DNA of 64,000 nt from a virus. The translations under genes were made by a program, and so were the position numbers. This document shows, piece after piece, positions 1 through 64,000 of the stretch. The notes under the pieces were generated by a model. That model saw nothing but the letters and a program-made list of their open reading frames with translations, searched no databases and was not told the origin of the DNA. How positions within the stretch are numbered: position 1 is the first letter of the stretch; each line of letters begins with the position of its first letter. The stretch is from the IMG/VR virus record IMGVR_UViG_3300006615_000024. One strand, given 5' to 3'.

Positions 1-2889
1 GATAATACTTTAGATTTCCTAGAAACGACCTCAGATGTTGAGTTTTACTTTGATAGGAGTAGTGGATATAGAAACATTAACTTTCATAGAGGGTTTTTAC
101 TACATCCTCCTGTTAATACAGGGGTGTTTAGTCATCAAATACTAAGGAGAACTAGCAGTAGTTCTACTTTTTACGACCCTATGAATGTGATTCTACCATT
201 GATGATAGAGAATAAATCTGCTAGTAGTAACACAAGAGACATGAGATTTTCTCCTGCTCACAATATAGATGGTTGGGATGATACCGATGCAAGTCATTTG
301 ACTGACGATGAGGACATTGTTAGATTACACATGTCTAGAGTTGTAAGTGCTATGGTTGATAATTCGTTTGGGTTGGATACTCCTAATATTACTCAATCCG
401 ATGCAGAAGCATTAGGTATTGGTAGGACTCATGTATATGATAATTGCATGGGTCTTTTCCGAGAAGTAAAAGAATCAAGTTCGTCATCTTCAGATATATG
501 GCCTACCGATGTAACCCTAACAAGTTCACCAATGGGTTTTTCTGCCTATGGAGGTTCTGCTAGTAGAGAATATAATGACACTAAATCTGAGTTTTCTCTA
601 TACAGTATGACTAATGGAGGCACACCTGCAAGCGATATTAGTGCCACTCAAGACCAACATACTCCTGTAACTAGAGTTTATGATTTTACTAATACTGAAC
701 GCAACTTATTCTTTGCTAATAATGCAAATGTTTCAGAAGGAGATGAAGTAACCGCTTCTACACAATATGAAGTATCACTATTGGGTACTAAAACCAAAGC
801 ATATGCTTTTGATAAGGTTGCAAATTATAATAGAAATATTAGTAGTAATAGAGCATTAAATCACCATACTGGTACACTACATAATACAGGTAAAATGTAT
901 TCATCACAATATATTGTAAAGCCTACTTTTGATTTAACAGGGAATACAGGAGTTGTGGTTTATACTAACAACAAGACTATTACCTTCACATTGAATGATA
1001 GTTCCACACACACTTGGTTAAGTTTTATGCCTGATTTGAAAGGATATTATTTAGTCTCTGAGAAGTTTGTTGATGGTGATACACTAAGCAATGCTTCTCA
1101 TCATGGAGTCCCTGCATACATAGGTAAAATAATTAGCCATACAATAAGCACTGCTCCTAGTACTAGCAACTATGAAACCCACACTATTGAATTAGATTTA
1201 CATTTAAAAAATGGGTCAACGATAGGCAATGGTGAAGCACCTACACACGGAGCAAAGTATCGTTTAATGAGAATATCAGAAACAACGTTTGAGGATACTC
1301 CTGAAAAAATAGAGTTTAATGTAATGAATGATAGTGGATTAAAATATACAACGTTCCCAGTTAATTTTAGAAAGGGTAGTGGTGATAGTAAGGACACAAC
1401 TAACAATAAAACCTTCCAAGAGGCAGTATATTCAATGTATCTAAAACTAGATGTTGATAACACTATTAGTACTGCTGACCCTTTTATTGATTCTAGAGCA
1501 ACTTCTAATGCAGTTAGGGGATTTGTTGACGGAGAAGTAATAGATGTTTTTGTTACAGATGGTGTACATAAACAAAGAAAACAAATGACAGTCTCGTTAA
1601 CTAGAAATAAAAAACTCAGTAATGCTACTGAAGAATGTTTAGTTTTAACTTATGAGGGAGATTTAACAGGTAATGGGGTAGTGTCTTGTGGGGAAGTATT
1701 TGATGTCACGATAGGTAAGAAACCTAAACTGCAAAATGTGAAAAGATGCTATATTGGAACTACATATGATATTGGTTCTAATATTGATACTGAGTTAGCA
1801 AACATAGTAAAAAGTGCAGGATTGGAATATGATGAAACAAAGAGTACTTCTGTATTTACCACTAACATAGTAAATAGTAATGGAACAAATACAGTTGTCT
1901 GTTTAGATAGTGTAGTTGGTTTGGATAGTGGAGATGTGATATATACTCAAGAAGGACATTTAATTGGTGAAATATTATCAATAAATAACCAAACAATAAC
2001 CTTCGCTTCCGGTGGAAAATACTATTCTCCTCCTCAATATTCTGCTATCATAAAATACAACAAGAAAACATTCGTTACTAATTTGACATTTAGTAATACA
2101 GATTTGTATGGAGCAATTAATTCCTTGACTAATAAGAAAGGTTTGGACTATAAGATAAAGGGAAAGAAAATAATATTTAGAGACTCTGATGATAAAACAG
2201 GGTTGAAGATAAAACAGATTAAGTTTGAGAATCTAGCAGGAATAGAACCAATACAAAATAATACTTCTCTCTTTGATAAAGTAAGTAAAGTAGTTGTTAA
2301 TGGAGACGGTGTATCTCATACGATGGTTAGTAATAAAGTTAGGAATATGAAAACACTAACAGTAAATGATTCTACTATTAAAACACAAGAAGAAGCAATG
2401 ATAGAAGCAAGTAAAAAACTACAACTTCACAGTGGAGAAGCAAGAAAGATAACACTACAAATTAACAAAGAAGGATTTGAGTTGTTAGAAGCGGGTGATA
2501 TAGTAGTATTAGACTTCCCAACCTACAATATACCATATGGAGAATATGTAATATTTGAAATAGAAAACGTACTAGGTATGATACTAACAATGACAGTTGG
2601 TACATATAGTAAAGGCATTGCAGAAAGATTATCGGAAATAACCGAAGCAAGTAGAAATGATACTTCACACTTACTGACAGTTGACGCTATTGCGGCAACA
2701 AGCGGCAATTCACTATTCGATAACTTGAAGTTAAGGGTTTCTTCGATAGAGTACAAGGTAGTGGGGGAGACACGCAATGCTAACATGGGTTTTGACGATA
2801 TACTTGGGTTTACAGAAACTGTTGGGTTTGAAACTACCTTTACAGGTATAAGTGCAGTAAAGAAGGAATATAGAGAAAGTTTTGATTGA
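1..2889 (+). CDS. Tail/baseplate hub-like structural protein, 5'-truncated by the window
   Basis: Frame 1 is open from base 1. The C-terminal DSTIKTQEEAMIEASKKL...LLEAGDIVVLDFP...YVIFEIEN pattern resembles phage tail hub/late-control-D proteins. It lies directly upstream of the fibre genes. Confidence 0.6.
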   Translation, partial: DNTLDFLETTSDVEFYFDRSSGYRNINFHRGFLLHPPVNTGVFSHQILRRTSSSSTFYDPMNVILPLMIENKSASSNTRDMRFSPAHNIDGWDDTDASHLTDDEDIVRLHMSRVVSAMVDNSFGLDTPNITQSDAEALGIGRTHVYDNCMGLFREVKESSSSSSDIWPTDVTLTSSPMGFSAYGGSASREYNDTKSEFSLYSMTNGGTPASDISATQDQHTPVTRVYDFTNTERNLFFANNANVSEGDEVTASTQYEVSLLGTKTKAYAFDKVANYNRNISSNRALNHHTGTLHNTGKMYSSQYIVKPTFDLTGNTGVVVYTNNKTITFTLNDSSTHTWLSFMPDLKGYYLVSEKFVDGDTLSNASHHGVPAYIGKIISHTISTAPSTSNYETHTIELDLHLKNGSTIGNGEAPTHGAKYRLMRISETTFEDTPEKIEFNVMNDSGLKYTTFPVNFRKGSGDSKDTTNNKTFQEAVYSMYLKLDVDNTISTADPFIDSRATSNAVRGFVDGEVIDVFVTDGVHKQRKQMTVSLTRNKKLSNATEECLVLTYEGDLTGNGVVSCGEVFDVTIGKKPKLQNVKRCYIGTTYDIGSNIDTELANIVKSAGLEYDETKSTSVFTTNIVNSNGTNTVVCLDSVVGLDSGDVIYTQEGHLIGEILSINNQTITFASGGKYYSPPQYSAIIKYNKKTFVTNLTFSNTDLYGAINSLTNKKGLDYKIKGKKIIFRDSDDKTGLKIKQIKFENLAGIEPIQNNTSLFDKVSKVVVNGDGVSHTMVSNKVRNMKTLTVNDSTIKTQEEAMIEASKKLQLHSGEARKITLQINKEGFELLEAGDIVVLDFPTYNIPYGEYVIFEIENVLGMILTMTVGTYSKGIAERLSEITEASRNDTSHLLTVDAIAATSGNSLFDNLKLRVSSIEYKVVGETRNANMGFDDILGFTETVGFETTFTGISAVKKEYRESFD

Positions 2890-2900
2890 GGAGAGATAAT

Positions 2901-3242
2901 ATGACACCAATAAACGGATTATTAGATGTAGCAGACTACATTGTAGCACAATATACTAAAGTGAAAATAGGAACAGGTGGTTCTCCTACTTCTTTTTCTG
3001 ATGCAACATTAGATTCTTTTGTAGCGCAAAAGACAGTTGTTCCTTCTGTTAATAGAGCAAATGGAACAATGTCTTGGGTTGCTGAGTTTACTGGTTCTGA
3101 AATAGGTAATGAAGGTGTAGCAGAACTAGGAATATTCAAGGCTTCAGACGATACACTATTGAGCCGAGTCACCTTCACAAATACAGGAGTGTTGGCATCG
3201 GCTGATACTTTGACCTTTACAATTGAGATGGAGATGGCATAA
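2901..3242 (+). CDS. Tail-collar/baseplate fibre-attachment-like small protein
   Basis: KVKIGTGG...VAELGIFK...TLLSRVTF motif resembles the fibre N-terminal collar domain. The ATG at 2901 follows GAGGAG (the track starts at 2886). Confidence 0.5.
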   Translation: MTPINGLLDVADYIVAQYTKVKIGTGGSPTSFSDATLDSFVAQKTVVPSVNRANGTMSWVAEFTGSEIGNEGVAELGIFKASDDTLLSRVTFTNTGVLASADTLTFTIEMEMA

Positions 3243-6200
3243 TGACTACAAGTGCAAGGACTAATCCTAATTTTATTAGCACTCTTACTTTAACTGCTAG
3301 TAACCAAGATAGATTGACAGATGGTACTGATAACATTCACAGTGCTATTATCAACAGTCTTAATATTGCTAGTGGTGGCAATAGAATAGTTAGAGGGTTT
3401 GACATTACACTAAGTGATGCAGATACTTATACAAGATATACACTGGGTAATAATAACTTCTTTCTAAGAGATGGAATATTGACACAAATTGCAAATGGTG
3501 AACATACTAATCAAACAGTACACATGCAAAGCACTAGTGATAACACATATGCTGTATTAGTGATTGCCGCAGATAACACACTTGCTATTAGAAATCACAC
3601 TATTAAAGACAAAGTAGCCCCTTTAACTAATGATGATATACCAATAGCGGTAATAGAAATAGCAGGTAATAGTGCGCCTGACGCTGTTACTAGAAAGGTA
3701 CAATATTTAGGATATGAACAAACGAATCAAGGGCTTAGTATAATAGATAACAATACTGAAACTATACGAATAAATAAAGAAGGAACTATCACAAAAGGTT
3801 CAGGAACATTAACCCTACCTTCTACAACAGGAACAATAGCACTTACTGGAACTACCATAGCGAAAACAGCAAGTGATTCTGATGCTGATGCTATTAAGTC
3901 GTTAGTTAGTTCTGCTAGTGATTCAAATGTATTCACAGACGCAGACCACACTAAACTGAATGCTATTGCCGCCAATGCAAACAATTACTCTCTTCCTACT
4001 GCCGCCGCTAATACTCTTGGTGGAATTAAAGTAGGAACTAACTTAAGCATAAGTGGTAGTGGTGTACTATCTTCTACTGATACCAATACTCAAAGAAGCG
4101 ATACAGAAATTAAAAACTTAGTTGGAGGAATGTTTTCCAGTAATACAGAAACAGGAATAAATGCAGTATATCAAAGTAGTGATGGTACTATTGATTTGAC
4201 TATTACTGGTGGTGATGATGATGTAAGTGTAACTAATTTAGAAACTAGACTTGCTCAGATAAACACTGCTACCACTATCGGTAATGGTGTTGCGTTAACA
4301 ACAGGTGGAGATTTAACAGTTACAGGTGATTTAACAGTAAGTGGTAGTACTACAACTTTAGATGTAACTAATTTAGCAATAGAAGATAATACAATTTTAT
4401 TAAATAAAAACCAAGCAGGTAATTCTACAACTAATGCAGGTATAGAAGTCGAAAGAGGAAACTATACTAATGTACAACTAAAGTGGAATGAAACATCCGA
4501 CAGGTGGACATTTACTAATGATGGTAATAACTACTTTAACATACCAATTACATCTGAACTAGCAAATCCATATACCCATCCTAGTTACTCAACAACTAAC
4601 ATAAACACTAGTGGAGCAATAATAATAGATAACATTAGCACTAACAGCACTGGTCATATTACAGCAATGGGAACTAGAACTTTATCTCTAGCAGATTTAG
4701 GATATACTGGTTCTACTGATGCTAATACATATGTTCATCCTAACCATAGTGGTGATGTAACATCTAGTGCAGACGGGGCTACTACTATTGCAAGTAATGC
4801 CGTAACAACTGCTAAGATAAATAACAGCGCAGTAACAACATCAAAGATTGCTAATAATGCGATTACTAACGTTAAAGTAGATTCTAATGCGGCTATTGCT
4901 CAGAGTAAAATTGATGGGTTAGTATCTGCTCTTAGTGGCAAAGAACCCTCTCTTACAATTAGTGATGGTCTTGATAGAACTGGTGCTACCTTAAAGTTGG
5001 ATATATCAGGTTTATCTAATGAAAACGGAATTGATAGAACTGCTGATTTCGTTGCTTTCCATGATAATTCTGTTGGGTTGAAAAAAGTAAACCTAGCAAA
5101 TATATTTGCTAAACTAACTGCTGGTGATATTCCTAATCTAGACGGTTCATATCGGGCAGTTGGAACACAAATAGTAAATGCAGATATAAGTAATGGGGCT
5201 AATATTAGTGCAGATAAGATTGCATCAGGAACTACTAATAAAGTATTCACAAGCACTCTAGAATCAAAACTTTCAGGTATTGAAGCAGGGGCGGAAGTGA
5301 ATGTTAATGCAGATTGGAACTCAGGTAGTGGAGATTCGCAGATATTAAACAAACCAACAATACCAAGTGGTAATCAGATAATTGATTGGACTGCTAATGG
5401 AGCAGGTACTATTCATGCTTCTAATTATGTGAATACTCAATACACAGTAGGAGATGGTGGATTATCACAAAAGAACTTTACAACTGCTCTTTATGATAAG
5501 TTAGTCGGTGTAGCCGCTAATGCTAACAACTTTTCTCTAACCACAGGTTCAGTTACTAATGCTCATCTTGCAGGTAGTATTGCTAACTCTAAGTTAGATG
5601 ATATAGCACAAAGTAAAGTTACTGGATTAACAACTGCTCTTAACTCAAAGGTAGAGAACTTAAGCGACTTGAGTATTACTGCTTCTGCGGCTGAACTAAA
5701 CATACTAGATGGTGTTAGTGGTGTAAGTTCTACTGAGATAGGACACTTAGATGGTGTTACTTCTTCCATACAAACCCAACTTAACTCTAAATTAAGTTCA
5801 CTTGCATTAGCCGGATTAACAGATGTTAGTTCTTTTGATACAAGCATAAGCAGTGGTGCTTCAGGAAGTGGAATACCAAGTACACTAGCGGTTAAAACAT
5901 ATGTTGATGGAAAGGCAACTGTTGACACTACTTATTCAATAGTAACTGAGAATGGTTTAGATGGTAGTGGTAATAATGACCCTGCGGTTAAAACAATTAG
6001 ATTAACAGATAACACTAGTGGTACAGGTAGTGTATTCCATTTAGCAATGGGAGCAGGTCTTGGTATCTCAAGAAATGCAGAAAGTAATACTCTTACTCTT
6101 ACTAACACAGGTAGCACGTTAAGTAAGTCAACGCTGTCTCCTGTTCTTGCTAGTTATAATGGAACAGAAACTCTGAATATAGGAGATACAGATAATGATA

Positions 6201-9200
6201 CTACGGTTAACATTAGAGGTAATTTAAATGTTTTAGGAACTACTACCACTGTAAATCAAACTGAAGTTAATGTACAGAATGCATTTGTGTTTGAAGGGGC
6301 TGTTGATAACGATTTCGAAACTACTCTATCTATTGCAGAACCAACTGCTGATAGAACAATAACTCTTCCTGACATAACAGGTACTCTAATTACATCAGCA
6401 GACACTGGGACTATCTCTAATGGGATGATAGCATCAACTGCTATAACTAGTGCAAAGATTGGTACTAACGCTGTCTTAACAAGTAAGATTAATGCAAGTG
6501 CTGTAACCACTGCTAAGTTAGCAAGTAATGCAGTTACTAATGCTAAACTTGCTGATGATGCGGTGCAAACAGATAGTATTGCTGATGGAGCAGTTACAGT
6601 TGGTAAGATAACAGGGCTTACTGATTTAGGTAGTGGGACAGTAATTAGTTCAACAGAGAGAACTAAACTGTCAGGCATTGAAGCGTCAGCAGATGTAACA
6701 GATGCAACTAATGTTACGGCGGCAGGGGCTGTAATGGATGGAGACTTTACTAGTAACGGATTCATGAAAAGAACAGGAGCAGGAAGTTACACTGTTGACA
6801 ACAGCAATTATCTAACTTCACTATCTGTTACTGGGCTTTCAGATATTAATGATTTTGATTTAGACTTAAGCAGTGTTAGTGCATCACACGATAGTTTAGC
6901 GTCTGCTAAAGCAATTAAAGCATATGTAGATGCTAATGGAGGAGGAGGTTCATTCAATTCTTTCAATATTAAAGACGGCGTTGGAACTACTGTCAATGTT
7001 ACAGATGGTAAGTTTGTTCAGTTTGCACAAGGAACAGGTATTACTGCAACATGGACTGACACTAACAGTGGAGCATCAACTGACCCATTTGACCTTACAT
7101 TAGTTAATACTGGTGTTCTTTCTAATGTAGCAGGTACGGGTATTGGGGTTAGTGGTGCAACTGGCAATGTAACTATCACTAATACAGACTTAGGTTCTGC
7201 ACAAAATATATTCAAAACAATAGCGGTTAGTGGGCAAGACAACATTGTTGCAGATTCAAATACTGATACACTAACACTAGTAGGTGGTGCTAATGTAAAC
7301 ATAACTACAACAGCAGGTTCTGATACAATTACTATTACTTCTACTGATACAGATACTCATCTAACTCAAGAAGAAGTTGAAGATTACGTTAGTGGGCTAA
7401 TTACAGCAGGTAGTAATATAACTGTACAATATACAGATAATGCAGGTAGTGCAGGTTCACTAAGTATTGCAGGAACAGCCAACGATGATGTATCAATTGA
7501 TAACCTAAAGGCTAGACTAAACTCTGATTTTGGTGGAGATTATACAATAGGTAGTCAGGCTGATGATACCCTAACAGTAAGTGGTTCTCTTACAGTTGGT
7601 GCAGATTTAATTGTTAGTGGGGATACTATAACAATGAACACTTCTACTTTAACAGTAGAAGACCCTTTGATTGCTTTAGGAAGTAATAATACCGCAGATG
7701 CAGTTGACTTAGGTTTCTATGGTAAATATGTTGATGGTAGTACTATCAAATATACAGGGTTGTTTAGAGATACATCAGATAGTAACAAGTGGAAGTTATT
7801 TACTGATACAGGTAATACTCATGCCGCCCCTACTACTACGGTTAATACAACAAGTGGTTTTACTTTAGGTACATTAGTAGCCGCTACTTTTGAAGGTGGT
7901 TTAACAGGTAACGCTACAACTGCAAGTACTTTGGCAACTGCTAGAACAATAGCAGGAGTTTCGTTCAACGGTTCAGCCGACATTAACATACCAATAAACA
8001 ACTTAACAGGAACATTAACTGCGGCAAATGGTGGTACTGGGTTAACATCCATTTCTACATTATTAAACAGTAATGTATCATTAGCGGTTGCAGACTTATC
8101 TGATATTGCTTCACTTGATACTGATATAAGTTCAGTTAGTAGTAGTGATGATACCCTTGCTTCTGCTAAGGCTATCAAAACCTATGTAGATGCTCAGTTT
8201 GCAGGAGCAGGTTCAGGAGATATGACTGGTGTTGATATTACAGCAGGAGACGCAATAACAGTATCTCAAAGTAATACAACAGCAGGAAATTACACTGCTA
8301 CAATAAGTGTATCAGGATTAGGTGTTGCACAATTAGCAGGAAGTGCATTACAATTAAGTTCTGAATCATTCAATAATAACGATACAAGTCTTATGACTTC
8401 TGCCGCCATTGAAGATAAGATTCTGTCTTATGGATATGGTGTGGGAACAGGTGATGGAGATATTACTAGTGTAGTCGCCGGAGTAGGTTTGAGTGGAGGA
8501 GCGACTACTGGTGACGCTACACTTAACCTTGACTTTTCTGAACTAACAGATATGACAGGAGACATAGCAGGAACTACTGAGTTTATCATACAAGATGGAA
8601 CTACTGAATCTAGAAAGGCGGCTTCAGAGATTAAACTGTCTTACTTCAATAATGATTCTAATTGGAATAACTATGTTCATCCAACGGGAGCAGGGAACAA
8701 CCATATTCCAACAGGAGGTTCAGCAGGACAATTCCTAAAGTACAGTTCTTCGGGTACTGCTTCTTGGGCTACACCATCTTACACAACAGAGGAACAAATA
8801 GAAGATTTCATTGCGGCAATGATTACTGCGGGAACAAATATAACTAGTACATATGATGATACTGCGGGAACACTAACACTATCTTCAACTGATACTAATA
8901 CTCAACTATCTGATGCTCAAGTAATTGCTAAGACTTTAACAGGTTTAAGCACAGCAACAGGTGGAGCAGTTGCCTCATCTGATTCTATACTGGTGGCGTT
9001 TGGCAAGTTAGAAAAGAGAGTAGCACTAAACGATGCTAAAACAACTAACTCTGACACTACTTACAGTGAAGCAACAAGTTCCGACTTAGGTCTAGTTAAG
9101 ATTGGCTACACTGAATCGGGTAAGAATTACCCAGTTGAATTATCATCAGGTCAGATGTTTGTTAACGTCCCTTGGACTGATACCAACACCAATCTAAACC

Positions 9201-12200
9201 TATTAAACGATGGTACTTTATCTGCTAATAGTGCTACTTCTGCGGCTAGTCAACAGTCAATTAAAACATATGTTGATACTTCAGTTGCTAATTTAGTTGC
9301 TTCTGCTCCTGAAGCATTGGATACTCTAAATGAACTAGCAGTTGCCTTACAATCTAACGATTCAGATATTACTGGTATTACTACTGCTTTAGGTAACAGA
9401 CTCAGAATTGATGTTAACAACCAAGGTTTATCTTCTACACAACAAGGATATGCATTAGATAACTTAGGTATTACTGCATCATTAACAGAATTAAACATAC
9501 TTGATGGTGGGTTATCTGCTTCTGATATTCCAAATATAGGAGCAGGAAAAATTACTAGTGGAACATTGAGCCGAAACACAACAGGAACTGCGGCAGGACT
9601 TTCATCAACATTAGCAATATCAAGTGGAGGAACAGGAGCAACTTCTGCACCAATGATTGGAGTAGTTACTGCGGCTAATGCGGGTGCGGCGAGAACAGTA
9701 TTAGGATTAGGAACAGCATCAACATTATCAGGTACAGGTGCAGTTGCTAACGGTAATGCAGGGTTAGTAACAGGAGATGTTGTCTTTGATTACATAGCGG
9801 CACAGAACTTTGCATCTAGTGGTGCGTCTAACTTTGTTGTTGGGGATATAACAGGACAGTCTGCATTAACAAGTGGACTTCATGCGACACAAGATGAACT
9901 TGTTATTAGCGATAATGGCGCACTAAAGAAGGTGGGTATTGGTGTATTGCAAACTTATATGCAAAACTCATTAACATTCACAACAGATACTCAAAGAACC
10001 GCAGGAGCATTATTGGACTTAAACGGCAATGCGTTGGATGTTGACTTGTCTGAATTGACTGATATGACAGAAGATTGGACAGCATCAGAAGATGAGTTTG
10101 TAGTATTGGATAATGGTGTCCAAAAGAGAAAACTATCTTCAGAACTATTCGGTTCTAACGCATTCAACTCAACTGCATATCTAACAGCACACCCTAACAT
10201 TAGTGCGGCTACTTCAGTAGATAATAGTGGTAGAACATACATACAAGATATTACTCTTGATAGTAATGGACATATTACTGGAATTGTTTCTGCTACTGAA
10301 ACTGTTACTGACAGTGGTAATACTACTTACGGTATTTCTGCTGTTGATGGTGATAACACTGATGAAGAAAAGATTCGATTAACTGGTAGTGATTCTAGTA
10401 CTGATGATGTAGTACTTGAAGCGGGTACTGGATTAAGTGTTGCTCGTAGTGGAGATAAGATTACTTTTACAAATACTTCTCCTAATGTATCTACTAACTT
10501 ATCAGTGAGTAGAGATGGAACTAAATTACATGTTGTATCATCTGACGGTAATAATGCCGAACTACCTTTAGCAGATACAAATAATTGGGGTGTTATGTCT
10601 GATGAAATGTTTGATAAACTAGATGGTATAGAAGCATCAGCAACGGCTGACCAAACTGCTTCTGAGATTACTGCCTTGTTGAATAGTGTAGCAAGTTATA
10701 CTCTAGGAACAAATGCAGGAACAATTACAGTAGGTAATGACTTAACTGTTGCAGGGGATTTAATAGTTAGCGGAACAACAAGCACAATTAATACTGCTAC
10801 TGTTGAAGTAGAAGATAACATTCTACAATTGAATACTACACAAGGTACTCCTGATACTGCTACTGCGACTACAAGCGGTATAAGCGTTTATCGTGGTAAT
10901 GGTGTAACTCAAGCATCTCTTATCTTTGATGATGCTGATGATACTTGGGATTTGACAAATGCTCTTACTGTTGCAGGTACGAATGGAGTAACTCTTGATT
11001 CGGGTTCTATTAAAATTAAAAATAGTGGCGCACAGTCTTTTATTGATTTCTATTGTGAAGTATCAAATCTACATTATTTGAGATTACAAGCACCTGCTCA
11101 TTCATCATTTAGCGGTAATCCTACTGTTACTTTACCCGCTACGGCAGGGACATTAGCATTAACAAGCGGTAATGTGGCTACTGCTACTAAGATTGCTTCT
11201 ATAACAAATAGCAATATTGTTCAATTAACCGATGCTCAAACATTAACAAATAAAACAATTAATGCGAGTAATAATACTCTAAGTAATATTGCTAATAGTG
11301 CTTTAACTAATAGTGCTATTACTATTGATGGAACATCTGTTTCTCTTGGTGGAAGTGTCACCACTAATAATGATAATACGTTTAGAACAATAGAGTTAGA
11401 TACAAATGGTAATGGTTCTGCTAATAATACTCTAACTGCAACTGAAACACTAAGACTAAAGAAAGGCAGTAATATAACTTTAGCAGAAACAGATGGTGTT
11501 GTAACTATTTCTTCTGCTAATACTGTTTACTCCCATCCTACACATGATGGAGATGATATTAGTATAGATACAGGTGCTTTAACAGGTGCAACCGTTATAT
11601 CAGATTTAGATTTTAATGTAACTACTGATACATTAGGACACGTTACAGATGCTAATGCTACAATAGCAACAAGAAACTTAACATTAGCAAACTTAGGCTT
11701 TACAGGAGATGCCGATGCTACTGATGACCAAACCGCAGTAGAGATAATTACATTATTAAACTCAGATTTAGGTGGTGATTTTACAATAGGAAACCAAGCA
11801 GATGATATTGCTACATTTACAGGTCATGTTTCTGTTGGGGGTAATTTAACAGTAACAGGCACAGTAACTACAAACAATGTAGAAACTGTAAGCACAAGTA
11901 ATGGTGTTATCTTTGAAGGCTCAGGTAATGCTGATACTGAAATCACACTAAAGGGAGGAACAGTCAGTGGTAATGATAAAACAATCTTCCTACCTAATGC
12001 AGATGGAACAGTTGCATTAACAAGTCAATTACATGATGCGGTTACTTTAGGAAATACAAACTATCTCAGCATTTCAGGACAAGTGATTACTGGTGGAACT
12101 GTTCCTGTTACAAGTGGTGGAACTGGTTCTACTTCTGCTCCTATGGTTGGTGTGATTACTGCGGTAAACCAAGCGGCGGCAAGAACTGCATTGGGGTTAG

Positions 12201-13393
12201 GAGCATTGGCTACTCTTGATACAGTAGGGTCAGCAAGAATTACTAACGACTCAATATCGGAAGTAGACCTTAAAGTAACAAATACTCCGTCTGCATCTGA
12301 AGATAATTATCTTTTGAGTTATGACCACGCTACCACAGGTTTCACTTGGGTTGCTCCTGTTTCCAGTGGAATAGCATTAGATGATATTAGTGTTACAGTC
12401 GGTGGTGCTACGGGTACTGGCGGTAATTTAGTATATGATAATACTACTGGTGATTTCACCTTTACTCCGACTCTTAACATAGGAGGTAATTCTGCAACTT
12501 CAACTGTTTCGGCAAACAATTCTACTGATGAAAATAACTATCTTACCTTTGCTGCAAATGCTACGGCTTCAGGTAGTTTAGGATTAGAAACAGATACAGC
12601 GTTATACTTCAACCCGTCACAAGATACGTTATATGTTCCTTATGTTTCTGCAACAAACTTAACTGCTAGTAATTTAATAAGTGCTACTAATGGAATAAAC
12701 ATAACTGGTAATAATCAAGGGATTAGTCTTTCAGGTACAAATAACTTCGTTAAAACTGACAACCTAAAAAATGATACTTTGATGACAATCGAAACTACTG
12801 CTAATAATGCTAATATCAAAATAAGCCCTAATGGTAATGGAAATGTTATAGTTGGTACTGATAGTGGTTCAGGTCTAGTGAACATTAGTTCTCCAATATA
12901 CAAAACAGGTGTACAGTTTGATATAACTGAAACTGCACATACTTCTACTGCAAGCAATCTAGCAAATAGCGGTTTATCATATGCTCAGAAAAGAGGTATA
13001 ACTAAAATACAAGGTAGAGTAGCACCTTTATCTTCTGCTTTATCAAATGGTTCAAATGTGGCTATTACGGTTTTACCTACTGGAGCAGTACATGGTAGTA
13101 ACTGTTCGTATAGAGGTATTAGAGGAACTGTACATATTGACGCAGGAATATCAGGTTCAGGTAATTTTGTTTTGACTCAAGACTTCATTGCTAATGATAG
13201 AGACGGAAGCGGAACTTGGGCCTTTGTTTCTTCAAATGCTGTATTCGAAGGAAGGTCTGACTTTCCTTACTATATCAGTTGGGCTGAAATAACTAGTGAT
13301 GATATGCAATTAAAAATAACAAACAATACTGGTGGAGATGTAGGTACGGGTCTTACAATTTGGTGGGATTTAACGTTGTTCCCTGAAGCATAA
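3242..13393 (+). CDS. Giant (3383 aa) tail fibre/adhesin-like protein with internal repeats
   Basis: G/S/T/N/D-rich, with recurrent LTVxGDLxVSGxTxT...VED, AIKxYVD and YxHP modules typical of marine phage fibres. Sits in the tail module. Confidence 0.8.
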   Translation: MTTSARTNPNFISTLTLTASNQDRLTDGTDNIHSAIINSLNIASGGNRIVRGFDITLSDADTYTRYTLGNNNFFLRDGILTQIANGEHTNQTVHMQSTSDNTYAVLVIAADNTLAIRNHTIKDKVAPLTNDDIPIAVIEIAGNSAPDAVTRKVQYLGYEQTNQGLSIIDNNTETIRINKEGTITKGSGTLTLPSTTGTIALTGTTIAKTASDSDADAIKSLVSSASDSNVFTDADHTKLNAIAANANNYSLPTAAANTLGGIKVGTNLSISGSGVLSSTDTNTQRSDTEIKNLVGGMFSSNTETGINAVYQSSDGTIDLTITGGDDDVSVTNLETRLAQINTATTIGNGVALTTGGDLTVTGDLTVSGSTTTLDVTNLAIEDNTILLNKNQAGNSTTNAGIEVERGNYTNVQLKWNETSDRWTFTNDGNNYFNIPITSELANPYTHPSYSTTNINTSGAIIIDNISTNSTGHITAMGTRTLSLADLGYTGSTDANTYVHPNHSGDVTSSADGATTIASNAVTTAKINNSAVTTSKIANNAITNVKVDSNAAIAQSKIDGLVSALSGKEPSLTISDGLDRTGATLKLDISGLSNENGIDRTADFVAFHDNSVGLKKVNLANIFAKLTAGDIPNLDGSYRAVGTQIVNADISNGANISADKIASGTTNKVFTSTLESKLSGIEAGAEVNVNADWNSGSGDSQILNKPTIPSGNQIIDWTANGAGTIHASNYVNTQYTVGDGGLSQKNFTTALYDKLVGVAANANNFSLTTGSVTNAHLAGSIANSKLDDIAQSKVTGLTTALNSKVENLSDLSITASAAELNILDGVSGVSSTEIGHLDGVTSSIQTQLNSKLSSLALAGLTDVSSFDTSISSGASGSGIPSTLAVKTYVDGKATVDTTYSIVTENGLDGSGNNDPAVKTIRLTDNTSGTGSVFHLAMGAGLGISRNAESNTLTLTNTGSTLSKSTLSPVLASYNGTETLNIGDTDNDTTVNIRGNLNVLGTTTTVNQTEVNVQNAFVFEGAVDNDFETTLSIAEPTADRTITLPDITGTLITSADTGTISNGMIASTAITSAKIGTNAVLTSKINASAVTTAKLASNAVTNAKLADDAVQTDSIADGAVTVGKITGLTDLGSGTVISSTERTKLSGIEASADVTDATNVTAAGAVMDGDFTSNGFMKRTGAGSYTVDNSNYLTSLSVTGLSDINDFDLDLSSVSASHDSLASAKAIKAYVDANGGGGSFNSFNIKDGVGTTVNVTDGKFVQFAQGTGITATWTDTNSGASTDPFDLTLVNTGVLSNVAGTGIGVSGATGNVTITNTDLGSAQNIFKTIAVSGQDNIVADSNTDTLTLVGGANVNITTTAGSDTITITSTDTDTHLTQEEVEDYVSGLITAGSNITVQYTDNAGSAGSLSIAGTANDDVSIDNLKARLNSDFGGDYTIGSQADDTLTVSGSLTVGADLIVSGDTITMNTSTLTVEDPLIALGSNNTADAVDLGFYGKYVDGSTIKYTGLFRDTSDSNKWKLFTDTGNTHAAPTTTVNTTSGFTLGTLVAATFEGGLTGNATTASTLATARTIAGVSFNGSADINIPINNLTGTLTAANGGTGLTSISTLLNSNVSLAVADLSDIASLDTDISSVSSSDDTLASAKAIKTYVDAQFAGAGSGDMTGVDITAGDAITVSQSNTTAGNYTATISVSGLGVAQLAGSALQLSSESFNNNDTSLMTSAAIEDKILSYGYGVGTGDGDITSVVAGVGLSGGATTGDATLNLDFSELTDMTGDIAGTTEFIIQDGTTESRKAASEIKLSYFNNDSNWNNYVHPTGAGNNHIPTGGSAGQFLKYSSSGTASWATPSYTTEEQIEDFIAAMITAGTNITSTYDDTAGTLTLSSTDTNTQLSDAQVIAKTLTGLSTATGGAVASSDSILVAFGKLEKRVALNDAKTTNSDTTYSEATSSDLGLVKIGYTESGKNYPVELSSGQMFVNVPWTDTNTNLNLLNDGTLSANSATSAASQQSIKTYVDTSVANLVASAPEALDTLNELAVALQSNDSDITGITTALGNRLRIDVNNQGLSSTQQGYALDNLGITASLTELNILDGGLSASDIPNIGAGKITSGTLSRNTTGTAAGLSSTLAISSGGTGATSAPMIGVVTAANAGAARTVLGLGTASTLSGTGAVANGNAGLVTGDVVFDYIAAQNFASSGASNFVVGDITGQSALTSGLHATQDELVISDNGALKKVGIGVLQTYMQNSLTFTTDTQRTAGALLDLNGNALDVDLSELTDMTEDWTASEDEFVVLDNGVQKRKLSSELFGSNAFNSTAYLTAHPNISAATSVDNSGRTYIQDITLDSNGHITGIVSATETVTDSGNTTYGISAVDGDNTDEEKIRLTGSDSSTDDVVLEAGTGLSVARSGDKITFTNTSPNVSTNLSVSRDGTKLHVVSSDGNNAELPLADTNNWGVMSDEMFDKLDGIEASATADQTASEITALLNSVASYTLGTNAGTITVGNDLTVAGDLIVSGTTSTINTATVEVEDNILQLNTTQGTPDTATATTSGISVYRGNGVTQASLIFDDADDTWDLTNALTVAGTNGVTLDSGSIKIKNSGAQSFIDFYCEVSNLHYLRLQAPAHSSFSGNPTVTLPATAGTLALTSGNVATATKIASITNSNIVQLTDAQTLTNKTINASNNTLSNIANSALTNSAITIDGTSVSLGGSVTTNNDNTFRTIELDTNGNGSANNTLTATETLRLKKGSNITLAETDGVVTISSANTVYSHPTHDGDDISIDTGALTGATVISDLDFNVTTDTLGHVTDANATIATRNLTLANLGFTGDADATDDQTAVEIITLLNSDLGGDFTIGNQADDIATFTGHVSVGGNLTVTGTVTTNNVETVSTSNGVIFEGSGNADTEITLKGGTVSGNDKTIFLPNADGTVALTSQLHDAVTLGNTNYLSISGQVITGGTVPVTSGGTGSTSAPMVGVITAVNQAAARTALGLGALATLDTVGSARITNDSISEVDLKVTNTPSASEDNYLLSYDHATTGFTWVAPVSSGIALDDISVTVGGATGTGGNLVYDNTTGDFTFTPTLNIGGNSATSTVSANNSTDENNYLTFAANATASGSLGLETDTALYFNPSQDTLYVPYVSATNLTASNLISATNGINITGNNQGISLSGTNNFVKTDNLKNDTLMTIETTANNANIKISPNGNGNVIVGTDSGSGLVNISSPIYKTGVQFDITETAHTSTASNLANSGLSYAQKRGITKIQGRVAPLSSALSNGSNVAITVLPTGAVHGSNCSYRGIRGTVHIDAGISGSGNFVLTQDFIANDRDGSGTWAFVSSNAVFEGRSDFPYYISWAEITSDDMQLKITNNTGGDVGTGLTIWWDLTLFPEA

Positions 13394-13457
13394 TAATAAG
13401 GTAGGACGGTTTAGGAAGGTTAAAGCATAATGGACAGTGAAGTTATGGTGATGAAAT

Positions 13458-15083
13458 ATGACAGATAGTAATTTTGTAATAAAGAAAGGATTAGATATAT
13501 TTGATGGAGATGTTTCTCTTAAAGGTTCTAACAAAGAATTAAGATTTTATGAGGGTTCTAACTATGTAGGGTTTGAAGCCCCTGCTCTTACTGCTGATAA
13601 GATATGGGTTTTACCTAATGCTGATGGTTCAACTGGTCAAGCGTTGAAGACTGATGGTAGTGGTAATCTTGGTTGGGTTACTGCGGGTGATGCTACATTA
13701 GCAGGGGCGCAAACATTTACAGGCACTAAGTCATTTACTTCTGAAGTAAATCTTAACAATACTTATGGTAGACTTAATTTCAAAGGAGGCAATAACCATT
13801 CTATTGATTTCTATAACGCTAACGGTGCGGCTCTAAAGGGAAGAATTACTTACATGATTAGTAGTAATCAAATGCGTCTTCAAGCAAATAGTGCAGACCA
13901 ACTTTACATTACAGATGGTGCAATTTATCCGCCTGTTGATAACGATGTGGATTTAGGAACTTCATCTCTCAAGTTCAAAGATTCTTTCTTCGGTTTAGTT
14001 GATGCTGAGAACTTCAAAGTAAATGGCGGTCAAGGTGGTGACGGTCAAGTTCTAACTTCAACTGGAAGCGGAGTTGCTTGGGAAGATGCAGGTGGTGCTT
14101 CTGCACTCAATGATTTATCAGATGCTATTACAAGTAGTGATAACGTAGGTGTAGGTGCAAACGCTTTAGATTCCTTAAGTTCGGGTAATAGAAATACAGG
14201 TATTGGTAAATTAGCAGGTTCTAATATTACAAGTGGAGACTTCAACGTTGCGATTGGTTATTACAGTCTAAACGGTACTGCGGTAACAGGTAATCATAAT
14301 ATCGGTATAGGTAATCAAAGTATAAATGGTTCAGCCGCAGGTGGGTATAACATTGGTATTGGAGTCCAAGCAGGGCAACAAGTTACCGGCGGTAAAAATA
14401 TATTAATAGGAAATACTGCGGGAAGCAGTATTCAATCCGGTTCTAATAATGTAATTATAGGTGATGCAGACCCTGCTTCGGCTTCAACAAGTGATACTTT
14501 AACAATAGCATCCGGTGATGGTGGAGTTACTTGGATTACAGGTGCTTCATCAGGAGTAGTAGATTTTCCTAATGGATTAACAAACAACGGTGTCGCAATA
14601 GAATCCGCATTTGAAACTATTACCGATGTAACAATAGGTTCAGGAACAAGTGGAACAACATCAGGAATATACTTCGGTGCTAACAATGAAGCAGGTATAG
14701 TTGCAGGTGAAGTTAGTAATGTTTCAACAGCAAACAATGGATATATTGAATTAATGAATATGGATTTAGATGCAATTACAGGAGCAAGTGGATTACAGAC
14801 GATAGAACTAACCGTTCAGATAGAAGATGAAACTAATGGAGAAGTAGAATCATTCAAAGCACTGGTTCAAGCAACAGAAAAAGCAGTATTGGGAACTACT
14901 GCAAGAGCAGTTAACTTTACTGAATGGGCTATATTGTTTGATGGTTCTGCAAGAATAGGAACACTTGCGGCAGATTATGATTCAGGTGATGATACAATTA
15001 GAATAAGATATCAAAATAAACAGGGTTCAACTGCAACCTTAACTGCAACCTTTTACGCAATTACAATGCAGAATAATACATGA
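13458..15083 (+). CDS. Secondary tail fibre/receptor-binding protein with YadA-head-like NxxxGxxAL/NxxIG repeats
   Basis: NVGVGANAL, NTGIGKLAG, NVAIGYYSL, NIGIGNQS, NIGIGVQAG, NILIGNTAG tandem repeats. Confidence 0.65.
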   Translation: MTDSNFVIKKGLDIFDGDVSLKGSNKELRFYEGSNYVGFEAPALTADKIWVLPNADGSTGQALKTDGSGNLGWVTAGDATLAGAQTFTGTKSFTSEVNLNNTYGRLNFKGGNNHSIDFYNANGAALKGRITYMISSNQMRLQANSADQLYITDGAIYPPVDNDVDLGTSSLKFKDSFFGLVDAENFKVNGGQGGDGQVLTSTGSGVAWEDAGGASALNDLSDAITSSDNVGVGANALDSLSSGNRNTGIGKLAGSNITSGDFNVAIGYYSLNGTAVTGNHNIGIGNQSINGSAAGGYNIGIGVQAGQQVTGGKNILIGNTAGSSIQSGSNNVIIGDADPASASTSDTLTIASGDGGVTWITGASSGVVDFPNGLTNNGVAIESAFETITDVTIGSGTSGTTSGIYFGANNEAGIVAGEVSNVSTANNGYIELMNMDLDAITGASGLQTIELTVQIEDETNGEVESFKALVQATEKAVLGTTARAVNFTEWAILFDGSARIGTLAADYDSGDDTIRIRYQNKQGSTATLTATFYAITMQNNT

Positions 15084-15092
15084 GGTGATTAA

Positions 15093-15821
15093 ATGGTAAG
15101 ACAACCTTTTAGAAGAACAAAGAGTGATGGAACGATAGATGACGGAACAGGTGGTGGAGGTGCAAGTAAGAATGACCATTATGGAGCATCTATGAATGGA
15201 ATATCTGCTTTTGGTACAACAAAGTATAGAGTTCCTTCAAGAATGATGGGTATAAGGACTCAAACATTCAATGCGTGTTCTGCTATGAATTATGTTTCTA
15301 TGATTCCAATGTGGTCTTATCAAGGAGGAACAATAGATTACATTTCAATGAGAGCATCAACAGCAAACAGTAATGCAATTATGAAAATAGGAGTTTATGA
15401 TTCTAAAGCGGCTGTTGGTGGTGCGCCTTACCCCGACAATTTGGTGGCTCAGACATCAATAACTTTCTCATCAACAAGCCCAATACTAGCACAATTAAAG
15501 AATGCCGCAGGTAATGCTAATCAGACTTATGAAATGGATGCAAATACTTGGTACTTCATAGGTTTAGTTTGGTCTAATAGTACTACTACTAATTTATACT
15601 GTAAACCTGCGGGTACTTTACCACACTATTTTGAGGATGGTTCAAATGATGTCTATTGTAGTGTGTTAAGAGAAATAGGTAGTTACGGTGAAAATGCTAA
15701 CACATTGGTTACGCAAACATCTACAAGCACTAGTAACCAATCATCAGTATTAAATGATATTACAGACCAAATAGGTGCTATTCCTTGGGTTAATGTAAGG
15801 GTGATAAATACATTCGGGTGA
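15093..15821 (+). CDS. Putative virion/tail-associated beta-rich protein
   Basis: 242-aa ORF with a GAGGTGA SD, inside the tail operon. No family recognised. Confidence 0.5.
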   Translation: MVRQPFRRTKSDGTIDDGTGGGGASKNDHYGASMNGISAFGTTKYRVPSRMMGIRTQTFNACSAMNYVSMIPMWSYQGGTIDYISMRASTANSNAIMKIGVYDSKAAVGGAPYPDNLVAQTSITFSSTSPILAQLKNAAGNANQTYEMDANTWYFIGLVWSNSTTTNLYCKPAGTLPHYFEDGSNDVYCSVLREIGSYGENANTLVTQTSTSTSNQSSVLNDITDQIGAIPWVNVRVINTFG

Positions 15822-16114
15822 TTAAAATGAAAGAACAAGTATTTCAAGACGGTGACGGTAATGTTACTAATATAGAAAAAGAAGATTGGACTTGGGGAGG
15901 GATTAGTCTTGAGAGAGAAGCATTTTTAACTTTTACAGACCAATTTATGTTAACAGATAGGTTTGCATTATATACTACTGAACAACAACAAGAGTTGTTA
16001 GAATATAGGCAAAAGTGGAGAGATATTACAGACTACTTTGATGTAGATGATGAATCTACGGGGGCTAATGAAGCGGCAGATAATTTTCCGGTTTTACCTG
16101 AGTGGTTAATCTAA
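15818..16114 (+). CDS. Phage tail fibre assembly chaperone (Phage_tail_APC-like)
   Basis: REAFLTFTDQFMLTD...LEYRQKWRDIT matches the R..L..TD...D...YRqaLRD pattern. Last gene after the fibres. Confidence 0.7.
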   Translation: MIKMKEQVFQDGDGNVTNIEKEDWTWGGISLEREAFLTFTDQFMLTDRFALYTTEQQQELLEYRQKWRDITDYFDVDDESTGANEAADNFPVLPEWLI

Positions 16115-16294
16115 ACCTAAAGAAAATACTTCGTCTAACAACTTACGTTGAGTTTCTAAGTAATCTCTCCAAATAGGTTTCTTGAATGCTTGTTCAAAAC
16201 CTTCTATTTGTGCTTCCCAATATTCTTCATCCATACTAATCCCAATCTTCAAACGCTTCTTCCATGAATGCTTTCCACATTTTACATGAACCAT
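16106..16294 (-). CDS. Hypothetical protein
   Basis: 62-aa ORF converging on the tail operon; start uncertain. Confidence 0.45.
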   Translation of the reverse strand: MVHVKCGKHSWKKRLKIGISMDEEYWEAQIEGFEQAFKKPIWRDYLETQRKLLDEVFSLGLD

Positions 16295-16732
16295 TGTGAT
16301 GTTTTCTTTTTTCCACTAAATACCCCCCCTTATACACAAATAAAATATAACGAATACGCAGTACTACTGCGAATTACAATCTAAGCCTCCCCCAAGCAAT
16401 AATGCCTATTAGTAAGTCATATGGAAAGGTAAGTTTACTCAAAAAAATCATCCTCCGACTCGAACATAGAAAGGAAAAACGAAATTAAACTAGATGTCAT
16501 TTTTCCGCCCTCTTCAACAAGTGTAGAAAATACACCGAAGGTTAATTTACTTTTTGCACTTAATAGAGATAAACAACTAATTTTGAAAAGTTTCTTACCG
16601 AGGCAAGCCTATTTCTCTGCGCTTTTACTTTTTACAAAATAAAAGTTTATTTTAATTAATAAAATAATAGAGAGTATGCTTTAGTTCCTGAATGAGATTT
16701 TTGCGATAAAAAAAGAGGCACTATGGCCGGAA

Positions 16733-16870
16733 TTAATTTTCCGACCATAATGCTTTACATTCTCTACACTGCCATATCTTGATTTCATCAAGGCTACCGA
16801 CATAAACGCCTTTAATGCGTCTTGCTATTGTTGTTTGATTACAATATTTACAAAGTTCACGTAGGGCCAT
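16733..16870 (-). CDS. Zn-ribbon microprotein (45 aa, CKYC...CREC); not in the ORF track
   Basis: Manual translation MALRELCKYCNQTT...WQCRECKALWSEN; overlaps the upstream ORF. Confidence 0.55.
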   Translation of the reverse strand: MALRELCKYCNQTTIARRIKGVYVGSLDEIKIWQCRECKALWSEN

Positions 16871-17018
16871 TTCCTCTGCCCCGTTCTTCTGCAATTAATT
16901 TATCCATATATTCTTCAATACTTTCTTCGGAATATTTACTATTTCCGAATGCCGCAAAGAAAAGTAATGAGATAACAATAACAAAAATAACCCATGCAAT
17001 AATTTCAAAAGTATCCAT
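16857..17018 (-). CDS. Single-pass membrane microprotein (53 aa); not in the ORF track
   Basis: MDTFEIIAWVIFVIVISLLFFAAFG hydrophobic segment; starts directly after the stop of 17019..17615. Confidence 0.55.
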   Translation of the reverse strand: MDTFEIIAWVIFVIVISLLFFAAFGNSKYSEESIEEYMDKLIAEERGRGNGPT

Positions 17019-17615
17019 TTACCACTCAACCTCCAAGTCTTTTACTATTTCTTCCTCTAGGGAGAAACCTTTAACCATTTTGTTGTTAACACCATGTTTC
17101 CATAGGTCATATACTAATTCACAGTCACTCAAACAGTATTTTGCTACTTCAGAATAACCACCTGCTTTCCAAACTATTGGGGCATCAGCACTATCCATTA
17201 GTTTCTCAGTACCAAGAGTATGATGAACTAAGTTGTTCAAACTATATCTTTCCTTGTGTTCTTTAGAAAGGATTGCACTAGTATCAATATATGCTTCACT
17301 ATCAAAATACTTTTTTATGCAATATATATCCATAGCATTCTTCAATACAGGCAAGTCAAAGTTTCTGATATTATGACCAAGTAGTTTACCACCTTTTTCA
17401 AAGTGGTCATCTAAATCAAACTTAAGTTGAGCCAATGGTTTAATCTGAACATTACTTTTTGCTAAGTCATCAACAGATTTGTCAATGTATATTGTACCTT
17501 TATCTCCATCCCAAGTACAAACTGTTGATACAAGAAACATGTGAGTATTGTCCCAACCCCCTATTTCATAAGAGAAGTTCTTCGTCTCTAAGTCAATTGC
17601 TAGAACTGAACTCAT
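17019..17615 (-). CDS. DEDD-family 3'-5' exonuclease (RNase H-like, YprB/RNase_H_2-like)
   Basis: IDLET (ExoI), GHNIRNFDLPVL (ExoII), YCLSDCEL (ExoIII). Confidence 0.8.
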   Translation of the reverse strand: MSSVLAIDLETKNFSYEIGGWDNTHMFLVSTVCTWDGDKGTIYIDKSVDDLAKSNVQIKPLAQLKFDLDDHFEKGGKLLGHNIRNFDLPVLKNAMDIYCIKKYFDSEAYIDTSAILSKEHKERYSLNNLVHHTLGTEKLMDSADAPIVWKAGGYSEVAKYCLSDCELVYDLWKHGVNNKMVKGFSLEEEIVKDLEVEW

Positions 17616-17873
17616 CTACTCTTCATCCTTGTCTGATTTATCGCCAATAGTCCATAGGTTAGCAATTTTTTGTTGTTCTGACTGCTTTGGGTTAGGTGCA
17701 TCTTTTACGTTTCCTTTTGTTAGGAACGCAACAATCTGCGTGTCACCTACGTTCAACATGGTGGATAATACCCAACCATCTTGACCAAAGGCATTAAGTT
17801 GTTCAATAATTACCTTTGGGCCATCTCTTACGTCAAATACCAAAAATTGGTTTTCATATGTTGTCTTGCTCAC
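17616..17873 (-). CDS. DUF4177-like small protein
   Basis: EQLNAFGQDGWVL matches the LN.lG.eGWEL signature. Confidence 0.6.
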   Translation of the reverse strand: MSKTTYENQFLVFDVRDGPKVIIEQLNAFGQDGWVLSTMLNVGDTQIVAFLTKGNVKDAPNPKQSEQQKIANLWTIGDKSDKDEE

Positions 17874-19441
17874 TTTTCATCACTCCTTTTTAATTTTACA
17901 TAACCATATCTGCCTACTCTCTTTTCATCAAAGTTCTCCGATATCTGTTTGTAATTTCTATATACTTGGGCTTGTCCTCTTCTTGCTGTTTTCATAACGT
18001 GTGCTAACATGATAGTTTTATTCACCCATTTTTCTCCGTCAATTGTCCTAGCATTTGGCGTTTTAACTAAATCATTAAACGCTTTCTTGAACTCTCCTAC
18101 CTTTGCTCTGTCTTGAATACTCTTGTGGTCTGCCTTAAGTGCTAAGTCAAGCCACGATACAAGCGATTTATAACACTGTCGAGTAATATAAGCACCTTGG
18201 GTAACATGTCTTTCTGTTACAATAAAGCGGTTTTCTTTCTTTTTGATAGTAGTACCTGATTCAGCAATACATGAAAGAACTGCTAGTTTAACCATCATCC
18301 CTTGCATTCTAGTGATAAAGTTGTTTGCTATCTCCATAACCGCAGGTCTGCTACCTTGTACGAAGTTTTGGAACTTCCAAGTTTCATTCTTAACAGCATC
18401 ATTGAATCCCTTACCAAAAGTAATCGTTCTCAAAGGGTCTTCACCTGTCTCTTCGTAATGTTGTTTCAGTGTTTCGTATATCTTAACAAAAGAACCTGCA
18501 AATCCCATTATAGGGGTTTCTGCATCATCTATAACTCCGTAAGAATCTGCTATCTTATTTCTAACATAATTCTGTTCACTAATTGGAACTTCTCTAATGT
18601 AAATTAAAGAACGTTGCATTGCTCCTGTTTCAGTAATAGCGCCTGTTAATGTTTTTGGTATGTATGATGTAGCCCACATTGAACGGCTACTTCTACATTC
18701 CATTAAACCACCCTTTAGTAATCTCTTGGTGATTACCCAATTCTGACCCCATAAGGTATTCATAAAAGTGTTAATATACAAAACAACTTTGTTCTGATGT
18801 TGGCTCTGTTTGAATATCCCTGAATCTGCAAACTCATCATAAACTAGTAGGCCACCCCCTTCTAACTCACCATATATTTGTATAGGAACTTCTACTTTTC
18901 TCTCTCTACCTGTTTCATCGTCAACTACAATCTGTTCTTCAGTTCCCATAGAACCAATTAAACCTGCATCCGTAGTATCTTTAATCTCAGCAACAGAAAA
19001 CCTAGTTCCTGTTCTAATGTTTTGCCAACCATAATCTCCTACTTCATCTTCTCTAAATACTGTTGGAAATCTTTCATTTAACTGCTTAAACACTTCTTTT
19101 GTTATTGGCCCAAAGAAATTATACATTTCAGTCTTACCAGTACCACTAGTTTGTAGCCAAATAATTTGTAATCTAGTATCTATCCTTCTTCTACCTGAAG
19201 GAATACACACAAAGTCTTTGCATATCTGTCCTAGTAGATTATAATACGATAACATTGCAGGAACTTCGTTATTTAACGAAACTTCTACTGCACTTGTCAC
19301 ATATTTCTCTACAACTTTAGGTATTTTACTAGTTTTAGTGTATTCTCTTCCTTCTTCTAGAGATTCATAGTACATTCTATCTATTTCTGCTTCTAATTCA
19401 GGATTATCGCTTATTATCATTTCATCTTCTTTCTTATTCAT
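17870..19441 (-). CDS. MCM-like AAA+ ATPase, probable replicative helicase
   Basis: Walker A-like QTSGTGKT, TDAGLIGS (MCM-like AGL motif), Walker B LVYDEF, AMQRS arginine-finger region. Confidence 0.65.
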   Translation of the reverse strand: MNKKEDEMIISDNPELEAEIDRMYYESLEEGREYTKTSKIPKVVEKYVTSAVEVSLNNEVPAMLSYYNLLGQICKDFVCIPSGRRRIDTRLQIIWLQTSGTGKTEMYNFFGPITKEVFKQLNERFPTVFREDEVGDYGWQNIRTGTRFSVAEIKDTTDAGLIGSMGTEEQIVVDDETGRERKVEVPIQIYGELEGGGLLVYDEFADSGIFKQSQHQNKVVLYINTFMNTLWGQNWVITKRLLKGGLMECRSSRSMWATSYIPKTLTGAITETGAMQRSLIYIREVPISEQNYVRNKIADSYGVIDDAETPIMGFAGSFVKIYETLKQHYEETGEDPLRTITFGKGFNDAVKNETWKFQNFVQGSRPAVMEIANNFITRMQGMMVKLAVLSCIAESGTTIKKKENRFIVTERHVTQGAYITRQCYKSLVSWLDLALKADHKSIQDRAKVGEFKKAFNDLVKTPNARTIDGEKWVNKTIMLAHVMKTARRGQAQVYRNYKQISENFDEKRVGRYGYVKLKRSDEK

Positions 19442-19442
19442 A

Positions 19443-20141
19443 TTATAACTCCATTTTTTCTTCTTTATTTAGTGTGTCATGTATTCTTTTTGCTAATACA
19501 TTACCTATTCCATCTAATGCACACAATTCATTAGACGTTGCTTCTCCTATTTCCATAATAGAGCCAAACTCATCCAAAAGCATCTTTGCTTTCTTCTCAC
19601 TTAGCCCTTTTATCATGGTTAGTACATCAAGTCGCAAGTCTGCGGTACTAATCTTTCTCTTTTTTACTAATTTGGGAGTATAAACCTCCCTATCATGCGG
19701 TTGCATCTTACAAACAACTGCTATCATGTCAGCCGCAGTTAATGCATCCTTAAACCAAAGCAAAGAACAGTCGGTGTCGAGTATAATTTTACCCATTGCA
19801 CCATAGAACTTTTTCTTTAGTATAACTCTTTGAGTTGCCTTGTTCATTGTTGATTTACTGTAATCAGAATGTTTCCTGAACGCCGCATCAAACGAACCAT
19901 ATACAATAACTAAGTTATTGGTAAAGGCTCTATCCATATTATCCATTTGATTCCACAACCTATTATTTACAATAGATTGTAAGAAATCAAAAGATGACTT
20001 TGCTTCAAAACATACGTCATTGAATACATAATCTCCAATCTCTATGAATTGCTTTTCATATTGAATATTATATTCTTGAGCCTTTTCAATTACCTTCTCT
20101 GTAAGTTCTGAGTTTTCTCTGCTATCTATTATTAGTTTCAT
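19443..20141 (-). CDS. ERCC4/XPF-family structure-specific nuclease with tandem HhH (possible Holliday junction resolvase)
   Basis: LIIDSRE, IGDYVF...FEAKS.FDF nuclease motif; IKGLSEKKA and LDGIGNVLA HhH motifs. Confidence 0.85.
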   Translation of the reverse strand: MKLIIDSRENSELTEKVIEKAQEYNIQYEKQFIEIGDYVFNDVCFEAKSSFDFLQSIVNNRLWNQMDNMDRAFTNNLVIVYGSFDAAFRKHSDYSKSTMNKATQRVILKKKFYGAMGKIILDTDCSLLWFKDALTAADMIAVVCKMQPHDREVYTPKLVKKRKISTADLRLDVLTMIKGLSEKKAKMLLDEFGSIMEIGEATSNELCALDGIGNVLAKRIHDTLNKEEKMEL

Positions 20142-20299
20142 TAACCTTCCTCCACTGAATCTAATGCTAAGATAATGTCATAATATCCTTTACAATAAGG
20201 ACAAATAACACTATTTATCAACCAACAACCATCATCGTAACTTCCGTCTGATATGTTTTCTGTAATCAATTCACCTATATGTTCACAACAACCTTTCAT
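20141..20299 (-). CDS. Cys-rich microprotein (52 aa); not in the ORF track
   Basis: MKGCCEH...CPYCKG; coupled start/stop overlaps; GGTGA SD. Confidence 0.45.
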   Translation of the reverse strand: MKGCCEHIGELITENISDGSYDDGCWLINSVICPYCKGYYDIILALDSVEEG

Positions 20300-20442
20300 A
20301 AATGCTCACCTCTAAACCTAGCAGGTAATACTTTTGTAAGATTACATTCATCACAACAATAACCACCTTTAGATAACATATGTCCAAACCCCTGAAAAGT
20401 TTCTCCACATAATTTACAAGTATATTTTCTTAAGTAATTCAT
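20296..20442 (-). CDS. Zn-finger microprotein (48 aa); not in the ORF track
   Basis: CKLC...CCDEC; ATGA overlaps at both ends. Confidence 0.5.
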   Translation of the reverse strand: MNYLRKYTCKLCGETFQGFGHMLSKGGYCCDECNLTKVLPARFRGEHL

Positions 20443-21437
20443 TCACAATACCTCCAACATTTACCGATACAATGCCCTTGGGCTATTAGTGTATTACAAC
20501 TAGGGGCATGATAACCCTTTGAAACTATTCCTGTAACGTACTTTCTAGTAACCTGTTCATCCCAATCTAACCATATCTCATCTTGACTAGCAATAGTCTT
20601 TAGTTCAGACATAACAGTATTAATCAGTTCAGTCTGTTGTTCTAAAGGTAAGTTCCTCTCTCTACCGCTAAGTAAATCTCTATACCACTGAATAAGATAT
20701 ACTCTAGCATAATGGCTAGGGTTCTCTACCATAATTGCATTATTCAAACACGGTAATGTTGGTATCTTCCCAATAGGCTTAGGCATCTTTACTTCAATGT
20801 CTGATACTTCTATTGGTTTAACAGATGGGAAGTTAATCTTCTTAGTTCCGTATTCTAAATCAATAGGAGTCATCGTCTTTGCAGTTTCAAGTATTAAATC
20901 TAAATCTCCTAACTTGTAATTAACAGGAGTACAGAAGTAAGACTTATCATCACCGTAAGTACTACTTAGATTCATAGAGTTAGGTATTCTACGCAATCTA
21001 GTTATCTGAATACCAGTCCTATCAAGTGTAGGATAATCTTTAGCCAAGTCGGTATAATACTGTTGAATGCTTCTAATATCAGTGACCCGTTCTCCCTTAG
21101 CAATAATATGGAAGCCCTTACCACTAAAATAACTTCTGAACATAATGTCTTGTTCTTCTAGTATTTTAGCAACTGATACGAAATCCGAATGGGCTAATTC
21201 TAGTGGCTTATCATGAGCATCAAAATCTAGAAACATTCTATCAAGAATAACAGAAGAATCAATCTGAGTATTGTCATTAATATCTTCAAAATCATATACA
21301 GTGGTATAACAATTCATCTTACCATTGTATTGGTTAAACCAATCAATGTATTCACTTTTTGTTTTTACTACTCTTCTTCTCATCTGCGGAGCGTTTGGGA
21401 GATGACTCCCCGCCCACACTACTCTCGGAAACCTCAT
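20439..21437 (-). CDS. priS: Archaeo-eukaryotic primase: PriS catalytic domain fused to a PriL-like Fe-S C-terminal domain
   Basis: FLDFD, SGKGFH, RLRRIPNS AEP motifs; C-terminal LPC...PSHYAR...PSC...GHCIGKC. Start placed at 21437 after GAGGAGG (track 21470). Confidence 0.85.
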   Translation of the reverse strand: MRFPRVVWAGSHLPNAPQMRRRVVKTKSEYIDWFNQYNGKMNCYTTVYDFEDINDNTQIDSSVILDRMFLDFDAHDKPLELAHSDFVSVAKILEEQDIMFRSYFSGKGFHIIAKGERVTDIRSIQQYYTDLAKDYPTLDRTGIQITRLRRIPNSMNLSSTYGDDKSYFCTPVNYKLGDLDLILETAKTMTPIDLEYGTKKINFPSVKPIEVSDIEVKMPKPIGKIPTLPCLNNAIMVENPSHYARVYLIQWYRDLLSGRERNLPLEQQTELINTVMSELKTIASQDEIWLDWDEQVTRKYVTGIVSKGYHAPSCNTLIAQGHCIGKCWRYCE

Positions 21438-21747
21438 TTGTTTCATCCTCCTCATTTTTATTATTACCAAAGTTTACATTTGCACTCAGTAGTTGTTCTT
21501 GAAGTATGCTTGCTACTTCTAGTTGTATTTGTTCTGTTACTAGGGTCTGAAATAAACCTCCAAACTTTTCCCCATGTGGAATATCTTCCTCTCGTATTAC
21601 CCTTTCCCATACAACAGTTAGTTTTTCCTTAGCGTCTAATTGAGAGTATATCTCTTCTGAGAAATCTCTTACCAAGCGACTCATATTAGTTAAATCTGCA
21701 AAAGTCCATTCTCTAGAACTTAGTATTTTTTCTACTTTATCTTTCAT
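21352..21747 (-). CDS. Hypothetical protein (131 aa); the 3' end overlaps the primase start
   Basis: ORF track; low-complexity charged tail lies in the overlap. Confidence 0.55.
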   Translation of the reverse strand: MKDKVEKILSSREWTFADLTNMSRLVRDFSEEIYSQLDAKEKLTVVWERVIREEDIPHGEKFGGLFQTLVTEQIQLEVASILQEQLLSANVNFGNNKNEEDETNEVSESSVGGESSPKRSADEKKSSKNKK

Positions 21748-21870
21748 TTTTTATTCCTCTCTCTATATGCTTTCTTTCTTCTAAAGTATTCTTCCCACTT
21801 CATTTTCTCCACCTCTTAACCATAGTAGATACAGAACCTATGAAATATATTATACGAATAGCCCATTTCA

Positions 21871-22758
21871 TTATAGCCACCCATCTTCACTAGCAGTATC
21901 ACATATTGAATAATAACTACATGTTGGACAAGTCCTAGCACTATACTTTGTAGGGAATATATTCCTCTCGTAAGCATGAATCAAATTAGCAATCCCCTTC
22001 AATACTGCGGTTACACTTGACTTCTTAGCCTCTTCCACGTACATATGATTAGAAAGAGGATAATACCAAGCCCAATGAGTTATCTCATTATCTCTAGTTA
22101 AACCTAGTTCTTCAATACGTTCATCAGGACAATTTTCGAATAGAAGTTTATAGAAAGCCATTTCTTTTCTCATCATAGTTTTCTTGTATTCCTTCCATTG
22201 ACCAGTCTTCAATTCCATTGGAATATACGCTTCTCCTTCCTGAAACATTCTATCAATGATACCTTGAAGGTGAACAACATAATCTCTTTCCAACCTAATA
22301 GAAGGATAGTCTTCTCTTCGTATTGTAATTTTAGCATCTATTGTTGCTTCGTTAATTACGGGTAAGAAATTGTCTAATGTTCCCTCTTCCTTTGCATCCA
22401 TGAATCTCTTTGCTTCATAGGTTGCCATAGTCTCATAAACATGGCTCATCTCGTCTAAAGGATATAATGTATAACAATAATTAGTTAATTCATCATGGGT
22501 CATATTTTCTGCTTTAGATATATCAAACTCATCAAAGAATGCCTCTCTTGCATTATGTGCAATAGTACCTTTGTACATCGCTTCAGTTGTGTCCTGTGGT
22601 TTTTGCTCAATGTAATTGAACTGATATTTCTTAGGACACCACTGAAAAGAACCAAACGAAGATTTACTTATCTTCAATATAGGAAGACTATCGTCTCCAT
22701 ATGTTTGGGCGTTCCACTGATATGTATATTCTTTTGTGTTGCTTGCAGGTCTACTCAT
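21871..22758 (-). CDS. Solo Cas4-like / PD-(D/E)XK exonuclease with a 4-Cys Fe-S motif
   Basis: QWCPKKY; GIIDRM...MELKTG; C-terminal CPTCSYYSIC. Confidence 0.85.
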   Translation of the reverse strand: MSRPASNTKEYTYQWNAQTYGDDSLPILKISKSSFGSFQWCPKKYQFNYIEQKPQDTTEAMYKGTIAHNAREAFFDEFDISKAENMTHDELTNYCYTLYPLDEMSHVYETMATYEAKRFMDAKEEGTLDNFLPVINEATIDAKITIRREDYPSIRLERDYVVHLQGIIDRMFQEGEAYIPMELKTGQWKEYKKTMMRKEMAFYKLLFENCPDERIEELGLTRDNEITHWAWYYPLSNHMYVEEAKKSSVTAVLKGIANLIHAYERNIFPTKYSARTCPTCSYYSICDTASEDGWL

Positions 22759-23086
22759 TTTTATTCCTCTTTTTAATTATTTTTTCTACTTCTTCTATGT
22801 TAGCAATGATACATCTATCACACTTACAGTCTCTACCATGCTCAGGTGGAGGGGTTTCTATTACGTTCATCTTAGGCATTCCGTTTTCTACATATACGGA
22901 ATAACCCAAGACAAACTTAGGTTCATTGAACAACACGGTTTGTGCTATGAAATCCTCTTTTAGTTCAACTACATCATCTCTTTCTTCTTCTTTATTGAAG
23001 TACTTATTATAGAGAGCGAGTATCTTATCAGCCCTACGCTTGTTAGACCAAGATAAACTTCTGTAAAATCTACTTCTCAAAACCAA
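22751..23086 (-). CDS. Hypothetical protein (CxCxxC near the C-terminus)
   Basis: 111-aa ORF overlapping both neighbours in the operon. Confidence 0.5.
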   Translation of the reverse strand: MVLRSRFYRSLSWSNKRRADKILALYNKYFNKEEERDDVVELKEDFIAQTVLFNEPKFVLGYSVYVENGMPKMNVIETPPPEHGRDCKCDRCIIANIEEVEKIIKKRNKNE

Positions 23087-23994
23087 TCCTCCACACTACT
23101 TTGTTTTCTATCTCGGTATATTTGGGTTATATCCCAACCCATTGCTTCATAAATAGGTTCTGCCTTACTAATAATAGAACTAGCATAATGCCTGTAATCG
23201 GGTGTATAACTAGATAATCCTTCTAATGTCATTGCAGACACATAGTTAGGAACTACGTCATTTCTATTAAGAGGATGAAAGTAAGTATCGTTCAAGTCTT
23301 TGACTCGTAGATACAGATAAGAATCATCAATCATGTTATCAGGGTTCTTTGTATTATGATATAATACACCTTCAATACCTGAACCTATTGTTGGCCTCTT
23401 ACCTTTCATAGTTATGAAACTAGGTTTATTACAACATGGGAATCTTTTACCATCAACAATATTAGCAAGTTCATGCAGGTGATACTTAGATGTTTTACTA
23501 AACAAACGAATACAAGTAGAACACTTTACCTGAAAACGTTCTTCTCTAAACCTACTACGTTGGGCTAACATTGATTTATCAATGTCACCATTAAGAACCT
23601 TAAAGTATTCTTCGTGTAAATAGTTAGTAATGTCTTCTTCAGACTCTTCCTTAACCCACCTATCTAAAACCTCTAGTTGAATCTTCTTTGCTAATGGAGT
23701 AATTGCTACTCTCTTAGCAGTAAAACCCGTCATAGTAAACTCCAAATCATCTAGGTGCTTACCATCTTTCCATGAGATTAAACCTGCGTTTCTGTTTTTC
23801 TTACATCCTACACCTAAAGTCTTGAAGAACTTCTCAAACTCAAGTGTTACAGGATGTTCTTCTAAACCTAGAACATTAGGAAATATCCCTCTAACATGTT
23901 CGTTCAACTCATCTAATACTAGTTGTGCCTTTTCAACACTGTCATCTTCCATCTTAACATAGATAGAATCTGTATGTCCATAAACTACTTTCAT
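23077..23994 (-). CDS. polB: Family B DNA polymerase, C-terminal part (motif C, palm/thumb, PIP box)
   Basis: VVYGHTDSIYV (YGDTDS variant), LEFEK, KKNRNAG, GFTAKR; C-terminal QSSVEDWF PIP box. Confidence 0.9.
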   Translation of the reverse strand: MKVVYGHTDSIYVKMEDDSVEKAQLVLDELNEHVRGIFPNVLGLEEHPVTLEFEKFFKTLGVGCKKNRNAGLISWKDGKHLDDLEFTMTGFTAKRVAITPLAKKIQLEVLDRWVKEESEEDITNYLHEEYFKVLNGDIDKSMLAQRSRFREERFQVKCSTCIRLFSKTSKYHLHELANIVDGKRFPCCNKPSFITMKGKRPTIGSGIEGVLYHNTKNPDNMIDDSYLYLRVKDLNDTYFHPLNRNDVVPNYVSAMTLEGLSSYTPDYRHYASSIISKAEPIYEAMGWDITQIYRDRKQSSVEDWF

Positions 23995-24212
23995 ATTATA
24001 TTCACATCCTGCAATAGAGATATTAAACCATAGAAGAATACACCTACTGCAAGATACTTTAGAATAACATAACCATCTTCAATCAACTCTATTGTTAGTC
24101 TCTGAATCTTTTCGGCTCTAGATGGAGCAAACTCTTCTATCATCTTTCTATTCATTTCTTCAACTTCTTCTTGTAGTTGTTCTACATCTATCTTTGCTGT
24201 TTTAATTGGCAT
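23991..24212 (-). CDS. Small protein with a C-terminal TM helix, inserted between the PolB halves
   Basis: 73 aa; GYVILKYLAVGVFFYGLISLL hydrophobic segment; overlaps both polB ORFs. Confidence 0.6.
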   Translation of the reverse strand: MPIKTAKIDVEQLQEEVEEMNRKMIEEFAPSRAEKIQRLTIELIEDGYVILKYLAVGVFFYGLISLLQDVNII

Positions 24213-25893
24213 TTATATCCCTCACTTTGAAAGCGGCTTCTCTGATTGCCTGTCTTGCACTAGCAGTGACACTAGCGGCTAAAGCAACATTAGCCCAACC
24301 AAATCCCTGATACGCAATGATGCCATAAAAAGACGCAGAAAGCCTCTTTACTGCTAACTGATTATTATTCCACTTAGCGTATTCATCTTTAGTTGTTGCT
24401 TGTTTCATCTTCTTCTTATATTCGTCTCTTAACTCTTTTAAGTCAAGTACTGCTTTAGGTAGTAAACCTAACTCATCTGTTTTGAAATACATCATCTCTT
24501 CTCTTTTAACTTCACTAAAATCTCTAGGTGTTGCTAGGTTAACAGCAAAGTCTGTTGGTTCTTCTGAAATAGTCTCCCAAGATATATTACGTGAAATTAT
24601 CATCGAAGGATATAGCCCTGCAAAATCAAATGCGGCAACGTTCTGATGAAGGCCATTTGTACCTTCACTGAGAGGGTCGTATATCATTGCCCCCTCATAC
24701 TCTTTACGCTCACCTTTCTCCCCCGTAGGGGCTTTCCAAGTAGCATTACGCATGAAATATATCCCTCCCATATTGCTTGCATAGAAACATGCATCAAATG
24801 GTGCTTTCAGTAATCGTTGTAATGATAGAACAGCGTCAACACAATGATTCTCTTCATCAATTCTTTTGATTAACTCAACATCCTTGAAAGCATATTCTAG
24901 ATAGGTATCTGAATCTTCTAACCATGCCCTTCTAAAGAACTCATTCTTATCAGGAAACTTCTCACTCACTAACTTAACATCACCAAGTACACTTTCTGAA
25001 ACATAGTCCAAAGAGAGTGAAGGTAAAGTTCCACGTTGAGCATCATTCCATTGTCGCTCAAATACTAAATCAAGTGCTACTGTAATCATACCTTTAATTG
25101 GTTGAGATACAGGAGAGTAACCTTCTACTCTTGATTTCCATATAGTTGGCTTGTTCTTCTTCCAACCAATACCAGTTATCTCATCAAATGGAGATAGTAG
25201 TCTTGGGTCTATTCCGTGATGTACCATTCTAGTGAATAGTACAGGTATGTCGAACTTCCATCCGAACCATGAGATAAGCATATCAGGTTCTTTGTCCATA
25301 GCAAATGCTAGAAACCCTGTAAGCATATTATGCTCTCCTGTATATCTATGAAGAATGAAGTTATCATTATCTTTCAATACTACATTCCTAGCCTCATCAG
25401 GATACCAAGCAAATACATGATACTCATCATCATAGTTATCGTATATTACAATACAAGTAATTGCTTCATCATACTTACCACCTTGTTGCCATTCCATATC
25501 CCAATACCATCTACGTAAGTTTTGTTCAGGTATTTCTTTTACTTCATCAACTGCATATCTATAATGATGTTGAACATCACCCTCATATGTTTTCATACCT
25601 CTAGCCTCTAAAACTATTCTTACATCTTTAGCATATTTAGGATGTTTGGGTTGCCAAGTTACTTTGTGAAGTCTGTCACCGTTTAGGTTAACCTCATCTG
25701 TACTTTCAAACATTACTTTAATTTGAAATGTGCCTAAGTTATCCTTACACTTGAAAGTAAATGGTAGGGCAGAGTGTGCTTTATCTGCATACATGTAAGG
25801 TTGAAAGTCGGAGTGAGACACAATCTTACTTTGTATCTCATCTCCTTCTCTCCATCTTAATCCTATTCCATTTTCTGTTTTACATATTATCAT
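24202..25893 (-). CDS. polB: Family B DNA polymerase, N-terminal part (3'-5' exonuclease, motifs A and B)
   Basis: WDMEW, KFDIPVL, YAFKD exonuclease motifs; YEGAMI; DFAGLYPSMII (motif A); KRLSASFYG (motif B variant). Confidence 0.92.
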   Translation of the reverse strand: MIICKTENGIGLRWREGDEIQSKIVSHSDFQPYMYADKAHSALPFTFKCKDNLGTFQIKVMFESTDEVNLNGDRLHKVTWQPKHPKYAKDVRIVLEARGMKTYEGDVQHHYRYAVDEVKEIPEQNLRRWYWDMEWQQGGKYDEAITCIVIYDNYDDEYHVFAWYPDEARNVVLKDNDNFILHRYTGEHNMLTGFLAFAMDKEPDMLISWFGWKFDIPVLFTRMVHHGIDPRLLSPFDEITGIGWKKNKPTIWKSRVEGYSPVSQPIKGMITVALDLVFERQWNDAQRGTLPSLSLDYVSESVLGDVKLVSEKFPDKNEFFRRAWLEDSDTYLEYAFKDVELIKRIDEENHCVDAVLSLQRLLKAPFDACFYASNMGGIYFMRNATWKAPTGEKGERKEYEGAMIYDPLSEGTNGLHQNVAAFDFAGLYPSMIISRNISWETISEEPTDFAVNLATPRDFSEVKREEMMYFKTDELGLLPKAVLDLKELRDEYKKKMKQATTKDEYAKWNNNQLAVKRLSASFYGIIAYQGFGWANVALAASVTASARQAIREAAFKVRDINAN

Positions 25894-25992
25894 TATTATT
25901 CCTCTTCTATATTAAAACCGGATAAATCAACGGCTGACAGTCCAGTTCCGCTAGTTTCTAACCAAATTAACTTTATTCTTTCATCCATATAC

Positions 25993-26772
25993 TCACCTGT
26001 TAAGATATGGTGCTTTCAATAATAGTCTGTTTGTTGTTACGAAAAGAACAGGAGCATCATCCTTTAGATACAGTCTAACTGCACCATTCAAGAACTTTGC
26101 AAACTGTCCATTGAACTCAACAGTAGCACTATCACCTTCTGCAATAGTGTACTCTACATTAGTATCAATAGTCTCATTCATTGTCTTAGTACTCGACATT
26201 GTTAATACTTCATCATCAAAGTTAAACTTGTATCTAGCAATGTTAACTACATCACATACAGAACTTGCTCTTGCTAACTCATCTTCTGATATTACTATCT
26301 CTGCTTCGAACTGAGTCTTACCGAAGATAGGTAACTCATCACCCCAAGAAGGAGTGTCGCTTCTCATATCATTAGTAAATGTAACAATCCTACCAATGTA
26401 ATCATTGTGAGGGTGTTCTGAAACTAACGGCACTTTAGCAGTAGCAGTTTGTGTTTCTGTTTGTGTTATTGTTAAGTAATCACCAACACGTAACGTTACT
26501 TCACCAGTAAACGCCTTAAGATATTTTACTGTCTTCTCGATATCAACTATCCAAGAAGCAGTTGCAATACCCTCATTCGGTACTCTTGCGGCACATATGG
26601 TTGTAGTATCTGCATTGTAGGCGTGAAGGTATTCACCGTCACTGATAAGCCAAGCATAATTACTCAACTGACCATTCTTACTAGCGTCTCCACTATTGTA
26701 TTTACCTTTCAATGCAACACTTTCTATCAAGTCTTTGAACTCGCTTACTTCTATTTCTATTGTTATTACCAT
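25993..26772 (-). CDS. pcn: DNA sliding clamp (PCNA-like)
   Basis: 259 aa; F..LI..V, LHAYNAD, VDIEKTVKYLK, C-terminal DAPVLF...LLKAPY; adjacent to polB. Confidence 0.75.
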   Translation of the reverse strand: MVITIEIEVSEFKDLIESVALKGKYNSGDASKNGQLSNYAWLISDGEYLHAYNADTTTICAARVPNEGIATASWIVDIEKTVKYLKAFTGEVTLRVGDYLTITQTETQTATAKVPLVSEHPHNDYIGRIVTFTNDMRSDTPSWGDELPIFGKTQFEAEIVISEDELARASSVCDVVNIARYKFNFDDEVLTMSSTKTMNETIDTNVEYTIAEGDSATVEFNGQFAKFLNGAVRLYLKDDAPVLFVTTNRLLLKAPYLNR

Positions 26773-26784
26773 ATTATTATCTCC

Positions 26785-27624
26785 TTAAAGTTCGCCTTTT
26801 TTTATTTCTTCAACGCCTGTCCAATCAACATTACCGTCTTTGATAACTAGTACCTTTCTTCTACTACCAATCAGTTCAGGCTTTCTTGCACTTGCTTCAA
26901 ACAAAGCAGTATATTCTGCTCCGCCTTTTCTTAAGTCTCTCTGCATACGAATTGTAGCAGTAAAGATATCTTCTGTTGAGTCATGCCAATTAGCAATAAC
27001 ACCAACAGGGTTAGGGTTTCCCGCATACTTATCTTTAGAGTGAGCAATCACTATTCTATGACAAGCCATTTCTAGAACTTGCTTATGTAAAAAGTTCTTG
27101 TAAGGAGTATTTCTATCTCCCCAAACATACGGCGGTTGTTTGATAACAGTATCTGCATCCATCTTGTGTTTGTTTCTCATGTGAGTTTCACAAACATCTG
27201 TAAGTAGTTTATCTGCACCATCTACAATTACGGCTTTTAGTTTACCTTCTGCTAAACACTCCATAGCCATTTCATAAAAGGTTCTTGCATTAGCCATAGT
27301 CGCTTCAAAGTTAACCAAACTATTTCCCTCTCTTTCGATAGGGTTATCTACAACAATATTTGCTATATTACCATAGTGGTTTCTCTTAACGTCAATAGCC
27401 CTGTTGTCAAAATCAAAAACATATACTTTCATATCATTCTTAATATCTTCATCAGTTAAAATATCTAACGATATTGCTGACTTAGCGGATTTGGGTTCTC
27501 CCCAAATACCTAGACACATGTATGACTGTGCTACTTCTGCCTTATACTTGATTTGCTCAAGCCTTTCTTTCTTTCGTTCTTCAAACGTCTTAGTTTCTGT
27601 ACTTTTTCCTGTGTTCCAACTCAT
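26785..27624 (-). CDS. RecA/RadA-superfamily ATPase (AAA_24/Sak4-like recombinase)
   Basis: GIWGEPKSAKS Walker A variant, VFDFD, VIVDG Walker B, IVIAHSK. Start uncertain (27624-27648). Confidence 0.75.
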   Translation of the reverse strand: MSWNTGKSTETKTFEERKKERLEQIKYKAEVAQSYMCLGIWGEPKSAKSAISLDILTDEDIKNDMKVYVFDFDNRAIDVKRNHYGNIANIVVDNPIEREGNSLVNFEATMANARTFYEMAMECLAEGKLKAVIVDGADKLLTDVCETHMRNKHKMDADTVIKQPPYVWGDRNTPYKNFLHKQVLEMACHRIVIAHSKDKYAGNPNPVGVIANWHDSTEDIFTATIRMQRDLRKGGAEYTALFEASARKPELIGSRRKVLVIKDGNVDWTGVEEIKKGEL

Positions 27625-27895
27625 ATTCATTCCTATTCCTATTTTCAAATTGCACTAAATCATTACCAACTGTTGCTAGTATTTCATTTAGTCCATCTTT
27701 ATCTACCTTTACTCTTATTTCTTTACCGGATTTAGTATGTAATTTCATCCAAATCTCGTTTTTAAGTTCGTTATTGGGTTTCCAAGTAACAAAATCAATG
27801 TTACTGACCCTTATTGCATATGACTGACCATGAATTATATCATCATCATCAGCATACGAAGTTATCGTATATTCATTATAGTATCCTTTATTCAT
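27590..27895 (-). CDS. Hypothetical protein
   Basis: 101-aa ORF with a GGAGG SD. Confidence 0.55.
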   Translation of the reverse strand: MNKGYYNEYTITSYADDDDIIHGQSYAIRVSNIDFVTWKPNNELKNEIWMKLHTKSGKEIRVKVDKDGLNEILATVGNDLVQFENRNRNEYELEHRKKYRN

Positions 27896-27917
27896 TTAAT
27901 TTCCTCCTTAAGAGTTA

Positions 27918-27944
27918 GGGGCGTTGCACCCCTAAGACCAACAA
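27918..27944 (-). terminator. GC-rich stem-loop after the ssb gene
   Basis: TTAGGGG-N7-CCCCTAA inverted repeat just past the stop codon; coordinates approximate. Confidence 0.45.
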
Positions 27945-27972
27945 TATGTGTATGGTTACACGGTTACAATAA

Positions 27973-29226
27973 TTAGACTGGCATCCAATCGTCATCAAAC
28001 CCATCAGAGTCATCCTCTATATGGGTGATTTCGTCAGGACTGCCGCCTCTAGCCTTTGTTACTAATATCCCATTAACATTTAATGAAATAGGTCTTAGAT
28101 TACCTTCATCATCAGTACCTTGTGAAGTTCTACCAACAACAACAACCTTTGACCCAATACCAAAGTCTATTTCTATGTGCGGTGGTGTCCAACATGTTAG
28201 GTTATCATCATCTAGAGAAAACTCCGAATTGAAGTCTGCTAGAACAAAGTATCTATTACCATTCTTTGTCTGATTCATGTTAACAGTAGTAACATCACCA
28301 TCAGTAAATACAAACCTATCATTGTAGTCTTTATCCATAACCATACTATGTGCTTGTCCTAAGTCAACAATAGGACAGAAGTTTGCTTCGCTGTATTCCA
28401 TTAAAGCGTCTTGCATGTTTATGTCAGATGTATCTTCTTTACGAGGGTCATCATCAGCAAGAGAACTGTTTACAACAAGAGACTCTAGAGTTCTTGCTTT
28501 TCCACCATGTATCTTAGTACCATCATTCGAGTTTAAGATACAATCAAAGTGTACAAACTCAAAGGTCTTAGGAGTGAAGTCCTTCGTAGACTCTCCTTTG
28601 TAGTTAAAGAAGAACTTACCGAACTTACCATCAACTTCTCCGATGAAAACACCTGAGCGTCTCCATTCTGAAACAGCAAGTGGTTTACCATATCTTGCTT
28701 TATTCCAATCAGCATCGTTTGTGTCAAGAGGAGTAACGTATGTACCGTCATCCATGTCAGTATGGTTAGCAGGTAGTTTATCCATAGTCTTAACTAACTC
28801 TTCACCATCTCTCATCATTCTACCTTCGTACTTACCATCAACTTCAGTGAACACTGCTACTTGACCAGTAGAGAAAGACGTATCTTTATCTCTTCTATAA
28901 TCAGTAATAACTGCTTCATTCTTTCTTGCTAACATATCTCTTGCTTCATCTAGTGATGCAAAGAAACCAAATGCTTGCTTGTAAAATCCGCCACCACTTG
29001 TTGTAGTGCTGTTTCCGCCATTACCATTACCACTGTTCTTTTGCGCTCTTAACGCACTGTTGTAGTACTCTTTCCACAAGTTGAGACATAACATGCCTTC
29101 CTCTTGGACACTAACGTTGTTCTTCTGACATATGTCATCGAACCTCGCTAGTGCTTCTGCTTCGGTTAAACCGATTGCAGACGCTGTTTTCGCTATCATT
29201 TCCTTTATTTCATTTTCATTTTTCAT
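27973..29226 (-). CDS. RPA-like single-stranded DNA-binding protein (OB folds, acidic tail)
   Basis: OB-like strands (GDVTTV...FVLAD...CW...FGIGSKVVVVGRT) and acidic C-terminus DDSDGFDDDW; replisome context. Confidence 0.7.
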   Translation of the reverse strand: MKNENEIKEMIAKTASAIGLTEAEALARFDDICQKNNVSVQEEGMLCLNLWKEYYNSALRAQKNSGNGNGGNSTTTSGGGFYKQAFGFFASLDEARDMLARKNEAVITDYRRDKDTSFSTGQVAVFTEVDGKYEGRMMRDGEELVKTMDKLPANHTDMDDGTYVTPLDTNDADWNKARYGKPLAVSEWRRSGVFIGEVDGKFGKFFFNYKGESTKDFTPKTFEFVHFDCILNSNDGTKIHGGKARTLESLVVNSSLADDDPRKEDTSDINMQDALMEYSEANFCPIVDLGQAHSMVMDKDYNDRFVFTDGDVTTVNMNQTKNGNRYFVLADFNSEFSLDDDNLTCWTPPHIEIDFGIGSKVVVVGRTSQGTDDEGNLRPISLNVNGILVTKARGGSPDEITHIEDDSDGFDDDWMPV

Positions 29227-29486
29227 TTATTTTTTCCTCCTTTTGGGGTTTTCATTCTTTTCTTTTCGTGTCTTATTTCCACTAATCCTTCTGTCAGCAT
29301 GACTACGCCACACAATATCCAAAAGAAATTAGAATCTACGCTGATATAATTTAGCGTGTTTAGTACAGGCAGTACTATCAGCAACGCACCGCCTAACGCT
29401 ATTATCTCATAGCGTAGTAGTAGATGTTTAACATCTTCAATATCTACTACGCCGTCTTCATTAATATCTAATTTACTCATTACCAT
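29223..29486 (-). CDS. Two-TM membrane protein with an N-terminal EF-hand/dockerin-like loop (holin-like topology)
   Basis: DINEDGVVDIED loop, two hydrophobic helices, basic C-tail. Confidence 0.5.
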   Translation of the reverse strand: MVMSKLDINEDGVVDIEDVKHLLLRYEIIALGGALLIVLPVLNTLNYISVDSNFFWILCGVVMLTEGLVEIRHEKKRMKTPKGGKNK

Positions 29487-29562
29487 CTCCTCCTACCTCG
29501 TTTATCCATTCTCATTAAAAATCTCAATACAATAAACCCAAGTAAAACTGCTACTCCTTCCA

Positions 29563-30480
29563 TTACACCATCTGACCTATCATCCAAGATGCTAATACTT
29601 TCGGAGTCATATTACTACTTCTCCACTCAGCCTCTCCTACTACACGGAGCATCTTGAACTTGGATTGGTGCGAAGAATCCATCTTTAATATAATATCGTG
29701 CAAATTAATGCATATAGTCTTCATATCAGTAGAATCGTAAATCAATTTATGCACCTTCTCTAAAGCATTATTATAGTCATTTTCATTTATCATTTTCATT
29801 ATTTCAGAGTACGGTTCTAAACTTCTGTCTATTTGGTTTTGTAGGCTTCGATTACTCGATGAGGATGCCTGTAATTCGTTAATCCCTCGTCTCAAATCAC
29901 CCTGCAAATAGGTAATAAACCTTTGCAACTCTTCGTCAGAATACTGATTCACACCTTCTTCAGCCAAGATTTTTGTGAAAATATCTAACATACTTGTGGA
30001 GTTGACTCTCTTAAATTGGTAGTTGGCACATCTAGATTGTAGGGGATGAATAATCTTGTGTCTCTCATTACATGTAATAATGAACCTACAATTATCAGCA
30101 TACCTTTCCATGACTCTCTTCAATGCATTCTGAGCATCTTTAGTCATACCATCCATCTCATCAAGAAGTATAATCTTGAAAGGAGCATCACCGATAACTT
30201 TGGTAGATGCAATTTCCTTAATCTTGGTTCTGACAGTTTCTAGTTTCCTATCATCAGACGCATTAATCTCAAAGAAGTTACCTTGTTTATTATCACTTAG
30301 CAATTCATTGACTAACGCAATAGAAGCCGCAGTTTTACCTGTACCCGCTACACCGTAAAACAATACATTAGGCATATTACCTGATGTAACCCAATGTTCT
30401 GCATCTAATACAAAACTTAGTTGTCCTACTATCTCACTCAATCTAGTTGGTCTATATTTCTCTGTCCATAATTCGCTCAT
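29563..30480 (-). CDS. rfcS: Replication factor C small subunit (clamp loader)
   Basis: WTEKYRP, GVAGTGKT, EINASDDR, LDEMD, QSRC. Confidence 0.95.
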   Translation of the reverse strand: MSELWTEKYRPTRLSEIVGQLSFVLDAEHWVTSGNMPNVLFYGVAGTGKTAASIALVNELLSDNKQGNFFEINASDDRKLETVRTKIKEIASTKVIGDAPFKIILLDEMDGMTKDAQNALKRVMERYADNCRFIITCNERHKIIHPLQSRCANYQFKRVNSTSMLDIFTKILAEEGVNQYSDEELQRFITYLQGDLRRGINELQASSSSNRSLQNQIDRSLEPYSEIMKMINENDYNNALEKVHKLIYDSTDMKTICINLHDIILKMDSSHQSKFKMLRVVGEAEWRSSNMTPKVLASWMIGQMV

Positions 30481-31277
30481 TGTCTCACCTTTTTATCCCA
30501 ACCTAATGAAGATAGAATAATTGTATTTGCTTCAGAGTCCCTAAGACCCATTGTTCTATTCATATTAACTGCTAATTCAGAAGCAACTTCTTTTGTTAAC
30601 TCTAAGAACATACCATGTTCAAGATGATGGTAGCCATGTTCATGTTCTATAACACCAACAACATCATACAACCCTGTTTCATAGTTTCTAATAGTACTAT
30701 ACGCCTTTCTATTCTTTGTAGTACTACTAGGTGTAGGTTTAGAATAAGGGTTTACTTGAATAGTTCTAGGGACAATAGTTTGTTGTTGTGCCAACAGAAA
30801 CTTATCCTCTTTTTGTGTTCTATATGCGGCTTTACCTGATTTTGTTAAGCCATATTTTCTTAACCAATATCTTACTACTGCTTCAGATACACCAAATCTT
30901 TTTCCCATCTGATAGATAGGCATATCTTCTTCATAGTACAATCTCTTAAGAACAGTCTTAGATTTGTATTTCTGCGTTTTAGGTTTTGTCTTAGGCTTTG
31001 ACCCCCAAACTTTTTTCTTAACCTTCTTAACCTTCTTAGGTTCACTTACAGTTTCGAAGTATTTCTTAACTTGTTGTTCTTCTTTATTATGTTCAAGTTC
31101 TAAATTAAACATTTCAATATATTTGATTATAGTCCCAACAGGAACATTAAACATATCACTTATTTCTTTAGCAGACTTATCATTTAATACATACTGTTCT
31201 TCAAGCCACATTCTATTAGTGTAAAGTTTTTTACTTTTCTTACTTTTTGCATTTCTATTTTTCTTATTATTATACAT
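30477..31277 (-). CDS. DNA-binding protein with two HTH repeats
   Basis: WLEEQY...SAKEISDMFNVPVGTI and LKRLYY...QMGKRFGVSEAVVRYWLRKYGL. Confidence 0.65.
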   Translation of the reverse strand: MYNNKKNRNAKSKKSKKLYTNRMWLEEQYVLNDKSAKEISDMFNVPVGTIIKYIEMFNLELEHNKEEQQVKKYFETVSEPKKVKKVKKKVWGSKPKTKPKTQKYKSKTVLKRLYYEEDMPIYQMGKRFGVSEAVVRYWLRKYGLTKSGKAAYRTQKEDKFLLAQQQTIVPRTIQVNPYSKPTPSSTTKNRKAYSTIRNYETGLYDVVGVIEHEHGYHHLEHGMFLELTKEVASELAVNMNRTMGLRDSEANTIILSSLGWDKKVRQ

Positions 31278-31386
31278 TTTTTATTTCCTCCTTTGTAGGG
31301 TGTCCACATCTTTTGCAGACTAAGTTACCTCTTCTTGTTCTAACGTGAGGTAAAACGTGTAAACAGGATAAGCATATCTTATCCAT
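31270..31386 (-). CDS. Zn-ribbon microprotein (38 aa); not in the ORF track
   Basis: CLSC...CKRCGH; overlaps at both ends. Confidence 0.5.
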   Translation of the reverse strand: MDKICLSCLHVLPHVRTRRGNLVCKRCGHPTKEEIKNV

Positions 31387-32237
31387 TAAAACCACTCTCC
31401 CAATCCTTGTTGTGGTACTATTCTATCTGTTTTCTTTCTTCTTTTCTTCTCTCCTAAACCTAATAGCCTACATTCACCATTGTTTAGTTTAGTTTTAGCA
31501 TATTCTGCAAACTTATTATCCTTAAGTAAGTCAGTGAGTAGATAACACTCATGACGTTTTAATCCTAACCTTGATGCTAAGTTGGGTAGTTTAGAATAAC
31601 TACCACGTTTAGGCATTTGCATCTTACGGTTTAATCTACCATCATGTGTATATGCAAGCATTTCATAAAAATATGAACTAGGCCAACGCCTCTTAACTGA
31701 GAAATCTACAAATGATAACTTATTTGGATGTAAGTTAGGAACTAACCATGATAGAAAATGAATATCACTAGGTTTAGATAACTTCAACATTGATGCTATC
31801 TCATCTCGATTAGGGTTTTTCAAATACTCTCTTATCATAGGATACATGTCAATATCATACTCTTTTGCATCATCTGCTCTAGGTGATTCTACTTCATGTT
31901 CTATTTTCTTACCTGCTCTCTTTAATTTACATAATGAAAACAATTCTTTAGGTACTGATTTCTGATTATCAGAAACTAATATAACCTGTCCTCTATACTC
32001 TAACATTGTCTTTTTGATTAAGGCAGTATTAGGTTTGTAATGTACTTCATCAATAATAATACCTCTATCACTAGGGATACTATAATTATCATCAATAGTA
32101 TATTCGTTAGCATACATCACAATAGGATTGTTGGACACGAAAGACAACGCTTTGTCCATCTTGTCTAGTTTAGTGTTACCTACTATTATCATTGGTTTGT
32201 TATTCATATGTTCATTTGCTGTCTTTATCAGACTCAT
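31386..32237 (-). CDS. rfcL: Degenerate RFC large subunit-like protein
   Basis: IIIDEVH Walker B-like, no intact Walker A, C-terminal QQGLGEWF PIP box; near rfcS. Confidence 0.6.
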   Translation of the reverse strand: MSLIKTANEHMNNKPMIIVGNTKLDKMDKALSFVSNNPIVMYANEYTIDDNYSIPSDRGIIIDEVHYKPNTALIKKTMLEYRGQVILVSDNQKSVPKELFSLCKLKRAGKKIEHEVESPRADDAKEYDIDMYPMIREYLKNPNRDEIASMLKLSKPSDIHFLSWLVPNLHPNKLSFVDFSVKRRWPSSYFYEMLAYTHDGRLNRKMQMPKRGSYSKLPNLASRLGLKRHECYLLTDLLKDNKFAEYAKTKLNNGECRLLGLGEKKRRKKTDRIVPQQGLGEWF

Positions 32238-32550
32238 TTATTCTCACTTCCATTATTTCCTTATATTGTGTGTGGCAATTTCCACAGTGTATGTGTGCTA
32301 CATACCATTTTAATTCGCTTTCTTCTTTAACTCCGACCTCAAAACCGAAGTCTTTGTTTCCGCATTCTCTACATCCATCCATTAACATCCTAACAGTATG
32401 GTGTCTTACTATCTCAAAATCAGACATGTCTTCACTTGTTTCACCGAAACCAAAGGATTCTATTTTTTGCCCTACTAAACTAATAGAACAAACGGAACAT
32501 ACATCTCTGTTATGTTCAGACTCTCTATGATTACATCTAGAGCATAACAT
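32212..32550 (-). CDS. Multi-CxxC Zn-binding protein
   Basis: CSRC, CSVC, CREC, CGNC. Confidence 0.65.
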   Translation of the reverse strand: MLCSRCNHRESEHNRDVCSVCSISLVGQKIESFGFGETSEDMSDFEIVRHHTVRMLMDGCRECGNKDFGFEVGVKEESELKWYVAHIHCGNCHTQYKEIMEVRINESDKDSK

Positions 32551-33005
32551 CAGAGTACCCCTTTCAGTTTCAATATCTCATCAAGACCTTCTGATGTAAG
32601 ATGTTTCTTTCCTTCGACATTAGCAAGTATCAATAGGAACTTTAACCACACATCTCTACTACCTTCATCCCCAATGTAAAGAGCATTATCTTCATCTAAA
32701 GCATTTTGAAGATAGGTTGATTGAAAGTTTCTAATATGCTCCAATCTTCCTATCCTCAATATTGGTCTAGGTCTTACTTTAGACTCTACTTCTTTGATAT
32801 TACAGTAGATACCATTCTGCATAAAGACCCGTTGTACCTTAGTTAGTAAGTGCATATCTCCTCTCATTACAATTGAGAGTTTGACCTTATACCCCAAATC
32901 ATGATTATTATCTCTGTTGATAACGACCACAGGCTTTGCTAGTATTGCACATACACCTGAAATAACATCTTTGTTTAACCCAACAACTGACGCTGTATTC
33001 CACAC
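32550..33005 (-). CDS. Degenerate LAGLIDADG-fold protein
   Basis: C-terminal KHLTSEGLDEILKLK is typical of single-motif LAGLIDADG endonucleases; the catalytic LAGLIDADG helix is not recognisable. Confidence 0.5.
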   Translation of the reverse strand: MWNTASVVGLNKDVISGVCAILAKPVVVINRDNNHDLGYKVKLSIVMRGDMHLLTKVQRVFMQNGIYCNIKEVESKVRPRPILRIGRLEHIRNFQSTYLQNALDEDNALYIGDEGSRDVWLKFLLILANVEGKKHLTSEGLDEILKLKGVL

Positions 33006-33042
33006 GATTAGCCCTATGCGAATAGGTACATAACCATTTACC

Positions 33043-34593
33043 CTAAGCCATCATCTGCAAGTCTAAAATAGAGTTACATTCCTTAGCGAACTTATCGTTT
33101 CTAATCCTTAGAACTCTAGGAAAACGCAGTCCATAATTACCTTCTGCGTCCCTTGATATTAAATCACAAGTTACTTCTAATACAACTCTAGGCAGTACAT
33201 GGAAAACTTCAGCATTGAACTTCTCAATAATCTTCTTTAGTTCCGTTGTTAAAAACATTAAATCACCATCAGACAATCCTGTTCCTACTGAACCCACTGA
33301 TAGATAACCAGTAGGAGAAGAGTCATCTTTAACTGAAATACCAAACGTACCAAAGACATTACTTCTTTTACCATCACCATACTTAGCAGAAGTAATCACT
33401 ACATCTAAATCAATTCTAGGTGGTTTGTGTTTTACCATAGCACTAGTTCTTCTTCCTGCCTGATAAGTAGCGTCTAAATCTTTTATCATAATACCTTCAA
33501 AGCCTTCGTTGATAGCCATGTTATAGGCTCTTTCAATGTCTTTATCTGTAAAGGATATTGCTCTATTGATAGAAGGAAAATCAGGCATATGAATTAAACG
33601 TTCTTTGTATTTTTGTTCTATCAAACTATGACCCATGTAATATAATATGTCAAAGATAACTAAGTGTACAGGACATGTTTCCACCGCAGTTTCAATGTCT
33701 TTAGAATGAACTCTTGTTGCCAGTTTCTTATGGTCAGCAGGGGCTGTACTACCTACTCTTTCTACGGGGTAAATCTCAGTATCTAGAATAAAGGTACTAG
33801 CATTAAACGTTTTAGCCAACTCAACTATGTCAGGATATTGTCTAGTAACTACCTTACCTTTCCTGTTGAATATAATTACGTTATCCTTGTCTCGATGAAT
33901 CTGATACCTATTACCATCATACTTGTAATCAATTAGATAATTATCAGGTGTTACATACGGAGTCTTAAACTTCTTCGCTAGTGAACACTGAATATACTTA
34001 CCGACTCCTGAATGTGTTGGTGGTGTATTACCACTAGATAGATACCTAAACACTTCAGCAGGTGAATGTAGTTTGAGATATTCTTCACGGAATCGAGTGT
34101 TGAACCTACGCTTCAATAGAGAACCTAGAGCCTTTTCTCCGATACCGTTTCTAGGGTGTCTAAGCCAATAGCGAATAAACCACTTAACTTCTAATGCTGA
34201 CATTTCATTCAATGCTTCATTAATCATAGTGTATGAATTGCCATTGATAGAAGAACAATCTAATGTCAGTAGTGAATACATATTTCTAATTGTATAGTTA
34301 GAATCTTTGTTCCACTCACCATCTAGAAACTTGTATATCCCTTCACCTAAATCACTCCACATACCTGCTTGTGATTTAACCTCATCTTCAAACATCTGTA
34401 ATGAGTTAGCAATCCATGTAACTGCTCTCTTGTTACCAATGTTATTAGTCTCAAGATTTAGTGATAGAATATCTAATACAACATTAGGGTTACTAAATGA
34501 ACTAAGTGACTCATCTAGTATTCTAATCTTGTCTGTTGTTCTATTTTGTTGTTCTATTGCTTCGCACATTCTTGCAAATCTAATTAGACTCAT
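33043..34593 (-). CDS. lig: ATP-dependent DNA ligase
   Basis: KYDGNR (motif I), LDTEI, FDILY, EGIMIK, KHK, LRFPRVLRIRNDK. Confidence 0.95.
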   Translation of the reverse strand: MSLIRFARMCEAIEQQNRTTDKIRILDESLSSFSNPNVVLDILSLNLETNNIGNKRAVTWIANSLQMFEDEVKSQAGMWSDLGEGIYKFLDGEWNKDSNYTIRNMYSLLTLDCSSINGNSYTMINEALNEMSALEVKWFIRYWLRHPRNGIGEKALGSLLKRRFNTRFREEYLKLHSPAEVFRYLSSGNTPPTHSGVGKYIQCSLAKKFKTPYVTPDNYLIDYKYDGNRYQIHRDKDNVIIFNRKGKVVTRQYPDIVELAKTFNASTFILDTEIYPVERVGSTAPADHKKLATRVHSKDIETAVETCPVHLVIFDILYYMGHSLIEQKYKERLIHMPDFPSINRAISFTDKDIERAYNMAINEGFEGIMIKDLDATYQAGRRTSAMVKHKPPRIDLDVVITSAKYGDGKRSNVFGTFGISVKDDSSPTGYLSVGSVGTGLSDGDLMFLTTELKKIIEKFNAEVFHVLPRVVLEVTCDLISRDAEGNYGLRFPRVLRIRNDKFAKECNSILDLQMMA

Positions 34594-34819
34594 CGGAGTT
34601 CACCTTATAATTATCATTAATCTTAGTCAAACCTTTTAGTAAAACATCTAGTTCATCCATGTTCATTCGGATTCCTTTTCTAGACGGTTTACCATTAGTG
34701 TACCACCTAACATCTACTACATCTATTTTGTAGTATTGTCCTTTCTTTACTATCATTTCCATTGTCGCATTTCTTGGTATTCTTAATACCGTTTCTAACT
34801 CTTTACTCATTCGTACCAA
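34580..34819 (-). CDS. PC4/YdbC-like ssDNA-binding protein
   Basis: VVDVRWY...PSRKGIRM...EL signature. Confidence 0.75.
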   Translation of the reverse strand: MVRMSKELETVLRIPRNATMEMIVKKGQYYKIDVVDVRWYTNGKPSRKGIRMNMDELDVLLKGLTKINDNYKVNSDESN

Positions 34820-35208
34820 CCTTCCTTAAATCTATTCAAATCTTTTAGAGAAGTAAACGTTCTAATTCCTTCAACGTCATCAACTCTTGTGGCGATATAC
34901 ACCACGCCCCCTAAACTACTAATCTTAATTATCTCATATGTTCTATTCTCAGGATGTTCGTAAACTTCCATTGTTTCTATCTCAGGAACTAAACCATAGT
35001 TCTTAGATAGTTCTGTACTTATTGAGTTAATGTTGTTAGCAACATACTTTATTATCAATGCCTTTTGTATTGGGACTTTAGCATCAACTACTAGTTTTAT
35101 TTTACCACTCATTTCACAAACAATACACTTGTTACCTAAACAAATAGGACACTCTATCTCCGCAGGAAGCGGAGCAGGGAACTGAACAGTTACTGCTTTC
35201 TTTTTCAT
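34807..35208 (-). CDS. Hypothetical protein with a CxxCxGxxCxxC Zn finger
   Basis: CPICLGNKCIVCEMSG. Confidence 0.6.
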   Translation of the reverse strand: MKKKAVTVQFPAPLPAEIECPICLGNKCIVCEMSGKIKLVVDAKVPIQKALIIKYVANNINSISTELSKNYGLVPEIETMEVYEHPENRTYEIIKISSLGGVVYIATRVDDVEGIRTFTSLKDLNRFKEGWYE

Positions 35209-35696
35209 TCTCTACCATTCCATACACGATATTTTACTTCATATTCAACTGTTACATCGAATGGAAAAGTAGCAAACATAAGTGTTGCATTCCCAAATTG
35301 TGGCGCGTATCCTGTATTCCATAGTAGACTATCTTGTAGTAAATGACCTTCAATGCTAAATGAATAGTTGTTAAATATAACAGAATTATTCACAATATCA
35401 AAACTAAGATGGGTTACATTATAGTGAAAATAATCTAACTCAATTAATCCATAAGTAGTATTAACATCCAACCAAACAGTTTGCTGTGTTGAGTTATTAC
35501 TGTCGTTAATTAAAAATGTAAACGTACCATTAATGGTTGTCCATTCTTTAGGTGCTTCTGCTTCTTCTTCAAACACTTCATCAGGTGTAGGGATTGTACA
35601 TCCTGCTAACAAAGTTGTAAGAATTAAGAATACAAATCCAAACTCCTTAAGAGTTGTTTGTCTGCTGTTTTCCATAGTTAATCTTTCATCACTCAT
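35205..35696 (-). CDS. Predicted lipoprotein
   Basis: Hydrophobic signal FVFLILTTL followed by lipobox LAGC. Confidence 0.6.
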   Translation of the reverse strand: MSDERLTMENSRQTTLKEFGFVFLILTTLLAGCTIPTPDEVFEEEAEAPKEWTTINGTFTFLINDSNNSTQQTVWLDVNTTYGLIELDYFHYNVTHLSFDIVNNSVIFNNYSFSIEGHLLQDSLLWNTGYAPQFGNATLMFATFPFDVTVEYEVKYRVWNGRE

Positions 35697-36037
35697 ATTT
35701 CTTCCTCGTCATAAAAAGCATCAATGGTAGGCTCTGAGCCACCATCAAATGCAATTACCCCTTCAACATGTAGGTTATCAGTCTTTTCTTGGCGTTTTAA
35801 TTCCTTAAGTATGTCTTTTTCGTGTTGTACTTCCATCATAATAGTAAATGCCCTATCTAATTTCTTGTTAGAGAAATCAATCTGTTCAGTCATACCGTTC
35901 TTGGTAATCATACAGTCATCCAACATTTTCCGCATAAAACAAACAAGGTCTAACAGTTCCTTGTTATCTTTTACTAGTGTTTTAACACCTTTCGCTACAT
36001 CATTCGCACCTTCTATCAATTTTTTACTTTTATTCAT
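35693..36037 (-). CDS. Hypothetical coiled-coil protein
   Basis: 114-aa ORF in the operon. Confidence 0.55.
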   Translation of the reverse strand: MNKSKKLIEGANDVAKGVKTLVKDNKELLDLVCFMRKMLDDCMITKNGMTEQIDFSNKKLDRAFTIMMEVQHEKDILKELKRQEKTDNLHVEGVIAFDGGSEPTIDAFYDEEEI

Positions 36038-36223
36038 TTATTCTTCCTCCAATATTATACATTTTTGTAAATATACTGCTAAATCCAAAGCCTCTTCCTG
36101 TGCATGGATTAACCATGCTTTTCGAGTCAAGTCTTTTCTTTCCATAGTAGTATTATACTTCCTCTTACCTATTTCGGCTCGTTGCCTTAACTTTCCTATT
36201 ACTATCTCTTCTATTTCACTCAT
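36038..36223 (-). CDS. Small all-alpha NTP pyrophosphohydrolase (MazG-like)
   Basis: GKRKYNTT...HAQEEALDLAVYL (EExxD). Confidence 0.65.
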   Translation of the reverse strand: MSEIEEIVIGKLRQRAEIGKRKYNTTMERKDLTRKAWLIHAQEEALDLAVYLQKCIILEEE

Positions 36224-36446
36224 CTTCTTTCGCCTTCCTTCTTTCGTGCATCACATCTTCAAACGCATGAAGTTGTGCTTCAGTCATATGACTAGTAAAT
36301 ATAGTACCACTAATCATATGAATATCAGTAAGATATGTGTTTTTCTTCAACATACCTTGTGCTTCTTCATTAATGCAATACCCACTAATGTCATCTACCT
36401 TCAGAGTAGTGACACCTGAATTAGTTACTAGACTAATTAATCTCAT
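36216..36446 (-). CDS. Hypothetical protein
   Basis: 76-aa ORF overlapping its neighbours. Confidence 0.55.
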   Translation of the reverse strand: MRLISLVTNSGVTTLKVDDISGYCINEEAQGMLKKNTYLTDIHMISGTIFTSHMTEAQLHAFEDVMHERRKAKEDE

Positions 36447-36952
36447 TCCTCTTCCCCACTGTATGAACTCTGTTGTTCTAATAGCCCATAGAAAACTTTC
36501 TTTGCTACAATAGTTTCAGGATTGAATGCTAGATATTGGTTATCACCAAGAACAATAGCAGACTTTAGTATAGGTTTCCAAGTGTTAATTGTTGACCAAT
36601 CAGTTGAACTGAAATAAGCCTGACCAAAAGGATGAGTGTGAATCCAACACTTAATCGGTATTCTCATCGGTGCGCCGTTTACTAGTTCATCTTCATGCCC
36701 TTCGAATGATACATAGGATGGGTCGCCACTGCTGATGTATAAATCATCTTTATCATCAACAACTACTTGTACTTCCATTCCTTCTAATGTATCTATTGAC
36801 ATTTTCCAAATTGCTGTTAGGAAGGCTTCAGTGGAATTGTTAGGGAAGAGATATTCTATATCATCTGCCATATCATTATGCACATCTCTTATGTGCTGTT
36901 TCCAATCAAACTCCTTCATTGCCTTTTCATTTTCTGTTACTTCTTTTTCCAT
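36443..36952 (-). CDS. JAB/MPN+ (JAMM) metalloprotease
   Basis: Upstream Glu (MEVQVV) plus HTHPFGQAYFSSTD = HxHx7SxxD. Confidence 0.9.
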   Translation of the reverse strand: MEKEVTENEKAMKEFDWKQHIRDVHNDMADDIEYLFPNNSTEAFLTAIWKMSIDTLEGMEVQVVVDDKDDLYISSGDPSYVSFEGHEDELVNGAPMRIPIKCWIHTHPFGQAYFSSTDWSTINTWKPILKSAIVLGDNQYLAFNPETIVAKKVFYGLLEQQSSYSGEEE

Positions 36953-36954
36953 TT

Positions 36955-37098
36955 TTATTCCTCCTCATTTTTCTTTGCTGACGCTCTCTCTAATTGAATC
37001 CAATTAGAAAACGTTAGACTTTCGTTTATTCTTCCATCAAGTAATGCTTGTTCATAATCATCACGCATCTCTTGAAACTTTCTTCCCATCTTTCCCAT
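36955..37098 (-). CDS. Hypothetical microprotein (47 aa); not in the ORF track
   Basis: MGKMGRKFQEMRDDYEQ...; exactly fills the gap between annotated ORFs. Confidence 0.5.
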   Translation of the reverse strand: MGKMGRKFQEMRDDYEQALLDGRINESLTFSNWIQLERASAKKNEEE

Positions 37099-37337
37099 TA
37101 TATTCCCCCCATATTATCTATAATCATATCTTGACTGTTAACAAACTCATGATAGGCTCGATGACCCGCAATGAATCCACCTGCATGTCTTTTAGTTCCT
37201 AAGAACTCCTCACCACAAACAGGACAAGTAACCTTTACTATCTCTGCTTGTTGGTAATATCCATCTGTTGAAATTACATTCATAACTTCGTCAATCATTT
37301 GTTCATCTATGTCTTCTATATTCTCTTCATCACTCAT
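37098..37337 (-). CDS. C2H2-like Zn-finger protein
   Basis: CPVCGEEF...HRAYH. Confidence 0.6.
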   Translation of the reverse strand: MSDEENIEDIDEQMIDEVMNVISTDGYYQQAEIVKVTCPVCGEEFLGTKRHAGGFIAGHRAYHEFVNSQDMIIDNMGGI

Positions 37338-37606
37338 ATTTTCACCTTCATATAATGTCTTAATGTTTTTATTGGCCTGAGTATTTGTTTACTCTCGACC
37401 TTGGTTTCTGTTTTAGATTCTACTACTGTTGTAGTTTTACTAAAAGCACTTACACCACTTTTTATTCTTCGCCTGTACTGTTCTCTCCACATTACTTGAA
37501 CACAGTCATTGCAGAACCTTCTGCTATCTGCCAAGTGTTCGGGAACAGGCTCATCCTCTTTACCACAAAGAGTCTTTCCTAATATTGAAAAACAGATATA
37601 TTTCAT
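37334..37606 (-). CDS. Cys-containing hypothetical protein
   Basis: C...CG...CNDC; coupled overlaps. Confidence 0.5.
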   Translation of the reverse strand: MKYICFSILGKTLCGKEDEPVPEHLADSRRFCNDCVQVMWREQYRRRIKSGVSAFSKTTTVVESKTETKVESKQILRPIKTLRHYMKVKI

Positions 37607-37749
37607 TATTCAAAACCCCCTCTCTCTATTATTCTTTTCTCTAGTAGTTTTAGTGAACCATACCTACCTTTGTCATAGCACTTCCAACAGAGTGGGCGAC
37701 CAATATAGGTAAACTTTGATTCGTTTTTATTACATACTATGCACTTCAT
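37606..37749 (-). CDS. Zn-finger microprotein (47 aa); not in the ORF track
   Basis: MKCIVC...LCWKC; overlaps at both ends. Confidence 0.55.
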   Translation of the reverse strand: MKCIVCNKNESKFTYIGRPLCWKCYDKGRYGSLKLLEKRIIERGGFE

Positions 37750-37958
37750 TTTTCCATCTCCTTTTCCACCTTCCACTTCAATACTAAAGCCCTCACTAAC
37801 TTTGTTTTACTAATTCCAACTCTATTTTGCCATCCAGTTCCATCAGGTATATTCAAAAGAGTGCAAAGTTGCTTTATTGTAAACATATCGTATAGTTCAT
37901 CTTCAATACTTCTCTTCCTTTTGATAATTGATTTTGCTTCTTTTATCTTATCAATCAT
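37746..37958 (-). CDS. Hypothetical protein (possible SAP/Rho-N-like helical domain)
   Basis: TIKQLCTLLNI...GISKTKLVRAL. Confidence 0.45.
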   Translation of the reverse strand: MIDKIKEAKSIIKRKRSIEDELYDMFTIKQLCTLLNIPDGTGWQNRVGISKTKLVRALVLKWKVEKEMEK

Positions 37959-38185
37959 GTTTCCTTCTCCTTGTAAGCAGAATGTGTCTTTGGTAATCTA
38001 TGTAATCTTCTACTCATCATATTATTGATAAGAGAAGAAACAGAGTCAGCCCCATCCAAGAATCTTTTCTCTGCTGTCTTGTCACCTGAAGGACACATCT
38101 TCTCTTCTAATTCTGTTAAGTCTATTCTATCCATAAGATGCTTCAGTACTTCATACTCAACGTGTATCTTAGAAGCGGCTCTCAT
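37955..38185 (-). CDS. Hypothetical protein
   Basis: 76-aa ORF, ATGA overlaps. Confidence 0.55.
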   Translation of the reverse strand: MRAASKIHVEYEVLKHLMDRIDLTELEEKMCPSGDKTAEKRFLDGADSVSSLINNMMSRRLHRLPKTHSAYKEKET

Positions 38186-38400
38186 TGAAATACCTCCACC
38201 TGAGAAACTTTCAGAGTACTAGTAGCATCCCAATCATGAATCCATACTTCAGTTTGTACATCATCGTCTCGTATTCCCATTTCCCTTGCTGAATAGTAAA
38301 TATCTCTATCATTGAAAAACTTCTCTAGAAACTTATCTATTTGTTCAGGATATCCTGTCAGTGTTAGCATACTATCTGCTCCCCTACTTGGTGTAGACAT
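38182..38400 (-). CDS. Hypothetical protein
   Basis: 72-aa ORF directly downstream of the E1 gene. Confidence 0.5.
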   Translation of the reverse strand: MSTPSRGADSMLTLTGYPEQIDKFLEKFFNDRDIYYSAREMGIRDDDVQTEVWIHDWDATSTLKVSQVEVFQ

Positions 38401-38990
38401 TAAACATTCACCACCATTTTATCAGCAACGTTCTCATTGTCTTGCCACCATCTTTGAATCCACTGTACTGCAATACCTGCAATTGCAACTTGCATACAGT
38501 TTACTTGTTCAGGACTACCATCCCAATCTCCACCTTGACAACTGAATGAACCTTCTGCACCTGCTAACAAATCATCAACGAGATTAGCGTTAACCTTGTA
38601 AGAGATTAATGCCGCATTACGGCCTTGCGCTCTCAAATCTAACCACTTAGTTTTAGCATCATCACCATAACCTTGACGATATAGTAATCGCCTTACTGCT
38701 AGGTTATCAGCACAACAAACTACTAGGTCATACCCTTTCAATTGCTTCTCTACTAATACTTGATACGGTTGAGGCTTTACAGGTTTTAACCCATTTACCT
38801 TCAATCTATTATTGAGAGCATTAACCTTTGTCTGCCCTACCATATCAGCCATGAAGTTCTGATATGTTAGATTCTTCTCTTCTAACTTATCGTCATCAAA
38901 TACTGTTATGTCATAAATACCAATTCTCGATAGGAAGTCAACTAAATAACTTCCAATTCCACCTGTTCCTATTATCATTACTTTTCTCAT
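38400..38990 (-). CDS. ThiF/E1-family Ubl-activating enzyme
   Basis: IIGTGGIGS, DDDKLEEKNLTYQ, KVNAL, VCCADN, DLRAQG; candidate catalytic Cys in FSCQ. Confidence 0.9.
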   Translation of the reverse strand: MRKVMIIGTGGIGSYLVDFLSRIGIYDITVFDDDKLEEKNLTYQNFMADMVGQTKVNALNNRLKVNGLKPVKPQPYQVLVEKQLKGYDLVVCCADNLAVRRLLYRQGYGDDAKTKWLDLRAQGRNAALISYKVNANLVDDLLAGAEGSFSCQGGDWDGSPEQVNCMQVAIAGIAVQWIQRWWQDNENVADKMVVNV

Positions 38991-39865
38991 TCTCTTATTC
39001 CTCCAATTATTTTATTTACATTATATTTATTCAAGATAGTTCTTTCTATCTGTATTAGTTCACATATTTTTCTTATGTGTATTCTCAATGTTACTTCACT
39101 AATATTGACTGTTGATGCTAGTTCTCTCTGTAATACAGGATAATCTAACATTTTACATGCAATATATACTGCTCCTGCGATTTCACCATTACCCACTCTA
39201 ACGTTAACAGTTTCATAATAGTTAGATACATAGTCAACGAATGTATAAACAGGTTTTCTATCTTTGATATCTGCCCCTGACTTATCTAAACATACAGTCA
39301 CTACATCATGAACATCTCTAACACCAAAGATATGAGACTTACGATAGAACTTGGCTATCTTTTTAGAAGCCCTCATTATCTTACTTCTATGAACCCCTGT
39401 TGTTTTCTGTAAAGACTTGAGCGATACAAAAATACTTTCATCCTTTAGAATGAAGTATGCTAAACCTGCGGCTCTAACTTCTGTTGGTAGACCAACTAAT
39501 ACTCTATTTCGTTGTAACTCTTGATAGTAGTGTTCTACCTCTCTTCTTAATGAGAGTTTATACGGTTTGTAAGGAGATAGATACATCATACATGTATTGT
39601 GAGTTGCTATATCTCCTTCTGACCAAAACTTACTCTTTGCCTCGGTCTTAATATGGTTGAGTCTTAGATTATGTTTTACAGACGTTTTACTTCTATTACC
39701 GAATTGTATTGTACTGCCCATACCATATTTAGAATCTGATTCCATTGCACTAGATGTTTCCTCGAATATCTCGACATTAAGCACAAGACCACAATCAGAA
39801 CATATGTGGTAGCCCAACCTATCATCAAACGATGATTCAGTTGAGCCACACTCCATACACTTCAC
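38987..39865 (-). CDS. tfb: Transcription initiation factor B (TFB/TFIIB) homologue
   Basis: N-terminal Zn ribbon CMECG...CSDCGLV; two cyclin-like repeats (AAGLAYFI; AGAVYIACK...QRELA...ISEVTLR). Confidence 0.85.
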   Translation of the reverse strand: MKCMECGSTESSFDDRLGYHICSDCGLVLNVEIFEETSSAMESDSKYGMGSTIQFGNRSKTSVKHNLRLNHIKTEAKSKFWSEGDIATHNTCMMYLSPYKPYKLSLRREVEHYYQELQRNRVLVGLPTEVRAAGLAYFILKDESIFVSLKSLQKTTGVHRSKIMRASKKIAKFYRKSHIFGVRDVHDVVTVCLDKSGADIKDRKPVYTFVDYVSNYYETVNVRVGNGEIAGAVYIACKMLDYPVLQRELASTVNISEVTLRIHIRKICELIQIERTILNKYNVNKIIGGIRE

Positions 39866-41166
39866 GCTTTAGCCTCCAATGCTTTCTTTGCCGCATAGTC
39901 CTGTTCTTTCTGTTTAGACCAAGAGTTTAGTTTGGACATATCCATACGGTAATTATCAGGGTTTACTAGGTTTCTTTCAGATGCTTGCTTCACGTAATCA
40001 ACAATAGTATAGATACTCTTGGCAGATGTTTCATCATTCATTAGTGCTAATGCTCTAGCAGTTAATTGGTCGCCAATGCTTGAGTTCCTATGAATATTAT
40101 CAATACATATTGGGCCAGTGAGTGAATGACCTTTCCAAGTTTTAGAATCGTCTGAATCTTTACCATTAATCAAGTATGTGTTAACATTCTGATGACCAAG
40201 TTTCATACCTTTCTTCTCATCAACAACAACCCAATCAGCAACTTTACCTCTAACGAATAGAGCCTTGTTCATTGGGTTTCTGAATTGAACCAATCTAATG
40301 TTTGGATATTCAGCATCCATATCATGTAGTAGTTTTGTTGCTCTGTCTTCAACCATATTCTGCTTTCTGTTTTGCATTAACCATGCTACACATAACTTTA
40401 GTTCTGTTGGACTGGGCATATTACCCATTAGTAATCGCCATAGTTTTGAGGGGTCTGCTCTGTACCAAGTCTTGGACTTTGATTGACCAAATCTAAATGT
40501 ATTAATGAAGACATTCAAATCTTTAAGGGTAATAGCACCCCAAACACCTTCTGAAATCTCTAATGCACATTCAGTCTCACTGATAACTTTAGTGTTAATC
40601 AACACCTCATGCCTTTCACCTACATGATAAAAGTTGTAATTACTTCTATTCTCAATAGCATGAAGAACATTAGGTGGATAGTGAACAACCTTCTCAATAT
40701 AATCATCCATTACAAGAACGTCTCTTACAAACGCACCACGTATTATTATCTTGGATAGAACAACTGCGAGGTCTTTCTTACTTACCCTAACTCCATCAAT
40801 ATGGTGTCCACTGCCCTTTCGACCATAAACAATAATACTTTCACCGTTATGATATTTGAAAGTTATAGTGTTCAAGAAGTTTTCATTCTGTATTTTAGTC
40901 AACAAAGCGTTAGTTATTAGTGCAGAAGTACTTGTTAGTACAGGGTCTTGTTCACCTTTAACATTTGATAGGCTTGGCCTAGTTACTTGCCACTGTAATT
41001 CTCCAAATTGATTTAAACTATTTCTATTAGTTCTGAACTTATTTGTATGTTGATGCCAAACACTTCTAAACAAGTTTTTCTTTGAAGACCTCAATAAAAA
41101 ACTACTAGTTGTGTAATTCCTTGTGTCATCTCCCACTGAGGGAATTATTACTTTTATTTTTACCAT
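39862..41166 (-). CDS. Hypothetical protein with a possible C-terminal E2-like (UBC) domain
   Basis: GPICIDN resembles the E2 active-site GxICL/ID motif; located between the E1 and Ubl genes. Confidence 0.4.
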   Translation of the reverse strand: MVKIKVIIPSVGDDTRNYTTSSFLLRSSKKNLFRSVWHQHTNKFRTNRNSLNQFGELQWQVTRPSLSNVKGEQDPVLTSTSALITNALLTKIQNENFLNTITFKYHNGESIIVYGRKGSGHHIDGVRVSKKDLAVVLSKIIIRGAFVRDVLVMDDYIEKVVHYPPNVLHAIENRSNYNFYHVGERHEVLINTKVISETECALEISEGVWGAITLKDLNVFINTFRFGQSKSKTWYRADPSKLWRLLMGNMPSPTELKLCVAWLMQNRKQNMVEDRATKLLHDMDAEYPNIRLVQFRNPMNKALFVRGKVADWVVVDEKKGMKLGHQNVNTYLINGKDSDDSKTWKGHSLTGPICIDNIHRNSSIGDQLTARALALMNDETSAKSIYTIVDYVKQASERNLVNPDNYRMDMSKLNSWSKQKEQDYAAKKALEAKA

Positions 41167-41449
41167 TTTTATTCACCTTTTTATTTTCTTTTTCCCAATG
41201 TTTGGCATCACCATAATTGTGTAAATACCATGCGTCTCTTTCTATATGAGAGGCAAGTTCTTCCATTGATTTGAAAGAACTATGCCCTCCTACAACAGCA
41301 CGTTCCATAGAATAATACAACTTATTGTATCTGAGATTACCACTCTTGTATAGTTTGAAACTCTTATCTAACAAAACCCTCTGAGGGATAGTTACACTAG
41401 TCCTAATAACATACTCAAAGTTAAGGAAATCTCTTTCTTTAATTAACAT
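41126..41449 (-). CDS. Hypothetical protein with an internal AVVGG
   Basis: 107-aa ORF between nrdJ and the E2-like gene. Confidence 0.5.
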   Translation of the reverse strand: MLIKERDFLNFEYVIRTSVTIPQRVLLDKSFKLYKSGNLRYNKLYYSMERAVVGGHSSFKSMEELASHIERDAWYLHNYGDAKHWEKENKKVNKNGKNKSNNSLSGR

Positions 41450-43351
41450 CTATACTTCACATGCTCCACCTGCACAGGCTATTTCGCCCTGAAGGTTGGT
41501 GGTATCCTCCAATTCTATTACTTCAGTCAAATCTATTGGGTGTAGTTGTTTGACCATTTCATTATATCTTTCTTCATCTATCTCCTCAAACGGGGCTTGC
41601 TTATATTCTCCACCGTTGTAAGGTAAGAAAGACATACCATTGTATGAATGTCTATTATCCCATAACCATTGAGTTACTTCTTTCCATTCTGTTGGTTTAA
41701 CGTAAACAGTCGCCGAAACATTATGTCCATTGTTTCCTCTACGATGCCCAGTTTTAACCCAATTCTCAGAAACAAACTTCACACGTTCTAACATCTCTAA
41801 AGCAGTTTCATCTGCTCTTGTTGTCACATTATCGTATGGAATAGTTTGTGGTATAGACAGTACTGCACTCTCATCTTCTTTACCTATTTCATCTTCAACC
41901 AAATTAGGAAGTTTCTCTAACAAGTAAGGATAGATTGCTTCACTCTTACCTACACGAACCGACCTAATGTAGTACTTACCATACCATGCATGAATACCAC
42001 TAGAAGTTCCTAAAACACAACTAGTTGTTCCTGCGGGTTTAACGCACGTAGTTCTAGCGGCTTCGTTAATACCAAGTATCTTGGCGTAAGTAGCATTAGT
42101 TGTCTTAACTAACATTGCCGCTTTATTATACCAAGAACCTTCTACTTTGTTACTAGCAATACCTGTCATACCAATACCAATAAGAGCATCTTTCTCGGTG
42201 TTTCTTCTCCAAACTTCTCTAAGATAGTGAAAGTCAGTATATGTTGCTTGTACTGTTCCTAAGAATGTAGCCGCTTCTACACGTTGTAGTAAATCATTTT
42301 CATCTTCAACATTGGATACATTAACTTCGCAAAGATTGCAGAATTGATAGGGGCGTAGTCCAATCTCTACACAAGGATTTGTACCCCAATCTTTGTCATT
42401 AGTCAGGTAAACGCCGGGTTCTCCTGAAAAACTATTAGCAACATTAGACATTAGTTCTTTGAAGAAATCTTCAGTAACTCTATGCCTTAATACAACTGCT
42501 GAATTGTTCGCTCTATATCTTTGAGCATTACCTTCTTCAGCAAAGTTACCTGCTTTAGCGTTAATCATCTCTCTATCATCAGCACTGAATAAACTAATTA
42601 AAGCAGAACGGCGAATACCACCTGATAAAACAGTATCAGCAATATAGCACATCATATCATGTGCTTCGATTGGTTTAATCTTATGACCTTCTTCCATCTC
42701 GTTGAACATTCCTTGAATGATAACAATACATTTCTTTAGTGGTTCAGGGCCGGGTGCATTTCCACCTGTTGTTTTGAGTCTAGCACCTTTAGGTCTAACA
42801 TCAGAATAGTCGAATCTAGGCACTGTTGTTCTCTTACCTGTGTAACTATCAAAGAGTACTCTTATTGCTTCAGCCCAACCTTCAATAGTGTCGGCTACCT
42901 TATACCTATATGTTCTATCAGCACTAGGCTTTCTAACAACAGGTAGTTTGTCAATGTGATGTTTCTGTACCGAGAAGCCAACTCCTGTCCCGCCTAATAG
43001 TAAGAACATCGCTTCACTAAAGGATAACGTACTATCTACTGGTAAGAATGCACAATTGTATATTCTGTTTGGAGATACTTCTATTGGCTTTCCGCCAAAC
43101 TGCATTGAACGCATTGATGGAAGTATCTTTCGAGTCTTAACAAAGTCTTCATACACTTCATATAATTTAGTTGCAACAACAACAGAATTATCTGTATCTA
43201 GGTCTAATTTTTGTTTAATATGTTTAAGATGCATATCCCGATTTCTATCGCAAATCTCATCCCATGTTTCTTTTCGTTGTTCTGTTTCTAGCCACTTAGC
43301 ATACTTCATATTCTCTACGGTTTCTGCTAGTACTTCATTTCCTAATTTCAT
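41450..43351 (-). CDS. nrdJ: Class II (B12-dependent) ribonucleotide reductase
   Basis: YNCAF, GTGVGFS, GGIRRSA, TNPCVEI, VKPAGTTS, C-terminal CAGGAC. Confidence 0.95.
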   Translation of the reverse strand: MKLGNEVLAETVENMKYAKWLETEQRKETWDEICDRNRDMHLKHIKQKLDLDTDNSVVVATKLYEVYEDFVKTRKILPSMRSMQFGGKPIEVSPNRIYNCAFLPVDSTLSFSEAMFLLLGGTGVGFSVQKHHIDKLPVVRKPSADRTYRYKVADTIEGWAEAIRVLFDSYTGKRTTVPRFDYSDVRPKGARLKTTGGNAPGPEPLKKCIVIIQGMFNEMEEGHKIKPIEAHDMMCYIADTVLSGGIRRSALISLFSADDREMINAKAGNFAEEGNAQRYRANNSAVVLRHRVTEDFFKELMSNVANSFSGEPGVYLTNDKDWGTNPCVEIGLRPYQFCNLCEVNVSNVEDENDLLQRVEAATFLGTVQATYTDFHYLREVWRRNTEKDALIGIGMTGIASNKVEGSWYNKAAMLVKTTNATYAKILGINEAARTTCVKPAGTTSCVLGTSSGIHAWYGKYYIRSVRVGKSEAIYPYLLEKLPNLVEDEIGKEDESAVLSIPQTIPYDNVTTRADETALEMLERVKFVSENWVKTGHRRGNNGHNVSATVYVKPTEWKEVTQWLWDNRHSYNGMSFLPYNGGEYKQAPFEEIDEERYNEMVKQLHPIDLTEVIELEDTTNLQGEIACAGGACEV

Positions 43352-43517
43352 TTTCCTTCTCTCCTTTAATAAGTGTTTTTAGTAGGCATTTCACCTACTT
43401 GACATCTGCCCCGATGCTAGGACTACAAACGTGCGTGATACAGCATATAGTAGTTATCTCCCAAGTGTATATACCACAAGGGGTTTCTTGAAAATCCGAC
43501 TTGTTTTATTTATCGAA

Positions 43518-43718
43518 TTAATAGCCGCCGACAATAGCAGGGACTAGGTTCACATTATCAACAGTTGACCAATCTATGTTGGTTATGTTCTGTCTGCTTA
43601 CCATATCACCGTCAACATAAACCCAATGAGTTGGGTGTTCTGCTATCTGCTCAATCATCTCTGCACTAGATACTTCTAGTTCAGTGTGGCCTGTTTCATT
43701 CATTATTCGCAATTTCAT
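43518..43718 (-). CDS. Ubiquitin-like beta-grasp protein (ThiS/MoaD/SAMP-like) ending in GG-Y
   Basis: 66 aa: beta-beta-alpha, WVYVDGDMV, terminal strand VNLVPAIVGG followed by one extra Tyr. Confidence 0.8.
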   Translation of the reverse strand: MKLRIMNETGHTELEVSSAEMIEQIAEHPTHWVYVDGDMVSRQNITNIDWSTVDNVNLVPAIVGGY

Positions 43719-43750
43719 TTTTATTACCTCTTTTTTTTGTTCAACTATTT

Positions 43751-44026
43751 TTAAGACTCTGTTGACTGTCTTGCTTGGTTAAGCGTATTCTCTAATGATG
43801 AAATGTAGGATTTTAAGTCCTTCTTATCACCAAGGAGTTGTATCTGCATTGACTCGTAAACTTCAACCTTCTGTCTGAATGCTTGAATAGTTCCTTCTAA
43901 TCCTTTAGCATATTCTAGAAGACGATTGAAATCTTCTTGCAATGTGTTTACGGGTGTTTGCTCCACCACTGCTTCTTCTGTCACTTCTTCAGTTTCTTCT
44001 TTCATTTCCTTATTCTTCTTACTCAT
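43751..44026 (-). CDS. Coiled-coil hypothetical protein
   Basis: Heptad pattern, 91 aa. Confidence 0.6.
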   Translation of the reverse strand: MSKKNKEMKEETEEVTEEAVVEQTPVNTLQEDFNRLLEYAKGLEGTIQAFRQKVEVYESMQIQLLGDKKDLKSYISSLENTLNQARQSTES

Positions 44027-45212
44027 GAACTTCCCTCCATGTACCTTTTCTTACTACTGGCCAAGCATCAGTTTTTTTTAATACTTCTATCTCCTTAGAT
44101 GCTTGTTGTTTAGTAAGTAATGTCATATCCCCTTCATATCCTAATCCTTTTAGAAAGTTAAGTTGTGGCTCTGTTGCCTTGGTAGTCTTACGTGTCAGTA
44201 AAATCTCCTTTAACCTTTCGGCTTGCTTTACTGTTGGTTCGCCTCCTCTAGTGAATAATCGCTTCATATCTCTCAAAAAACCACGTTCCCAAGAATTAAT
44301 ACCATCTTCAAACGCATCAAAAACAGGGAAGCCAAAGTAGAGACATGCTTCCATAAACCTACGTTCTGCTACATCATGCTCTCTGAGTTTACTCATCTTA
44401 TCCTTAATGTCTAAGTCCAAGTTTTCTAGGAATACTTTCCTGTCTTCTACATACTTGTCCTCAACACCTAGTTGTTCTAGATAGTCATCAATGTATATTG
44501 AAAATAAATCCATATCACCTAACAACTTATCGTTAGGATAACCTCTAGTCTTACTCTGCGCTCTCTTGTTATCAGGATGATTCCATCTCCAAACAATAGA
44601 AGCCATTTGATAATCCTCTCTACCGAACTTACCTGAGCCTGTTTTTCTAATGTAAGTTACAGGACGGTATTCTTTGAGTTCAGTGTCATAGTATTTCTTA
44701 TCTGTCTTCTTAACGTTAAGTCTCAAGTCTAGGTCTTTGATTTCATCAAACAGGTTAGTAAACTCTTCACCTTCATCGTCCCACCATGCCTCTTTAATCA
44801 AAGTCTGAACAGCAACGTTCTTCCACTCTTCTATCTTTTCTTCAGTGATAGCACTAATAGGGATATTAAGTGTCTCAGACATGTGTCTTAGAACCATCCA
44901 ATTGTTAATACAAGTTGAACCAACAATCTCCTTAACATTGTTTACCGTGTTCTCTATTTCAAAGTGGTAAACAATATCTTTACCACATAGACAATTATGT
45001 GGATGACCACTAGGATGATTTAGAATAATATCTCTATATCTTCCATAAGGCGACCTCTTCCAAACATTACCTGTGATACGCCATTCTTTCTTTGCTATCT
45101 CATAGTCATCCGACTCAGATAATGCTAACAATCTTGAAGTTAAAGCAGGGTAATTATTACCTCTCTTTAAGTTCCTTTCATTATCTATATCATTCATCTG
45201 AATCTTCCCCAA
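44019..45212 (-). CDS. Hypothetical protein with a CxCG...VGSxC Zn motif and a C-terminal ATxxQ helical module
   Basis: NCLCGKDI...IVGSTCI; KATEPQLNFLKGLGY...TKQQASKEI. Confidence 0.6.
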   Translation of the reverse strand: MGKIQMNDIDNERNLKRGNNYPALTSRLLALSESDDYEIAKKEWRITGNVWKRSPYGRYRDIILNHPSGHPHNCLCGKDIVYHFEIENTVNNVKEIVGSTCINNWMVLRHMSETLNIPISAITEEKIEEWKNVAVQTLIKEAWWDDEGEEFTNLFDEIKDLDLRLNVKKTDKKYYDTELKEYRPVTYIRKTGSGKFGREDYQMASIVWRWNHPDNKRAQSKTRGYPNDKLLGDMDLFSIYIDDYLEQLGVEDKYVEDRKVFLENLDLDIKDKMSKLREHDVAERRFMEACLYFGFPVFDAFEDGINSWERGFLRDMKRLFTRGGEPTVKQAERLKEILLTRKTTKATEPQLNFLKGLGYEGDMTLLTKQQASKEIEVLKKTDAWPVVRKGTWREVHE

Positions 45213-45429
45213 TTGTTTTAACAGTATCGCCCATTTCAGTGATTAGCATTTGTACTCTAGATAAAGTTACTAAAGTTAAATGTCTTGAATCTCTAGCCAA
45301 GTTCTGAATCATAGCATCTGTTTTAATAATCTGTTCCATACATTCTGTTACCATCTGTGAGGGAAACTCTACTGCGGTTGTAATTTTCTCAGTTAGTTCC
45401 TTAATATCTTTAGTTATATCTTCACTCAT
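45190..45429 (-). CDS. Hypothetical protein
   Basis: 79-aa ORF. Confidence 0.55.
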   Translation of the reverse strand: MSEDITKDIKELTEKITTAVEFPSQMVTECMEQIIKTDAMIQNLARDSRHLTLVTLSRVQMLITEMGDTVKTIGEDSDE

Positions 45430-45677
45430 TCTAAATCCATCCTTTCATTGTTTCTCTGTTCTCTCAAGAATCCATCTAGAAGCATGTCTATCTTACCATA
45501 CAGTGCTTCAGGCAAACCACCAATTGTCTTTCTATTCAGCGATAGCCAAATTAAAAAGCGTTGGTTAAGTACTACCTTAACTTCATCATTGTCATTCATC
45601 GTTATTACCATAGGTGGCATTTCATCATCATTTACCATCCTAAACTCAACATTACTTTCTTGTTTTATCATTTTCAT
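45426..45677 (-). CDS. Hypothetical protein
   Basis: 83-aa ORF with a GGAGG SD. Confidence 0.55.
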   Translation of the reverse strand: MKMIKQESNVEFRMVNDDEMPPMVITMNDNDEVKVVLNQRFLIWLSLNRKTIGGLPEALYGKIDMLLDGFLREQRNNERMDLE

Positions 45678-45877
45678 TCCTCCAATAAATACTACCTTGA
45701 TTGTAGTATATCTTTCCTATTTTCATTTTTTATTCCTTCTTTATTTCTTATTCTTTCCGAGAGTATTTAAACTCTACATTCACTGTTAATTCACTCAGAC
45801 GTCATCGTTCCCTGTACCGTCACTAGTCCAGTTCCAAGGTGTTGCTATCTGATACATCGTTTTTAATATTCCAAACA

Positions 45878-46078
45878 TTATATTCTTCCTCCTTCATCTA
45901 TTATTTCTTTTATCACGCCATCCATAGTGACCCCAATCACTAAGATAGCATCTTCTATTATCTGTTTTCTTACAGGTTTAAGTTCAGGCAACTTCTCATA
46001 TGCCTCAACCATACCATTGTAATGATTCTTCATTTTCTCTACATTGACTGCTATTATATCTCTCATATCATCTGACAT
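45878..46078 (-). CDS. Hypothetical protein
   Basis: 66-aa ORF. Confidence 0.5.
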   Translation of the reverse strand: MSDDMRDIIAVNVEKMKNHYNGMVEAYEKLPELKPVRKQIIEDAILVIGVTMDGVIKEIIDEGGRI

Positions 46079-46080
46079 TG

Positions 46081-46380
46081 CTATTCCTCTTCATCAGACC
46101 ATTGTCTTTTGAATCTTCTAATCAAATGGTCAAGGTTCTTCTTTGTGCAAGCAGATACAAAGTTTTGTCCTCCACGAAGAAAGACTACTACCTTGTAGTA
46201 CTTTGGTCTTCCATGTTCACCTAATCTGTCACCATAGAACAACCTATTCATTTCATCTGTTTCTTTCAGATTAGACCAAGTAAATGCTTGAATCTCTTTC
46301 ACCGAAAGAAGTGCATTCTTGAATCTAATATACTGCTTGTCTCTCTCTAACATGTTAGGGTCTGATAGCAGTCGTAACAT
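46081..46380 (-). CDS. Hypothetical protein
   Basis: 99-aa ORF. Confidence 0.55.
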   Translation of the reverse strand: MLRLLSDPNMLERDKQYIRFKNALLSVKEIQAFTWSNLKETDEMNRLFYGDRLGEHGRPKYYKVVVFLRGGQNFVSACTKKNLDHLIRRFKRQWSDEEE

Positions 46381-46434
46381 GTATCTTTGGGTTGGTTAGT
46401 CCAAATAGCCTTTCTAACAAGACATATTTCACAT

Positions 46435-46623
46435 CTACCTATTATCTTCTTGGTCATCGCCTTCAACCTCTATACCATGTCTCTCATAGAACTTCTGCAT
46501 GACACAAAGACACTCTTCAACTTCATATTCACCATACTTTGTTTGTACAGCAACTTGTTCTGTGTCATTACAGATGTTACAGTAAAACTCTTTATTATTT
46601 AATTTATTGTTACTTATTACCAT
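46435..46623 (-). CDS. Small Cys-containing protein
   Basis: CNIC...CLC. Confidence 0.5.
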   Translation of the reverse strand: MVISNNKLNNKEFYCNICNDTEQVAVQTKYGEYEVEECLCVMQKFYERHGIEVEGDDQEDNR

Positions 46624-46856
46624 TTTAATTCCTCTTACTCTTTATCTCATTTATAATAGAAATAAACTAATTCTTGTGAAAAATAAATCCTGAGACTACT
46701 TAAACTGTACAAAATAGCACATTGTTTGTGCTTTTTACATAAAATAGTTTATTTCTATTACATTTAATGTCGGGAAGTGATTATGCGGAGAGAGCAACAC
46801 CACGATTTTTGAGAATCTCACTAATTACTGTGGAAACCGACTTGATTATGTTTGGG

Positions 46857-47420
46857 TCAAAGACCCCATTTTTCTTTAAGAGTATTGATAACAACTTTAA
46901 TGTCCATAATTCTCTCTGAATTAGTCAGGGATGTATTTCTAAACTTTGTAACTGACTTGTTTAATTCATCAATATTCTCTAGTATTGAAGACACACTATC
47001 CTTGTCTTCTCTCAATTTCTTGTTTTCCTTATTGACGGCTTTGACTATTTTCTTTAATTCCTTGACCTCTTTCTTTAATTCCTTGAGTTCCTTTTCGACC
47101 TTAGACCTACCATTACTCTTACCCAACAAACCCTCTGAATCTCTTTCCATTAAATCAACAATGAAAAGTCTCATCTCTTCGGTGTTTGTATTTCTCGCAT
47201 ATCTGTTTCTTAGATTCTTAGGTTCAGTTGCGTTGTTTTCAACAGCATCGTCAGGCTTGTGTTCAGCACAATATACATGCTTCATTGAGAATCCCTCAAA
47301 AGGGATATTGCATCTATGTCCATCCTCTTTGATGAACGCACAATAACGTTCTGATTTACGATGCATCTTATTATTTGCATTTCTATTCATATTTCTATTA
47401 TTATTATTAAATCGTGTCAT
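46857..47420 (-). CDS. C3H Zn-finger plus coiled-coil protein
   Basis: CAFIKEDGHRC...YCAEH; KELKELKKEVKELKK. Confidence 0.6.
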   Translation of the reverse strand: MTRFNNNNRNMNRNANNKMHRKSERYCAFIKEDGHRCNIPFEGFSMKHVYCAEHKPDDAVENNATEPKNLRNRYARNTNTEEMRLFIVDLMERDSEGLLGKSNGRSKVEKELKELKKEVKELKKIVKAVNKENKKLREDKDSVSSILENIDELNKSVTKFRNTSLTNSERIMDIKVVINTLKEKWGL

Positions 47421-47431
47421 TACTATCTCTC

Positions 47432-47968
47432 CTAAAACCTAGCATACTGATTCACATGTTTGGCATACCAAGAAGGTGGATTTAACGGCCACCTCCATGT
47501 TGCAAACCAATACTTGTCGTGAATGTAATATGCTCTATACTTCTCAACAGTTGATAAACTATCAAAGTTTTCCACTGCACTTCTGCATTTTTGGTTCTCA
47601 CTAATTGCTACTGCGAATGGGGTTAACCCATCATCAGGTAACAAGGTTAGAACCTTCTCTATTTCTTCTGCAAACTCTTTCATTGAGAGTTCGACTTTGT
47701 GAACTTTACCATATCTACGAGTGTACTCTTTGCACAACTCATCTGCATGGTCTAGTAAAAATTGCATATTCTGTTTTGTCTCTCTTGACCAAATGGTACA
47801 AGGATGATTCAACATAACAGGTTTGTAAGGACTCTTCAACCCATACAAGTTTAGTATTGTTGAAATCATCTGTAAACTTTCAGTTGGCATTTTTACTACG
47901 TGTTTGTCTGCCATCATTCTAGCACTTTCTCTAGGGCAGTTATCTAATACGAATATGTTCATCTTCAA
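47432..47968 (-). CDS. Pyrimidine-dimer DNA glycosylase family protein (DenV/Pyr_excise-like)
   Basis: MNIFVLD...DKHVVKM..ES.QM.ST...HPCTIW...EYTRRYGKVH. Confidence 0.8.
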   Translation of the reverse strand: MKMNIFVLDNCPRESARMMADKHVVKMPTESLQMISTILNLYGLKSPYKPVMLNHPCTIWSRETKQNMQFLLDHADELCKEYTRRYGKVHKVELSMKEFAEEIEKVLTLLPDDGLTPFAVAISENQKCRSAVENFDSLSTVEKYRAYYIHDKYWFATWRWPLNPPSWYAKHVNQYARF

Positions 47969-48246
47969 TATCCCCTTGGGTCAATTGGTTCTGCGATACT
48001 TGGTGAATAAACATAAGGAGACATGAATGCTTCCTGCTTCCAATGATATACAGGATAGCCATTCTTTTTAGCCCAAGCGTATATCTTTGATTTATTACTT
48101 GTCGTAATATCTCGCTCTCTATGTAAAATCATACCACCTAAGTTTGGAGAATCAAATACTGACACTTTCATGTGAGTATGATACCTATCAGTTACCATGT
48201 GTATGTATGTCTTGTTTTCTACAAATCCGTTTTTATTTATTTTCAT
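47965..48246 (-). CDS. Hypothetical protein
   Basis: 93-aa ORF with an AGGAGAG SD; first gene of the long minus-strand block. Confidence 0.55.
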   Translation of the reverse strand: MKINKNGFVENKTYIHMVTDRYHTHMKVSVFDSPNLGGMILHRERDITTSNKSKIYAWAKKNGYPVYHWKQEAFMSPYVYSPSIAEPIDPRGY

Positions 48247-48269
48247 TTTTATTTCTCTCCTTTTTTTGA

Positions 48270-55913: not shown

Positions 55914-56731
55914 GTTACTTTGACCCAATTAGAAAAGACTTCCAATTTAAATTAGGAGGAAAAGCAGGTAAAGTATTGAATGGAGTTAATTGGTTTCTAA
56001 AACAAATCAATAAACCACCTATAACTATGGCCGGAGTTTACAAACCTAAGACTGGTGAAACCACTATCTTTCTAAATGCGTTTAAGAAATTAATGGATAA
56101 CCCTGAAGTTTCTGAAGAAAAGGTAGTAGATTTACTTAGTGATACTCTTACCCATGAGTATCTTCATAAAATAACAATGGAAGACCCTGTATTCGCTAGA
56201 GAATGGCAAGAATGGAAAAAGGCTAATTCTAGTAATTTTTTACATGCTAGAATGAAAGATGCAAATGCACAGGAACTAGTTGCGTATGGAATGATGGATA
56301 AAGAGATACAAGCATTAGATGGTTTGTCTCAACACTATTCGGTGGATGAAAACATTCGTGAAGCGGCTTCTAAGGTTGTTAGTGAGTTAAGAACAAAGGC
56401 TAAAGAAAATGATATGAAAACAATTGCATGGGCTAGAGAACATGGTATTACTCCTAGATTGAAAATGTGGGAGTTTGTAGAAGCATCGAATAAAGGTACT
56501 AATGTTAATATTAGCAAGTTTGATAGTCTTCATCATAGTGCGACTATGCAGGGTTCAGTAAACGCCGATGATGATTCTTGGTTTAACATACTAAGAATGG
56601 GAGGGGCAGTTACTACTACCGCAACAGGAACATCGGCATTATTCAACAATAAAACAGGAGGGGGAAAAAAACGTGGTAGCAAGAAAAAAGCCCGTAAGAA
56701 AAAAGAAAGGTATGGCAGTAAAACTACCTGA
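55910..56731 (+). CDS. Putative zincin-like metallopeptidase
   Basis: GVYKP...TIFLN...TLTHEYLH (HEXXH) with a downstream Glu (QELVAY). Confidence 0.6.
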   Translation: MSYFDPIRKDFQFKLGGKAGKVLNGVNWFLKQINKPPITMAGVYKPKTGETTIFLNAFKKLMDNPEVSEEKVVDLLSDTLTHEYLHKITMEDPVFAREWQEWKKANSSNFLHARMKDANAQELVAYGMMDKEIQALDGLSQHYSVDENIREAASKVVSELRTKAKENDMKTIAWAREHGITPRLKMWEFVEASNKGTNVNISKFDSLHHSATMQGSVNADDDSWFNILRMGGAVTTTATGTSALFNNKTGGGKKRGSKKKARKKKERYGSKTT

Positions 56732-57797
56732 TGGTAGTAAGGCCACTACTGATATTCAGGCTAAGTCATTTAGACAAGAGTTTGAGATTTGGGAAAGAAA
56801 GGCTGAAGGTCTTACTGGTGATGCTATTGGTATGATAAGTCCTGAAGCAAGTGGGATGAGTTTACTAGATTTAGTAAAGAATCAAGGTATAGCAGGTAGA
56901 GTCAAGGGAAAGACTGGAACTAAGATAAAAGGTAAAGGCGGAGTTCAGATTTTTAAAGCATTAAAGTCTATATTCAATTCTCCTTCTATGAGTCCTGAAC
57001 AAGAGACAGCACTCAAAGCATTAGATAGTGTGATGAACGGTATTCAAGGAACTAAGGCAGACCCTAGAAATATTAGGTTTTCAAACCCAAGTAACTGGGA
57101 TGACGATGATGGAACTGTTATATCTACTAAGCCCATTTATGGACATTACAGAACTGACCAATATGAAATAGTTAGAGAACTGAAAGATGAAGATGTTCCT
57201 GCTAAAGATTCTGAATGGTATAATACTAGTCCTAATACTGCTGAACCTCCAATGTGGCAAGTGCTTTACGGTGATGGTAATACTTCACCTTTCAATTCCC
57301 CTAGTTTACATACTATTGTGAAGAATGCGATAAAGCGTTTAGATGAGGCCAAGTTAACTATTGGAAAAGATAACCCCGTACCCATTGAAGGAGCGAAGGC
57401 TGCAACTACGGCTCTAACAATATCAGTTATCAGACAGGTAATTGATTCTGCTTTGGATAAAGGCAAGGGTACAACAGGTTCATTTCCTGATTCTACCATT
57501 TATAGAATGTTCAAAAATCAATCTTTTGATATTAGAACAGAGAAAGAATCAGATGCTGTTAAGACATTGAAAAATCTAAATGTCCCAAATGACATTGAAG
57601 AGTGTTGGTTCAAGTTGTCTAGAAGGCAGATTAAGAGGATGGCTGTTATTCGTGCCAAGTCAAAAGGAATGGCAATGCACTACAAACAGATAAGTGGGGA
57701 TGTGGCAAGAAGTCCACTCAAGTTTGGTGAAAGACCTGAACCCGATGAAGAGAAGAAGTCGTTTGATAGTTGGCAAGATATGTTGGTGAAATTATGA
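56673..57797 (+). CDS. Hypothetical protein (probable virion/late)
   Basis: 374-aa ORF. Confidence 0.65.
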   Translation: MVARKKPVRKKKGMAVKLPDGSKATTDIQAKSFRQEFEIWERKAEGLTGDAIGMISPEASGMSLLDLVKNQGIAGRVKGKTGTKIKGKGGVQIFKALKSIFNSPSMSPEQETALKALDSVMNGIQGTKADPRNIRFSNPSNWDDDDGTVISTKPIYGHYRTDQYEIVRELKDEDVPAKDSEWYNTSPNTAEPPMWQVLYGDGNTSPFNSPSLHTIVKNAIKRLDEAKLTIGKDNPVPIEGAKAATTALTISVIRQVIDSALDKGKGTTGSFPDSTIYRMFKNQSFDIRTEKESDAVKTLKNLNVPNDIEECWFKLSRRQIKRMAVIRAKSKGMAMHYKQISGDVARSPLKFGERPEPDEEKKSFDSWQDMLVKL

Positions 57798-57874
57798 GTT
57801 GTTGTAGAGGAATAAAGAAAATTGATGAAGATAACTGGTCAGGAACTATGTGTCCTTATTGTGGTGAATATTGA

Positions 57875-58531
57875 ATGGTAACAAGAAAACGTTGTAGGCT
57901 TTGTAATCATGAGGACAGGGAATCCCTTGAATCTGATTTGGAGACTATGATTTGTTCACCTGATGATTTAGATATTAGAATGAATTGGCCTAGTGGCACA
58001 AGTGCAAAACATCAACGTAATCACATGGAAGGATATGCAGATGCTTCAAATCCAAGATGTAAACTATGTACATATGAGAACCGTTCAGAAATTGAGCAAG
58101 AACTTTACAGTGGAGATATGACTCCTGATTTAGCGGCTAAGATTGTTGGTAGTTCTAAGGAGCAAGTTGTCAGACACATAAAACAACACACTCAACCTCT
58201 AGTCCAAAAAGCCGCCGCACATATTCTAGCAGTTAAGGAAGTAAATGAGATTGATACTCTTAGTGGTAACATCTCTAGGCTTGAAGGTAAGTTAGACCAA
58301 CTCATGGATTCAGATGATTTGGATGCTAAGTACATAGATTCACTAACTAAGTTAGCAAAAGAGGTTCGTGAATCTTTGAAGTATCTAATGGAGTTCAAGG
58401 GTAAGTTAGTTCACAAGAGACAAGACACTGTTATTATTCATCAAATGCAAATCATCAAAGAAGTGTTGGCACAAAATCATCCTGAAGTTTGGTTAGACGT
58501 TAGAAAGCAAATGGAGGATAAGTTACAATGA
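57875..58531 (+). CDS. Tandem CxxC...HxxxH/HTH protein with a coiled coil; terminase small subunit candidate
   Basis: CRLC...HQRNH and CKLC...HIKQH repeats, followed by a C-terminal coiled coil. Confidence 0.45.
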   Translation: MVTRKRCRLCNHEDRESLESDLETMICSPDDLDIRMNWPSGTSAKHQRNHMEGYADASNPRCKLCTYENRSEIEQELYSGDMTPDLAAKIVGSSKEQVVRHIKQHTQPLVQKAAAHILAVKEVNEIDTLSGNISRLEGKLDQLMDSDDLDAKYIDSLTKLAKEVRESLKYLMEFKGKLVHKRQDTVIIHQMQIIKEVLAQNHPEVWLDVRKQMEDKLQ

Positions 58532-58677
58532 GTTGGTTTGATATTGTTAAGAGAACTGGTAAATCAAAAGGAACTGGTTTACGAGGCAGAGGATATAAAC
58601 CTCCTAAAGATTCAACTTCAAGAAGGAAGGAAGATGAGAAGGAGATTTTAGAACCTGAGTTGGAGGAGTTACAATGA
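58528..58677 (+). CDS. Basic/acidic microprotein (49 aa) with an MSWFDIVK leader; not in the ORF track
   Basis: GGAGG SD; ATGA overlaps at both ends. Confidence 0.65.
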   Translation: MSWFDIVKRTGKSKGTGLRGRGYKPPKDSTSRRKEDEKEILEPELEELQ

Positions 58678-59888
58678 GTTGGTTTAGCGTTTTGAAAATG
58701 CCAATGGTTGTAGGGGCTGATGGTAAAAAACAACCAATGAGAAGTTCAGACATTGAACGTGAGGCTGAATATGAGTTAAAACTCAAAGAACTTGATAGAA
58801 GATTAAATGAATATGATTTAGATGTTACCGCCCTTAAAATCCAAACAGGCGAAATAGACCCATCAATTAGACGTACTATTGCTGATAAGCATGGAGAAAG
58901 TAAAGAAGTGTTTAGTGAGTCGCCAAGAGGTTCGAGCAAATATCTTTGGAGAGGGCTTCGTCTAATAACAGAAAGACCTATGGGAAGTGGTAAATTAAGT
59001 GAACTAAGGGAAAAGTTTCCTGAATGGCACGTTACTTTAGTTAGGAAAACTATTCAGGAAGATACTACTAATGAATATCCTGATGCAGTAGAATATTTCT
59101 TTTCACCTAGAAAAGAAACAATAGCAAGTGGGCGTGCAAAATATCCAAACAAGCCAAGAAAATATGGTAAGCATCAAAGAACTATGCAACAGTATCAACG
59201 TTTTTTAGAAGAAGGAAAAAAACTTGCACTTTTGGATGCTGATGAAAATGTAGTTCAGGACAAGTTCAAAAAATATTTTACTGGTAGAATAAAAGAAATG
59301 TTTTCGCAAGAGGTAATGAAAAATAACAGTTTATCTGCGTATAGAGTTAGAGGGTTTGAAGAATCACTAAAACAGTTTACACCTGATATACCTGAAGAAC
59401 ATGAAGCATACAAGGGTAAATATAAGGATTCTGAAAATCTTAAAGAGGCTATACTATCAAATGAAAGGTTAGTTTTGGAGGCATTACAAACTAAGCATAA
59501 TGAAAAAATGCTAGAACACTTAAACCGTGAATCAACTATTAGTTCATTGATTGTGTATTTTTCAGGCGGAGAAACTATGGATAGATTAGTTAAAAGATAT
59601 TATGAATGGGTTCGTAAAAGTTTACAATATGAGTTAGCCAACGCAATAGCAAAAGCCAAGAAAGACACAACATGGACTGATGCTGAAGAAATGAATAGAA
59701 TGGCAGATGCTATAAAACAACGAAGCGAAAAGCAAGAAAGACATTCACAACTTAATGCGAGTCAAATTAGAAGACCTCGCTCGATTTCTCCTCAGAGATG
59801 GCAACGGATGACTCCTGCACAACGACACAATAGCCAGTTTAGGAAATCATTAGAATGGTTTAGTCAATTAATAGGGGTGAAAGAATGA
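58674..59888 (+). CDS. Hypothetical charged helical protein with an MSWFSVLK leader
   Basis: 404-aa ORF. Confidence 0.7.
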   Translation: MSWFSVLKMPMVVGADGKKQPMRSSDIEREAEYELKLKELDRRLNEYDLDVTALKIQTGEIDPSIRRTIADKHGESKEVFSESPRGSSKYLWRGLRLITERPMGSGKLSELREKFPEWHVTLVRKTIQEDTTNEYPDAVEYFFSPRKETIASGRAKYPNKPRKYGKHQRTMQQYQRFLEEGKKLALLDADENVVQDKFKKYFTGRIKEMFSQEVMKNNSLSAYRVRGFEESLKQFTPDIPEEHEAYKGKYKDSENLKEAILSNERLVLEALQTKHNEKMLEHLNRESTISSLIVYFSGGETMDRLVKRYYEWVRKSLQYELANAIAKAKKDTTWTDAEEMNRMADAIKQRSEKQERHSQLNASQIRRPRSISPQRWQRMTPAQRHNSQFRKSLEWFSQLIGVKE

Positions 59889-61675
59889 ATTGGACAGAGA
59901 TTCTGAAAAGGCAAACTCTCAGTGAGAAAATTGTTGCTTCTAGAAAGTCAGGTAACTTTGATGAGATACTTGCTAATCATGGTAAGTCTCAAATTAGAAG
60001 GGCAGTCAATAATTTGGTAGAGGATGGTTTACCTGAGAAAGCGTTTCAACCTCTGTTGGATAAGTTAGGGGCTTCAAAAAAAGATGATGGTTATGAAAGA
60101 CCTAAAGAAATAAAAATGTATGAGGATTTTCTTGCAGGTAATCACAAACCTCTAATCACTTTCTTAGAAGAAGGAACTGGTAAATCGCCTAGTAAGTTTA
60201 GTAGACTACTCAAGTGGGATGAAGAAAATGGTGAAAAGATATTCAATTACATCAAGGATAAACCTGAACTTTATGGCTATATTACAGATGGTATAGAATT
60301 ACAATTACCTTTAACATTTGAAACTGATAAATTAGAAGGTCTTTCATTTGTTTCAGGTAGCAAGTTGACAGTTACTCTTCCTGAGTTTATGAGTCCTGAA
60401 CAGGCCAAACTATTACAAGGTGGAAAACCGGATAAAGAAATTGTTAGAACTGTCTTAGGAAAAGTGTTTGGTCTTGATGAGTATAAGGAAGACGATGTTA
60501 TATCTTCTCAGAAGTTAGATGTTTCAACTATATCAGATTCATTCGCAGTAGAGTATCTAAAGATGGTTATTAGTTCAATAAGAGGACAAGCAAGAGAACC
60601 ATTTATGCCGAACTTGACTGATTTTGAAAATGTTAAAAGTATTAGTAGAGCAATGAAAACAATACAGCGAGAGTTCTTTGGAGCAGAAAAGAGTTCAGCC
60701 TCAACTAGTAGAATATATCCTGCTTTAGATTACATTTTGAATAACGATACTTTGAATCTAGATGTTGGATTTGTTAAAACTCAAACTAAGCAGTCTCTAC
60801 AAGAGAAGCAATTTATGCAGGACATTAGAGATGGTCTTGTAGATAACGCAGAGATTGTTGCATTGTATAATAAGTTTGTAAAGACTGGGGTTTCTAGTAA
60901 ATATCAACGTAAAAAAGGTATTGCACCAACTCAAACAAAAGGATACGGTCAATTCAAAACAGCAGTGTATAATGCAGAACTAGGAAAGGAGTATGAAGAA
61001 TTAGTTTCTAAAACACAAGTTAGAAGATATACTCTAAAGACAGATTTGCGAGATGCACTTGTTGCTATAATGGAAGGAAGTTCAACAAAGCCACAACAAG
61101 AATTAGTTAGAGCAGAGTTAGGTCATATTTTTGGTTCTAGAGTTAGACGCTCTGTAAAAAATATGAGAGTTGGTGATGTTGAGTTTGGAGAACCTGAACA
61201 GATATTAGCGGCATTAAAAGAAATGGAAGAGAAAGCAGAAGGAACTGTTTCTATAACTGACCCACAACGTATTCCAACATTACAATTTTTATTCGAGGAT
61301 ATTGATAATGACCCAATTGGTAATTATCTAGGTCAAGTAGGAGACACACGAAAGAAGTTGAAAGACTTCAAGGTGTCATCTAAACAATCATTGCAATTTT
61401 CAGATTTACTTACTATGTTAGTACAACTAGAAGGATACATGTTAGGTGATAGAAACCTACAAATCGCTCTAAGAAAACTAAGAAAAGAGAGAACCTCTGA
61501 AGGAATAGACAAGTTCAAGCAAGAATTAGTTGAGACTTATTCTAATATTCATAAAGAATTACTAACTAGAATAAAAGAGAAAATGTCTGAGGTTATGGAG
61601 AAGCCTATACTACATAATAAAAAGGGAGCAACTCAACCGTACCAATGGATTGCTAGTGAAGGTGGTAGAGCATGA
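59885..61675 (+). CDS. Hypothetical charged helical protein with an MNWTEILK leader
   Basis: 596-aa ORF. Confidence 0.7.
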   Translation: MNWTEILKRQTLSEKIVASRKSGNFDEILANHGKSQIRRAVNNLVEDGLPEKAFQPLLDKLGASKKDDGYERPKEIKMYEDFLAGNHKPLITFLEEGTGKSPSKFSRLLKWDEENGEKIFNYIKDKPELYGYITDGIELQLPLTFETDKLEGLSFVSGSKLTVTLPEFMSPEQAKLLQGGKPDKEIVRTVLGKVFGLDEYKEDDVISSQKLDVSTISDSFAVEYLKMVISSIRGQAREPFMPNLTDFENVKSISRAMKTIQREFFGAEKSSASTSRIYPALDYILNNDTLNLDVGFVKTQTKQSLQEKQFMQDIRDGLVDNAEIVALYNKFVKTGVSSKYQRKKGIAPTQTKGYGQFKTAVYNAELGKEYEELVSKTQVRRYTLKTDLRDALVAIMEGSSTKPQQELVRAELGHIFGSRVRRSVKNMRVGDVEFGEPEQILAALKEMEEKAEGTVSITDPQRIPTLQFLFEDIDNDPIGNYLGQVGDTRKKLKDFKVSSKQSLQFSDLLTMLVQLEGYMLGDRNLQIALRKLRKERTSEGIDKFKQELVETYSNIHKELLTRIKEKMSEVMEKPILHNKKGATQPYQWIASEGGRA

Positions 61676-64000
61676 TAGAAGATACTGAACTATACGAAGC
61701 GTTTCAAACTTTATTGGTTAACCCTGATTCAATAGAAGAGTTTGCAGAAAAGAAAGTCAAAGAGTCTGATGAATATAAGGATTTAACATCTGCACAATTG
61801 AAAAATCTACGAAGTAAAATAGAAATGGAAGCAGACGATAGACTTGATGATTATGATGATGGATTCAAACCTGAGTTTCTACATACTTTCTTAGTCAACG
61901 ATAATGACTTCTTTGGAAATGATAAGAAGACTCTATCTAGTAAATATCAACTCAAAGGAAAACAACTGGGTGAGTTAACTAATATCCTAGTTGAAGACAT
62001 TAACAATAAGTACAAGGGATTTAGTGAGATTCCAAAATCTACTAGAGATATAATGGTTAAAACATTATTAAAACTATCAGAAGTTAAAGGCGGTGTTAAG
62101 AGTACCGACTTAGACACAGATGAGATTGATGATAGTAAAACAATTCAAAGAGACAAAGAACTACTAGATAAAACTCTGAAGAACTTCTTAGATGAAAATG
62201 GTAAAATGTTAACGTATAAGAATACAATAGAAGGAGATAGGAGACTAACTAGAGTTTCACTTAGAAATAGAAACGTAAAGATGAGAGAGATTAACAAATG
62301 GAAGTATGTTATTCAGAATCAAACTCCTGCTATTCAAAGAAGACTTCAACCACTACTTTCAGTTTTAAGACCATTAGATAAGGTAGAAGAACAAATAATT
62401 CATTTAGACGCTGACCTAATAATTGGTGAACTTGACCTTAAAAGATTAGATAGACGTAATAGGATTTACAATTTTTGGAGAGGTCATAAGGGTAAGTATA
62501 ATGATTTCAAAGAAGCATATAACGCATGTAATGAAGCCTTTCTTCCTATTAGGGATATGTTAAACACAGAAGAAAATAAGGATGACAAAGACAAACAAGA
62601 GATTGCAGAAGTAATAGATAAGTTTCTGTCTTTCAAGTCTATTATCAATAATGGTGAGTTAGACTACGTTGTGAAAATTAATCCTAAAGAACTAGAACCT
62701 TACTTTAAGAGACACAAGGGACTTGCTCTGTATGAGAAGTTTATTGCTGATGTAGGATTAGATAATCTAAAGGATACTTCTGATGATAGAAGTGCTAGAA
62801 GAGAAGGCTACTATGATAAAGATAGTGGAGATTACAAGGAGACTATTACCGTAGAAGATGGCGGGGAAACGTTTGATTCTGATGATGCTGTTACTCAAGA
62901 AAGAAATGTAAGGGCGGCAGAGAACAAGAAAGAAATGGAAGAGTTATCTAGGTTTGGACTTAAATTAGAAAGACTTACGCAAAAGGTTGACCCTCTTTTC
63001 TATCATGCTTTTACAAAGGATAGTGGAGCATTCAAAGATACTGTTGCTTTTAGAAATGACATTAACACATTAAGGGAAGCAATGCTGAGTGCAGGGGCGG
63101 CTAGAGAAATGTCAACGGGTGTTGACATGGATGACGAAATTAATGACTATGTTGATGCAGTAGAAAAGACAATGGCTAGAGGAGGAAATGGCCCATATTA
63201 TCTACCACTAACAAAAACAGTGAATAGGTTCATGGTTACAGAAAGTTGGAATACTGACGATAAAGCCATGAATACTGAAAGAGGAATTAACAATAGGTTA
63301 AGGAATATTGGAGAGTTTTTAGATAACCTGAGTAAAATACTAGATGCGGGTGATGATTTAGATAGAGCGTCTGCTCCTGCTAAAGCCGAGGTTGGTTCTT
63401 CAAGTAAAGGTGTGCCTCCACAGTCAAGACCACAATTAGGAACAGTAAACAGAAAAGACCACTTAGCAGATATAGAAGAAGCAAGGGAAGAGTTTGATGA
63501 TTTGATTCAAGAAGTCTTAGATTATTTCGTGGTTGCAATTAGTGGGTCTAACAAACCATTCGATGATGAGTTTCCGTTCGACACTAAAACAAGTAAAACC
63601 CAAAGAATATTCAGAGCATTAGCAACTGGTAGAACTGATACTGCATTGTTCAAGGTGTTAGCATTAGAAGGTAGGTCAGGATACATGATGGTAAAACCAA
63701 CTGAGTTAGAAGACTTGACTAGAATGTTAGAGTTTTTGAGTTCAGTGGATGACAAGAAAGATATGGGTAGGTTAGTAAATGAACTAACTAAAGGAATAAA
63801 AGCAGTAAACTTTGTTTTAATGAATAAAAGAAACTCGATATTATCTCAAGAAACTAACATAGAGTTTGGTTCATACTTACATAAGGTACTAGAAGCAAAT
63901 AATATTTCTTGGCCTGAAGGGGAAAAGTTTCCAAATGCTAAAGGTAAGACTCCGGCAGAATGGAATGAGATGTATGATGAATCTAAGGTGTATCCATTTG
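61672..64000 (+). CDS. Large acidic hypothetical protein, 3'-truncated by the window (>770 aa); not in the ORF track
   Basis: ATG overlaps the previous TGA. I translated the first ~200 codons open; the track reports no ORF here, consistent with no in-frame stop before the window end. Confidence 0.7.
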   Translation, partial: MIEDTELYEAFQTLLVNPDSIEEFAEKKVKESDEYKDLTSAQLKNLRSKIEMEADDRLDDYDDGFKPEFLHTFLVNDNDFFGNDKKTLSSKYQLKGKQLGELTNILVEDINNKYKGFSEIPKSTRDIMVKTLLKLSEVKGGVKSTDLDTDEIDDSKTIQRDKELLDKTLKNFLDENGKMLTYKNTIEGDRRLTRVSLRNRNVKMREINKWKYVIQNQTPAIQRRLQPLLSVLRPLDKVEEQIIHLDADLIIGELDLKRLDRRNRIYNFWRGHKGKYNDFKEAYNACNEAFLPIRDMLNTEENKDDKDKQEIAEVIDKFLSFKSIINNGELDYVVKINPKELEPYFKRHKGLALYEKFIADVGLDNLKDTSDDRSARREGYYDKDSGDYKETITVEDGGETFDSDDAVTQERNVRAAENKKEMEELSRFGLKLERLTQKVDPLFYHAFTKDSGAFKDTVAFRNDINTLREAMLSAGAAREMSTGVDMDDEINDYVDAVEKTMARGGNGPYYLPLTKTVNRFMVTESWNTDDKAMNTERGINNRLRNIGEFLDNLSKILDAGDDLDRASAPAKAEVGSSSKGVPPQSRPQLGTVNRKDHLADIEEAREEFDDLIQEVLDYFVVAISGSNKPFDDEFPFDTKTSKTQRIFRALATGRTDTALFKVLALEGRSGYMMVKPTELEDLTRMLEFLSSVDDKKDMGRLVNELTKGIKAVNFVLMNKRNSILSQETNIEFGSYLHKVLEANNISWPEGEKFPNAKGKTPAEWNEMYDESKVYPF

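Follow-up and report, generated by a model that had tools for sequence, protein, structure and literature searches.

To our knowledge, the complete ubiquitin-like (Ubl) conjugation systems currently known from prokaryotes are cellular: the SAMP system, the ubiquitin of Caldiarchaeum and the Asgard archaea, and the antiviral Bil and CBASS systems. BilABCD (Iyer classes 6D and 6C; Type I and II Bil) is a bacterial antiviral operon located in defence islands. Its Ubl has residues past the reactive glycine, and the Bil JAB pre-processes this protein before the E1 and the E2 conjugate it (PMC10557695). The E1 is a multidomain enzyme with IAD and AAD domains, zinc and a mobile Cys domain, while the diverged E2, which is of the BilB/CEHH type, is recognisable mainly by structure. 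In the archaeal SAMP-UbaA-HvJAMM1 system a small ThiS/MoaD-like modifier ending in GG is handled by a ThiF-type E1 and a JAMM deconjugase; there is no E2, and UbaA is MoeB-like and also takes part in sulfur transfer. The sulfur-carrier pathways (QbsCDE, CysO-Mec+, ThiS-ThiF/MoaD-MoeB) likewise combine a ThiS-like carrier that has residues past the GG with a JAMM protease and an adenylating enzyme of the ThiF family. The thioquinolobactin and mycobacterial cysteine pathways (QbsE/QbsD and CysO/Mec+) are established cases in which a JAB trims such a GG-extended carrier.

Virus-run protein tagging has not previously been described for archaeal or bacterial viruses. Several prokaryotic viruses carry E1-like, JAB or Ubl domains, namely the Asgard virus Nidhogg with its E1-like genes, a crAss-like phage with a JAB and ThiF pair, and lambda with TAPI/TAPK. 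However, none of these is described with a complete set of Ubl, E1, E2-like protein and JAB, and the lambda pair, which is part of the tail module, has no E1.

The window analysed here is the whole 64,000-nucleotide stretch of IMG/VR virus record IMGVR_UViG_3300006615_000024. A sequence-only reading had proposed that this virus runs its own Ubl tagging pathway, and the ORFs it described were all recovered where it had placed them, on the minus strand. The genes for the Ubl, the E1, the E2-like protein and the JAB lie within 7.3 kb, and the features of the region are:

36443..36952, minus strand: JAB/JAMM metalloprotease, 169 aa, proposed Ubl processor and deconjugase; E60, H105-x-H107, S115 and D118 invariant
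37098..37337, minus strand: 79-aa protein with a zinc finger (CPxC...H...HxxxH), acidic at its N-terminus and ending GG+1 (35/35 distinct homologues)
38400..38990, minus strand: E1 of minimal size (196 aa), an adenylating enzyme of the ThiF type; Cys151 invariant (PF00899, 3.8e-18)
38987..39865, minus strand: viral TFB (Pfam Zn_Ribbon_TF, 7e-8; TFIIB repeat, 1.8e-4)
39862..41166, minus strand: 434-aa protein, proposed E2 and substrate-binding part; C-terminal domain (about 258-420) UBC/E2-like, with invariant Cys354
41450..43351, minus strand: class II (B12-dependent) ribonucleotide reductase (RNR), interleaved cargo (TIGR02505, 3.8e-80)
43518..43718, minus strand: Ubl precursor, ThiS/MoaD-like, proposed modifier, 66 aa, ending VGG-Y
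44019..45212, minus strand: 397-aa protein encoded upstream of the Ubl, conserved as a neighbour at this position

A split PolB and an archaeal-type ligase mark the virus as magrovirus-like, and near-identical contigs in IMG/VR are 92-102 kb long. The magroviruses are an abundant group of ocean archaeal viruses, and the clade consists of tailed viruses assigned to Marine Group II/Poseidoniales archaea. The set of Ubl, E2-like, E1 and JAB genes was present in all 48 ligase-anchored IMG/VR loci that had enough flank, and one gene order is held in 80 loci anchored on the gene for the 434-aa protein, at identities down to 29%. Since the same genes are found in the same order in every related locus reaching far enough, the pattern is far beyond chance, and in a large magrovirus clade the set forms a fixed block of the core. 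Co-occurrence of the genes had been put forward as a check on the pathway. The genes do co-occur, but the check does not discriminate: TFB and unrelated neighbours (the ligase, a 133-aa ORF and the 397-aa ORF) are equally co-conserved, and because the whole block thus represents fixed synteny, co-occurrence is not independent evidence. Judged from the coordinates, the E2-like gene and TFB overlap by 4 nt, as do TFB and the E1 gene, while the genes for the E1, the zinc-finger protein and the JAB abut in other lineages. The place proposed for the system is the early/replication block, around the viral TFB gene. Contigs from RNA libraries span the region, which is no proof of transcription.

The Ubl ends in AIVGGY. 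Among 49 distinct homologues, 47 have (V/I/G)GG followed by 0-2 variable residues as their C-terminus, two stop exactly at the GG, and the GG itself is invariant. Seven of ten members of the family match Pfam ThiS weakly and below the cut-off (best E 0.0044), aligning to the ThiS C-terminus, and hhalign against nine ThiS/MoaD sequences gave a P of 0.0011, compared with 0.48 for a reversed control. The likeness to ThiS/MoaD is weak but consistent, and the β-grasp fold named at the outset is putative. The protein is nearly lysine-free. As R42 is its last Lys/Arg, the tryptic remnant would be 23 residues long, and the diGly proteomics suggested earlier is unworkable for this Ubl.

The JAB protease is intact, as had been claimed, with every residue of the catalytic E...HxH...S..D motif invariant in 14 sequences. 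For Pfam Prok-JAB it reaches only 17.4 bits, the cut-off being 25, and its profile matches AMSH-LP (E 2.6e-4), AMSH and archaeal Rpn11-like DUBs, with E-values from 2.6e-4 to 2e-3. That it pre-processes a Ubl carrying residues after the GG, which was also proposed at the outset, is consistent with the variable tails of 0-2 residues and with the mechanism published for Bil (PMC10557695).

The E1 belongs to the E1/ThiF superfamily (66 bits for PF00899, cut-off 28.1), and its family comprises 764 clusters at 90% identity from ocean metagenomes. Both the Rossmann motif and the candidate cysteine noted earlier are borne out: GxGGIGS is present, and G8/G10/G11, D32, K55, D95-N96, R100 and C151 are invariant. 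In profile searches against the PDB the best scores were obtained for UBA5 (8e-11), Cap2 (4e-10) and MoeB (1e-9). The enzyme is about 50 residues shorter than MoeB, and neither CxxC pairs forming a zinc site nor a rhodanese domain were found in its sequence or by Pfam. When aligned to E1/ThiF/MoeB enzymes, it has a tyrosine instead of the nucleotide-binding arginine of the NxxRQ motif; this near-invariant Tyr43 aligns with the arginine of the UBA5 sequence NMNRLFF. Given this tyrosine and the short length, both the activity of the viral E1 and its docking of the Ubl are putative. ThiF and MoeB are the top NCBIfam rows, and the gene has been annotated by others as the auxiliary metabolic gene moeB, but the sulfur-carrier equivalogs all score below their cut-offs (ThiF 55.5 vs 275, MoeB 41.6 vs 376, and UbaA 45.7 vs 450). 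The present finding corrects the annotation as a metabolic gene. Earlier papers noted the E1 only, as a 'MoeB/ThiF' auxiliary gene; PMC8276007 describes it as a prevalent archaeal-virus gene for which a link to ubiquitination is speculative.

The 434-aa protein gave no match in Pfam (E up to 0.1), NCBIfam, PHROG or PADLOC, and a profile of its C-terminal domain found no E2 among PDB sequences. The full-length AlphaFold model has a pLDDT of 81, and the model of residues 258-434 has a pLDDT of 91 and a pTM of 0.83; in both, residues ~267-412 adopt a UBC/UEV-like fold. Three independent fold searches returned almost only E2, UEV and RWD domains, with E2s dominant. These ranked first in Foldseek against the PDB (prob 0.8-0.93) and the Swiss-Prot part of AFDB (prob 0.77-0.97), and also in an unbiased search of 48,161 chains. 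The scores are moderate (VIA Z about 3-5.5, Foldseek E about 5e-3 to 3e-2). The domain superimposes on E2s with an r.m.s.d. of 3.6-4.0 Å over 102-122 residues, a divergence comparable to that of the Bil E2, which fits eukaryotic E2s with an r.m.s.d. of only 3.0-3.4 Å over 93-99 residues (PMC10557695). The cysteine of the GPICIDN motif, Cys354, is placed after the last strand and 10 residues ahead of helix 2 in the domain model. Of 114 family representatives, 113 retain this cysteine, and 113 retain Gln326. The canonical HPN motif is absent, and of the pair His325-Gln326 only the glutamine is conserved. Membership of a UBC/E2 sequence family (PF00179, Prok-E2) was rejected, there being no profile match and a variable His325. 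The 434-aa protein is, on the strength of its models, a probable carrier enzyme (E2) of a new family, which comprises 184 previously unannotated clusters at 50% identity. No fold was assigned to residues 1-257.

The viral set shares all four roles with BilABCD. It differs from it in belonging to an archaeal virus, in the single-domain E1 without zinc, in the E2-like domain being the end of a longer protein, and in the embedded TFB. PADLOC gave only generic E1-E2 matches for the E1, and no Bil model was matched. Compared with sampylation, the archaeal setting and the kinds of modifier, E1 and JAMM enzyme are alike, but the viral set has an E2-like protein. PRTRC and CBASS Cap2/Cap3 are linked to it by mobile-element carriage and by similarity of the E1 (1.1e-13 for PRTRC_ThiF, in addition to the Cap2 match). 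However, the viral E1 is below the family cut-offs (51.1 bits vs 144.75 for TIGR03736), no PRTRC models match the other proteins, PRTRC A and C proteins and a CD-NTase are lacking, and the E1 and the E2-like protein are not fused.

Because a Ubl, an activating enzyme, a probable carrier enzyme and a trimming protease are always present, protein tagging by these viruses is probable, and we regard it as rather likely that the magrovirus clade encodes its own pathway for Ubl conjugation and deconjugation. The JAMM protease would then cut off the one or two residues that follow the VGG of the Ubl, as the variable tails and the Bil precedent suggest. The E1, recognised by its motifs and probably a homodimer, would adenylate the exposed glycine. 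The Ubl would be passed on as a thioester, possibly via Cys151 of the E1, to Cys354 in the modelled UBC-like domain. The N-terminal 257 residues of the 434-aa protein may pick the targets, to which the Ubl would be ligated and which could be viral or host proteins, and the JAB might also reverse the mark. The parts list of the sequence-only reading was thus right, and its E2-like member is strengthened by the fold models; conjugation by the viral Ubl, its targets and its purpose are what we infer. If the proposal is true, an abundant virus wields a weapon known from cellular Ubl conjugation, which has a bearing on the spread of ubiquitin-type signalling among archaea, bacteria and their viruses. 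The 196-aa E1 and the 66-aa Ubl would also be very small parts for biochemistry.

Small zinc-finger ORFs had been noted in the region, and such ORFs are indeed located between the E1 and JAB genes, the one for the 79-aa protein among them. Several lineages have this gene alone between the E1 and JAB genes, and the genes overlap or abut. The GG+1 tail of the 79-aa protein, newly recognised in this analysis, has I, A, Q, V or L as the last residue, and C38, C41, H51, H59, H63, G77 and G78 are invariant. A weak match links the protein to the Zn protein PF0385 (E 0.016). Only part of the clade has it, and the divergent half lacks it. In CBASS an E1 can activate a C-terminus that is not of the β-grasp type, which is a precedent for a GG-tailed zinc-finger protein, and this protein is a possible second substrate of the JAB and the E1. 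A fuller version of the tagging hypothesis, in which both GG-tailed modifiers serve a self-contained minimal cascade, co-transcribed with TFB, that covalently re-programs or destroys host transcription or defence proteins, appears rather unlikely; if true, no complete Ubl conjugation system would have been shown in a prokaryotic virus before it, and a new E2 family would be added.

Somewhat less likely still is interference with a SAMP-type Ubl system of the host. The JAB would strip host modifiers off viral proteins as a counter-defence, and the E1, the Ubl and the E2-like protein would be decoys or re-route host sampylation and proteasomal turnover. The many JAMM 'deSAMPylases' of the Borg elements of archaea have been read in this way (PMC12660748), PMC12660748 and PMC10557695 cite bacterial Ubl systems that attack phage proteins, and by its profile the JAB is similar to genuine isopeptidases (AMSH, Rpn11-like proteins). 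However, a virus relying on deconjugation alone would need neither a Ubl of its own with a processed-type tail nor an E1 and an E2-like protein, all of which are strongly conserved, and the E1 shows no close similarity to UbaA.

It is quite unlikely that the system is a sulfur carrier, with the ThiS/MoaD-like protein trimmed by the JAB, adenylated, thiocarboxylated and then, with host enzymes, passing sulfur on to a nucleotide, a tRNA or a cofactor. On this view the 434-aa protein would have no part in the system or would relay sulfur through a cysteine. The sole family signal of the Ubl (ThiS/MoaD), the ThiF/MoeB rows and moeB annotation of the E1, and the known JAB trimming of GG-extended carriers all agree with this. 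Against it stand the lack of a rhodanese domain or CxxC zinc site in the E1, the equivalog scores far under their cut-offs, and a UBC-like domain with a near-invariant cysteine that is co-conserved and translationally coupled. The earlier remark that thiamine, Moco and tRNA-thiolation genes are absent can be upheld for the nearest sister genome, G001 (94% complete), rather than for the window: searches of G001 that found the ThiF control detected no rhodanese, PP-loop ATPase/thiolase, cysteine desulfurase, ThiG, MoaE or PALP, although host enzymes could still fill such gaps.

That the genes are neighbours through core synteny only, the 434-aa protein serving some other purpose as a UEV/RWD-like scaffold without catalytic activity, is very unlikely: other genes are equally co-conserved, the fold Z-scores are in a range where the tool warns of a merely common arrangement, and RWD and UEV domains rank level with active E2s, but known prokaryotic conjugation operons (PMC1779556, PMC10557695) combine the same parts that are found here within so short a region, an E1 and a JAMM protease together with a ThiS-like protein that has a GG tail and a UBC-like domain that has a cysteine, and inactive UEV/RWD domains typically lack the cysteine (PMC1779556) that is near-invariant here.

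Some of the neighbouring genes are less readily placed. TFB is found between the genes for the 434-aa protein and the E1 in all loci, and its membership of the proposed tagging system is uncertain. In Haloferax, the turnover of TBP2 ties sampylation to a transcription factor, according to PMC4895103. Membership is likewise uncertain for the 397-aa neighbour, which matched no family in database searches. The RNR gene, noted earlier as interleaved, is not part of the system: loci L016-L026 have the Ubl, E2-like, E1 and JAB genes but no RNR, which is an insertion in only some lineages.

The four genes that the sequence-only reading had placed within 36443-43718, encoding a ubiquitin-like protein (Ubl), a ThiF/E1 enzyme, a JAMM protease (JAB) and a 434-aa protein with a GPICID motif, are all present on the minus strand, and the interval sits within a long run of minus-strand genes. 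In the order of transcription the array reads:

44019-45212, minus strand: 397-aa ORF, conserved, no function assigned; first in transcription order
43751-44026, minus strand: 91-aa ORF
43518-43718, minus strand: 66-aa Ubl, C-terminus AIVGGY
41450-43351, minus strand: class II ribonucleotide reductase (RNR)
41126-41449, minus strand: 107-aa ORF
39862-41166, minus strand: 434-aa ORF (E2-like)
38987-39865, minus strand: transcription factor TFB
38400-38990, minus strand: 196-aa ThiF/E1
between the E1 and the 79-aa ORF, minus strand: five small ORFs, which vary among relatives
37098-37337, minus strand: 79-aa zinc-finger ORF
36955-37098, minus strand: 47-aa ORF
36443-36952, minus strand: 169-aa JAB, last of the set in transcription order

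The 434-aa gene overlaps TFB by 4 nt, as does TFB the E1 gene. The window also encodes a split family-B polymerase and an archaeal ATP-dependent ligase, and IMG/VR contigs of 35-102 kb are near-identical or related to it. The published gene content of magroviruses agrees with that of the window (PMC5434244), which is part of a magrovirus-type genome. Adjoining the ligase gene is a 133-aa ORF (34807-35208), found in every related locus, with a CxxC...CxxC zinc motif at its N-terminus (CPICLGNKCIVCEMSGK).

Related loci were collected using three anchors: the E1 (29 loci, identity 53-100%), the 434-aa protein (80 loci, identity 29-95%) and the ligase (80 loci from 318 relatives, a sample not pre-selected for the system). 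All three sets share the order 397-aa ORF, Ubl, (RNR), E2-like, TFB, E1, (zinc finger), JAB, 133-aa ORF, ligase. Of the ligase-anchored loci, 48 extend 7 kb or more upstream; the E2-like, TFB, E1 and JAB genes are found in all of them and the Ubl in 44, the flank of the other four stopping short of the Ubl position. Since the same genes are found in the same order in all loci reaching far enough, the set is fixed as a core block and subject to purifying selection. Whether anchored on the E1, the 434-aa protein or the ligase, all sufficiently long loci have the full set, which leaves no co-loss or co-gain to compare, and because the block is fixed the co-occurrence is no proof of joint function. 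RNR was ruled out as a member of the system, as one whole sub-lineage lacks it yet keeps the rest of the set.

When GTDB genomes were scanned for patterns from the alignment of the 434-aa protein, no cellular relatives came up; besides distant ThiF genes of bacteria, the corresponding E1 scan yielded nothing but magrovirus contigs placed in the wrong bins and a single Aenigmatarchaeota contig. Three loci (L110, L111 and L112) on contigs binned with the MAGs Maricaulis sp. IN14 and Altibacter sp. EAC109 contain the E2-like, E1, JAB and 133-aa genes of magroviruses, with a clear TFB in L110 only; they have the appearance of viral sequence wrongly assigned to bacterial genomes.

The Ubl had been noted for a residue following its Gly-Gly; in the family, 47 of 49 distinct homologues end with (V/I/G)GG and zero to two freely varying residues. 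The tails include Y, C, SC, NQ, SL, and IR, while two homologues stop exactly at GG. Judged from the sequences, such variable tails are the signature of a putative Ubl precursor that would be trimmed to a bare Gly-Gly. The protein probably has a β-grasp fold, because seven of ten members give a sub-threshold match to Pfam ThiS, with the alignment extending to the ThiS C-terminus, and because hhalign against nine ThiS/MoaD sequences from bacterial genomes gave P 0.0011 (reversed control 0.48). The Ubl has a single lysine (K2), and R42 is its final Lys/Arg, so that trypsin would leave 23 residues of it on a target.

The Pfam ThiF match of the E1 is solid (66 bits, E 3.8e-18), and a profile of 23 E1 sequences matches UBA5, Cap2, MoeB, Uba4, and MccB as well as the NEDD8, SUMO, and ubiquitin E1s (8e-11 to 1e-6), in every case over the first ~100 residues. 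Invariant residues are GxGGIGS, D32, K55, D95-N96, R100, and a single cysteine, Cys151, in GSFSCQ. The family forms 764 clusters at 90% identity, drawn largely from Tara and further marine datasets. At 196 aa the enzyme is unusually short, it has neither of the two CxxC zinc pairs nor a rhodanese domain, and the arginine of the NxxRQ motif in E1/ThiF/MoeB enzymes is replaced by tyrosine. As its scores also fall far under every cut-off of the NCBIfam equivalogs ThiF, MoeB, UbaA, and PRTRC_ThiF, the viral E1 is, by sequence, a member of the superfamily that fits no named subfamily.

The JAB gives a weak Pfam match (17.4 bits). Its family alignment displays E60, H105-x-H107, S115, and D118 without exception, so that the description of it as an intact JAMM protease stands. 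The JAB profile matches AMSH-LP, AMSH, Sst2, and an archaeal Rpn11-like protein (E 2.6e-4 to 4e-3), all of them true isopeptidases.

The 434-aa protein had been called E2-like from its GPICID motif. It has no match in Pfam, NCBIfam, PHROGs, or PADLOC, searches of the ESM Atlas brought up no more than its own viral clusters, and a profile of 100 sequences of its C-domain (residues 258-434) found no E2 among PDB sequences. AlphaFold gave a pLDDT of 81 for the full protein (15 homologues), and a pLDDT of 91 and a pTM of 0.83 for the C-domain (100 homologues), which is predicted to run from a helix through four to five strands and a cysteine to three helices. The top 50 matches of the C-domain model in a Foldseek search of the PDB are E2s throughout (probability up to 0.93, E from 7e-3), and so are the top 30 in the Swiss-Prot part of AFDB (probability 0.77-0.97). 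When both models were compared with 48,161 representative chains using VIA-align, the top ranks were taken by E2S, UBE2F, Ubc9, the TSG101 UEV, RWD domains, FANCL, and the bacterial BubB and Cap2, with 93-122 aligned residues, an r.m.s.d. of 3.6-4.7 Å and Z-scores of 3.1-5.5, a modest range for which the tool advises caution. Despite these Z-scores, the homogeneous match lists and the coverage of the whole domain argue for a real but diverged UBC-like fold in the predicted models. The r.m.s.d. is comparable to that of bacterial BilB against eukaryotic E2s (3.0-3.4 Å, 93-99 residues; PMC10557695).

Cys354 (GPICIDN) is found immediately after the last strand of the model. Both it and Gln326 are retained by 113 of 114 family representatives. 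HQN was considered as an equivalent of the HPN motif and ruled out; His325 is not conserved among these representatives, and the HPN motif is therefore absent. The 434-aa protein belongs to a new E2-like family, with 184 clusters at 50% identity. A fold search with residues 1-257 gave nothing convincing. The middle part of the protein, which has no assigned fold, contains a strongly conserved P-x-N-V-x-x-A-x-E-N-R (residues 164-174), which might provide an additional site for catalysis or binding.

A putative virus-encoded conjugation system is the best available reading of these genes. Alternatively, the Ubl and E1 could serve sulfur transfer, with host enzymes supplying the missing steps. 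The earlier observation that thiamine, Moco, and thiolation genes are lacking was checked on the closest relative analysed (G001; 92.7 kb, 94% complete). Rhodanese, cysteine desulfurase, PP-loop thiolase, ThiG, MoaE, and PALP were all absent there, and the ThiF control was detected. The absence of sulfur-partner genes, together with a UBC-like domain bearing a cysteine, favours conjugation and makes sulfur transfer improbable.

The 79-aa protein combines an acidic N-terminus with a CPxC...H...HxxxH zinc knuckle, and all 35 distinct homologues end with [M/L/Q/T/V]GG and exactly one residue. In several lineages its gene is wedged between E1 and JAB, overlapping or abutting them. In the more divergent half of the clade it is missing and other genes occupy the gap, so the protein is an accessory outside the core. 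Possibly the JAB or the E1 has in it another substrate; in type II CBASS an E1 is able to activate a C-terminus that lacks the β-grasp fold.

Three studies of seawater metatranscriptomes yielded contigs that match most of the region with 90-99% identity, which fits transcription, although assembled contigs could be carried-over DNA. They include a variant without the 72-aa ORF (38186-38409) just downstream of E1, which is also missing in the nearest IMG/VR relatives; contigs from two RNA libraries skip it, with 224 bases out and 6 in. The E1-to-JAB interval is a hotspot of small-ORF gain and loss. Many minus-strand ORFs between 34000 and 46000, such as the JAB and the 47-, 61-, 114-, and 76-aa ORFs, have acidic C-termini (...EEE, ...EDE, ...EEEI) abutting the next start codon, and these may reflect a purine-rich ribosome-binding signal inside the 3' end of the upstream gene.

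ThiF, JAB, and ubiquitin are not mentioned in the text of the magrovirus papers, while 'moeB' appears among the auxiliary genes in the supplement of one. In the RaFAH paper MoeB/ThiF ranks among the auxiliary genes with the highest prevalence in archaeal viruses, and one sentence ties it to ubiquitination (PMC8276007). Three E1-like genes have been described in an Asgard virus, and Borgs carry JAMM deSAMPylases (PMC12660748). In the freely accessible literature no description was found of a Ubl, an E2-like protein and a JAB as a set in an archaeal or bacterial virus. The putative system resembles the prokaryotic E1-E2-JAB-Ubl systems; what is new is that it is virus-borne and minimal, and that it contains a new E2-like family.

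Two further loci contain E1-type genes. An Aenigmatarchaeota MAG contig (JAUWZW010000004.1, 5894-8836 of the fetched locus) encodes a 702-aa ORF, a 199-aa E1 homologue (39% identity, HMM 1e-34) and a tail-less 79-aa ORF ending in KMKGG, with a ParB-like gene close by. Short motifs in the flanking proteins recall the viral E2-like protein and Ubl; hhalign gave no significant support for homology, and the trio was rejected as an independent copy and kept as a lead, possibly to a separate form of the system in which the tail is missing. The replication module of Bacteroides phage crAss001 encodes a 383-aa protein of the ThiF family and, immediately upstream of it, a 414-aa protein that matches Prok-JAB weakly (E 4.9e-4; gp77-gp76, 2256-4654 of the fetched locus). 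These are annotated simply as 'metalloprotease' and 'thiamine biosynthesis protein', and are another JAB and E1 pair on a virus.

Follow-up and report, generated by a model that had tools for sequence, protein, structure and literature searches.

A candidate E2-like carrier protein encoded among ubiquitin-like system genes of a magrovirus

Protein tagging of the ubiquitin type, with an E2 step, is a hallmark of eukaryotic cells, and bacterial anti-phage cases (Bil, CBASS Cap2) have been shown only recently. Does a virus of archaea encode such a step of its own? The question is raised by one gene, here called E2L, in a 64,000-nucleotide stretch of viral DNA (IMG/VR record IMGVR_UViG_3300006615_000024; the window, at its full length), which is from a magrovirus-type virus of marine group II archaea, abundant in the ocean. 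The same window encodes a small ubiquitin-like protein (Ubl), a minimal E1-like adenylase (E1L) and a JAMM/JAB metalloprotease. With moderate confidence, we favour the reading that the virus encodes a ubiquitin-like conjugation system in which E2L, a new protein of the E2-like kind, is the thioester carrier, an interpretation that draws on predicted fold, conservation and gene order.

The E2L gene and its distribution

The open reading frame at 39862-41166 on the minus strand (P0001, 434 aa), singled out by the initial annotation, is real: it starts with ATG and is preceded by a Shine-Dalgarno-like box (GGTGA). The same annotation had called the protein an orphan, and this label is wrong. In fact, more than 200 homologues were retrieved at E<=1e-3, forming 156 representative clusters at 50% identity, and the family is present on 173 viral contigs, all of them magrovirus-like, i.e. 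from viruses of marine group II archaea. E2L returned zero family matches in Pfam (E<=0.1), PHROG, PADLOC and NCBIfam, and the phage GenBank collection yielded neither a DNA nor a protein match.

Longer fused forms of E2L were searched for and none was found, which is weak evidence. Most of the shorter matches to its C-terminal domain are fragments of the gene from short contigs; one copy of 177 aa, on a contig of 78 kb, is surrounded by many short called genes and could itself be broken. Contigs from seawater RNA libraries of three studies carry pieces of E2L and of the TFB-like, E1L, JAB and Ubl genes at 95-99% identity, and these libraries may hold DNA.

Predicted fold of the C-terminal domain and its cysteine

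The AlphaFold2 model of full-length E2L (pLDDT 94, pTM 0.85) contains, at residues 266-410 (39937-40371, minus strand), a predicted UBC-like domain made of a helix, a four-strand meander with a fifth strand, a Cys loop and three helices; residues 248-410 modelled alone gave a pLDDT of 89. The segments in which the initial annotation had recognised strands and a catalytic motif correspond to IRLVQF (290-295), ALFVRG (302-307), WVVVD (312-316), VNTYLING (328-335) and GPICIDN (351-357), and both its named strands and the flanking helices agree with the elements assigned by DSSP to the model (strands 290-295, 297-306, 311-315, 329-336 and 347-353; helices 268-286 and 364-376).

Foldseek against the PDB, the check that had been proposed for this domain together with a non-UBC fold as the outcome speaking against it, was run with residues 248-410, and the top 50 matches were all canonical E2s, including UbcH5, Rad6 and Ubc13 (probability 0.69-0.97, E 7e-3 to 6e-2, TM 0.35-0.45). 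VIA-align, run without Foldseek, returned almost exclusively chains of the UBC superfold. E2 chains reached Z 4.4-4.8 with 110-125 residues aligned, the alignments spanning the E2 core from its first helix to its last (E2S: Z 4.8, 122 residues), and the FANCL ELF domain gave Z 4.7-5.5, with the best match of all at Z 5.5 over 86 residues (rmsd 3.1); taken together, RWD, UEV and FANCL ELF chains (Z 4.3-5.5) resemble the domain as much as E2s do. Prokaryotic E2-like chains were also recovered, namely Cap2 (7to3_A, Z 3.9), CdnG-E2 (8hsb_B, Z 3.7) and a chain of the Bub complex (9eav_D, Z 3.6). In the ESM Atlas the best match was a UQ_con cluster (TM 0.51), accompanied by E2-CBASS (TM 0.42/0.53) and Prok-E2_B (TM 0.42/0.43) clusters, and CENP-O and Med27 clusters scored like the UQ_con cluster; the feature-based search of the same resource returned nothing usable.

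All these scores lie at or below the usual marks of significance (Foldseek E > 1e-3, TM 0.35-0.51, Z <= 5.5), and the structural alignments to E2s have an rmsd of about 4 Å over 110-125 residues, with 7-16% identity. According to the caveat of VIA-align itself, Z < 8 may mean only a common arrangement, and an unrelated small alpha/beta protein (7xml_D) reaches Z 5.1 against the domain. At the sequence level, UQ_con (Pfam) gave zero matches at E<=10 among 88 sequences of the domain, no Pfam Prok-E2 or E2-CBASS family matched E2L or these 88 sequences, and no UQ_con match emerged when the nearest virus record was searched in six frames. Two other candidates were set aside: a profile of the domain searched against PDB sequences retrieved no E2 and a sole match to a Miro GTPase (E 0.34), attributable to chance, and the whole E2L model placed Mediator subunits first in Foldseek (E 6.5e-3, TM 0.16), a match rejected as too weak.

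The convergence of four structure searches suggests a UBC-like fold for residues ~266-410. The reading of the fold put forward in the initial annotation thus stands as far as these searches all return the UBC superfold, but the scores are modest and sequence profiles fail to connect the domain with E2 families of any kind. The low scores, the warning of VIA-align and the missing profile link would equally fit a domain whose likeness to E2s is nothing but a common alpha/beta arrangement, E2L having an unrelated role in a replication or transcription module, e.g. as partner of the TFB-like protein, and being a mere neighbour of the Ubl genes in a frozen gene order. We hold this explanation to be unlikely: independent searches converge on one superfold over the whole domain, and an invariant cysteine is found where the secondary-structure order of E2s places theirs.

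This residue, Cys354 (codon 40105-40107, minus strand), lies in GPICIDN and is the candidate thioester cysteine on the evidence of the homologue alignment, in which it is kept in 106 of 107 sequences down to ~20% identity, the lone exception having a divergent C-terminus. Its conservation had been named beforehand as a check, with a non-conserved cysteine as the adverse result, and the outcome favours the E2 reading. Moreover, the motif x-x-[IVFY]-C-[IV]-[DE]-[NDT] is kept in 81 of 82 locus copies of E2L. The local G-x-I-C-I-D resembles the E2 consensus G-x-I-C-L-D, and within the window, read in all six frames, G-x-I-C-[LI]-D is found a single time, in the E2L gene. In E2s such as UbcH5 the catalytic cysteine is located between strand 4 and helix 2, some ten residues before the latter. 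Cys354 likewise falls between strand 4 and helix 2 in the secondary-structure order, directly after the strand 347-353 and ten residues before the helix 364-376, which suggests that it occupies the position of the E2 catalytic cysteine, a match judged from the order of secondary-structure elements and from alignment ranges rather than from superposed coordinates.

The HPN tripeptide of E2s, already described as absent, occurs nowhere in the 434 residues of E2L, where H-x-N occurs three times, as HTN40, HQN325 and HRN359. Neither His325 nor His359 is conserved, and in HQN325, which precedes strand 4, conservation is restricted to Gln326. A papain-type protease is disfavoured because no conserved histidine accompanies Cys354. 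The most conserved stretch of the whole domain is instead formed by the loop and the helix start that follow Cys354 (SSxGDQ and R371).

Residues 161-280 equal the C-terminal domain in conservation, and two highly conserved polar motifs, ENRTPY and ALEISEGxW, lie outside this domain. From the secondary structure of the AlphaFold2 model, residues 75-172 and 175-265 form meander-plus-helix units, as in tandem RWD proteins, and whole-model searches gave scattered weak matches for the N-terminal 250 residues (DddI immunity protein, Z 4.6; YkuJ, Z 4.0; and others). The position of the two motifs is a further point for E2L as an unrelated neighbour.

The tandem-RWD-like units bear on another explanation, which takes the C-terminal domain for a UBC/RWD/UEV-like module without catalysis, E2L for a scaffold or Ubl-binding adaptor and Cys354 for a structural residue, with E1L conjugating the modifier directly, as UbaA does in archaeal sampylation. 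Such a module would also agree with the missing HPN, with the RWD, UEV and FANCL ELF chains that match true E2s in score, and with the CENP-O and Med27 clusters that are on a par with UQ_con. To our knowledge, archaeal sampylation, an established E2-free route, runs without any E2, so that Ubl, E1L and JAB could function without E2L. Non-catalytic UBC-like domains, however, typically lack an active-site cysteine, whereas E2L combines its UBC-like fold with an invariant Cys354 set in an E2-like G-x-I-C-I-D motif, and the residues best conserved in the domain are those that follow this cysteine. We regard a non-catalytic module as improbable, and a catalytic, E2-like domain remains our preferred reading.

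Neighbouring genes and conservation of the locus

The gene immediately downstream of E2L encodes a TFIIB/TFB-like protein of 292 aa (38987-39865, minus strand), recognised by Zn_Ribbon_TF (E 7e-8), by a TFIIB repeat (E 1.8e-4) and by the NCBIfam model for transcription initiation factor IIB (E 6e-9, below the family cut-off). Its start overlaps the E2L stop (GTGA), an overlap of 4 nt seen in 40 loci, and its stop overlaps the start of E1L (ATGA). E1L itself (38400-38990, minus strand) is a minimal E1-like adenylase of 196 aa with a match to ThiF (PF00899, E 4e-18). It also matches models of ThiF, MoeB, UbaA and the Cap2 E1-E2 protein, in each case only over the Rossmann part; in PADLOC it hits 32 E1-E2 models, and its best NCBIfam matches are the ThiF and MoeB adenylyltransferases. 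Its invariant elements are GxGGIG, D32, D34, K55, C92-C93-x-D95-N96, R100 and GSFSCQ, the last containing Cys151.

The JAMM/JAB metalloprotease (169 aa; 36443-36952, minus strand) carries the segment HTHPFGQAYFSSTD, which matches HxHx7SxxD. Residues E60, H105, H107, S115 and D118 are invariant in its family, of which 39 of 42 members are matched by Prok-JAB (best E 6e-5). The Ubl (66 aa; 43518-43718, minus strand) ends in PAIVGG-Y and is aligned to the C-terminal end of the ThiS profile (PF02597, E 0.039); ThiS is also the commonest Pfam family among its relatives (8 of 41, best E 8e-4). All 67 homologues end in GG plus 0-2 variable residues, G64 and G65 being invariant. A second small protein with a GG tail, of 79 aa (37098-37337, minus strand), is encoded just upstream of the JAB gene; it has a zinc-type motif (CPxC...H...H) and ends in MGG-I, and GG plus one variable residue terminates each of its 51 homologues. 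Its membership of the system is uncertain. When E1L, Ubl and full-length E2L were predicted as a three-chain complex, the score was 0.88, compared with 0.85 in a control with E1L replaced, so that the result speaks neither for nor against binding.

The features expected at the level of a system, i.e. the C-terminal Gly-Gly of the Ubl, the adenylation motifs of the E1 (GxGGIG, D95, K55) and an intact JAMM motif, are present, and the surroundings of E2L (E1-like enzyme, JAB protease and Gly-ended Ubl) are those of prokaryotic E2-like families, in one virus lineage. The same Ubl, E1L and JAMM could be read as a sulfur-carrier (thiocarboxylate) pathway comparable to ThiS/ThiF, MoaD/MoeB, CysO/Mec+ or QbsE/QbsD, in which E2L would use or relay sulfur through Cys354, e.g. 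for a thio-modified nucleotide or cofactor. In CysO/Mec+ and QbsE/QbsD, sulfur carriers have a short tail behind the GG that is removed by a JAMM enzyme. ThiS is moreover the only profile match of this Ubl, E1L is closest to ThiF and MoeB, and the cluster adjoins genes of nucleotide metabolism (ribonucleotide reductase, RNR). Against such a pathway, no rhodanese, cysteine desulfurase, PP-loop thiolase, ThiG/ThiH or MoaE-like gene, or any other gene of sulfur transfer or of a thio-cofactor, was recognised among the larger open reading frames of the window, E1L has no rhodanese domain in its 196 aa, and the cysteine-bearing domain is predicted to be UBC-like, not rhodanese-like or TusA-like. We consider sulfur transfer very unlikely, and protein conjugation is the function that we favour for the cluster.

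An alignment of 33 E2L sequences was used to find 82 related loci, in which the identity of E2L goes down to 30%. The order Ubl-(RNR)-E2L-TFB-like-E1L-...-JAB holds across them, with the RNR gene separating Ubl from E2L and several small genes separating JAB. The TFB-like gene is present in 81 loci; E1L is in 79, JAB in 78 and Ubl in 67, and the absences of these three are consistent with cuts at contig ends. A DNA ligase gene co-occurs with the E2L locus just as well as the genes of the Ubl system, and since the loci all come from a single virus lineage that keeps its gene order, co-occurrence says little about a functional link. That a single lineage supplies all loci, and that the tightest coupling of E2L is to the TFB-like gene, are points in favour of E2L as an unrelated neighbour, but the block E2L/TFB-like/E1L stays together wherever the locus is complete.

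Proposed pathway and comparison with known systems

The E2 function suggested by the initial annotation can be kept in part: the predicted UBC-like fold and the conserved cysteine support it, but the protein is no orphan and has no profile link to E2 families. The GG-tailed Ubl, E1L and JAMM, a context that was not used there, support it further. Because E2L sits among the virus's own Ubl, E1L and JAMM, the virus probably tags proteins itself, by means of its own Ubl kit. Genes, motifs, conservation, gene order and predicted fold are the basis from which we infer the chemical steps and the targets. The JAMM protease would first cut the 66-aa Ubl back to its Gly-Gly by removing a tail of one or two residues, and E1L would then adenylate the exposed glycine with ATP, possibly loading the Ubl onto the invariant Cys151 of its crossover loop. 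The Ubl would next be handed as a thioester to Cys354 in the UBC-like domain of E2L and from there transferred to target lysines, chosen either by the conserved N-terminal and middle parts of E2L (residues 1-265), to which the initial annotation had tentatively given a substrate-recruiting role, or by a partner, e.g. the translationally coupled TFB-like protein. The JAMM enzyme might also reverse the tag.

A bolder version, to which we give only a small chance, sees E2L as a combined E2 and E3 that is complete in itself and forms a new family. The minimal viral E1 would load its Cys domain, and the conserved modules containing ENRTPY and ALEISEGxW, together with the TFB-like factor, would direct the Ubl to proteins of the host, for instance basal transcription factors or substrates of the proteasome, so that the virus would take over its archaeal host by tagging. 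In this version the 79-aa GG-tailed protein with the zinc-type motif may be an alternative modifier. If the E2-like reading is right, magroviruses carry a complete tagging kit whose carrier enzyme family is unrecognised by profile libraries, E2L is a new branch of the E2 superfamily, and E1L (196 aa) and E2L offer a tractable minimal E1/E2 pair for studies of mechanism. It would also raise the question of whether the tagged targets belong to the virus's own virion or to the transcription and proteolysis machinery of the host.

Like canonical E2s (UQ_con PF00179; UbcH5/UBE2D, Rad6, Ubc13, UBE2S), E2L is predicted to run from a helix through a four-strand meander and a Cys loop into C-terminal helices; it has a single invariant cysteine in G-x-I-C-[IL]-D, and an E1-type adenylase and a GG-ended Ubl are encoded nearby. 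It differs from them in having no HMM match, no HPN, a fifth strand before the cysteine, a variable insert after strand 4 and ~265 conserved residues N-terminal to the domain. FANCL (ELF, double-RWD and RING) and tandem RWD proteins are similar in that ELF is the best VIA-align match and meander-plus-helix units are repeated across E2L. However, the ELF and RWD domains are non-catalytic, E2L has no RING, and the RWD likeness of its N-terminal part is one of secondary structure alone.

Among prokaryotes, operons combining Ubl, JAB, E1 and E2 exist in bacteria, and their E2-like protein also lacks the classical histidine (Iyer et al., 2006; PMC1779556). The Bil and Iyer-Aravind class 6d operons contain the same four parts as the magrovirus locus, namely a Gly-ended Ubl, an E1-like protein, a JAB and an E2-like protein without that histidine (PMC1779556). 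In contrast to them, E2L has no PADLOC or Pfam Prok-E2 match and is three times the size of a BilB-type E2, the magrovirus genes do not form one compact operon and have a TFIIB-like gene between E2L and E1L, and the carrier is an archaeal virus and not a bacterial defence island.

Archaeal sampylation (SAMP1-3, UbaA, HvJAMM1) resembles the viral set in its occurrence in Archaea, its ThiS/MoaD-type beta-grasp Ubl ending in GG, its ThiF/MoeB-type E1 and its JAMM protease, and the basal transcription factor TBP2 is described as a known sampylation target (PMC4895103). To this E2-free scheme the magrovirus adds a Cys-bearing UBC-like protein coupled to E1L, a tail behind the GG of the Ubl and a much shorter E1 (196 aa).

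A search of the literature found no paper describing the Ubl/E1L/E2L/JAMM system of magroviruses, and the only report found for archaeal viruses concerns an Asgard archaeal virus (Nidhogg), for whose ThiF/E1-like genes a role in pathways of the ubiquitin type has been proposed (bioRxiv 10.1101/2021.07.29.454249). Whereas that report describes only E1-like genes, which are thought to hijack host components, the magrovirus itself encodes a Ubl, an E1-like enzyme, a JAMM protease and the candidate E2-like protein.

The E2L gene and its viral setting

The E2-like protein E2L (P0001) is encoded by an ORF of 434 residues (39862-41166, minus strand) with an ATG start, preceded a few bases 5' by a GGTGA box. 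A 107-aa ORF without family match (41126-41449, minus) shares 41 nt with the start of E2L; 48 of 82 related viral loci keep it, located between the RNR (ribonucleotide reductase) gene and E2L. The initial annotation regarded E2L as an orphan, a description that no longer applies: a word-indexed search has retrieved more than 200 homologues, with identity down to about 31%, and exhaustive HMMER comparison with 1.84 billion cluster representatives has given, at E<=1e-3, 156 clusters whose members are almost always 360-490 residues long. E2L relatives are present on 173 IMG/VR contigs, many of 80-100 kb. Pfam, PHROG, PADLOC and NCBIfam hold no matching model, and a search for fused forms found none. 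The family looks virus-specific, because a single contig matched among 185,579 prokaryote species represented by one genome each. This 24-kb contig (NZMJ01000151.1), from a Maricaulis sp. MAG, is most likely a viral contig misbinned with the bacterial MAG. Seawater RNA libraries from three studies include contigs over parts of the cluster, E2L among them, which is not in itself proof of transcription.

The window (G+C about 36%) carries a family-B DNA polymerase split in two genes (24202-25893 and 23077-23994, both minus), one matching positions 35-196 and the other 222-383 of the Pfam DNA_pol_B profile, and a class II ribonucleotide reductase (RNR) gene lying between the Ubl gene and E2L, as well as an RFC-like clamp loader, a three-domain ATP-dependent DNA ligase and an ERCC4 nuclease. 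Philosof et al. (2017; PMC5434244) describe a split polymerase and an RNR as characteristic of group B magroviruses, which infect marine group II Euryarchaeota; on this ground the window is read as DNA of an archaeal virus of magrovirus type. The nearest virus record has 54% of the sampled 31-letter words in common with it. A single ORF of 3383 aa (3242-13393, plus) and ORFs of 921, 541 and 242 aa beside it have no Pfam match at E<=1e-3. On a 78-kb contig (L083; 6001-6534 and 8183-8689), the C-terminal domain of E2L has a divergent copy with GVCVDN and with IDQ in place of GDQ; the same contig bears fragments of thermosome (Cpn60_TCP1) genes and a ThiF-like gene. Many short called genes in this region mean that frameshifts may be present. 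The occurrence of GVCVDN relatives on a contig with thermosome and ThiF-like genes suggests that the family extends past group B.

Predicted fold and conserved residues of E2L

The initial annotation had proposed a divergent E2 (UBC) domain at the C-terminus, from a series of strands followed by GPICIDN. This order is confirmed by the AlphaFold2 model (pLDDT 94, pTM 0.85, 107 homologues as input), whose strands agree with those at residues 290-295, 302-307, 312-316 and 328-335, with GPICIDN at 351-357 and flanking helices at 268-286 and 364-376. The whole model has no Foldseek match in the PDB at E<=1e-3, with E2s recurrent among the weak rows. In a Foldseek-independent search residues 267-409 accounted for nearly all rows, and chains of the UBC superfold again made up nearly the whole list (E2s, UEV, RWD, FANCL ELF, Cap2, Bub complex; Z 3.3-4.9). 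When residues 248-410 were folded alone (88 sequences, pLDDT 89), canonical E2s filled each of the best 50 Foldseek PDB rows (probability 0.69-0.97, E 7e-3 to 6e-2, TM 0.32-0.45). Moreover, in the ESM Atlas this domain model matched first a UQ_con cluster (TM 0.51, 128 residues aligned), with clusters of CENP-O (an RWD protein), E2-CBASS and Prok-E2_B also among the matches. VIA-align aligned 110-125 residues, spanning the E2 core from its first helix through its last, at Z 4.4-5.5, a range in which, according to the tool's own warning for Z below 8, the match can mean a mere common arrangement; in fact, 7xml_D, a small protein without relation to E2s, scores Z 5.1. These modest scores leave some room for a chance resemblance and an unrelated role of E2L, which is unlikely given that all methods agree on the UBC superfold across the whole domain. 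No score, however, rises above the customary significance mark, and by sequence the domain matches no profile of UQ_con or of a Prok-E2 family. The modelled fold is probably UBC-like, short of proven.

Of 107 aligned homologues, 106 keep the candidate thioester cysteine, Cys354, and the remaining one is divergent at its C-terminus; G-x-I-C-[LI]-D occurs once across the six frames of the window. By the order of secondary-structure elements in the model, Cys354 follows strand 4 and an extra fifth strand, ten residues before helix 2, a position that corresponds to that of the E2 catalytic Cys. Other residues of this domain that vary little or not at all are G307, D311, W312, Q326, V328, I355, D356, G365, D366, Q367, R371, N377, D378 and T387. 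As already noted in the initial annotation, E2L has no HPN motif, and no His near Cys354 is conserved among homologues. This absence, like the RWD matches, would suit a non-catalytic UBC/RWD-like adaptor within an E2-free, sampylation-like system, a reading made improbable by the conservation of Cys354. N173 (ENRTPY), A201, E203, W209 (ALEISEGxW) and Q265-N266-R267, all outside the domain, show the same degree of conservation; across residues 161-280 conservation equals that near Cys354, and therefore the functional core exceeds a C-terminal E2 module.

Ubl, E1L, JAMM and TFB-like neighbours

The ORFs of the 82 retrieved loci were searched with jackhmmer, and their genes follow one constant order, Ubl-(RNR)-E2L-TFB-like-E1L-...-JAB-ligase. 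Of these, the TFB-like gene was found in 81 loci, E1L in 79, JAB in 78 and Ubl in 67, the missing genes being consistent with loci cut at contig ends. Because all loci represent one lineage with frozen gene order, co-occurrence alone is weak evidence.

Downstream of E2L on the same strand, a full-length TFIIB/TFB-like gene (38987-39865, minus; Zn ribbon E 7e-8 and cyclin-type repeats) separates it from E1L, with overlaps of GTGA (E2L stop/TFB-like start), a 4-nt overlap seen again in 40 loci, and ATGA (TFB-like stop/E1L start). Its product may be a viral transcription factor that is a mere neighbour of the system, or it may be one of the system's partners or targets. The E1-like adenylase E1L (196 aa, 38400-38990, minus; ThiF E 4e-18) conserves GxGGIG, D32, D34, K55, D95-N96 and R100, as well as an invariant GSFSCQ in which Cys151 lies 56 residues past D95, which matches the spacing of the ThiF/MoeB crossover-loop Cys. 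Past several small genes, a JAMM protease of 169 aa (36443-36952, minus) contains HTHPFGQAYFSSTD, which fits HxHx7SxxD; its family conserves E60, H105, H107, S115 and D118, and Prok-JAB is matched by 39 of 42 members.

Upstream of E2L, past the RNR gene, the ThiS-like Ubl (66 aa, 43518-43718, minus) ends in PAIVGG-Y and matches ThiS weakly (E 0.039), on the C-terminal end of the profile; ThiS is the most frequent Pfam family among its relatives (8/41, best E 8e-4). All 67 homologues end in GG plus 0-2 variable residues (e.g., Y, C, NQ, SL, RF, IR), a sequence signature of a putative modifier precursor needing protease trimming. The ThiS and ThiF matches would also fit a sulfur-carrier pathway formed by Ubl, E1L and JAMM, which is very improbable; the larger ORFs of the window include no recognised gene for a rhodanese, desulfurase, thiolase or cofactor synthesis. 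Just upstream of the JAMM gene, a 79-aa protein (37098-37337, minus) with an acidic N-terminus and a zinc-type motif, CPxC...GTKRHAGGFIxGHxxxHEF, ends in MGG-I, and its homologues in related loci (51/51) end in GG followed by a single variable position (I, V, Q, A, T, L). It may be a second JAMM-processed small protein, without an obvious beta-grasp. A 397-aa protein (44019-45212, minus) without Pfam family has a Cys/His-rich stretch (HPHNCLCGKD...GSTCINNW), and 67 of 82 loci keep its gene immediately upstream of Ubl.

Proposed cascade and known systems

The E2 reading of E2L is plausible, resting on moderate structural scores and gene context. It came through the two refuting conditions named in the initial annotation, a non-UBC fold and a Cys that is not conserved. 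From the parts, motifs, conservation and predicted fold, a somewhat favoured scheme makes E2L the E2-like carrier of a four-step cascade. The JAMM enzyme would trim the Ubl tail; E1L would adenylate Gly65 of Ubl, possibly with a Cys151 thioester; Ubl would be handed to Cys354 in the UBC-like domain; finally, it would be placed on lysines of targets that a partner, or else the conserved N-terminal and middle parts of E2L, would select. Ubiquitin, ThiF, JAB and TFIIB go unmentioned in the magrovirus papers searched, and in the archaeal-virus literature one report was found, on E1-like genes of an Asgard virus.

Given that its sequence places it in neither UQ_con nor any Prok-E2 family, E2L is classed as a new family in a known, predicted superfold and in a known kind of system. 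The virus system would work like the bacterial Ubl-JAB-E1-E2 operons now named Bil systems. Such operons were first predicted by Iyer et al. (2006; PMC1779556), and their E2-like proteins, as in the virus, are without the classical His. Among archaeal systems, it resembles sampylation with an added E2 step.
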